38,219 bases of DNA from an uncultured Opitutia bacterium. Lineage in GTDB: Bacteria > Verrucomicrobiota > Verrucomicrobiia > Opitutales > JABJCN01. The notes under the pieces were generated by a model that was not told where the DNA came from, searched no databases, and worked only from the letters and a program-made list of their open reading frames with translations. Made by a program: the position numbers and the translations under genes. The stretch covers positions 1 through 38,219 of the forward strand of contig CAJWWL010000001.1 of assembly GCA_913048125.1 (NCBI GenBank). Reading direction: 5' to 3'. This document shows positions 1-38,219 of this stretch, piece by piece; within the stretch, counting starts at the first letter, position 1, and the number at the start of each line of letters is the position of its first letter.

Positions 1-325
1 TGAGTTGATGAGCAAAGGTGGTCTGTCCACGATCCAGCATGCCGAATTTGACGTAGTTGCGGACATTGTACTGCCCGGTCATGATCTTGGCTCGTGAAGG
101 CGTGCAGATCGGGTTGGAGAAGCAGTTGGTAAAGCGCACTCCTTCTGCAGCCAACTTGTCCAAGTTGGGTGATTTGCAGGACTCGCTTCCGTTTGAGGAT
201 AGGGCTTCGTAGCCCATGTCGTCGGCCATGATCAGGATGACGTTGGGGCGCGTTCGGTTGGGACCGTCTTGTGCGAATAGGGGACAGCAAAGAAGAAAAG
301 TGAAGACCAAGGTGGAGGCTTTCAT
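1..325 (-). CDS. Sulfatase (formylglycine-dependent), N-terminal part only. The 3' end is cut by the window edge.
   Basis: Not in the ORF track because it is truncated. Reverse-strand translation from the ATG at 325-323 gives MKASTLVFTFLLCCPLFAQDGPNRTRPNVILIMADDMGYE...GVRFTNCFSNPICTPSRAKIMTGQ. This shows a signal peptide, the DD metal-binding block and a C-T-P-S-R formylglycine motif. Confidence 0.85.
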   Translation of the reverse strand, partial: MKASTLVFTFLLCCPLFAQDGPNRTRPNVILIMADDMGYEALSSNGSESCKSPNLDKLAAEGVRFTNCFSNPICTPSRAKIMTGQYNVRNYVKFGMLDRGQTTFAHQL

Positions 326-384
326 GAGATGTGGCGTTAGGGATTGCGTTGGAGGTTAGTTGCTATTAATTTAAATACTCTTTT

Positions 385-789
385 ATGGATAGTGAAGTTA
401 AAATGCTACCATGCGAAAGGTGTGGTGAACTGATTCTCTACGATGGGATAAAGGAATTCGGGGCAGACACTTACTGCGAGTTTTGTGGGAGTGAGAGTCC
501 GCACACGCTTCTAGGGAATCCCGCAACGCCTTTCTTCTTCTTGTTTCTTGGGACTGTAGTATTTGCCTTGGTCAACCCCTTTGGCATGAAAGAGGCGCAA
601 ATTTTTTTCATGGCCTTTGGTCAGTTTTGCCTGTTGCTCTGGTTTAAGATTCTTCGACCCATACATATTGCCCTGCTGAAGGCAGATAATCCTCCAGGTT
701 GTGCTATCTTTTTTTACGGATGTTTTTCTTGGGGAGCGCTTGGTCTCGGTATTCTTTCGTTATTCTTACTGACTGCTTCCGGAAGATAG
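385..789 (+). CDS. Small membrane protein with an N-terminal zinc-ribbon (CxxC...CxxC); function unknown
   Basis: 134-aa ORF with an ATG start. It has C-E-R-C ... C-E-F-C within the first 35 residues, followed by about three hydrophobic helices (PFFFLFLGTVVFALV, IFFMAFGQFCLLLWF, AIFFYGCFSWGALGLGILSLFLL). It is transcribed divergently from the truncated sulfatase. Confidence 0.5.
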   Translation: MDSEVKMLPCERCGELILYDGIKEFGADTYCEFCGSESPHTLLGNPATPFFFLFLGTVVFALVNPFGMKEAQIFFMAFGQFCLLLWFKILRPIHIALLKADNPPGCAIFFYGCFSWGALGLGILSLFLLTASGR

Positions 790-926
790 ACCCGTTCAAG
801 TCCGAGAACGTTTCTACTTTGATGGTATCATGCAGTGAGAACGTTTTTTGAGTTTATTTTAAGTAAATCGGCTTAAGTTGCCAAAAGCATGGATAAGAAA
901 CCTTTCTGTTTTGACCGGTTCCAAAC

Positions 927-2228
927 TTAGAACTGTAGTTCGCTGCGCTTAAGGGTTTGATTGTGGATGGGTTTGCCATCAATGTTGATAATGGTGTACT
1001 TGATGGTCGGGTCGTTGGACTTCAAGTCGAAGTCCACGCGTCCGAATGATTGTTTCTCGTTGTAGCCGAAGAGCGAGTGCTTGATCAGACCGTGCACGTG
1101 CTGGTTGGTCAGGCGCGAGGATTGCCATTCATAAAGCGGGTACATGCCCTCTATATTGGTGTCGATCTTGTAGGCGTCAGAACGGTGTCGGTCGGCTGAT
1201 AAGATTACGACTCCTGGAATCTTCTGCTCTGCAATATATTCAAAGATTTGCTGCCTCTCGCTGTCAAATCCGTCCCATGTGTCCTTTGAGCCAGGCTTTA
1301 CCTTGGGAGTGATTGGGACATTGGTGCAGAACACAGTAAACGTCGCTGGTTTCTTGAGTGTTTTCTTAAGCCATTTTAATTGAGCAGTTCCCAGCATGGA
1401 GGGGCTTTCCCCCTTTGGCGATTCTCGGTAGTAGCGACCGTCGATAAGTATGAAATGTACCTTACCAATCCAGAAGTCGAACCAACAGCCTGGCTGTTTC
1501 TCTCCACCTCCGTAGTAGGGATTATCGTAATTCTCCTTGAAGATTTCCCAGACTTCTCGCTTCCACTTAGGTTTTTCAATGTCAGGACCACCCCATCCAT
1601 CGTTGGTGGTGAAGTCGTGGTCATCCCAGATTCCGTAGATAGGCACCTGCTTGGCCAGTTTCATCCATTCGGGTTGGCTCTGTCTACGGTAGTAGTGGAA
1701 CCTTTGCATCTCCGGCGTCTCGGGATCGTCGATGTAGACGTTGTCGCCAAGCAATAAAAGTGCTCGAGGATCTATTGAGCCGATCGTGTTCCAGACTCGT
1801 TCGTTCTCAGGCACATATCCTGCACCTCCACCAAACACGATAGTGAACTTATCACTCGGCTCTTTAGTTTTCAATGAGGTGTTGGGAAGTGCACGTTCCC
1901 AAGGCCAAGTTTCAGCATCGTACTTCCATGCATTTTTTTTGCCCTGAGCAATTTTGAGTAGTAGCTCAGTGTGCTCAGGATTAACGTCAAACTTTGCAGT
2001 CTCTTTAAGGTATGCAATGGCTTCTTCCTTTTTGCCACGCAGAATAAGTTTGAGGGCATGTGGATGGACACGCTTTACCTGCCCACGACTGCCAGGTTTT
2101 TCATTGTTCACTCGTGGCTTGTTTGCCTGTCCTTCTTGAGCATTCAGTGGTTCTGTGTTAACACATAATGCTAGTAATCCCAGCATACATAGGGACTTGA
2201 GTGGTGGGATGTTGTGTCTTTGAATCAT
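927..2228 (-). CDS. PhoD-like metallophosphoesterase (alkaline phosphatase D family), secreted
   Basis: 433 aa with a signal peptide (LCMLGLLALCVNTEPLNA). Metallophosphatase blocks are LLLGDNVYIDD and IWDDHDFTTNDGWGG, plus ILSADRH. It lies 7 bp downstream of a sulfatase gene. Confidence 0.75.
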   Translation of the reverse strand: MIQRHNIPPLKSLCMLGLLALCVNTEPLNAQEGQANKPRVNNEKPGSRGQVKRVHPHALKLILRGKKEEAIAYLKETAKFDVNPEHTELLLKIAQGKKNAWKYDAETWPWERALPNTSLKTKEPSDKFTIVFGGGAGYVPENERVWNTIGSIDPRALLLLGDNVYIDDPETPEMQRFHYYRRQSQPEWMKLAKQVPIYGIWDDHDFTTNDGWGGPDIEKPKWKREVWEIFKENYDNPYYGGGEKQPGCWFDFWIGKVHFILIDGRYYRESPKGESPSMLGTAQLKWLKKTLKKPATFTVFCTNVPITPKVKPGSKDTWDGFDSERQQIFEYIAEQKIPGVVILSADRHRSDAYKIDTNIEGMYPLYEWQSSRLTNQHVHGLIKHSLFGYNEKQSFGRVDFDLKSNDPTIKYTIINIDGKPIHNQTLKRSELQF

Positions 2229-2235
2229 AGAGTTA

Positions 2236-3723
2236 TTAGTCTTCGACTTGGTAATGCTTGCGCAGGCGAGTGAGTTCCTTTTTTAGACCAGCAATTATCT
2301 TTGAGTATTTAGGGGCATTAAGACGACTTTTCATTTCCTGAGGGTCGACTTTTAGGTCGAAGAACTCCCAGGTGTTTAGCTTTTCATCAGGGAAACGAAT
2401 GAGTTTGTAGCGGCCATCAGTCACACCGAAATGAATCGGGACTCCGTGACCACCAGCCTCGTAATAGTGGTAGTAGTGTGTCTTTCGCCAATCCTCTGGG
2501 GTTTTACCGTGCAAAATTGGTAAGAGGGAGCGGCCTTGCATATCTTTCGGTTGGGGTGCACCAGCGATATCTAGAAAGGTTTGCGCAAAGTCCAGATTAG
2601 ATACCAGGTCGGTATTAGTGGAGCCCGGTTTTGTCCGGCCGGTCCAACGGACGAGTAGGGGAGTATGCAGACTTTCCTCGTACATCCAGCGCTTATCGAA
2701 CCAACCGTGTTCACCAAGCCAGAAACCTTGATCTGAACTGTAGATAACTACTGTGTTTTTGCTAAGGCCGTTCTCGTCCAAGTAATCCAGCATACGTCCG
2801 ATGTTTTCATCGACTGCCTTCACGCAACGCAGGTAGTTTTTGATGTAACGCTGATAGTTCCATCTTGTTAATTTCTTACCTTTGAGATCTAGCTTTTGCA
2901 TTGCCTCATTGAGAGGTCGGAAGTGTCCGTCAAAAATCTTGTACTGTTCAGGCGTGAACTTACTAGAGTAGCGTAGCATTAGCCGACTGGGGCCAATATG
3001 TTCAGCAATTCCCATCTTGTGATTAGCTGGTGCTTCACTGCGACCGGAGTAGTCGTCGAAGAGTGTTGGTGGTTCGGGGATTTGTACGTCTTCAAACGTC
3101 TTCAAATGACGCAAAGCTGGTTCCCAGCGTCCATGTGGAGCCTTGTGCTGTGCCATTAGGAAAAACGGCTTATTTTGATCACGCTGATCAATCCACTTCA
3201 GCGCCTGGTCGGTGATGATATCTGTGGTGTAACCAGTGTGCTTCACCATTTCTCCATTCGTGAATAGCAAAGGGTTGTAGTACTGGCCCTGACCTTTAAG
3301 TACTTCAAAATGATGAAAGCCCGTTGGTGTGGATTTTAGATGCCATTTACCGACAATCGCTGTCTGGTAACCAGCCCTCTGTAGTAGCTTGGATACGGTC
3401 TGCTGAGAACCATCAAATGTGTCCTTGTTCGTACGCTGCCCGTTGAGGTGAGAATGCTTTCCAGTTAGGATCACGGCCCGAGATGGTGCGCAGATCGAAT
3501 TACTGACTAAGCAATGCCGGAAGAGCATGCCCTCTTTTGCGATGCGGTCAAGATGAGGGGTGGGCGCAAGTTTTGCCAGTGGTCCACCGTACGCCGAGAG
3601 TGCATTCAGAGCATGGTCATCGGTGAAAATAAAAAGGATGTTGGGCCGCTCGTCTTTGGCTGCATTAAGGACGTAGGCCAGAAATGATAGGCTGGTTAGG
3701 AGAAGTAATTTCGGTTTTTGCAT
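2236..3723 (-). CDS. Sulfatase (N-acetylglucosamine-6-sulfatase-like)
   Basis: 495 aa with a signal peptide. Motifs are PNILFIFTDDH, the FGly motif C-A-P-S-R (SICAPSRAVILTGK), GKWHL, and SSDQGFWLGEHGWFDKRWMYEES. Confidence 0.9.
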   Translation of the reverse strand: MQKPKLLLLTSLSFLAYVLNAAKDERPNILFIFTDDHALNALSAYGGPLAKLAPTPHLDRIAKEGMLFRHCLVSNSICAPSRAVILTGKHSHLNGQRTNKDTFDGSQQTVSKLLQRAGYQTAIVGKWHLKSTPTGFHHFEVLKGQGQYYNPLLFTNGEMVKHTGYTTDIITDQALKWIDQRDQNKPFFLMAQHKAPHGRWEPALRHLKTFEDVQIPEPPTLFDDYSGRSEAPANHKMGIAEHIGPSRLMLRYSSKFTPEQYKIFDGHFRPLNEAMQKLDLKGKKLTRWNYQRYIKNYLRCVKAVDENIGRMLDYLDENGLSKNTVVIYSSDQGFWLGEHGWFDKRWMYEESLHTPLLVRWTGRTKPGSTNTDLVSNLDFAQTFLDIAGAPQPKDMQGRSLLPILHGKTPEDWRKTHYYHYYEAGGHGVPIHFGVTDGRYKLIRFPDEKLNTWEFFDLKVDPQEMKSRLNAPKYSKIIAGLKKELTRLRKHYQVED

Positions 3724-3754
3724 TTGGAAATTTGGAAAAAATAACTCTTGAGGT

Positions 3755-5269
3755 TCATGGCTTGGGATCTACCTGCCAATTCTTATTTCTCCTCAATCCG
3801 TAGTAGGGGTAGTAGTCCCACGGGGCATCAAGGCCTAGTGCGCGGGGATCCTTTGTGCGAATAAGATGATCCTTCAACTGCTGTGCTAGCTTTTTTCGTA
3901 TGGTGGCGTATTTAGGTTTGGTCGAAAGATTGATCAACTGTCCGGGGTCCTCGTTCACGTTATAGAGTTCTTCTGCAGGTCGTTTGGCAAAGGCCAAGTC
4001 ATAGAATTGCTTGAACTCAGGTCTTTCCTTATTGTCCATAAGTAAGCTCTTTGTAGGCGAAGAATCTACTTCACCAAACGGGATGTATCGAGCACAGAAC
4101 TCCCGATCTGGATTGCCTGCAGGCCACCGGTTGGGTTCGATGTTCTGGATGTAAAGATAGTCGGCTGTTCGGATGGCTCTGCTTGGGTAGCCTTTGCCGC
4201 CTTTTCGGCACCCATCATGACGTTCCATGGCAATAAATGCCCTATCACGCTGTTTTTTAGATTTGTTTTCTAGAACACTGAGTAGGCTGGAGGCGGTCAT
4301 CATTTTTGGGACGGCCACACCGCTGGCTTCTAGAAAGGTTGGAGCCAAGTCACTAAGGTTGACCAAGCCCGTGTAAGTTCGTCCAGATTTAACTATTCCC
4401 TTGGGCCAACGTATAGCTAGTGGGACATGGGCGCCAGCATCATACAGACTGGCCTTGGCCCTTGGGAACGGCATCCCGTGGTCACTCGTGATGACCACAA
4501 TGGTGTTTTCAAGTTGTCCCGTTTTTTCCAGAGAAGCCATGGCTCGCTCGACCATTTTATCGAAATGTTCCACCTCCACGTAGTAGTCGAGAAGGTCGTT
4601 CCGTACCACGGGATGATCTGGAAAGATGGGCGGCACTAGAACCTTGGCAGGATCCTTTCCGGACTTTTTGCCGGCACCTACTTCGAAGCCTCGATGTGGT
4701 TCATGCGTGCCTAGCCAAAAACAAAATGGCTGATTCTCTTTTAGCTGCTCAAGGAATAATTCAAAGTTAGCGGCGTAATCCTTATTGGACATGCTACGAT
4801 AGGGCGGTTTGAGGTTCTTTTGCCTAAATTCTTTGCCTGCTGGATTGGCGTTGCGTCCACCCGCGGCCAATCTGCCGGGGCTCCAGCCTTTGCCTGTAAA
4901 GCCAGTTGCGTATCCATTTTGCTGCAGGAGTTCGGTGTAGGTCAGGAATTTACTGGGTAGAGTGCTGTGGATATTGCCTGCCTCTTCCAGTCTCCAGATA
5001 GGTTGCCCTGTGAGAATTGCACTCCGCGAAGGTCCACACGTGGGGGCATCGCAAAAAGCTCTTGTGAATCGAATGCCTTCGCGTGCAACACGATCAAAAG
5101 CTGGAGTCTGGATTACTGGATCGCCGTTTGCACCTGTATGGGCGTAAGATTGATCATCCGAGATACAGAAGAGGATATTCGGTCGGTTTTGTTCTCCATG
5201 AGTATTCCATATAAATTGTGGGTTTAGCACCACTTGGGTGAACAAAAGGAGAGGCAGAAGTTTTCTCAT
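3755..5269 (-). CDS. Sulfatase (sulfamidase / heparan-N-sulfatase-like architecture)
   Basis: 504 aa with a signal peptide. Motifs are PNILFCISDDQ, the FGly motif C-G-P-S-R (TCGPSRSAILTGQ) and ITSDHGMPFPRAKASLYD. The C-terminal blocks RAIRTADYLYI and EELYNVNEDPGQLINL are shared with the sulfatases at 17470 and 20431. Confidence 0.9.
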   Translation of the reverse strand: MRKLLPLLLFTQVVLNPQFIWNTHGEQNRPNILFCISDDQSYAHTGANGDPVIQTPAFDRVAREGIRFTRAFCDAPTCGPSRSAILTGQPIWRLEEAGNIHSTLPSKFLTYTELLQQNGYATGFTGKGWSPGRLAAGGRNANPAGKEFRQKNLKPPYRSMSNKDYAANFELFLEQLKENQPFCFWLGTHEPHRGFEVGAGKKSGKDPAKVLVPPIFPDHPVVRNDLLDYYVEVEHFDKMVERAMASLEKTGQLENTIVVITSDHGMPFPRAKASLYDAGAHVPLAIRWPKGIVKSGRTYTGLVNLSDLAPTFLEASGVAVPKMMTASSLLSVLENKSKKQRDRAFIAMERHDGCRKGGKGYPSRAIRTADYLYIQNIEPNRWPAGNPDREFCARYIPFGEVDSSPTKSLLMDNKERPEFKQFYDLAFAKRPAEELYNVNEDPGQLINLSTKPKYATIRKKLAQQLKDHLIRTKDPRALGLDAPWDYYPYYGLRRNKNWQVDPKP

Positions 5270-5371
5270 GTTTTATGAGCAGACGAGTTTTGTGGATTCC
5301 TTGATTTTGATATAGGTCGACAGATCTTTGGCTAGGGATTTTTGTCTCGGATCGTGAGAATTAGGTGATCT

Positions 5372-6589
5372 TCAGCCGAGATTCTTGAGCAGGGCTTGAG
5401 CACAAGCTTCGGAGAACTCAGGTGCGTTGATTTCTGTATCAACCTCAATCATTTCAATACTTGGAGACAGGTTTACCTTAATAGCATTGAACAAAGCTTG
5501 ATCTGCATCTGGATCATAAAATGGCTGCCCTGACGCGCTGATAATGCTGATTGCCTTAGTGGGCAGTAAAACTGTGACTGGACACTTGTAGGCATTTACT
5601 TTCTCCGCGAGAATCCTACCGAGTTGCGCGCATTCCTCAGGCGTAGTTCGCATAAGCGTAACCTGCGGATTGTGAACGTAGAAATTACGCCCTTCGAATT
5701 GACTGGGGACGGTTTCCCTCCCTCCGAAGTTAACCATATCTAGGCAACCTGGTGTAACAATAGCCGGCACTCCAAATTTTCCCGCGGCTTCCAATCGAGT
5801 TGAGCCAGCACTCAGGACTCCGCCGCATAATTCATCTGCCCACTCAGTCGTGGTGACATCAAGCACACCGGCAATTAATCCTTCAGAGATCAAAGACTCC
5901 ATCGTCTTACCTCCTGTTCCTGTTGCATGAAATACTAGGACTTCGTAGCCGGAATCTTCTAAAATAGTTTTAGCTGCTTCGATACATTCTGTGGTGTTTC
6001 CAAACATGCTCGCTGCTATGATGGGACGATCCTTAATATCTTTTGCGACTTTGGTGCGGACCATTCCACAGATGGCTCCTGCCGCCTGACTAAAAATCAC
6101 CCGAGAAATACTGTTCAGCCCCGAAACATCCACGACACTTGGTATCATGGTGATATCCTTTGTTCCCACATAGTGCGCAGTGTTGCCACTCGCTAGGGTC
6201 GAAACCATCACTTTCGGGAACCCAACTGGAAGTCCTCGCATGGCTGCTGTTCCGATAGCGGTGCCTCCGCCCCCTCCCAAGGATAGAATGCCATGAATCT
6301 TTCCTTCAGCAGCCAATCTTGATACCAGCTTGGGAGCCGCTTCAGTCATTGCAGTTACGCACTCGCCACGATCATTACGTTGTTGGATTTCTGCGAGGTC
6401 GATCCTGCCTGCCGAAGCAACCTCCTCACGGGTTACGTCCGGTTCTATTGTTGGGGCGGAACCAGTTCCTACATCTATGAGCAATGTGGAAAGGCCAGAG
6501 TCTGATATAAGCTTTGCAGCATAAGCGTGTTCATCGCCCTTGGTATCAAGGGTTCCTAAGATTGCTACAGTCTTACTGGGCTTGGTCAT
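5372..6589 (-). CDS. UPF0261 / Tm-1-like ATP-binding domain protein; cytoplasmic, function unknown
   Basis: 405 aa with no signal peptide. The N-terminus MTKPSKTVAILGTLDTKGDEHAY and the internal LSLGGGGGT and HATGTGG glycine-rich loops match my memory of the UPF0261 family (the N-terminal half of plant Tm-1). Confidence 0.65.
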   Translation of the reverse strand: MTKPSKTVAILGTLDTKGDEHAYAAKLISDSGLSTLLIDVGTGSAPTIEPDVTREEVASAGRIDLAEIQQRNDRGECVTAMTEAAPKLVSRLAAEGKIHGILSLGGGGGTAIGTAAMRGLPVGFPKVMVSTLASGNTAHYVGTKDITMIPSVVDVSGLNSISRVIFSQAAGAICGMVRTKVAKDIKDRPIIAASMFGNTTECIEAAKTILEDSGYEVLVFHATGTGGKTMESLISEGLIAGVLDVTTTEWADELCGGVLSAGSTRLEAAGKFGVPAIVTPGCLDMVNFGGRETVPSQFEGRNFYVHNPQVTLMRTTPEECAQLGRILAEKVNAYKCPVTVLLPTKAISIISASGQPFYDPDADQALFNAIKVNLSPSIEMIEVDTEINAPEFSEACAQALLKNLG

Positions 6590-6627
6590 AAATTAGAACT
6601 AAACAAAGACTGAGTCTCGGCGACTCT

Positions 6628-7965
6628 TCACTGATTCTTTTTATTTCTGGTAGATCTTGGCGCTAATTCTTCAGTGTATTCGTTTTCAATTGCCATAAAC
6701 TCCTCCAATAGCTTTTGGAGCCGTTTGCGGTGAGCGTCATGCCTTGGGTCAGTTGTTACTTTTTCGCTGTAGCGTTCGTGATCTGAAGTAATTGGTATGT
6801 CATAAAGTTTCCCGTCCTGATTGAGTCGAAAACGTTCATCCCGAACGAAGTAACCTTTCCCAAAGTTGATGAGGAGGTGCTCGCGACCTTTGCCTTTTGT
6901 GCCGGTAAGATTATGCGAAAGGTTAAGGCCATCGACCTTACGGGTTAGCTCTAGACCTGCAAGGGCGTGAATGGAGGGCAGCACATCGACAAGGCAAAAG
7001 AAATCCTCACGTATGCCAGGTTGAATTGTGCCAGGCCACCAAGCTAGGAGAGGCACGCGACTGCCTGCCTCGGTCATCGAGCCTTTTCCGCCCTTTAGCT
7101 TGAGTCCGGGTAGGTGACTGGTGATGCTTTTATGTGTGCCGTTGTCGCCTGTAAACAGGACGAGTGTATTCTCGTCTATACCGTGTTTTTTTAGGCGTTT
7201 GAGAATACTCCCAACAATGTAATCCATGTAGGTGATCATATGCCCAAAGGCCATGGTTTGCTTATCAAGGTCCTTCGTGTATTTCGTGTAGGCCAGTTTC
7301 TTGAGCTTAGGCGGGTGAATAAACGGTGAGTGGACAAGAGCCATAGGGTAGTAGAGTAAAAAGCTCTCATTCTTTTTTCGGTCGATGAAGTCCAATGCAA
7401 ATTTATGGAAGTAGTCTGGCCCAAACTCATCCTTTTCGCCGTTGGTAATTTCTCCTTTGGAGTAAATTTGAGGCCCGTAATATCGGCTGGATTTTTTGCC
7501 GGCATGGACCCACGTCCACATGCAATATTCGTCAAACCCGTGTTCGATGGGCTGATTTGGGAATTCATCAAATTTACCCAGTTGCCATTTTCCAGTAATG
7601 GCTGTGGCGTATCCAGCATCGCGGAAGTCGTGGCCAAAAGTTCGGATGCTAGCTGGCATTCGTACACCTTTGTCTTTCCCAATCAAAGAGCGGAATCCGG
7701 TTCGGGGTGGATAAAGCCCACTCATGATCATCACTCGAGTCGGAGTGCAGAGCGGCGTAGCGTAGGCATTGTTGAACCGGGCGCCTTCATCCGCCATTCG
7801 ATCTAGGTGTGGAGTCGTGTATATGGTGCTACCATAGCAAGCCAATCCCTCCGCCCCGATGTCATCTGCCATGATTATGATGACATTAGGCTTTTTCTTA
7901 GCCCAAGTGCAGTGAGATGAACCTATAAAAAGTGCTAAAAGAAAAACAAATGATGAATGTTTCAT
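6628..7965 (-). CDS. Sulfatase (arylsulfatase A-like)
   Basis: 445 aa with a signal peptide. Motifs are PNVIIIMADDIG, the FGly motif C-T-P-T-R (PLCTPTRVMIMSG), TGKWQLG, FTGDNGTH and KGGKGSMTEAGSRVPL. Confidence 0.9.
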   Translation of the reverse strand: MKHSSFVFLLALFIGSSHCTWAKKKPNVIIIMADDIGAEGLACYGSTIYTTPHLDRMADEGARFNNAYATPLCTPTRVMIMSGLYPPRTGFRSLIGKDKGVRMPASIRTFGHDFRDAGYATAITGKWQLGKFDEFPNQPIEHGFDEYCMWTWVHAGKKSSRYYGPQIYSKGEITNGEKDEFGPDYFHKFALDFIDRKKNESFLLYYPMALVHSPFIHPPKLKKLAYTKYTKDLDKQTMAFGHMITYMDYIVGSILKRLKKHGIDENTLVLFTGDNGTHKSITSHLPGLKLKGGKGSMTEAGSRVPLLAWWPGTIQPGIREDFFCLVDVLPSIHALAGLELTRKVDGLNLSHNLTGTKGKGREHLLINFGKGYFVRDERFRLNQDGKLYDIPITSDHERYSEKVTTDPRHDAHRKRLQKLLEEFMAIENEYTEELAPRSTRNKKNQ

Positions 7966-8081
7966 TATGGAAATACGAGGTCTTAGGATCGGATAAATGA
8001 TTTCCTAAAGGCGAGCCAAAGATGATAAGCTCAGGGCTACTGCAAAGAGTAACCAATCAAGGGGAGACTTGTTTTGAATTC

Positions 8082-9368
8082 TCAAGCACCTCTAGTGAAA
8101 AGGCGATCGAGTGTCCCGGTTGATTTGCTGTATTCTTGCTGTTGCACACCAAAGTGCTGAATAATTGAGAGTAAGCAGTTGGCGTGAGGAGGCTGATCAG
8201 GGTAGTCTAGGAGTTTACCTGTATTGAGCCCAGTTTGTTTGCCGCCAGCCATGACAAGCGGAAGGTTTGCCCCGAGGTGTTTACCACCGTGACTGAGTCC
8301 CGATCCAAAAAGGAGCACTGTGTGGTCGAAGACGCTGGTACCATCATGTTCTTTGAGGGATTTCATTTTCTCAATAGCTAAGCCGAATTGGTGTACGTAC
8401 CAAGTGTTGGCTATGTTGAATTCTTCGGTTAGCTTCTTGTTGCGTTCGAAGTGTGAGGACCAGTGAAAGTCAGCTTTGAGACCAAGGAAATCATGAATGC
8501 GACGGCTACTTTCTAACGCCATTATGCAGGAGGCAACTCGGGTTGCATCTGTCCAGAATGCTAGTGCGACTAGATCTACCATGGTCTTCATCTTGGAGGG
8601 AAAGTCATCGAGCTGGATCACTTCGCTCCCGACTTTTTCCAAATGAGGTCTGGATGCACCATCTTGTTCCTGTTTCTGAATGGCCACTTCTACTTCTCGA
8701 ATAGAATCTAAGTAGTTGGATAGAACGGTCTTGTCTGCAGTGCTTGCTTTCTTCATCAGGGAGGATGCAGGTTCCTTGACCGCATCAAGAATGCTGCTCA
8801 GTTCATTGCGGACGCTAGTGTCCCCGAGTCCACGAAACAGTCGATCGAAGGCAAACTGAGCATTACGTTCCACAAAAAGCCCGCGCCCCTCCTTGTCGTA
8901 AGATAGGCTATTCAATGTCGTGGATCTTACATCCACGGGTTCAGCAGAGAGTTGGAAGGATTTGAATTGAGTCTCGGTCCCCACATGGTCTGCGATGACT
9001 TGGTCGAAAGAGTAGCCAGGGTTACGAGTCTGGTGTCCAGTCATGAATAGTGGCATGGCACCGTAGTGGTCTCCCTTGGGCTGATTGCTTACATTAGAAA
9101 GGATGGCAATGTCCTTCTTGTATTTGGCCAAAGGTTCTAGGTTTTTTGAGAGCGTGAAGTCGTCTTCGTTTCCAGTAGCTTGCCAGTTGGCCGGATCGAT
9201 CCCATTTCCTTTGTGGAAGACGCCTAATCTGAGTGGGATGGTGTTTTTAGTTTTTGTCGTTCCATGGCAGATTGCCGGTCCCATAATTTCCAATGCGGGT
9301 AAACCCATACACACCCCAGTGCCCTTGAGAAAACTTCTTCTCGGTATCAGATAGTTGTTTTGCTTCAT
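8082..9368 (-). CDS. DUF1552-like protein with a twin-arginine signal (module A, small subunit)
   Basis: 428 aa with the Tat-type leader IPRRSFLKGTGVCMGLPALE. It shares S-x-DQ, TDATRV, H-W-S-S-H-F and NLPLVMAGG blocks with the ORFs at 11847 and 31114. Its ATG overlaps the upstream stop codon in the ATGA at 9365-9368. Confidence 0.8.
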   Translation of the reverse strand: MKQNNYLIPRRSFLKGTGVCMGLPALEIMGPAICHGTTKTKNTIPLRLGVFHKGNGIDPANWQATGNEDDFTLSKNLEPLAKYKKDIAILSNVSNQPKGDHYGAMPLFMTGHQTRNPGYSFDQVIADHVGTETQFKSFQLSAEPVDVRSTTLNSLSYDKEGRGLFVERNAQFAFDRLFRGLGDTSVRNELSSILDAVKEPASSLMKKASTADKTVLSNYLDSIREVEVAIQKQEQDGASRPHLEKVGSEVIQLDDFPSKMKTMVDLVALAFWTDATRVASCIMALESSRRIHDFLGLKADFHWSSHFERNKKLTEEFNIANTWYVHQFGLAIEKMKSLKEHDGTSVFDHTVLLFGSGLSHGGKHLGANLPLVMAGGKQTGLNTGKLLDYPDQPPHANCLLSIIQHFGVQQQEYSKSTGTLDRLFTRGA

Positions 9369-11707
9369 GGATGTTCCTTGTTTCGGAATGGGTAGCTCAG
9401 TACGACTTCTTCTAAAAGTTTGTTCATACTGTAATCATGTTTAGCGATGGATTCTTTAATTCTTCTTATGGCGGGACGGTCTGTGGGGAGAACTTTTCTT
9501 CCAACTGCGTAGGCTAGAACCTTCTTTACAGCATTATCGATTACCTTGTCACGATATTCGTTAACAAGCAACTCTTTCAAATCTGCTGGCCTTGTGAAGC
9601 CCTTTCCGTTGGGGAGTTTGTAAGCTGGTTCGATTTCTTTATGCTCACCGCCAAGCAAAGAAACTACACCATAAGAGTTATTGCCTCCATCGCCCTTAAC
9701 CTCTGCCGTCAACTTCCATCCCTCAGTTGGTGCTTCCGTTGGTAGGTTGAACTTCCAGATATTTTTATGGGTTGCGTGTCCAGTGTACCCAAAATGTTTA
9801 TCCTCCAGATCAATAAGACTAGATTCCAATCGAACGTTTCTAATGTCCAATCGGTGACTTCCCTTTGTATACTGAAACTGCACTTCGTTGATTTTACCTG
9901 GTTCTAACTCCAATTTTAAATCCCAAGACCGATCTTCATATTTTCTTGGAATGACCTTTGGGTCCCATCTAAAGAGTTCCTTTCCAGTAATTCTGACCTT
10001 TGGTGCGCTCCGTTGGATTCCTAGTTGATCATAGATTTCAAGACCAAAACCCACGGGGTCGATGTATTTATGGCAGGATGCACAACCCTTTTGTGAGGAA
10101 TGGAGTTTAAGGATTTCATTCGGACTTAAATTGAGTTTTTGTTCCTTCGCTTTTTTTTGAGATTCCTCAAGGTCTGGGACATTTTCTGGGATCTCAAAAT
10201 GAATCCCAAGAATCCGCTCCATAACCCAAGCACCTCGTCGGATTGGGCTGGTTCGGTTTTCGGTAGATGTCGCACTCAGAGTAGAGCCAAGTGTAAGAAA
10301 GCCTCCTCGATTAGGGTCATCCAGCATCTTCAAGCTTAAAGGCAGATGCTTGTATTCATAATTTCCTTCGTAAATTTTTCGATCCTCGTTCCTGTAATGG
10401 ATGTTAACAGCAGGTAGAGCGTTATCGACCTCCATTGAATCTTCCTTCAGTGGTATGCGATAGATGTTGGTCTGGTGCTTGTTGATGAACATCCAGTCAG
10501 CATCTATCAGACGAAATATCGGCTGGTCATAGCGAATGATACTATCAAAAAACAACAAGGCTTCCTCATACTGAGTCCGGTAATAACCAGCCATTCTATC
10601 ACTCCTTTTATTGACTGCGCTCTTGCGGCGAAGGTGCTTATAGTCGAACCATTCGCCACCAAGGTTTTCTGCAAGTGCAACTCGTTTGGGATCTGCCAAA
10701 AGTCGGTGAAATTGTTTTTTTAAAACTTCTGGGCGAACGAGTTCTCCGTTATCTGCTAAATTCTTTAATTCATCATCTGGAGGGCTTGACCAGAGAAAAT
10801 ACGAAAGTCTTATTGCCAATTCACCAGCGGGTAGGGGAGACAGGCCAGAACTTACCTCTTCGAGCCTGTATAGAAACATTGGGGATAAAAGCATCGCCAA
10901 GAAAGATGACTTTATCGATTCGTATTCTGTTCGTCCATTCTCCCGCATATTCTCGTAAACAGTTAGAAATCTTTTTAACTCGTCTCCTTTGATGCTTCGT
11001 CGGAATGCTGAAGTGCCAAACCCTCTCAAGATTTCCTTTGTTGCAGTTGCAGACAAATCGGTAGTGTTTTTCGTGCCAAAAAGTCTCTCTCGGGCCTCTT
11101 CATCTGAGTCTAGCAAGTTCAGTACGGCTGAAAAGCAACGGGCGTAGGTTTGAAGGTCTACCGACTCTTCGCTCAATGCTGTTGCATCATTGGAAAATCC
11201 AGAAGCGCCACGAATCCCAGCACTGAAGAACTTTTCAATGATTGTCTCCGGTATAACATGCAATCGGCTGTTGGTGACTGTCTGACGGATGTCTAAGTGC
11301 AAAATATCTTCGAGCGTGTTCTGTAGTTCTTCTCGAGTTAGTCGTCTAGGGTGGTTGATACCTGCTCGTTCGATTCCGTTCGGAAGCACGAACTCGTTTT
11401 CAAACCAAGTAGTAAAAGTGGCTACTTGCCCGTTAGAGAGAGATTTCTTGTCTTCGGGAGGCATTTTACGTTCCACGATTGCACGTTCCAATTTCTCCCA
11501 AATTTCTACGTTCGGACTTTCGTCAAAACGATCCAGTAGAGCTTCAATGTTTATGCCGCCTTTGGGTTTTTCTCCATAATGGCAGTCAATACAGTGACTT
11601 TCAAGTAGTTCACTGACCACTTCGAAGCTTACACTAGCCATCAAAGCACCTGGCCAGAGTCCTAAAGAGAAAAAGCCCGCAATTTGTTTATATCTTTTGC
11701 ACCCCAT
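9365..11707 (-). CDS. Secreted DUF1592/DUF1588/DUF1585-type protein with an N-terminal PSCyt-like CxxCH (module A, large subunit)
   Basis: 780 aa. Motifs in order are CIDCHYGEKPKGGINIE, MPPEDKK, RRLTREELQNTL, RLSYFLWSSPPDDEL, NRGGFLTLGSTLSATS...RTSPIRRGAWVMERILG, and a second CxxCH (CASCHKYIDPVGFGLEIYD). It carries a module-specific insertion of about 127 aa before the C-terminal domain. Confidence 0.8.
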   Translation of the reverse strand: MGCKRYKQIAGFFSLGLWPGALMASVSFEVVSELLESHCIDCHYGEKPKGGINIEALLDRFDESPNVEIWEKLERAIVERKMPPEDKKSLSNGQVATFTTWFENEFVLPNGIERAGINHPRRLTREELQNTLEDILHLDIRQTVTNSRLHVIPETIIEKFFSAGIRGASGFSNDATALSEESVDLQTYARCFSAVLNLLDSDEEARERLFGTKNTTDLSATATKEILRGFGTSAFRRSIKGDELKRFLTVYENMRENGRTEYESIKSSFLAMLLSPMFLYRLEEVSSGLSPLPAGELAIRLSYFLWSSPPDDELKNLADNGELVRPEVLKKQFHRLLADPKRVALAENLGGEWFDYKHLRRKSAVNKRSDRMAGYYRTQYEEALLFFDSIIRYDQPIFRLIDADWMFINKHQTNIYRIPLKEDSMEVDNALPAVNIHYRNEDRKIYEGNYEYKHLPLSLKMLDDPNRGGFLTLGSTLSATSTENRTSPIRRGAWVMERILGIHFEIPENVPDLEESQKKAKEQKLNLSPNEILKLHSSQKGCASCHKYIDPVGFGLEIYDQLGIQRSAPKVRITGKELFRWDPKVIPRKYEDRSWDLKLELEPGKINEVQFQYTKGSHRLDIRNVRLESSLIDLEDKHFGYTGHATHKNIWKFNLPTEAPTEGWKLTAEVKGDGGNNSYGVVSLLGGEHKEIEPAYKLPNGKGFTRPADLKELLVNEYRDKVIDNAVKKVLAYAVGRKVLPTDRPAIRRIKESIAKHDYSMNKLLEEVVLSYPFRNKEHP

Positions 11708-11846
11708 TGTATCTCATTTCAAGATAGGCCAAACTAAAAACAATTTTGGTAATTTAAAAGGTGGCAGTGATCCCAATGTAGCCAATTTCAGGGTCAATCC
11801 TGCTCTTCTTTGGCTGTCCTCCAAGTTATTCTAAGAGCCGTTTGAC

Positions 11847-13211
11847 TTAGGCTTTGATTGCATCGATTTGCTTGGTTGCAATGCCAATCGGGCGGTCCAA
11901 GGGTACACCTACGCAGTTAAGTAGTGTTGTAAGAAGGTCTGCCTGGTTACCTTTGGTGTCAGAGATGAACCGGCCAGTTTTAATGCTGCCTCCACCTTTC
12001 CCTGCGAGAATAAAGGGAAGGTTGTCACGGCGGTGCTTGTTTCCGTCTTCGAGGCCAGAACCCCACATCATGATGCAGTTATCTAGTAGAGTGCCATTAC
12101 CCTCCTTTAGAGAATGCATTTTCTTCACCATGTAGGCGTATTGGTCGACGTTGAATTTATTGATGGCTGCTACTTTGCGGATTTTTTCCTTATCGCTTCC
12201 ATAGTGAGTTTGCGAGTGATGCTCATTGGAGAAGCCCAGTTCTGGATAGGAGGCACCATTAGGCCGCGAACCGACATATGTGCTGACCCGCGTGGTATCA
12301 GTCTGGAAAGCTAGAACGGTCAGGTCACACATGACTTTCATGTATTCGCTGCGCTTGTCGCCTTCGGGAATCTTCACTTCGATAGGCGCCGAATCGGTGG
12401 CGAATCTTTTTGTAGGTGCGACACCATTCTTTTCCAAGGCTGCTTCTTGCTGGCGATTTTCGATAGCTGCAATATGGCGTTCTACTGAGCGCACGCTGTC
12501 GAGGTATTCATCGAGTTTTTGTTGATCAACTTTGGCGAGGGTTTTACGGAGGTCTCTGGCGCCACCTAGTACACGGTCAAGCATTTGCCGGTCTAGTGGG
12601 TTGGTTTGGCTTACGAGGCCATCCTTGCCGCGTTTTCCGAAAAGTCGGTTTAGAACGTTTCTGGGGTCAGTCTCGGCAGGTACGGGTTGTGTGGGAGATC
12701 GGTAACTGCAGTGATTATAATATCCCTCATGTAAACCTTCTTGATTTTCCTTCCAAGTCTGGGGCATGGTGGCCAGTTCCAGAGAGGGTAGCAATGTTTG
12801 CGCACCAACATAGTTGGCCATGATCTGGTCAGCCGAAATTGATATGTTAATGCGGCCACGTGAGTCAGCGTCCGGTAAACGACCAGTTAGCCAGGTCGAT
12901 AGCTCTAAAGCATGTGGGGCACCCTTAAATGGATGAATAGGTACTCCGGAAATGCCTTTCATCATTAGGCACTGGTCCATGACAGGTTGCAGTGACTGGA
13001 TTATGGATGGTGGTGAATTGAGGAATTGATCCTGATTTTTTGGCCAGAATTGATCCATGATTACCCCATGCGGCATATACATGAAAGCCATTCTTACTGG
13101 AGGCTTGGACAGATCTGACGCCGAAGCCAGAGAGTCCATGAATGGCAAGGCTAAGGAAAGCCCTGAACCTTTTAAGAAGGTGCGACGATCAATGGCTGTG
13201 TCTCTTTTCAT
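11847..13211 (-). CDS. DUF1552-like protein with a twin-arginine signal (module B, small subunit)
   Basis: 454 aa with the leader [20 protein letters not shown]. Shared blocks are [29 protein letters not shown] and [12 protein letters not shown]. It lies 22 bp downstream of its large partner. Confidence 0.8.
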
Positions 13212-13233
13212 TCAAATGTAATATCCATTGTGC

Positions 13234-15165
13234 TCATCCTTTTACTCTACGATGTGTAAAAAGATAACTAGTGACTACCTCACTGATGATTGTACGGAAA
13301 CTGTAACTATCCTTCGCGATTTTTTTCATTAATTGATCAATCACAATATAATCATAGCCCTCCAGCTGTCTGCCCAATGCGTAAGCCATCAGTCTCTCGG
13401 TGAGATTTCGAGCAAGATCAGCTTCTCGGTCAGCGAGAAGATTCTTCAGTTGAGCGGGTGTGGAGAAAGTTTTGCCATCGGGAAGCTTGCCTGCGGAATC
13501 AATCACTAGTCCCTGATTGTTTTTTTCTCTCCAGCGGCCAATTGCATCAAAATTCTCCAATCCAAAACCAATAGGGTCTAGGATTTTGTGGCAATTTCGA
13601 CAGGTAGCTTCTGATTGATGAAGCTCAGTTCTTTGCCGAAGGGTTAAGTTGGTAATCTCCTTGTGACCCTGGTCCTCGAGTTCAGGAATGTCTGGAGGAG
13701 GAGGGGGGACGCTCTCCCCAAGAATTCTTTCAAGTACCCAGACTCCTCTGACTACAGGGCTGGTTCTGTTTGGAAAGGAGGTGGTTGTCAATGTAGCCGG
13801 CATAGTCAAAATACCTCCTCGGTTCGGGTTCTTCATTTTTACCCTTCTCATCTTTATTCCCTTGATGGGTTGATCTAGTCCGTAAATACGGGCAAGAGGC
13901 TCGTTTAAAAATGTGTAATTGCTATTCACAAATCGAATCACGCTTTTATCCTCGGCAATTATGCTTTCAAAAAGCATCCGGGCTTCTTCGATCATTGCTG
14001 CGCGTAAGGTAGGCGTCATCTCTGGAAACAGTTTAGGGTCAATGACCTTGCTTTTCAGACTCTCTAATCGAAGCCACTGGGCTCCAAATCCGTCAAATAG
14101 TGCCTTCGAACGTGCGTCCTCTAGCATCCGGGTGACCTGTGACTTTAAAACTGCTTTTTTTTGAAGTTCTCCTTTGTCTGCCAAGGCAGCCAATTCGGCA
14201 TCGGGAGGTGCCGACCACAGAAGATACGAAAGGCGAGAAGCCAGCTGGTAGCTGTCTAGCAGTGTGATCGGTTCTTTAGATTCCGGCTTTTCGGCTGGTG
14301 TAATGAAGAGAAACTGCGGAGAGACGAGAATGGCTTTTAAGACATAGCCCAAAGAGGCTGTGTGCGATAGATTGTTGTTTCGGGCTAGATCATAGATGTC
14401 GATTAGGACTTCAAGTTCGGCATCGGTAGCTGGCCGCCTGTAGGCATCTCTTGCGAGCGACCTCGCAACACTGCGGACAACCTTCTTCGAATCTGTACCT
14501 GTTGGATGTGTTTCACCAAAGAGCCGCTTTTGTGTTGCTGTGGGCTGCTTTCCTTTAGGTGCAACAATTTGCTCCACTACCTTATTGGCAATACCAAGGA
14601 ATAACTCTGACTGTAATGAGGAAATTGAATTAAGAAACCCTTCTCCCTCAACTTCGTCTGGAAGGCTTGCAGCAATGTCTGTATCAACCTCATAAAGTGC
14701 GTGCAGAGTGTTGGCGTATTCCGTTTTTGTAAGCCGCCGAATGACAAACGGCCCAGGGTCTCGAGGAGCCAAATACTTGAGTTTGCCGATCCATTCGATG
14801 AATTGAAGGCGTTCCTCATCCGTTGGCTTCTTGGAGGAGTCTTCTGGCGGCATGTCGTGTACTTTGACATTTGCCATCGCCTTCTTCCAGTGCATCGAAG
14901 CCGATTCACCAGTAGGGTTGTTCAGTGCATTTTGCAGGTTGATTCCTGCCTTGGCTCGACTGCCGTGGCAACGCGTACAGTATTTTTTGACGAAAGGTCC
15001 GACCTTTTCTTTCAGAATCTTCTGGGCATCTGCTTTCAGCGCTGGGGCGTCCTTACTTTGGTCTGCAAGATTTGCAAGGCAGGGTTGAGGCATGAATCCC
15101 AAAACCAGCGCAAAGCTGTAGATCTGTATTTTTGGGAGCTCTTTCAAAAATCCGTATCCTTTCAT
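13234..15165 (-). CDS. Secreted DUF1592/DUF1588/DUF1585-type protein with an N-terminal PSCyt-like CxxCH (module B, large subunit)
   Basis: I place the start at the internal ATG (15165-15163), giving [31 protein letters not shown] as a signal peptide. The track start at 15264 would overlap the upstream gene, which ends at 15225. Motifs are [69 protein letters not shown]...[29 protein letters not shown] and [19 protein letters not shown]. Confidence 0.8.
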
Positions 15166-15224
15166 GATTCCAATCCTATGATAGAAATATCGAAAAGGGT
15201 ACAAATTTCCTAGATGTGATTTCC

Positions 15225-16217
15225 TCAGGGAAGCTTCTTGGTGTGTTGCGAGTATTTTTGCCAATGCTTGTTGATCGCATTAGAGTTAGCTTCTGCTGAC
15301 GTAATTAGATATCGATACTGGGAGATGTACTGAGTGCTGGGTTTGATGCTGAATTGCCCCTCAACCATAGGTGCGAAGCAGAAGTATGGTTTGTTGGGAT
15401 GAAGTCGGACGTGCTGAGGCGCTCTGAAGTTCTTGGGGTGACCAAACACTGTAACTGAGGCATGCTGACCGTCCAGTTTGCCACCCATAGAAACCCAGTT
15501 TGGCCGGGAGTGGTTACCTTCTATTCGCCCTTTTCCCTCGCTTGTGAGAAAACTGAAGTCGTTTGCGTTTTTGCCAGACTCTCCCTTGCTTTTTAACCAC
15601 TCAGAAGCTCCACGAAGAGCCATTCCCCCATAGTGATACTTCTCCAGTATCATTGGTTTATCCGTTGCACACGTTTGGATGCTTTTCAGATCAAAGAGAA
15701 AGTAATCTTCTGGAGTTTGGTGAATGGTTACTGTCCAAATTTCGTGAAGTGCATCAGTACGTTCATTTCCTTTGCCCACTACAAACGCATGTTTAACGCT
15801 GAAAGAAACACTTTCTTTTTTGCGTTTGAGGCTAAGAACTTCTCTATGTTCGATCGTTCCAAGCTGCTTAGCCTGATTCCAGAACTCTACTTTTTTACCG
15901 TCGAATTTAGCGCGCGTCCAAGCAAAGAAAAGTGCGTGCTGGTGCGGATGGTCGAGAGGGAAGTCCCCTGTAACTTCCTGTCCTTTTGGAGAATACACAG
16001 GATGGATGTATCCACTGCGCCGGAAGTGTTCGGGCATTCCCTCTGGAACCGGATTTTCCTTTTTGACATATTCCAATACTGGCTTGTCTCGAAGGGTGAC
16101 GCGGATCACCTCATCCGTTTCTAATAGTTGTAAATCTATTTTCGCAGAAGTCTCTGCAAAACAAAACATCCAGACTGTAGCCCATAAGGTATATATTATT
16201 CGACCATAACTGCGCAT
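15225..16217 (-). CDS. DUF6807 (PmoA-like, PF14100-type) secreted protein; function unknown
   Basis: The track start at 16253 is a TTG. The first ATG (16217-16215) gives [25 protein letters not shown], a signal peptide. Family-typical blocks are [58 protein letters not shown] and [26 protein letters not shown]. Confidence 0.65.
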
Positions 16218-16260
16218 ATTTCCAATGAGTAAGCTATCTGTGTTTGTCGGCAAGCGCTGT

Positions 16261-17439
16261 TTACAGCTTCTCTAGTGCATTGCCACGTTCCTTCAATGGT
16301 ATATCTACGGCAGCACCCATTTGGCGGTGTGACTCGAAGACTCCACAAATCATTTCTACCGTCATGCCTCCTTCCTCGAGATTGCAGAGTGGTTGGCGAT
16401 CTTCTTTAACGGCCTCAATCAGGTCTGTTGCGGGTGTGATATGATTTTGTACCGCATGTATGGCGGCAAGGTTTGGTTCTTCAGCACCAGGACCTCCTGT
16501 TGTGAAGGGAACCCATGGGCGAGACCCTGATGTTGGCCCAAAGGGATTGCCAGGTACCCAGTAGGCAAGGGGTTGGCGATCAGCATGTATTGTAATAATG
16601 CCCTTGCTGCCAACGAGGTGTAAGCCAAAGCCTAGGTTCTGCGTGCCATCATTGGCAATCGAATCAAAGTAGGCAATCATACCTTCCTCCATTTCATATC
16701 GGGCATGTATGGAATTACCAGCCAGTGGCCCAAGTCCTTCATTGCCATCCCTCACATGGGTAGCAGTAACCGGTTGTCCATTCTGAAACATTCTTGCGGA
16801 GCAGGTTCTTGGAGTTCCTCCAAAGTAATGAATCAGATTCAGCACATGCGAACCAAGTACCCATAAATCTTCTCCGCCACCTCGACGATCACCCTTACCT
16901 CGTGCTCTAATTTCTAACAGATTTCCAAGGTGGCCATCAGCTATGAATTTGTCGATCACCCTAAGCATTGGGTGCCAACGATTACGATGCGCGATGGCGA
17001 TTTTAGTACCATGTTTGTTACAAGCTCTGGCAAGAGAATCGACCTCGGCGGGTGTGCGCACAAAAGGCTTTTCGATATAGATTCCTCGAGCCCCTGACTC
17101 TATAGCTGCGAGTGCCATGTCATGGTGTTGATCTGCATGACGTGGACAAACGGCTACGATATCAAGTTTCTCTTTCTCAAGCATCTCGTGATAATCCGTA
17201 AAGCCGTTAGAGGTCTTTAATCTTTTGCAGGCCTTGGCCAAACCGCTCTCATCTGGATCGGCCACAGCTACAATCTCTGTCTCTTCAAGCTTCAACCATA
17301 CAGTATCTAGTTTATGCCCATAATTACCTCTGCCCGTGTGACCGATGACGCCAACACTTAGTTTTCTTGGTCGATCCAAGGCGAGTGCTGAAGTAGCGAC
17401 AGTGGCACTTCCAGCTGCGAGTAGAGCGCGCCGATTCAT
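16261..17439 (-). CDS. Gfo/Idh/MocA-family oxidoreductase with a Tat signal (periplasmic)
   Basis: 392 aa with the leader MNRRALLAAGSATVATSALA. It has a Rossmann N-terminus (VGVIGHTGRGNYGHKL), the EKP block (IYIEKPF) and the typical C-terminal alpha/beta domain. Confidence 0.85.
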   Translation of the reverse strand: MNRRALLAAGSATVATSALALDRPRKLSVGVIGHTGRGNYGHKLDTVWLKLEETEIVAVADPDESGLAKACKRLKTSNGFTDYHEMLEKEKLDIVAVCPRHADQHHDMALAAIESGARGIYIEKPFVRTPAEVDSLARACNKHGTKIAIAHRNRWHPMLRVIDKFIADGHLGNLLEIRARGKGDRRGGGEDLWVLGSHVLNLIHYFGGTPRTCSARMFQNGQPVTATHVRDGNEGLGPLAGNSIHARYEMEEGMIAYFDSIANDGTQNLGFGLHLVGSKGIITIHADRQPLAYWVPGNPFGPTSGSRPWVPFTTGGPGAEEPNLAAIHAVQNHITPATDLIEAVKEDRQPLCNLEEGGMTVEMICGVFESHRQMGAAVDIPLKERGNALEKL

Positions 17440-17469
17440 GCTTTGATTTAAATGAAGATTATAAGGTGC

Positions 17470-19104
17470 CTACTTTTTTTTCGTACCTCCAGCCATGGGT
17501 GGGGTTTCGAAGAATTTACCATTTTCTACTAGGCGGGGGTCATCAGTAGAGCGAAGATAGGCCATCAAACGCTTACGAAGCTTAGTAACCTGTTTGGAGT
17601 AGGCGGGATCTTTGGCAACGTTGTTCATTTGGAAGGGATCCTTACGAAGGTCATAAAGTTCTTCGCGGGGACGCTTCCCATAAGCATGCTCAAAGAAGGG
17701 CTTAACTTTGGGGTCGGCGCGATTCGATACGATCCAAGCCTTGGTAGGGCCTGCATCTTCATCTGCAAGAGTGACAAAAGTACTCCGTTCCATCTGCTCA
17801 AGTGAAGGTTCTTTTTCAGTATCGAGGAGGTAGGGGTCTCCAAGCGGCCATCGATCGGGGCGGAAGTTGATAACAAATTGGAAGTCCTTTGTGCGAATCG
17901 CGCGTTGGGGGTAGGGTAGTTGCCCAACTCTGGCAATCTGGACATGGCGTTCACGGCCGGTGATATTAGCATCTCGTTTGGGATCGACCCAGCCTGACTT
18001 TTCGGACTTCAGGACATTCCACAGACTACGGGCTGACATCACATCAGGTATCTTTGTTTCACCTGCTTCCAGAAAAGTGGGCGCCAGATCAGGCAGGCAA
18101 ACAAAGTCGTCGACGATCCGACCACCCTTCACACCAGGTCCAGCGATGGCAAGGCAGACCCTAGTGCCGAAGTCATAGAGGTTGCACTTCCCATGGGGAA
18201 ACCCTGGTGGACCGTGGTCACCGCTCACTACGATTAAAGTATTATCGTACTCTCCAGCCTTTTTGAGCTCATCAATCAGAAGGCCCAGTCCAGCATCAAA
18301 AGCTGCGATCTCTCCAAGGTAGTCGGCTAGGTCCTCGCGGACAGCGTGGACATCTGGCAGGAAGGCAGGCATTTTGCCCTCGAGATGGTCGGGATCTATG
18401 TTCCAGAGCTTTTTACCAGATCCTTTAGTCCACTTACGGTGTACGTTTGTGGGGCCAAACCAGTAAGCGAAAGGTTGGTCTTTCTTTCGAGCATTGAGGA
18501 AACTTTTGAAATTACCTCTTACTTCCTTGAGCAACTCCTTCTTTGCCTCCTCTGGAGAGACGCCTCGCGATACGCGCCCGGATACATATTGTGAAAAGCC
18601 ATTGAACTTCCCGCCCGCAGATCGAAATGCATTTGCACTTCCCCCAATCCCGGCATCTCTTGGACTGCCTGGTGACCAAACCTTGTAGGTGTAGCCTAGA
18701 TGATAGCCCGAGTCCTTGAGTAAAAGCGGCCATGTTGGAATGTTGGTGTCCCAGATTGCACCCTGCAGGATGGCTCCGCGGCCAGTTTCCCAGAAGTTCC
18801 TGCCTGAGAGAATGGAACTGCGGCAAGGGGTGCATGATGGCGCATTGACCGAAGCGTTGGTAAAGAGCACTCCGCTTTGGGCTAACTTATCAAAGTTTGG
18901 AGTGAGCGCTACATCATTGATGGTTCCAGGTCCGTCAGTTTTGGCGTATGCGCTTGCCTGCCTTCCCCAATCATCTGCGAAAGCGAACAGAATGTTTGGT
19001 ACCTTGGAATATGAGGGGTTCTGTAAGCAAGTAAACACCCATACTGCCAAGAAAACAGAGGTGGAGAAAGACCTTAAAGAGAAAGTTTGTTTTGGTGAGG
19101 TCAT
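17470..19104 (-). CDS. Sulfatase (sulfamidase / heparan-N-sulfatase-like architecture)
   Basis: 544 aa with a signal peptide. Motifs are [12 protein letters not shown], the FGly motif C-T-P-C-R ([13 protein letters not shown]), [30 protein letters not shown] and [16 protein letters not shown]. Confidence 0.9.
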
Positions 19105-19256
19105 ATTCGAGAAGTTGTTGGGTTCCTATTCCTGGGTCAAGTGAAGGATAGATGACCATGACTTACAGAATTTAACTGTAAGTTGGTGAATGTTTATTTA
19201 ACGAGAAGAAAGGTAAGAGAAGATAAGTTGGCTCTAAGTAAACCTGAGCAACTTTT

Positions 19257-20267
19257 TCATTTGGTACTTTTTTCGGAAATCATTTCTCCACTGCTCCAGA
19301 CCTTCTCTTTCCGTATGTTTCCACGAGGGAAATACTCAGTTTCTTTACCATCCTTCTTTCCATTCTTGTAGGGGATAACACGCTTCTTCGAACCGTCTTT
19401 GTAGTAAGAAATTGAGGTGCCATGCTTTTTTCCATACAGATACTGAGTTTCCTCCTCTTTTGTCTCATCTTCGTTGTAGTGGATTTCTAATCCTTGCTGG
19501 AGACCATCTTCGTAGGAAACTTCTCTCTCCTTGTTTCCATTTAAATGGTAAAAGGTCTGTATGCCATGCTGGAGGTTTTTTACCCAGGGGCGCTCAGATT
19601 TAATCTGCCCATTTTTGTAGTATTCTCTATTTATACCTTGCCTTATGCCATGCACATAGGGGACTTCATACATTTTCCCACCTTCGCTGTAGTAACTTGT
19701 AGCCATACCATGGCGCTTGCCACCAATGTAGGGTGTGACATGTCTTTTATTTCCGTTCTCATAGTATTGAACTGTATCCCCGTCAAATTTGTCCTCCTTG
19801 AATGACATTTCATAGTTCTTAGATCCGTCCTTATTGTATCGAGTTGAGATGCCATGCCTCTTACCGTCCACATATTTGGTTTCTTTTTCAATCACTCCGT
19901 CTTCGTAGGATTTAATCGAGGAACCCGTGAATGGTTTCGGTTTTTTTGTACCCTTGCGGTAGAATAACAATCCAAACCTTGCAATGTCCTCTTCAGCAAC
20001 TATCTGGGGCTGTTTTTTTTCTGAGATATTTTGAGCATTCTTATCCTCAGTGATTTGTTCACCATTTTGTGAGAATGCCGTTTCATTTAAGTCTTCGGTG
20101 TTGAATGCATCTCCTGTTTTTTCTGCAATTAAAGATCCCTGCTTCGATTTTGAAGGCTGTGATAAATCATGACTCTCAGGTGTGTTGTCATCCGTAGCAG
20201 TCCTTTCACCGCACCCAAATAGCAGAAAGAACGAAACGCCAAGCAGGTGTAACACTTTACAGTTCAT
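19257..20267 (-). CDS. MORN-variant (YwqK-like) repeat lipoprotein
   Basis: I place the start at the internal ATG (20267-20265), giving MNCKVLHLLGVSFFLLFGC, a lipobox-like signal. A low-complexity acidic/polar linker follows, then about 8-9 repeats of roughly 23 aa of the form Y(Y/F)xNGxxxxxxxYxxGKxHG. Confidence 0.7.
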   Translation of the reverse strand: MNCKVLHLLGVSFFLLFGCGERTATDDNTPESHDLSQPSKSKQGSLIAEKTGDAFNTEDLNETAFSQNGEQITEDKNAQNISEKKQPQIVAEEDIARFGLLFYRKGTKKPKPFTGSSIKSYEDGVIEKETKYVDGKRHGISTRYNKDGSKNYEMSFKEDKFDGDTVQYYENGNKRHVTPYIGGKRHGMATSYYSEGGKMYEVPYVHGIRQGINREYYKNGQIKSERPWVKNLQHGIQTFYHLNGNKEREVSYEDGLQQGLEIHYNEDETKEEETQYLYGKKHGTSISYYKDGSKKRVIPYKNGKKDGKETEYFPRGNIRKEKVWSSGEMISEKSTK

Positions 20268-20430
20268 ATCGATTACCAAGCCCCAGAACGCTAGGGATGT
20301 AAATATATAATCCTGGCGGAATAGATATTCAAGGTGGGCTACAGTTTCATTTCTGCATTCTTTATTCAATTTCGGGGACAATGTTATCGACCCTATTTTG
20401 CCTCGATGATTTAGCTTTCTCTACAAAATC

Positions 20431-21933
20431 ATGAAATTAATATTCTGCCTTCTAGCCTTGCTCTCAGTAGTTCAAGGAATCTTTGCCCAGACCAAGAGTC
20501 GTCCAAATATTCTCTGGTTTGTAGTTGATGATATGTCGGCCAACTTTTCCTGCTATGGGGAAACCGCTATCCTGACACCTCATGTGGACAAACTGGCCGC
20601 GGAAGGCATCCGGTTCACGCGGGCTTACGCTACCTCTCCGGTTTGCTCCACTTTTCGTTCTGCACTCATTACTGGAATGTACCAAACCTCGATCGGTGCA
20701 CACCATCATCGTAGCGGTCGTGGAAAACACAGGATTCAATTGCCAGAGGGGGTCAGCCCCATTCCTGAATTATTTCAGGATGCGGGTTACTACACCTGTA
20801 ATGGGAGTGGTGTCTCTGGTTTAGATCGAACCACTCAAAAGCTTGCCAATGGTAAAAAACAAAACGGAAAGACGGATTACAATTTTGACTGGGCCCCCAA
20901 GATGTACGACAGCCATGATTGGGCTGGAAGAAAAGAGGGACAACCCTTCTTCATGCAAGTCCAATTGCATGGTGGCAAATTGCGGGGAGCATCGGAAGTC
21001 CACTACACTCGTTTCGATACCCAAGTTTCCAAATTATTCCCAAAGCCTCTCACCCCGGCGAGCGTCAAGCTGCCTCCTTATTACCCTCGCGATCCAGTAC
21101 TCCTTAAGGATTGGTCCACTTATCTGGATTCAGTTCGGGTGACCGATCACCATGTCGGTTTAGTGATGAAGCGACTCAAAGATGAGGGGTTACTGCAAAA
21201 TACGCTCGTGGCTTTTTTCACTGACCACGGTATCAGTCACGCCCGAGGTAAACAGTTCCTCTACGACGAGGGTACACATATCCCTATTGTACTTCGAGGT
21301 CCGGGAATACCTCAGAATCAAATCCGCACAGACCTAATTGAACACATCGACATTGCTGCGCTTTCACTATCCGCCGCGGGAATCCCCTTACCTAAGAAGA
21401 TGGAAGGTCGAGATATTTTATCTAGGGACTATGAGCCTCGAGAGGCGGTCTTTGCCGCACGGGATCGCTGTGGAGAAGCTGCCGACCGGATTCGTTCAGT
21501 TCGTACGGATAAGTACCTCTATATCCGTAATTTCTTTCCAAAGCGCCCCTTCTTGATGCCTAGCAACTACAAGGACAGTAAGCTTATTCTAATCCGTTTG
21601 CGAGAACTGCATGCTGAGGGCAAACTGTCCAAGCTTTCTGAAAAACTACTCTTCTCGCCTGAGCGTCAACCTGAGGAGCTTTATCTTTACGCAGAAGATC
21701 CTTGGCAAACTCGCAATCTTTTTGATGAACCCGAGCACGCCAAAGCCCTAGAACTTCACCGAAGATTGCTCGACAGTTGGATCAAAACCACTGGCGATCC
21801 AGGTCCAGAAACCGCCGAAGTCTATCAGCTCGAAATCGAGGATCAACTAAAGCATACTCGATCTTCTGATGCCAAAGCCACCTATCGTAAAAACTCTGAA
21901 CTTTACAAGCAGTGGGCTAAAGAAGGGATTTGA
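20431..21933 (+). CDS. Sulfatase-fold protein with the non-canonical active-site motif C-S-T-F-R
   Basis: 500 aa with a signal peptide. Motifs are PNILWFVVDDMS, SPVCSTFRSALITGM (Thr where the FGly motif normally has Pro or Ala), FTDHGISHARGKQFLYDEG, SVRTDKYLYIRN and EELYLYAEDPWQTRNL. It is the only enzyme gene on the plus strand. Confidence 0.85.
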   Translation: MKLIFCLLALLSVVQGIFAQTKSRPNILWFVVDDMSANFSCYGETAILTPHVDKLAAEGIRFTRAYATSPVCSTFRSALITGMYQTSIGAHHHRSGRGKHRIQLPEGVSPIPELFQDAGYYTCNGSGVSGLDRTTQKLANGKKQNGKTDYNFDWAPKMYDSHDWAGRKEGQPFFMQVQLHGGKLRGASEVHYTRFDTQVSKLFPKPLTPASVKLPPYYPRDPVLLKDWSTYLDSVRVTDHHVGLVMKRLKDEGLLQNTLVAFFTDHGISHARGKQFLYDEGTHIPIVLRGPGIPQNQIRTDLIEHIDIAALSLSAAGIPLPKKMEGRDILSRDYEPREAVFAARDRCGEAADRIRSVRTDKYLYIRNFFPKRPFLMPSNYKDSKLILIRLRELHAEGKLSKLSEKLLFSPERQPEELYLYAEDPWQTRNLFDEPEHAKALELHRRLLDSWIKTTGDPGPETAEVYQLEIEDQLKHTRSSDAKATYRKNSELYKQWAKEGI

Positions 21934-22006
21934 TTCAAATTTTAAGGGCGCGCCTTAGAGAGCTCAAATATACGACAATTATTGAATCAGAGTCGGGGTC
22001 TTCAGT

Positions 22007-23593
22007 TTAGAACTTAACTTTGTGAGGCCAGCCAGGCACCTCGGCTTTTATAGGTTTGCGAGCTTCATTCATGGGGTGAAACTGCAACTCCGTTTCCCGC
22101 TTTTTTGTATCAAAGAGTATGATGCCGTACCCATTTAGTCCGTTACCAGCACCATACATTGTGACTTTGTTGCCAAAACGGTCATGGAATTCACCAGTGT
22201 TTTTCGGGGCGCCAGTTTTTCGATTCTTTCCAGCTTCGAGTGGTTCCCATTTTCGACTGGCCCGTGAGGAGAAAGAGGGGATAGAGTAGGCGACTGGCCC
22301 ATCATTAAATCGATTCACACCATGACGTCCGAGTGTCCCAAGATGGACATCTCCGTGGAGCATCACTACTGGCGCGTCGCCGATGGCCTTTAAGGCACGG
22401 TTACGACCAGATTGTGGCCAGCCATTTGAGTCGGTATCCGCTGAAGTCGGAGAGTACATGGCAATGTGTGCCCATGGGCTTTGCGATAGCACCGCTCCGA
22501 GACTTTCATTTTTCTTCAGGTTCGCAGCCCACTCTTTAAGAAAGTCTTCCTGATCCGTACCCAATAGTTGGAGGTCCGGTCGATCAAGTTTTGTGCAGTC
22601 ATAGTCGGGGTCCAAAACAACTTCAATTTTGAAGTCCGTCTTACGCGGTTTCGGCCATTTGAATCCTGGCGGTGCAATCAGCTTCTTGATGACCTCTGAT
22701 GGTGGGCTCTTGAATTTACGGTCCTCCAGAATTGCAAAATGGACAGTACCATACTCAAGTGCGGTGTAGTAGGCGAGTACGCCATCACCATGCGGTCCTG
22801 GGTTGGCAGGATCGGGTAAATTACCGGTCTGTGTGAACTCGGCTGCATTAACCCATGCTGGGTGTGTGGGGTAGCCACCAGTCGTACGGTCACCTTGCAT
22901 CCTGAGACCGCCCTTTCCCCAGAGATCATTAGCAAAAACATCATGATCGTCAGTGATCATTATCGTGGGGCGGTTTCTCATTAGTTCTCGGAACGCCTCT
23001 CCAAACTTACGCCACTTTTCGAGGTAGTTCTTCATCCCCTTTGGGACTTCAGCTTCCGTAACTGCCCGGAACATTCGGCTTCCGTAGTCATTCTCGTAAA
23101 TCTGGTCACCGGAGAAGAAGACCAGATCCGGGTCATGGGCAATCAGCTCGTCGATTGCTTCCTTCCAAGGCCAGCCAATATCTTTGTGGCACGATAGAGC
23201 TGCTAACTTGAGGACTGATTCTGCTTTGGGTTCAGCACGAAAGATACCTGTCCACTTGGACTCCTCACAGGTGACCTTGAAATCAATATTTTGATGACGA
23301 GGCCATCCTTCGATAACAAATAAGCTTGTAGCTGTTAAAGTGTCGATGGGACGAGAGCCTGCCATGTGCCATGCTTCGCTCGGACTCTCTCTTAGCCAGA
23401 GTTTTACCTGTTTTGCTTCGGTGATAGATTCTGTAGGGTCACAATCTAGATGAACCAGCAGCTTCATCTTTCCAAGATGCTGACAGTATTGCGTCCATAA
23501 GATCTCTGAAGCTGAAACTAGACTGGGCAACCCGAGGATTCCGAGAATCCAGAAAATCGAACTTTTGCCAGATGATAATTTTCGCAGACCCAT
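22007..23593 (-). CDS. PhoD-like metallophosphoesterase, secreted
   Basis: I place the start at the internal ATG (23593-23591), giving MGLRKLSSGKSSIFWILGILGLPSLVSA as a signal peptide. The track start at 23707 would overlap the upstream gene by about 110 bp. Blocks are VFFSGDQIYENDYG, IMITDDHDVFANDLWGKGG and VMLHGDVHLG. Confidence 0.7.
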   Translation of the reverse strand: MGLRKLSSGKSSIFWILGILGLPSLVSASEILWTQYCQHLGKMKLLVHLDCDPTESITEAKQVKLWLRESPSEAWHMAGSRPIDTLTATSLFVIEGWPRHQNIDFKVTCEESKWTGIFRAEPKAESVLKLAALSCHKDIGWPWKEAIDELIAHDPDLVFFSGDQIYENDYGSRMFRAVTEAEVPKGMKNYLEKWRKFGEAFRELMRNRPTIMITDDHDVFANDLWGKGGLRMQGDRTTGGYPTHPAWVNAAEFTQTGNLPDPANPGPHGDGVLAYYTALEYGTVHFAILEDRKFKSPPSEVIKKLIAPPGFKWPKPRKTDFKIEVVLDPDYDCTKLDRPDLQLLGTDQEDFLKEWAANLKKNESLGAVLSQSPWAHIAMYSPTSADTDSNGWPQSGRNRALKAIGDAPVVMLHGDVHLGTLGRHGVNRFNDGPVAYSIPSFSSRASRKWEPLEAGKNRKTGAPKNTGEFHDRFGNKVTMYGAGNGLNGYGIILFDTKKRETELQFHPMNEARKPIKAEVPGWPHKVKF

Positions 23594-23597
23594 CGAG

Positions 23598-24911
23598 CTA
23601 GAACTTTCGATATTTGCCTTCGAGAAGGGGATTGGCTGCTGCATGGTTAGTGACGTGCATTTTCTTGGCGTCCCATTCCAGTCGTTTGCCAGGGAATTGG
23701 CAGGCAACCACTCCGAGACATAGAGACTCGGCTAAAGGGCCAGCATAGTCAAAACCTGCTAGTGTCTTGTCTTTGCCTTCGATTGCGTCAAGGAACTGGG
23801 TGTAGTGGTTCACACTCTTGAATTCTTTTGTGTCTAATTCAGAGGCTACAGACTTGGGATAGAAGGTTGGCATGCCGCAATGTGGCAGCACCATTCGACC
23901 CCCTTCTCCAACATAGAGAGCACCTTGCTTTGGCAGTTTTTCTCCTTTGGGAAGCTTAAGGTCAGGGTTCTTATCATGACGAGGGGCGCCAGCACCGTCC
24001 CACCATGTAAATGTGAAATCACCAGTTGTGTATTTGGTAGGAGCAAAGCCGTAGCTAACCTTATTTTGCTCTGCATGACCAAATCCGTTGGGTGCTCGAC
24101 ATTCGGCCTCAACCCAGAGTGGGTCTGAAAGGTCTAGTGATTTAAAGGGTGTATCAAAGATATGGATGCCCATGTCTCCAAGGGTTCCGCAACCATAGTC
24201 TAGGAACTTGCGCCACTGCCCAGGGTGATAGACCTTATCTGTGAAGTGAGTTTTAGGTGCAGTACCGAGCCAAAGATTCCAATCTAATGAATCAGGAATT
24301 GCTGATTTTTCGGTAAATCGTTTTCCGTCATACCCCCAGTTTTTAAAGGACCAGACATAGACCTTTTTTATTTTTCCGATGATACCAGATTTGATGTGGT
24401 GACGAGTGAACCGATAGGGTGCACGGGATTGGTTCTGAATCCCCATCTGGGTGGTGAGCTTTTTATCTGCGGCAAATGTTGCTAGTTCGCGTGCTTCTGC
24501 AAGCTTATGGGTGAGTGGTTTCTGGGTGTAGACGTGCTTGCCCAGTTTCATAGCTGCCATCGTGGCTGGGTAGTGCGTGTGGTCCGGCGTGGAAATCGAT
24601 ACTATATCAACCTTGTCACCTAGGGTTGCCAGCATTTCTCGGTAGTCTTGAAAGAACTTGGCACTACTGTGTTCAGATAGCCACGACTTGGCTTGGCCGC
24701 GATTACTGTCGACGTCACAAAATCCTACTGCCTGTACTCGTTCGTGCGCTACGAGCGAGATGGTATCTACGCGACCCTTGCCACCTGTTCCTATGTGCGC
24801 AGAGCAGATGCGACCGTTAGGGGAGTTGGCTAAAAGACCAGAAGGCAGTATTGAGAAACTGCTGACGGCGGTTGAGGTTTTGATAAAGTCTCTACGTTTT
24901 AGTTGTTTCAT
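23598..24911 (-). CDS. Gfo/Idh/MocA-family oxidoreductase with a Tat signal (GH109-like architecture)
   Basis: 437 aa with the leader MKQLKRRDFIKTSTAVSSFSILPSGLLA. It has a Rossmann N-terminus (SAHIGTGGKGRVD), the block VYTQKPL and a long C-terminal domain. Its stop codon is 4 bp from the ATG of the PhoD-like gene. Confidence 0.85.
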   Translation of the reverse strand: MKQLKRRDFIKTSTAVSSFSILPSGLLANSPNGRICSAHIGTGGKGRVDTISLVAHERVQAVGFCDVDSNRGQAKSWLSEHSSAKFFQDYREMLATLGDKVDIVSISTPDHTHYPATMAAMKLGKHVYTQKPLTHKLAEARELATFAADKKLTTQMGIQNQSRAPYRFTRHHIKSGIIGKIKKVYVWSFKNWGYDGKRFTEKSAIPDSLDWNLWLGTAPKTHFTDKVYHPGQWRKFLDYGCGTLGDMGIHIFDTPFKSLDLSDPLWVEAECRAPNGFGHAEQNKVSYGFAPTKYTTGDFTFTWWDGAGAPRHDKNPDLKLPKGEKLPKQGALYVGEGGRMVLPHCGMPTFYPKSVASELDTKEFKSVNHYTQFLDAIEGKDKTLAGFDYAGPLAESLCLGVVACQFPGKRLEWDAKKMHVTNHAAANPLLEGKYRKF

Positions 24912-25125
24912 TAGGTGTAATTAAGATGTGGCTGAACTATGTAAGGGGCTAAACAACTTGTCGATGTCTCAGTTGTCGGCTAATGCTTGATGGTAACTTT
25001 GGGGGGAATGGTTTTAGGGTTTTATGTGATTGGGTATGTTTAGATTATAGGGCCTTTATGAAAACGATTACGACATCCGTTGATTAACCTAACAGCTTTC
25101 TTTCTGACACAGGCGATTCGTACAA

Positions 25126-26895
25126 TTATTTACGTGTCAGGATTACCTGATGAGGGCCTTGCCTATTACCGTCAAAGTCGATGTCTACAGATAACTTGAA
25201 TTGTCCACTTTGCATATGCATTTGGGTTGTGTGCCCACGCTGCTTGTTGGCTGCAATGTCAAGGGATAGTCGAGCCTCACCAGCAGTTATTTTGGCTACA
25301 CCACTTGGATGATCTCCCTTAAGGATAATTTCTACTTTGTAGGCAGCGGGTTCAGGAGCTTCAACCAGCCAGAATCCATTGGAGTCACGCCCCCATGGAC
25401 GTCCAGAGGCATGGCGCCAGTCCTGTCGAGTTAGTACAGTGCTTGGTTCATGCTTTGTTCCAATGATGATGCGCGGTGGTGCATAATTATCAGGTCGAGA
25501 AGAGCTTACATCGGCAAACCAATCTTCGTAGCTTTTCTTCAGGCGTTTGAAGACTTTGGGTCGCTGGTCAGATAGATCATTTTGCTGTCTTGGGTCCTTA
25601 CTTAGGTCATACAACTCTAGCTTTGGTAAACCTTCGAACCTTTCTTTACCAAAGCCGCTAGGGTGGACGAGTTTCCACGGTTCTTCGTGGAGAGCGAAAT
25701 GGTGGTAGAGCTGTGGGACGTTACCACGGTGTGTTTGCAGAACTACCTTTCTTTTCGGCCATTTGGAATTTTCGCCAGTGAGGATGGGAAGGAAGCTGCG
25801 ACCATCAATCTTCAGTTTCGATGGTGCTTTTACCCCGCAAGCTTCGAGGATTGTGGGCATGAGATCAATATGAGCGCAAAGAGCGTCTGCGGTGCGGCGT
25901 GCTTTGACTTTGTTCGGCCAATGAAATACAAGTGGTGAACGTACGCCACCATCATCGATGTGGGTCTTCATTCCACGCATGTTGCCTACGTAACGCATGG
26001 AGTTTGGTCCGTTGTCGTTGAGATAAATCACGATGGTATTTTTTCGAATTTTGAGTTGGTCGAGCTTCTTGAATAGGCGGCCAACATTTTCATCTATGTT
26101 GGTAATCATCGCGCAAATACGAGCTAGCTTATCCGTTTCGGTCTTTAGTCGGCCGGGGTTGAGGTTTGGGTTGATCATGATCGGTCGAAAATCGACCTTT
26201 AGGTATTCTTGATAGAGTGCCTCCGGTACGTCGTGATAAGGACCATGGGGTGCATTGGTTGCGATGTAGGTGAAGAAACTTTTATTCTCTTGAGTTGCTG
26301 CCTCGATGAAGTCCATGGCTGCGTCAAAGTAGATATCCGTGCAGTAGCCTTTCATCGGAGTCTCCACACCATTCTTGATGAGAGTTGGGTCTGTGTATTT
26401 GCCTTCTGCTCCTATGGGGTCGGAAGGTTGGCCAATTCCTCCGCCACGATGAATAAGGCTATCCTCAAATCCTTGGTCCATTGGGCGCATCGGATAGTTA
26501 TCACCCAGATGCCATTTGCCATAGATCCCTGTTCGGTAGTTAGCTTCTCGAAGGACTTCGGCAATGGTCACTTCATCAGGATCCATCATCGCTCGTCCTA
26601 CGTAAGTGTCGATGCAGCGAGTACGGTAGTTGTAGCGACCAGTCATTAGGCTTGCCCGAGTTGGTGCGCAAACTGGACTGACGTAAAATTTGGTTAGCAA
26701 CCCACTTTGCTTGGCCATTTTGTCCAGCTCAGGAGTGCGAATGATCTTGTTTCCCATGAAGCCGTAGTCACCACCGCCTTGGTCGTCGCTCATAATGACA
26801 ATGACGTTTGGTCTTTCGGCTTGGGCACTCGTGTTTAAAAATACTGTGAGTGCGCACATCAAGAGAGGGAGAATTAGTGGGAGTGAACGTTTCAT
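25126..26895 (-). CDS. Sulfatase (arylsulfatase-like) with an extra C-terminal beta-rich domain
   Basis: 589 aa with a signal peptide. Motifs are PNVIVIMSDDQGGGDYG, the FGly motif C-A-P-T-R (PVCAPTRASLMTGR), YGKWHLGD, NAPHGPY and LNDNGPNS. About 120 aa follow the catalytic fold (WLVEAPEPAAYKVEIILKGD...). Confidence 0.9.
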   Translation of the reverse strand: MKRSLPLILPLLMCALTVFLNTSAQAERPNVIVIMSDDQGGGDYGFMGNKIIRTPELDKMAKQSGLLTKFYVSPVCAPTRASLMTGRYNYRTRCIDTYVGRAMMDPDEVTIAEVLREANYRTGIYGKWHLGDNYPMRPMDQGFEDSLIHRGGGIGQPSDPIGAEGKYTDPTLIKNGVETPMKGYCTDIYFDAAMDFIEAATQENKSFFTYIATNAPHGPYHDVPEALYQEYLKVDFRPIMINPNLNPGRLKTETDKLARICAMITNIDENVGRLFKKLDQLKIRKNTIVIYLNDNGPNSMRYVGNMRGMKTHIDDGGVRSPLVFHWPNKVKARRTADALCAHIDLMPTILEACGVKAPSKLKIDGRSFLPILTGENSKWPKRKVVLQTHRGNVPQLYHHFALHEEPWKLVHPSGFGKERFEGLPKLELYDLSKDPRQQNDLSDQRPKVFKRLKKSYEDWFADVSSSRPDNYAPPRIIIGTKHEPSTVLTRQDWRHASGRPWGRDSNGFWLVEAPEPAAYKVEIILKGDHPSGVAKITAGEARLSLDIAANKQRGHTTQMHMQSGQFKLSVDIDFDGNRQGPHQVILTRK

Positions 26896-26984
26896 TTGAG
26901 TTCTTAAATATTCGCTAAGTTCGGGACGGTCATTGGTTTGTCAACCCTTGGGTCAGGGCTGGCAACCATCATTCATAGGGGAAA

Positions 26985-28145
26985 TTACTGCCGAGTAATT
27001 GGTGTTATCGTATCTCTGTAGGCATTCAGCTTTTTGACTGCCTTATGTAACCCTGCGCGCTCAGTCAATTCAGGCCCAAAGAAACCCTGCTTAACGCCTT
27101 CTTTACCGAAGCCTTTGCTCGTATCGACAGGGTTACACCAGAATACACCAAGGACATAGCTGCTATTAAGTGCCGACTTTACATACTCAGCGTAGGCTTT
27201 ACCAGCGGCGATAGAATCCTCTTCTGGTTTCCAACTTCTAATATCCTTGTCGCCATCCTTAAAGCGCACTGCAAAGTCACATAGGATAATCGGCTTCTTG
27301 GTTTTATTGTATATTGCATCCAGTTGTTTCTTTGGGAAGCCCCCTCGAAAGGGAGGCTGTATGGCGATTGCATCCACGTAAGGTAGCATTTCCTCAAGGA
27401 CTTCTGGAACAATTGTATTAAATTTGCTCTGGATGCTTAATCCGAAACGTTCACCGAATACAAGTCGACCGGGAGCGAATTCACGTTGAGTGCTACCAAC
27501 TACACGGAAGTACTCTTTAGCGATCAGTCTTAAAAAGGCGAGGTCACGGTCCTTATCATTGTTGCCTTTCCAAGTACCTAGGAACTTTTTGTAGGTTTTT
27601 CGACCCGGGGCGTTTTCGGGTAGATCACGGATGAAGCTCACCCAGTTCTTGCCTGTGGGGTTGTCCAGTGGCCAAGAACCAAGATCGGTCCAGCAGTAGC
27701 CGATGACATTGGGGTTATCTCGACTGCGAACACAATTCGCTCTAACCCCATTCTTCAATTTGTTCTGCACTTTGGGATCAAATACGTCCAGAAACTGAAC
27801 TCCATTTCTACCTCGGTAGTAGGAGATGGGTACTAAATGATTCCAGCTCTCGATGAATGGCATATCGTTGCGAAGTTGTTCTGGGCAACCATAGCCATAG
27901 GCGTTGAATCCTAATTCTTTGCAGGCCTTTGAGAGTTGTTTGAAATCGATCTTGGCTCGATTTGTGCCTGCATGAGTGATCCCGTGAGCAAAAAATGGCG
28001 CTCCCTCTGGATCCAATAGCCAATGTCGGTCTTCGATTTGTGTGAGTCGTATAGCTTTGGTTCTGTCTGAATCCTTAGCAAACAATGAGGATTGCAATGC
28101 AGTAGCCAGGCCAAGCAAAAGAAGGAGGTCGCGGAAGCTCTGCAC
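26985..28145 (-). CDS. Secreted TIM-barrel glycoside-hydrolase-like protein; family not assignable by eye
   Basis: 386 aa, apparently starting at a GTG (28145-28143), with a signal peptide (LLLLLGLATALQSSLFA). The alternating beta/alpha pattern has blocks FFAHGITH, GFNAYGYG, IGYCWTDLGSW, VFGERFG, AIAIQPPF, IILCDFAV and GVFWCNP, which suggests a clan GH-A-like barrel. The coding call is firm but the function is tentative. Confidence 0.4.
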   Translation of the reverse strand: MQSFRDLLLLLGLATALQSSLFAKDSDRTKAIRLTQIEDRHWLLDPEGAPFFAHGITHAGTNRAKIDFKQLSKACKELGFNAYGYGCPEQLRNDMPFIESWNHLVPISYYRGRNGVQFLDVFDPKVQNKLKNGVRANCVRSRDNPNVIGYCWTDLGSWPLDNPTGKNWVSFIRDLPENAPGRKTYKKFLGTWKGNNDKDRDLAFLRLIAKEYFRVVGSTQREFAPGRLVFGERFGLSIQSKFNTIVPEVLEEMLPYVDAIAIQPPFRGGFPKKQLDAIYNKTKKPIILCDFAVRFKDGDKDIRSWKPEEDSIAAGKAYAEYVKSALNSSYVLGVFWCNPVDTSKGFGKEGVKQGFFGPELTERAGLHKAVKKLNAYRDTITPITRQ

Positions 28146-28163
28146 GAATTAAAGACTAAATTT

Positions 28164-29561
28164 TTATCGTTTGGACCTTTTACGCTCAATAGAGAACACG
28201 TCACCAGAAGGTTCCTTGGGAAGTGTGGACTTCCAAGTATCAATTTGTTTCAGGAGTTGTTCAGTTACCTTGGGTTTCCACTGAGTGAGGTCTTGCTTCT
28301 CTAGGGGGTCACTGGCGATGTCATAGAGCTCGGTATGGGTTGAGTCTCGGTTGGCTAACAGCTTCCAGTTTTTATGTACGATTGCGTAGGAAACCCAATG
28401 GTGAGGACGGTCTTTGGGTGGTGGCCAACGTGCTTGCATCTTCCAGAAAAGTGGTTTTTCCCGAGCTGGGGATCGTTCGCCTTTCAGGGTGCTGACTAAA
28501 CTGATGCCATCAGGCTTGTAGCCTTTAGGAAACTTGGCCCCGGCAATTTCACAGAAAGTTGGCAACAGATCGATGGCTGAGATGAGTGATTGGTCATCTA
28601 CCTTGCCCGCAGCGATTTTACCCGGCCAGCGAGCAATAAAAGGTACTCCGATCCCGCCTTCAAAGAGAGCGGCTTTATATCCCTTTCGACCACCCGTGAT
28701 ACCTTTGGCGGCACCGATCCCGTAGCCAGCTCCTGTAGCGGTATCGTGCATGAGTGTGAGGTCGGTAGGACCAGCGGCACGCGCAGGACCATTGTCGGAG
28801 CTGAAGATGACCAGGGTGTTTTTTGTGAGCTTTAGCCGGTCGAGGGTTTCGAGGACTTCGCCGATACGATCATCTGCATGGGAGAGAACTGAGGCATAGA
28901 TATTGTCACGCTCCTCAAGCTCGCGGAAACGCCAACGGTATTTAGGGACCGTGTGAAAAGGTGTGTGAGGTTCATGTATCCATAAATTAACGAAGAATGG
29001 TTTCTTCTCTGAATGGCACTTTTCGATAAAGTCCACTGTGTGCTTGGAATCTTCATGAACGGGCATCTGCTCTCCGGCACAGTTGAACGCTCCGTATGCA
29101 TCGTAACCATAAATTCCCGGTACAGGGGAGTCCGGTATCATGTTATTCGCAAGGTGCCACTTTCCGAAGTGCGCAGTTCGGTAACCAGCTTTCTGCAGCA
29201 TGCGAGGGAGAAGGGGAGCATCTGGATCGAGCCAGTCGGGCATACCGCGTTTGGCATTGCTGGGTACCCAGGCGAAGTGACCGTCGATATTATAGCGGGC
29301 AGGAAAGTGGCCGGTCATCACTGCGGTGCGACTGGGCGAGCAAACTCCACTTGCTACAGTAAACCGATAGAAGTCTGTACCTTCCTTTGCGAGTCGGTCA
29401 ATGTGCGGAGTTTTAACGTATGGATGACCGTGACAACTTAAGTCTCCCCATCCCCAGTCATCTGCGAAAATAAAAATAATATTCGGGCGTTCGGCACTAT
29501 GGACGAAACTTGAAACAGTGAGTGCTATTGAAAGCAGAAAGAATTGGCGGTTTAGTTTCAT
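28164..29561 (-). CDS. Sulfatase (arylsulfatase B / GalNAc-sulfatase-like)
   Basis: I place the start at the internal ATG (29561-29559), giving MKLNRQFFLLSIALTVSSFVHSA as a signal peptide. Motifs are PNIIFIFADDWGWGD, the FGly motif C-S-P-S-R (VCSPSRTAVMTGH), FGKWHL, IHEPHTPF, SSDNGP and GGRKGYKAALFEGGIGVPF. Confidence 0.9.
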   Translation of the reverse strand: MKLNRQFFLLSIALTVSSFVHSAERPNIIFIFADDWGWGDLSCHGHPYVKTPHIDRLAKEGTDFYRFTVASGVCSPSRTAVMTGHFPARYNIDGHFAWVPSNAKRGMPDWLDPDAPLLPRMLQKAGYRTAHFGKWHLANNMIPDSPVPGIYGYDAYGAFNCAGEQMPVHEDSKHTVDFIEKCHSEKKPFFVNLWIHEPHTPFHTVPKYRWRFRELEERDNIYASVLSHADDRIGEVLETLDRLKLTKNTLVIFSSDNGPARAAGPTDLTLMHDTATGAGYGIGAAKGITGGRKGYKAALFEGGIGVPFIARWPGKIAAGKVDDQSLISAIDLLPTFCEIAGAKFPKGYKPDGISLVSTLKGERSPAREKPLFWKMQARWPPPKDRPHHWVSYAIVHKNWKLLANRDSTHTELYDIASDPLEKQDLTQWKPKVTEQLLKQIDTWKSTLPKEPSGDVFSIERKRSKR

Positions 29562-29624
29562 GTATCTTAATTGAAATCGCACAACCCACGAAGACAAACT
29601 TACCCTCCTCGTCAATATTTGAAA

Positions 29625-30962
29625 TCACTCAATCAAAACCGATCCAAGAACCGTCCAGCCCTGCGCGACTGTTAGATTGTTCGCAAATCGGATGGCTGGT
29701 TTATGAGTCCATGGGTCTTCGATGCCTAGGGCTAAGCGATAACTGCCTTTATTAGTTGGGGCGTCTAAGTTAGCACCTATAGAGAACCGACCAGGTAGCC
29801 ATTTTCGGAGATCTTCGGACAACTCAGAGGAGACAACAGTGTTTCCGTCCGCATCGAGCCAAGCCAACTTTACAGGCCATGAGTAATAAAACGGGGCGAC
29901 TCCCTCGTTAATGCCATGGATGATGACTTCAACGCTTTGTCGAGTCTTGGCCTTTTGGGGAAGACGAACTTCTGTGAGTCGAAACTGGTAACCCATTTGG
30001 CGCACCAGTTCATCGCTCCTTGCTACGAATTGTGAAGAGACTTTGTCTTGAAGGGCAGGTCCATAGGGACCCACCCAAGAAAAATGGGAACGTCTCGTCA
30101 TCTCCAAGGTGAACTCCCATCTATCGCCAAGCCATTTTCTAGCTTGCTGGGGAACCATTTCGCCCCCGATGACAGAAGTCTGCCATGAATCTATCCGCTT
30201 GGCCCGCCGGAGACGCTCGAGAAAGGACCAGGATTTACCGTTATCGGTATCCTCTGGAAACATGTCGTCGTGAAAGCCCATCTTGGGGTATCTGCCAGGT
30301 AATCCGTCCGCGTAGCGAGCCATCAACTGCTTGTTTGGAAAGGCCTTACGGTAGGCTTCCAGAATACGTCTTCGTGTTTTTTCCGAGGCAAAAAGCTCGT
30401 CACTGGGATAGGTATGCCATTCGCCCCAGAACCCGAGCAGTCCTAGTTGTATAAAGGCTACCCTAGGATGTCGGTCGTAACGCTTTCCCATAGCTGAGAT
30501 AAGGCCTTCAAGAGCAGTCACCATAGCGGGGTGGTCGTAGTCCGGGCTTAGACCACCCCCGTAATCCTTGTAAGCTTTTTGCTTAACGCCTTTCTCTAAC
30601 AACCACTCTGGTGTCCCCGAAGGCTTCCGAGGGTAGTCCGCATAGACCCGCAGGACGACATGCTTGCCTTTCGCCTCTGGTATGTCCCATGCTTCCTTCT
30701 CCCATTTAGCAAAGGCGTATCGCCCTTGTTCCGGCTCCAGTTTCTTCCAAGGTACGTAGAAATATACCATGGAATAGGGTCGATGAATCTTTCCTGCATC
30801 GGTATAAACGCAATACCCCTTTAGCGGATTATCCAGAGGACCTGGTGCTGCCTCAGGGTGAATGATGGCAACATTAGGGTCTGATGCTCCCTTGGCAGTG
30901 ATGACAACCGCAGTAAGGAATAGATAGATAAGGCACGGTATCGTAACTTTCGATAAAGACAT
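29625..30962 (-). CDS. DUF4832-like secreted TIM-barrel protein (putative glycoside hydrolase)
   Basis: 445 aa with a signal peptide. Blocks are PLKGYCVY, YFYVPWKKLEPEQGRYAF, VLRVYADYP and IQLGLLGFWGEWH. They resemble my memory of the DUF4874/DUF4832 family (GH-A-like barrel plus a C-terminal beta domain). Confidence 0.5.
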   Translation of the reverse strand: MSLSKVTIPCLIYLFLTAVVITAKGASDPNVAIIHPEAAPGPLDNPLKGYCVYTDAGKIHRPYSMVYFYVPWKKLEPEQGRYAFAKWEKEAWDIPEAKGKHVVLRVYADYPRKPSGTPEWLLEKGVKQKAYKDYGGGLSPDYDHPAMVTALEGLISAMGKRYDRHPRVAFIQLGLLGFWGEWHTYPSDELFASEKTRRRILEAYRKAFPNKQLMARYADGLPGRYPKMGFHDDMFPEDTDNGKSWSFLERLRRAKRIDSWQTSVIGGEMVPQQARKWLGDRWEFTLEMTRRSHFSWVGPYGPALQDKVSSQFVARSDELVRQMGYQFRLTEVRLPQKAKTRQSVEVIIHGINEGVAPFYYSWPVKLAWLDADGNTVVSSELSEDLRKWLPGRFSIGANLDAPTNKGSYRLALGIEDPWTHKPAIRFANNLTVAQGWTVLGSVLIE

Positions 30963-31000
30963 TTACGTGCATGTAAAACGAGAATGAGATTGCTTGTCCA

Positions 31001-31119
31001 CTATCCAGATATCTTGGATAGGCGCTAGCTTGTCTCATCCAAGACCAATCAGGCTCAGCCTTGAAAGTTGCGTCGTCAATTGTGACGAGTTTTTCTTGGA
31101 TAGCTCTGGAAGACTATCC
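31001..31119. promoter_or_regulatory. Cluster of CTATCCA / TGGATAG half-sites in the intergenic region upstream of the DUF4832-like gene (candidate operator)
   Basis: CTATCCA (31001-31007), a 7-nt spacer, then TGGATAG (31015-21). TCTTGGATAG recurs at 31094-31103 and is followed after 10 nt by CTATCC (31114-19). CATCCAAG at 31036-43 is a related copy. I did not compute statistical support. Confidence 0.25.
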
Positions 31120-32424
31120 CACTCCAAGCAACTCAGGTAGTATACCCGTACTATGGCTGAAATTCTCAATCGGTACACCGGCTTGCTGAAGGAGGGTAAG
31201 CCAGTAGTTCGCTAGGGGGGTATCTTCTTGAGGAAGTACAATGTGCCTCCCGTGCTTGATTTCCTTAGCTCCACCACCCGAAAGAAGAGCAGGGACATTT
31301 TTCAACTCATGACCAGATCTGATATTGGTGCCATAGCTCACGATGCACTGATCGTACAGTCGGCTTCCATCTAGGTCTTTGGCCTCCTTGAGACGGTCTA
31401 GGAAGTGGGCGAAGAGCGAGGTGCACTTTAGGTCGCGCTGGCGAGAAGCTTCAGTGCGAGGTTGGGAGAAGCCATAATGGCTCAAGGAATGGGCTTTTAG
31501 TTTAACTCCCATACCAGAGAGCAGAGAGCAGACTGGTAGCCTGTAGGTGACGACTCGAGTGGCATCGGTCTGTAAGGCAATCAGCATCATGTCGTAGTTT
31601 AGCTTTATCGCATCTTCTCCACTAACACCTTCATCGGGGCCATCGAATGGGGCTTTGGGTTTGGGGACATCTGCCCATTTCGCCTGACGCTCAAGGCCAA
31701 GTTCGACTTGTCGTACGCCAGTGAAGTACTCGTCCAGTTTCTCTTGGTCTCCTTTGCTGAGTTTTCGCTTCATGCCAGAGCCGTTCACCCTGACAACATC
31801 CAGAACACTTTGTTTCTTTTTCAACTGACTGTAAATTTTTGCAGGGTCATCCTTGGGACCTGCAAATAGTGTTCGGTATAGATCGATGGGGCGGTTTATG
31901 CCTGGGATTGGATTACCAGAGTCATCCCAAGCGAGAGAAAGGCCTTGGCCATGGCCCGAATTCTGCCCGCCATCCGGTTCCTTTGCTGATAGGGTTAGGG
32001 TAGGGAAGCGTGTCTCTGGTCCAAGGTTTTTCCCTGCAATCTGGTCGCAAGAGATGGAGTTGTGAAAGCGTTTTCCGGGGGTTCCACTAACGTTGGCCCC
32101 AGTAAGGTAGGAAACACTACCGCCATGGGGATCAGTTGCGCCATGGTTTGACATGTTGGCAACCATTGTGATGTCGTCCTGATGCCGTTTAAGGGGAGCA
32201 AGTCCCTCAGTGAGACCGATTTCTGCGAAGCGGCCGGCTTTTTTGGGATAGAAGGTATCTTTGGTAAAACCAAAACCACCGCCTAGAAAAATCATTCGTT
32301 TGGGAGGGGCTTTGCGAAGGGTAGCGGCTTTAGCAAAGGTTTCTAGAAAAGGGAGGACAAGTACAGCGCTTCCATTTCTAATGAAAGAGCGCCGTGCATA
32401 GGAGTCGGTGAAAAATGTACTCAT
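31114..32424 (-). CDS. DUF1552-like protein with a twin-arginine signal (module C, small subunit)
   Basis: 436 aa with the leader YARRSFIRNGSAVLVLPFLE. Shared blocks are SCDQIAGKNLG, LQTDATRVVT, AHSLSHY and NVPALLSGGGA. It lies 12 bp downstream of its large partner. Confidence 0.8.
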   Translation of the reverse strand: MSTFFTDSYARRSFIRNGSAVLVLPFLETFAKAATLRKAPPKRMIFLGGGFGFTKDTFYPKKAGRFAEIGLTEGLAPLKRHQDDITMVANMSNHGATDPHGGSVSYLTGANVSGTPGKRFHNSISCDQIAGKNLGPETRFPTLTLSAKEPDGGQNSGHGQGLSLAWDDSGNPIPGINRPIDLYRTLFAGPKDDPAKIYSQLKKKQSVLDVVRVNGSGMKRKLSKGDQEKLDEYFTGVRQVELGLERQAKWADVPKPKAPFDGPDEGVSGEDAIKLNYDMMLIALQTDATRVVTYRLPVCSLLSGMGVKLKAHSLSHYGFSQPRTEASRQRDLKCTSLFAHFLDRLKEAKDLDGSRLYDQCIVSYGTNIRSGHELKNVPALLSGGGAKEIKHGRHIVLPQEDTPLANYWLTLLQQAGVPIENFSHSTGILPELLGVG

Positions 32425-32436
32425 TGAAATGTGTAA

Positions 32437-35202
32437 TTATTTGGTACGGAATAGGGGACTGAGAGCAATTTCACGAATCATTGACCCAACACGGTAACTA
32501 TCTGGCTTTAGTTTAGTCAGAAGGGATTCTACATCATCAGCGTCTGAGAATTCTACCGTCTGACCCAACGCGTAAGCCAGTAAAGATTCGAGGAGTTCTT
32601 TCGCAAGTTTATCTTCGTAGGTGAGTAGTACTTTCTTCAGCTCAATCACATTTGTGAAGGTAGAACCGTCAGGTAAAGTTCCTCCCGGTTGTATCGGGAC
32701 TGATTTTCGTCCAACATTTTCTTCGTTGCGCCAGCGACCAGTTGTATCGAAGTTTTCCAAGCCGAAACCAACGATATCCATCTTTTTATGGCAAGATGCA
32801 CAAACTGCTTTCTGCTGGTGTAGTTCCACCATTTGACGATTGGTCTTTGGAGAATCTGAAGCGGCACCAAGTTCGGGGACGTTGGGTGGTGGTGGCGCTG
32901 GTGCATCATGTAGCAGTTTTTCCATGATTAGCGCACCACGAATGACAGGGGAGGAGCGCTCTCCGTTGGAGCCAGTAACAAGGAAGGCGGTTTGGGTGAT
33001 CAATCCGCCTCTAGGTGAGTCATCTGGTAAGCTTACTTTTTGGAATTTATCCGTCTTTGTTTCAGGAAAGTCTAAACCATAATGTGCTGCGAGTGCTCCG
33101 TTAACTGTGACGAAGTTCGAGTCAACTAGATTGGCCGCGGGAAGGTTCTCTTTAACCACTAGGGAGAAGAATTCCTTCACCTCTTTCTTGGCGTCTTGTT
33201 GAACACCTTCGTTGAAATAATAGTGTTTCGTGTTATCGATCGTCACGGCATCATAGCGGTCAAATTCTGCCCATTGACTGATGAATCCATCTCCGAGGGC
33301 TTGTGCCTTTGGATCTTTCAACATTCGATCCACCTGTTTGAGGAATATCTCTGGATCATCTAGATCAGCTTTGTAGAGCTCTTCATCTGGAGGACTACTC
33401 CAGAGGAAATATGACAAACGGATAGCTAGCTCATGACTGTTCAGTTCTTTAGTTTTATGAGCTTTAGAGGGATTTGGATTTGGAAGCGCGTTGGTGACCT
33501 TGGACCTACTAATCTCTTCTACGGTCTTTGCCATTTCTGCTTCTTTCATTTTTAGAACCAGCAGAGATCTGGCCAGTTGTAGGTCAAGGTCTTCTCGAAT
33601 CCTGCTTTGCAGTTCTTCACTGTAGTCCGCAAGTCCACCAATTGATTTGTCGCCACCATCTAGAGGCTCTTTCTGGATATTTGATTTGGATTGAGACAGC
33701 GATTCCTCGTTCTCAGTGATGGCTGGTTCTGCTTCATGTAAGAATAGAAAACCCGGAGAAGCTAGGATAATTCCCAGTACATCGATCATGGCATCTCGAT
33801 GATTCATCCCTTCGGCACGATTTTGTTTAAAAATTTCATGCAACCCTGTAATGTACTCAGGCTCAGGAGATTGACGACGAAAGGCTTCAAAAGCGAACTT
33901 CTCAATGAGCTCTTTAATTTTTGAGTCATCCCAGATGTAAGGACTTTTTCCTCCAGTAGCCATCCCTGGAAACAATATATCCTCCCACTTCGACCGAGTT
34001 TTGCCGTAATATGGCCCTTCTATCTCAATCCAATCAATCCAAACGGCGGCTCTAGGATTAGCTCGCTTAGCTGGACCTTGTAGCTTGTTGATATATCCAT
34101 GCATGGAGTTAATCGTGTTATCTGGCATGTTTTCACGAATCTGTATAGACAGCATAGAGCGCCCCATAAGTTGACGAGTTCGCATCTCAACGGTTTGTGG
34201 ATTCTCGGGAGTGCCAGACAACTTGATCGTTCCCAGCGTTCTTTGCCTTCCGCGTACCCGAACGATCCTCCGTAGTTCATTGGGCTCTCCAACGATTCCT
34301 CCATGGATTCTCACAACATATTCTCCACGAATATCAGTATGCATATTTGCTGAAACCCACTTGGCGACATCGGTAATGTACACACCCTTGTCGACCAGTG
34401 GGTATTGCAGATAACTTCTTGGCAGTTCAGCACGGGCATCCCATTGGCGGAAGATTACCTCCATTTCACCTTCATCTCGGAAACCCATCTCTTTCCATGT
34501 GGCGCCTTTTTTCTTGAGTGACATCTTGCGATCCAAATCAGCTAGGTTTTCGCGCATCTTTTTGGTGACTTGGTTTTCTACTTGGGTGCGCTGAGACTTT
34601 ACCGGACGTTTAGCACTCAAGTTGAAGCGGAAGGACTCAAGCGCTATCTTTTTACCAAGCTCGTAATATTTTTCGAAATGCGCAGATGAAAAATACTGCT
34701 CAGCACCCACGTTATCAAAAGTGGCAATTTCTCCATCTTCCGGTATATCGACCAAGGCGACCTCAAAGCCAAACAGGTCACGGATGGTCAATGAATATTC
34801 CCTACGGTTGAGACGCCGCATCTTGATTTCACCACCGTGATCAGTGAAGCGCTTTCGAGCTTGCAACAATGCGCCAGTCAAAGAGTCGAGGACTTCGGAT
34901 AGTTCGTCGTTCGTCGGTTGCTTTTCGTCTTCCGGAGGCATGTCACCTCCGTTGAGTTGATCTAGTGCATCCTGCCACCGCTGTGCCTCATCTACTGTAC
35001 GGACTTTCCAGGCAGCCATATCAAATCTCACTTGGCCCTTCTGTTTATCCGGTCCATGGCAACGGATGCAGTAAGTATCAAGAAACGGCCTAAGCTTCTT
35101 CTCGGGAAAGGCAATTCCTTCTGGTTGGTCTGAGACTGGTGCTGCTGACATGTAGACGCTCGTCAGCGTAGCTATCGTCAAGAGTAATAGTCCGCGTGCC
35201 AT
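32437..35202 (-). CDS. Secreted DUF1592/DUF1588/DUF1585-type protein with an N-terminal PSCyt-like CxxCH (module C, large subunit)
   Basis: I place the start at the internal ATG (35202-35200), giving MARGLLLLTIATLTSVYMSAAP as a signal peptide. Motifs are CIRCHGPDKQKGQVRFD, MPPEDEKQPTNDE, RRLNRREYSLTI, RLSYFLWSSPPDEEL, PRGGLITQTAFL...RSSPVIRGALIMEKLL, PPPPNVPELG and [19 protein letters not shown]. It is the longest of the three, with a charged or coiled-coil-like insertion before the RLSYFLW block. Confidence 0.8.
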   Translation of the reverse strand: MARGLLLLTIATLTSVYMSAAPVSDQPEGIAFPEKKLRPFLDTYCIRCHGPDKQKGQVRFDMAAWKVRTVDEAQRWQDALDQLNGGDMPPEDEKQPTNDELSEVLDSLTGALLQARKRFTDHGGEIKMRRLNRREYSLTIRDLFGFEVALVDIPEDGEIATFDNVGAEQYFSSAHFEKYYELGKKIALESFRFNLSAKRPVKSQRTQVENQVTKKMRENLADLDRKMSLKKKGATWKEMGFRDEGEMEVIFRQWDARAELPRSYLQYPLVDKGVYITDVAKWVSANMHTDIRGEYVVRIHGGIVGEPNELRRIVRVRGRQRTLGTIKLSGTPENPQTVEMRTRQLMGRSMLSIQIRENMPDNTINSMHGYINKLQGPAKRANPRAAVWIDWIEIEGPYYGKTRSKWEDILFPGMATGGKSPYIWDDSKIKELIEKFAFEAFRRQSPEPEYITGLHEIFKQNRAEGMNHRDAMIDVLGIILASPGFLFLHEAEPAITENEESLSQSKSNIQKEPLDGGDKSIGGLADYSEELQSRIREDLDLQLARSLLVLKMKEAEMAKTVEEISRSKVTNALPNPNPSKAHKTKELNSHELAIRLSYFLWSSPPDEELYKADLDDPEIFLKQVDRMLKDPKAQALGDGFISQWAEFDRYDAVTIDNTKHYYFNEGVQQDAKKEVKEFFSLVVKENLPAANLVDSNFVTVNGALAAHYGLDFPETKTDKFQKVSLPDDSPRGGLITQTAFLVTGSNGERSSPVIRGALIMEKLLHDAPAPPPPNVPELGAASDSPKTNRQMVELHQQKAVCASCHKKMDIVGFGLENFDTTGRWRNEENVGRKSVPIQPGGTLPDGSTFTNVIELKKVLLTYEDKLAKELLESLLAYALGQTVEFSDADDVESLLTKLKPDSYRVGSMIREIALSPLFRTK

Positions 35203-35311
35203 ATCAAACAATCGCCTAATTTGATGCTGGAGTTCAAAATCGGTGCACATCGCATCGTGAATGCGATCGATAGCATCAGATACGCCTTAGGAAAGCTAAC
35301 TAGTCAGAAGC

Positions 35312-36250
35312 TTACTTTTTTGTGGGAGGCTTACGACCTTGAGCTCCACCGTACTTGAAGGCATTGGCATCAAGGAATTCTTGCGTGGGGCGGTCGACTT
35401 CAATGCCGTTTTTTGGGATTTCTAGCTGAGCCGTCCATGCGATGCCATTGAGGACGCATTTGCGAAAGTTGTCATCTTTCCAGTTGTGGTGGTAATGAAG
35501 ACCGGTGAAGCCAAATCCGCGCCCGTTTTTGTAGTCCTGGCCTCGCTGATAAGCCCAGGCTACATGTTGGGGTTTGCCAGCAGCAACTGCCTTGCGAACG
35601 GTGGGGTTGCCGGAGTGAGCGCCGTCTTTTCGCTTCATAGTTTCTGCCGGTGCGATGGCTGAAAGAATCGGTGTGACTCCCTTCATGTTTTCCTTAAAAC
35701 GCATGTGGAAATACCATTCGTCATCAGACTTGAAGGGCTTGAGGCCATTAGCTGCGGGATGATCCGGATAGACTTTGAACTCAGCGATCCAGTGCGGATT
35801 CACTGACCAGTGCGTCTCGAAGTAACCTCCCATCCAGTTGAGCATTCCCTGCCCCCCAGTGCCTTTTGTGATTTCCACGCCGTAGTGGAAACAAGCGATG
35901 CCAGCACCGGTCTTCATCAATTTATCAAACTTTTCTTCATGTCCAAGGACTAGGTGGCGACCGCCTCCAGTACAGAAGAAGATGACCGAATCAGCGCCCT
36001 TGAAGAATTTATCTTCATCGGTTGGCCAACCGATGGAATAACGACTTTCTATCTTGCCTGGATAGGTTTCAGCGAGCCAATCTCCCATAAGGTGGCAACC
36101 CGCGAAGTATTCGTGCTTACCGAAGCCGTGGGAAGTCTTGTGGGCAACAAAACAAAGTACTTTTTTCTCATCTGCTTTCGTGAAAGAAGGTAAAAAAATA
36201 GCGATAGTTAGAATGACGAAGGCCGTTAAAGATTTCTTAGGTAGGTCCAT
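35312..36250 (-). CDS. ThuA-like domain protein, secreted
   Basis: 312 aa with a signal peptide (LTAFVILTIAIFLPSFTKA). The ThuA-type pattern is VLCFVAHKTSHGFGKHEY, SVIFFCTGGG, GIACFHYG, GGYFETHWSVNPHW, YPDHPAANGLKPFKSDDEWYFHMRF. Confidence 0.65.
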   Translation of the reverse strand: MDLPKKSLTAFVILTIAIFLPSFTKADEKKVLCFVAHKTSHGFGKHEYFAGCHLMGDWLAETYPGKIESRYSIGWPTDEDKFFKGADSVIFFCTGGGRHLVLGHEEKFDKLMKTGAGIACFHYGVEITKGTGGQGMLNWMGGYFETHWSVNPHWIAEFKVYPDHPAANGLKPFKSDDEWYFHMRFKENMKGVTPILSAIAPAETMKRKDGAHSGNPTVRKAVAAGKPQHVAWAYQRGQDYKNGRGFGFTGLHYHHNWKDDNFRKCVLNGIAWTAQLEIPKNGIEVDRPTQEFLDANAFKYGGAQGRKPPTKK

Positions 36251-36587
36251 ATCAGCAAATTTGTAGAGCAGTTTATTATAGATTGCGACAAATTTTATCG
36301 GGTTTTGCCTTTTATCAGTCGCAAGATTTATTGATGAATTTCAATTCCCAATAAGCGGGATACAAATTTTCCAATCAGTATTAATTGAAGAAGCCTACTG
36401 CGAGACTATGTCCCTTAAGACATGGCCGAAATCTTGGTCGAGTCGCTTGTGTCCTGATTCTCCTAATTTTCGAGCATTGATACCCATTAGATGATTGATT
36501 TTAGCATGGATTGAAACTGTTTCAGGTCAGAGGCTATTAATTGATCTTGGCCGATTCTACACTCTATGGAAGGAGCGTGAAGGCATC

Positions 36588-38219
36588 TCATGGCAGATTT
36601 GCGAAAAATGTCTGAGCCGTCGATCCTTCCACGTTCACCAATTCAACTCGTAAGGTTGATTCTTTCGCATTGTTTAGAGCAAGAACGAAGGTGCGTACGC
36701 CCTTTTTAGTCTGATATTCAGCGAGACCCTTCCGGAAATCTAGACGTTCACCATTCGCCCAACCTTCGACTTGGCCTTTGGTGCTTACCTTTATGGCAGC
36801 TCCACCAGTTCCAGTGCTGTCCACCCGAAAGCGTAGGAACTTCATCGCCGGGAAAGTCGATTCATCCATGAGTATACGGCCGTCGACCAATGAAGTAGCA
36901 GTCTGCCAACCGAACTGATCACTATCGGCCATGAAGTTCTCTTTCTTACGATTCTTCCAGTAGTCTTTTAGCTTTTCAGACGGAAGGGCCACCTCAAATG
37001 CTTTGAGAACTTGTCCTTTCGGACCACTGAACTTTTCATCCTTGCCGAGTTTTGACAAAAAGGAAACCAAATGAACAAATTCATCTGGGCGTAAGGATGC
37101 GGTGAGCCCTGGAGGCATCATCGAAGTTGGGCTCACGAACTTGTTGGCAACCTGACGCTTATCAAGGTTGTGTATGAGACCAGCTGGGTCTCTGATCACA
37201 AGTTGATCTCCACTTTCACTTACCTGAGAACCAGCAAAGCTTTGTCCGTTTCTCATTGTTGCAACAGTCATGTGATAGCCTTCTTTGATCTTTGCATTAG
37301 GGTTGAGCAGAGATTCAACTAGGTAGTCAATTGGAGCGCTAGCGCCGATACTCATAAGGTCTGGCCCTATCTTCGGTCCTGCTCCGCCAATGGCGTGGCA
37401 GTTTAGGCAGGCGAGGTTGGTCCGGCGATAGATCAGTTCTCCAGTCTCAGGAATACCCTCTAGCTGAACCCGTTCGACAAGGACATTCATCTCCTCTGCA
37501 TTGAGTTGCTGTTTCATTGGTTTCAGCTCACCTGCTGCGGTTATCACTTGGATATGTTCGTTTAGTTTGCGTCCGCTAATGTTCGCTTGCTGGATAGCAA
37601 TCGTAGCCATGGGTGCTGGGATACGCTGTCCCCTTAATGCGTTATTGAGATGGGTTGGTCCATGCTTGTCGCGGTAAAAAGCATCAAACAACGGTCCAGG
37701 GTTACTTCCTTCAGGTAGTTCGCGAAGAAGGCGAGGAGTCAGTCTTGCTGCCGCCGCAGAGTTTATACCCACCAACTGAGATGCGGCCGATATACGCTGG
37801 TTTCCTTCGACTGAGGAACTCATCATCTTTGTCAAAAAGTCAGTTGCTGGTTTGCCTCCAATTCCTCCAATTGCGCGGATTGCATCTTGTGAAAGCGCAT
37901 GCCTTGGATTTTCTGCGATGCCAATCAGCGTATCGATAGCCTGACCTAAACGAAGGTTTCCTGCTAGCTTCATAGCTGCACGGGCAATGCGAGCATCCTC
38001 GTTTTTGATCATACCCAAAACCGATGATAGGTCTCCACTTGGACGAGTCTTTCGGTCTGCACTGGCGATGGCGTTTAAAAGGGAAACGCGATCATCTACG
38101 CTAAGATTGGGACCTGCTGCGACTCGTAATAATTTACCCGCCTGTGCAGCATCGCCATGTCGTGCGATCAATGAAAATACAGCTGTTCTAGAAGTCGCAG
38201 GAATCGTACCTTCATCGAA
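36588..38219 (-). CDS. HEAT-repeat / class I cytochrome c domain protein (PVC-type haem-binding protein); 5' end lies beyond the window
   Basis: The track start at 38171 is a TTG. The frame stays open upstream to the window edge (...FDEGTIPATSRTAVFS-LIARHGDAAQ), so the gene is 5'-partial. It has HEAT-like repeats (ARIARAAMKLAGNL, DAIRAIGGIGG), then CLNCHAIGGAGPKIGPDL with a downstream SMMPPG (candidate Met ligand), then a beta-rich C-terminal domain of about 170 aa. Confidence 0.7.
   Translation of the reverse strand, partial: FDEGTIPATSRTAVFSLIARHGDAAQAGKLLRVAAGPNLSVDDRVSLLNAIASADRKTRPSGDLSSVLGMIKNEDARIARAAMKLAGNLRLGQAIDTLIGIAENPRHALSQDAIRAIGGIGGKPATDFLTKMMSSSVEGNQRISAASQLVGINSAAAARLTPRLLRELPEGSNPGPLFDAFYRDKHGPTHLNNALRGQRIPAPMATIAIQQANISGRKLNEHIQVITAAGELKPMKQQLNAEEMNVLVERVQLEGIPETGELIYRRTNLACLNCHAIGGAGPKIGPDLMSIGASAPIDYLVESLLNPNAKIKEGYHMTVATMRNGQSFAGSQVSESGDQLVIRDPAGLIHNLDKRQVANKFVSPTSMMPPGLTASLRPDEFVHLVSFLSKLGKDEKFSGPKGQVLKAFEVALPSEKLKDYWKNRKKENFMADSDQFGWQTATSLVDGRILMDESTFPAMKFLRFRVDSTGTGGAAIKVSTKGQVEGWANGERLDFRKGLAEYQTKKGVRTFVLALNNAKESTLRVELVNVEGSTAQTFFANLP

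Follow-up and report, generated by a model that had tools for sequence, protein, structure and literature searches.

What do paired genes for a large haem-binding-type protein and a small Tat-type protein contribute to a locus rich in sulfatases? The question is raised by a contig of an uncultured Opitutia bacterium (CAJWWL010000001.1), of which 38,219 nucleotides were analysed (the window, 38 kb). The window contains 7 Pfam-confirmed sulfatases, 2 PhoD-like proteins, 2 Tat-type GFO oxidoreductases and three of the gene pairs. A preliminary reading of the sequence alone had described two pairs, here called A and B, and proposed that they were the only candidates in the locus for substrate capture, uptake or electron transfer serving the secreted enzymes. 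The open reading frames of both pairs lie on the minus strand at the coordinates given in that reading, which overlooked a third pair, C (32437-35250 / 31114-32424).

Three divergent gene pairs

The six genes, all on the minus strand, are as follows.

9365..11707, minus: pair A large subunit, 780 aa, Sec-type leader, Pfam PSD3-PSD5-PSD4-PSCyt3-PSD2; CxxCH at aa 39 (nt 11579-11593) and aa 542 (nt 10070-10084)
8082..9368, minus: pair A small subunit, 428 aa, PF07586 DUF1552/HXXSHH (E 2.6e-61, 208 bits); predicted twin-arginine leader PRRSFLKG, RR at nt 9336-9341
13234..15165, minus: pair B large subunit, 643 aa counted from the ATG at 15165, Pfam PSD3-PSD5-PSD4-PSCyt3-PSD2; CxxCH at aa 63 (nt 14965-14979) and aa 522 (nt 13588-13602), MPP at aa 105-107
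11847..13211, minus: pair B small subunit, 454 aa, PF07586 DUF1552 (E 3.1e-81, 274 bits); predicted twin-arginine leader DRRTFLKG, RR at nt 13182-13187
32437..35250, minus: pair C large subunit, 937 aa, Pfam PSCyt1-PSD3-[insert]-PSD5-PSD4-PSCyt3-PSD2; CxxCH at aa 61 (nt 35056-35070) and aa 817 (nt 32788-32802)
31114..32424, minus: pair C small subunit, 436 aa, DUF1552 (E 1.5e-63, 216 bits); predicted twin-arginine leader ARRSFIRN, RR at nt 32389-32394

The families suggested by the sequence-only reading, DUF1592/1588/1585/1587 with PSCyt for the large proteins and DUF1552 for the small ones, were confirmed by Pfam. All three large proteins contain PSD3 (DUF1587), PSD5 (DUF1595), PSD4 (DUF1592), PSCyt3 (DUF1588) and PSD2 (DUF1585) in the canonical order, each domain scoring above its gathering score, and thus belong to the group III PSCyt proteins. 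The N-termini are more variable: C_large passes the PSCyt1 gathering score of 22 with 31.9, A_large reaches 20.7, and B_large instead matches Cytochrome_CBB3 (26.6 against a gathering score of 27). The ordered motifs MPPED, RRLT, RLSY.LW, NRGG, RTSP and DP.GFGLE, and two CxxCH per protein, are all present in A_large and B_large as described earlier, and so are the twin-arginine leaders of the small proteins of A and B.

The small proteins all exceed the PF07586 threshold of 30 bits and cover profile positions 1-297 of 307 or more. The literal HxxSHH motif appears as HWSSHF, HSQTHY and HSLSHY in the window copies, the last His being replaced by Phe or Tyr. All three are predicted Tat substrates, with an S/T-R-R-x-F-L-K-type motif followed by a hydrophobic stretch. 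No NCBIfam model matches any of the six proteins, and the contig index holds no exact copy of B_small on record.

A_large carries an insert of about 130 residues (aa 565-700) and C_large one at aa 204-446. Neither has a Pfam match even at E 10, and an identification as carbohydrate-binding modules is unsupported.

The genes of each pair are very close together. In pair A the stop codon of the large gene and the start codon of the small gene share an ATGA (9365-9368, a 4-nt overlap), and in pair B the spacer is exactly 22 bp, both as noted previously; in pair C it is 12 bp. The three pairs have a mutual identity of only 26-39%, which argues against a recent tandem duplication; judging by their sequences, they are old, divergent paralogues.

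The gene pairing of PSCyt proteins and the nearby sulfatases have been published, with the function left unknown (He et al., 2017, mSphere, PMC5615132; Studholme et al., 2004). This reduces the novelty of the arrangement itself and agrees with the earlier statement that these families have no established function. The described group III modules of PSCyt3/PSD4 and DUF1552 have the same Pfam domains, order and adjacency and the same roughly 1:1 counts, and in some Verrucomicrobia they are frequently found near sulfatases, as in the window (He et al., 2017; Studholme et al., 2004). Nothing essential differs, except that the window has three divergent copies in 38 kb. The pairs are new paralogues of a described but uncharacterised module.

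Pairing, phyletic spread and neighbourhood

Among 79 loci with orthologues of pair B, the large gene lies directly upstream of the small gene in 70, with one gene between them in a further 4. In 61 of these 74 pairs the spacing does not exceed 30 bp, and 34 pairs have overlapping genes. The large gene directly precedes the small one in 34 of 50 diverse DUF1552 loci and directly follows it in 4 more. For 8 of the 50 no recognisable partner is found anywhere in the locus. About a quarter of the diverse set (12/50) has no adjacent recognisable partner, an observation that counts against the two-subunit enzyme proposed below. Counts of PSCyt3 and DUF1552 per genome are almost 1:1, and a single genome can have up to 17 DUF1552 and 71 DUF1501 genes (He et al., 2017, PMC5615132). 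The pairing, the tight spacing and these counts are compatible with a stoichiometric two-subunit complex. An apparent fusion of large and small genes in one locus (L018) results from a shifted reading frame close to the 3' end of the large gene; the two genes actually meet in an ATGA overlap, and the case therefore provides no Rosetta-stone evidence.

The families had been thought to be restricted to the PVC group. However, orthologues of pair B that are 70-88% identical occur across Verrucomicrobiota, Planctomycetota and Acidobacteriota, those of Acidobacteriota (Bryobacteraceae, Solibacteraceae, Terriglobia) being 70-73% identical. The search conducted here places DUF1552 in 10,878 clusters at 50% identity. 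One known member, RB9955 of Rhodopirellula baltica, is a secreted DUF1552 protein of 452 aa. A repeat of the large-protein search with a profile of the three paralogues recovered the close pair-B orthologues found before and extended the set by just three proteins (P0121-P0123).

Within the window, pairs A and B had been described as lying inside a sulfatase operon with sulfatases on both sides. There is indeed a sulfatase upstream, but the immediate neighbours there encode a DUF6807 protein and a Tat-type GFO/IDH/MocA oxidoreductase, and the sulfatase lies two genes beyond. The genes all run in one direction and no gap between them exceeds 152 bp, but the operon is putative; a scan for promoters and terminators over 6500-17600 gave counts equal to those in shuffled sequence and is uninformative on operon structure. 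The absence of SusC/SusD and of TonB-dependent receptors was borne out, no such Pfam family being found in the 24 window ORFs of at least 150 aa that were scanned; two further listed ORFs (14701-15213 and 15633-16124, plus strand), antisense within B_large and the DUF6807 gene, fell outside the scan. The pairs are not the only candidates for electron transfer, as the gene at 36588-38171 encodes a TIGR02603 haem domain with a CxxCH, and Tat leaders are found in the products of both GFO genes.

The general association with sulfatases does not hold. A sulfatase is found within 10 kb in 13 of the 79 orthologous pair-B loci and in 7 of 80 diverse loci of the family, and the density per 10 kb is 0.18 and 0.10, respectively, compared to 1.8 in the window. 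There is a weak local excess around the pair-B orthologues (0.35 sulfatases per 10 kb at distances of up to 2.5 kb, compared to 0.08-0.15 at more than 5 kb). The diverse loci show no fall-off of sulfatase density with distance. Three orthologues that are 86-88% identical (L003, L005 and L006) lack a neighbouring sulfatase. Most often, the adjoining genes form another pair, of the DUF1501/PSCyt2 type, as in 15-17 of 80 loci. Most likely, the link to sulfatases is local to the present locus and not intrinsic to the module.

Conserved residues and predicted folds

In an alignment of 108 diverse DUF1552 proteins, R10, G49, D128, D212, D229, H332 and H336 (B_small numbering) are invariant, with R9, H100, D305, T307, R308, D377 and H393 retained in at least 90% of the sequences. 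H332 and H336 correspond to the first His of HxxSHH and to the His following the Ser/Thr.

Searches of PDB sequences with both pair B proteins and with their family profiles found no match. B_small is predicted by AlphaFold2 to be a soluble α/β enzyme-like fold (pLDDT 86, pTM 0.85) with a helical insert of about 90 residues (aa 210-303). In a Foldseek comparison with the PDB, all of the 50 best matches belong to the alkaline-phosphatase superfamily, including LtaS (4uor, E 9e-6), carbohydrate and aryl sulfatases, and phosphonate monoester hydrolase. The Foldseek probability is up to 1.0, yet the TM score is only 0.37-0.43 and the identity about 10%. The remoteness of this match (TM 0.37-0.43) counts against the metalloenzyme proposal.

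Profile comparisons using hhalign relate DUF1552 to DUF1501 (probability 98%, E 1.6e-13, 369 columns). DUF1552 also aligns with the sulfatases of the window (probability 80%, E 1.4e-5) over the C-terminal core, the N-terminal catalytic half not being aligned, and DUF1501 aligns with them over the same C-terminal region at 94%. Chaining two of the hhalign results places a Ser in DUF1552 at the position of the metal-binding Asp of sulfatases. DUF1552 is confidently modelled as a remote and very divergent member of the alkaline-phosphatase/sulfatase fold superfamily, homologous to DUF1501.

The active site is predicted to be unusual. The small proteins have no PF00884 match in Pfam and no C/S-x-P/A-x-R signature in the mature sequences of A, B and C. 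Mapping by position, the canonical Ser/Thr/formylglycine nucleophile and the acidic ligands after strand 1 are absent, the consensus after strand 1 being P-N/H-G rather than D/E. Mapped in the same way, the conserved His100 lies about 52 positions after this consensus, at the N-terminus of a helix; from spacing and secondary structure rather than superposition, we infer that it sits at the nucleophile-equivalent position.

In the large subunits, both CxxCH, the MPP, H516 and many Arg, Asp and Glu residues are invariant in the two sets of relatives (77 and 123 proteins). The invariant Arg residues include R143, R144, R243, R244, R311, R449, R467, R473 and R546. M105 of the MPP, 38 residues past H67, is likewise invariant and is a candidate Met ligand. 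With CxxCH motifs and a putative distal ligand, the large subunits have the features of c-type cytochromes, and haem would be attached at these motifs. The model of B_large, whose alignment was built from protein-search matches, is all-α (pLDDT 84, pTM 0.85), and Foldseek against the PDB returned only noise (best E 0.5, TM 0.13 or less). Both models are soluble, with no membrane-spanning or barrel architecture, which speaks against the uptake role that had been suggested.

A sister system is that of the pairs of DUF1501 with PSCyt1/PSCyt2/PSD1 proteins (Kamneva et al., 2012, PMC3542564), which often adjoin DUF1552 pairs. They likewise have a Tat-exported small protein, the DUF1552 homologue noted above, although sequence identity between the two small families is only about 15%. 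Their large partner shares the N-terminal PSCyt1 haem domain (hhalign probability 96%) and has a second CxxCH followed by DP, whereas the remainder, PSCyt2/PSD1 in one and PSD3-5-4/PSCyt3/PSD2 in the other, does not align in hhalign. The alkaline-phosphatase superfamily (LtaS, type I sulfatases, phosphonate monoester hydrolases) has the α/β core in common with the small subunit, which differs in having a His at the putative nucleophile position rather than the C/S-x-P-x-R or Ser/Thr motif, and in adding the helical insert, the Tat leader and an obligate haem-protein neighbour.

A further comparison is with Cbp2D of Cellvibrio japonicus, which consists of CBM2, a YceI-like X158, FN3, DUF1587 and the c-type cytochrome domains X183 and X132 (Branch et al., 2021, PMC8981238), and whose c-type cytochrome domain has been shown to reduce LPMOs (PMC8981238). 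Like the large subunits, it is secreted and combines DUF1587 (PSD3) with single-CxxCH cytochrome c domains. As reported, DUF1587 is all that it shares, with no PSD4/PSCyt3/PSD2 core and no DUF1552 partner described (PMC8981238). There is no LPMO gene in the window.

A proposed periplasmic module and its alternatives

In periplasmic dehydrogenases such as SorAB and SoxCD, the standard layout is a catalytic subunit exported by Tat with a cytochrome c partner exported by Sec. The pairs show the same export logic, with a Tat cofactor subunit and a Sec haem c subunit encoded by adjacent, coupled genes; the catalytic folds and cofactors of those enzymes (Mo, FAD) are unrelated to DUF1552, for which we know of no redox cofactor.

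The analysis shows which families and motifs are present, how well the motifs are conserved, how the genes are paired, which folds are modelled, that DUF1552 is homologous to DUF1501 and how widely the module is spread. Starting from this, we propose, with a probability of about 0.5, that the three pairs are divergent paralogues of a self-contained two-gene unit for a haem-linked metalloenzyme with two subunits in the periplasm. That haem is attached, that the subunits form a complex and bind metal, that the chemistry is redox, and what the substrate is like make up the inferred part. The first gene encodes an all-α protein of 640-940 aa, predicted to be exported by Sec, with a class-I-like cytochrome c domain at its N-terminus (CxxCH ... 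MPP); another CxxCH, also invariant, lies within the PSCyt3 region. The second gene, usually translationally coupled to the first, encodes a protein of about 430-455 aa, predicted to be exported by Tat. The small subunit would fold in the cytoplasm, probably loading its metal there before Tat export, while the large subunit would be exported by Sec and acquire its haems in the periplasm, where the two would assemble 1:1. A His/Asp-rich site, with an invariant His in place of the Ser/Thr/formylglycine nucleophile, would then act on a small or oligomeric substrate, and the two haems would exchange electrons to or from the respiratory chain. Specificity would differ among paralogues. The highly conserved pair B looks like the core, context-independent version, and pairs A and C, with their extra inserts, may be specialised copies recruited into the sulfatase/oxidoreductase island. 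To our knowledge, there is no redox enzyme in the alkaline-phosphatase superfamily, which counts against this proposal, as does the failure of the N-terminal catalytic half of DUF1552 to align with the sulfatases in hhalign.

The sequence-only reading favoured a different role, in which the pairs are accessories of a locus for the utilisation of sulfated polysaccharides, capturing or taking up substrate or handling electrons for the neighbouring secreted sulfatases. The setting itself suggests this, with three pairs among the sulfatases, PhoD-like proteins and oxidoreductases of 38 kb, as does the weak local sulfatase excess around pair-B orthologues. Moreover, sulfatases often adjoin PSCyt genes and some PSCyt proteins have CBM domains (He et al., 2017, PMC5615132), and a Cellvibrio protein with CBM2 and DUF1592 is present in a lignocellulose-bound proteome. 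Nevertheless, 66 of 79 orthologous and 73 of 80 family loci have no sulfatase within 10 kb, pair-B orthologues are at least 70% conserved in Acidobacteriota in unrelated contexts, and sulfatases are hydrolases with no requirement for electrons. Together with the missing distance effect, the sulfatase-free close orthologues, the prevalence of DUF1501/PSCyt2 pairs as neighbours and the soluble models, this makes an accessory role unlikely.

It is also rather doubtful that the small subunit works as a hydrolase or transferase without redox chemistry (for example as an LtaS-like enzyme or an esterase of the phospho- or sulfo-type), with the large subunit as a binding, scaffolding or sensing partner whose haems are structural or regulatory. 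Every structural neighbour of the small subunit is a hydrolase or transferase, the invariant Arg residues of the large subunit could bind anionic groups, and PhoD-like phosphatases are found in the same locus, but the small subunits lack the canonical nucleophile and the sulfatase C/S-x-P-x-R motif, the metal-binding Asp is replaced by Ser in the chained alignment, and a purely structural role would be a costly reason to retain two strictly invariant CxxCH. Alternatively, the large subunit, with its many invariant charged residues, could itself be the catalytic part: a novel type of haem-dependent oxidase or peroxidase, or a MauG-like di-haem modifier, with the small subunit as substrate, chaperone or specificity factor. 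Its compact, confidently modelled fold without a solved homologue, the many polar positions near the second CxxCH, dozens of them, that do not vary, and the DUF1552 genes without a recognisable partner (the reverse may also hold) would suit this, yet it has no similarity to any known haem enzyme, and we consider this conjecture improbable.

The new observations here are the alkaline-phosphatase-type fold of DUF1552 and its homology to DUF1501, the all-α fold of the large subunit with no PDB match, the invariant CxxCH, the presence of pair B across phyla and the sparseness of sulfatase neighbours. They advise caution, in that neighbourhood alone is a poor ground for annotating such pairs as accessories of sulfated-glycan degradation. 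Few gene families of unknown function have expanded as much in Planctomycetota and Verrucomicrobiota as those of the DUF1552/DUF1501 modules. For experimenters, the starting point is a small subunit with a sulfatase/phosphatase fold that lacks the usual nucleophile and is homologous to DUF1501, and pair type B, 70-88% identical across three phyla regardless of context, is a concrete entry.

More speculatively, and with a probability that we consider low, the DUF1552/DUF1592 and DUF1501/PSCyt2 pairs together may form a new class of periplasmic haem-coupled enzymes, in which a His-lined metal site, taking the place of the nucleophile on an alkaline-phosphatase/sulfatase scaffold, carries out oxidative chemistry and electrons pass through the di-haem subunit. 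If true, this would mean an oxidative rather than hydrolytic attack on esterified or decorated sugars or other small substrates, with the electrons wired through a di-haem subunit of a fold absent from the PDB. The pairs would then stand beside glycoside hydrolases and sulfatases as their redox counterpart, a class present in at least three phyla and comprising more than 10,000 sequence clusters.

Gene pairs and their neighbours

In the ORF listing, minus-strand genes form a co-directional run in the window, and pairs A and B lie within it where the sequence-only reading had placed them. Each pair is a two-gene module, consisting of a small DUF1552 protein and a large PSCyt3/DUF1592-type protein. 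All the motifs quoted for them are present, including two CxxCH motifs in each large protein and the RR leaders of the small ones, and the ATGA overlap at 9365-9368 (pair A) and the 22-bp gap (pair B) are exact. A Pfam search confirmed the family assignments (DUF1552, and DUF1592/1588/1585-type), with all five domains of A_large and B_large above gathering score and in the order PSD3-PSD5-PSD4-PSCyt3-PSD2. The feature is real and its family-level identification is correct. The description as two tandem pairs holds for A and B, but overlooked a third pair, C.

5372-6589, minus: UPF0261 protein, without signal peptide, among exported-enzyme genes
8082-9368, minus: A_small, PF07586 (DUF1552/HXXSHH), E 2.6e-61
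9365-11707, minus: A_large, PSD3, PSD5, PSD4 (DUF1592), PSCyt3 (DUF1588), PSD2 (DUF1585)
11847-13211, minus: B_small, PF07586 (DUF1552/HXXSHH), E 3.1e-81
13234-15165, minus: B_large, PSD3, PSD5, PSD4, PSCyt3, PSD2; ATG at 15165
15225-16253: DUF6807 protein, directly after one GFO gene and followed by pair B
16261-17439 and 23598-24911, minus: two GFO/IDH/MocA oxidoreductases, twin-arginine leaders MNRRALLAAG... and MKQLKRRDFIK...
20431-21933, plus: sulfatase, the sole one on this strand; CSTFR, versus C-x-P/A-x-R in the other six
31114-32424 (small) and 32437-35250 (large), minus: pair C, architecture as in A and B, 12-bp gap
35312-38171, minus: a ThuA-like protein and a HEAT-repeat protein, the latter bearing a TIGR02603 CxxCH haem domain; both immediately upstream of pair C

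The start of B_large was set at 15165 because its orthologues are 643-654 residues long. Across the three pairs the small proteins are 26-28% identical to one another and the large proteins 31-39%, so that they are ancient paralogues and not a recent tandem duplication. A_large has an insert of about 130 residues (565-700) between PSCyt3 and PSD2 that is absent from pair B; a Pfam search up to E 10 left it unmatched, and it might be a binding module. The large subunit of pair C (937 residues) has an insert of about 240 residues between PSD3 and PSD5, again without a Pfam match, and a low-complexity stretch, about 100 residues long, ahead of PSD4.

The Pfam scan found seven PF00884 sulfatases within 38 kb (1.8 per 10 kb), and the window also encodes two PhoD-like proteins and a GH42/DUF4832-like protein. 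The formylglycine motif of the plus-strand sulfatase is non-canonical, given its CSTFR. Two minus-strand ORFs, 22007-23707 (PhoD-like) and 23598-24911, overlap by 110 nt as listed; a signal-peptide-like stretch beginning at about residues 39-60 of the TTG-started PhoD-like ORF suggests that its start is probably a downstream codon. As had been noted, SusC/D, TonB-receptor, ABC and MFS genes are absent from the window. The pairs are not, as was claimed, its only candidates for electron transfer: other redox candidates are present. Both GFO/IDH/MocA oxidoreductases are probably periplasmic, judging from their leaders, and GFO genes also lie near the pair in two related loci (L001, L004). With the TIGR02603 HEAT-repeat protein, the locus has haem proteins of two kinds. 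Intergenic gaps are at most 152 bp from 927 to 20381, and the run is a putative operon; a scan for consensus promoters and terminators gave nothing above shuffled controls.

Pairing and distribution

A genome scan using one genome per species gave 80 pair-B orthologues of 69-88% identity, in Verrucomicrobiota, Planctomycetota and Acidobacteriota (Bryobacteraceae, Solibacteraceae, Terriglobia), so that the module is not restricted to PVC bacteria as had been stated. B_small is 78% identical to its orthologue in Roseimaritima and 77% in Fuerstiella (marine Planctomycetota), 73% in Prosthecobacter (freshwater/soil Verrucomicrobiota) and up to 73% in Acidobacteriota. Transfer between phyla or very strong constraint may explain why it is closer to marine Planctomycetota than to freshwater/soil Verrucomicrobiota. 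Conservation this high would more usually be expected of a core housekeeping protein.

The large gene is directly upstream of the small in 70 of 79 pair-B loci, and upstream with one gene between in four more; the predicted gap is at most 30 bp in 61/74 pairs, with an overlap in 34/74. In a diverse metagenomic sample of 50 small genes (28-40% identical to A_small, save four orthologues at 71-85%), 38 have an adjacent same-strand large partner and eight have none recognised. DUF1552 genes without a recognisable DUF1592-type neighbour occur in L136, L148, L150 and L159; in L136 the upstream ORF (7835-9871, 679 residues, no Pfam domain) might encode a partner that is divergent or lacks haem. Three consecutive pairs are found in other genomes (L012, 2-11371; L090, 2-15524), and stacking of two to three divergent pairs is thus recurrent. 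An apparent large-small fusion (L018, 8255-11374, from a MAG) was rejected: the large gene is frameshifted close to its 3' end, and the two genes in fact join through an ATGA overlap like that of pair A.

Structure of the two subunits

DUF1552 is a large family (10,878 clusters at E <=1e-3; phmmer, 1.84 billion cluster representatives). Across 108 aligned, diverse members that share 26-42% identity with B_small (whose numbering is used here), R10, P23, G49, D128, D212, D229, H332, H336 and G404 are invariant, and R9, H100, Q129, D305, T307, R308, D377, H393, P399 and others are at least 90% conserved. The AlphaFold2 model from this alignment (pLDDT 86, pTM 0.85) was compared with the PDB using Foldseek. 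The top 50 matches are all alkaline-phosphatase-superfamily proteins, including LtaS/LtaP, carbohydrate and aryl sulfatases, phosphonate monoester hydrolases and 3lxq (best E 9e-6, probability up to 1.0, TM 0.37-0.43, identity about 10%). Using hhalign, DUF1552 matches the window sulfatases over the C-terminal 100 core columns (probability 80%, E 1.4e-5), and a DUF1501 alignment built from neighbouring genes in related loci over 369 columns (98%, E 1.6e-13); DUF1501 matches sulfatases in the same C-terminal region (94%). Together these results point to DUF1552 and DUF1501 as sister families on a sulfatase/phosphatase-type scaffold. The small subunit was rejected as a sulfatase, having no PF00884 match and no C/S-x-P-x-R signature. 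Strand 1 is followed by P-N/H-G, not by acidic metal ligands, and about 52 residues further on, at a helix N-terminus, is the conserved His100; its spacing and secondary structure, rather than a superposition, suggest that it occupies the position of the superfamily nucleophile.

In the large subunit (B_large numbering), both CxxCH motifs (C63/C66/H67 and C522/C525/H526) are invariant in 77 genome relatives and 123 protein-database relatives, as are M105-P106-P107, H516, R449-G450-G451, D530, G533 and many further Arg, Asp and Glu residues. Its AlphaFold2 model is compact and all-alpha (pLDDT 84, pTM 0.85); Foldseek found no similar PDB structure (best E 0.5, TM <=0.13), and the family profile matched no PDB sequence. 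The large subunits of the DUF1552 and DUF1501 systems share a single domain, the N-terminal PSCyt1 haem domain (hhalign 96%), although the DUF1501 partner, PSCyt2/PSD1, likewise has a second CxxCH followed by DP.

A candidate haem-linked enzyme

The domains of these proteins were defined by Studholme et al. (2004), and Kamneva et al. (2012; PMC3542564) described the sister DUF1501 + PSCyt1/PSCyt2/PSD1 module. He et al. (2017; PMC5615132) reported DUF1552 genes adjacent to PSCyt3-type genes, with per-genome counts of the two almost 1:1, noted that sulfatase genes often adjoin PSCyt genes, and gave no known function for PSCyt-type genes; a full-text literature search found no later functional characterisation. 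The sequence-only reading took the pairs to be accessories of a glycan locus. That adjacency and the density in the window would fit this, but a sulfatase lies within about 10 kb in only 13/79 pair-B loci (0.18 per 10 kb) and 7/80 diverse family loci (0.10 per 10 kb), which, as a count over loci, is a partial test. Sulfatases (14 loci) are the third most frequent pair-B neighbours, after DUF1501 (17) and PSCyt2/PSD1 (15) genes. Around pair-B orthologues their density is 0.35 per 10 kb within 2.5 kb versus 0.08-0.15 beyond 5 kb, a weak drop from small counts in related genomes, and the diverse sample has no such drop. L004 has partial synteny with the window (sulfatase, GFO, pair B, sulfatase); three orthologues at 86-88% (L003, L005, L006) have no sulfatase nearby, and one at 84% adjoins GH18 and carbamoyltransferase genes. 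Few loci (four, at >=71%) carry an A-type orthologue, and sulfatase adjacency is not conserved among them. The sulfatase link belongs to particular loci or lineages rather than to the module itself; the functional framing was mostly not borne out, and an accessory role is unlikely.

We favour, at a probability of roughly 0.5, a haem-linked enzyme module, for which we infer haem attachment, metal binding, complex formation, redox chemistry and a substrate. It would be self-contained, periplasmic and of two subunits in a 1:1 ratio: one a Tat-exported protein of phosphatase/sulfatase fold, probably metal-bearing, with a non-canonical His-rich site, the other Sec-exported and with two haem motifs of the c type. 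This Tat/Sec split copies that of known periplasmic dehydrogenases. The nearest experimental foothold is Cbp2D of Cellvibrio japonicus (PMC8981238), a secreted protein with DUF1587 and c-type cytochrome domains, whose X183 domain reduces LPMOs. A Cellvibrio CBM2+DUF1592 protein was detected in a lignocellulose-bound proteome. It is the export logic and the electron-donor role of the related cytochrome domain that lead us to favour the haem-linked enzyme. Besides the accessory role, it has two other rivals. The hydrolase-type fold would suit a small subunit that is a non-redox hydrolase with the large one as scaffold, which we consider as doubtful as the accessory role; the invariant charged residues of the large subunit would suit a true catalyst there, which is less probable still.

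For the haem-linked enzyme, substrates would differ between paralogues. Pair B would be the core version, independent of context, and pairs A and C, both with extra inserts, may be specialised copies recruited to this sulfatase/oxidoreductase island. The module is of a published, still uncharacterised kind, to which the window adds its pairs, the third among them. Beyond this, the analysis contributes a weak sulfatase link, a large subunit with no solved relative, the fold and DUF1501 homology of the small subunit, and the conservation of pair B across phyla.
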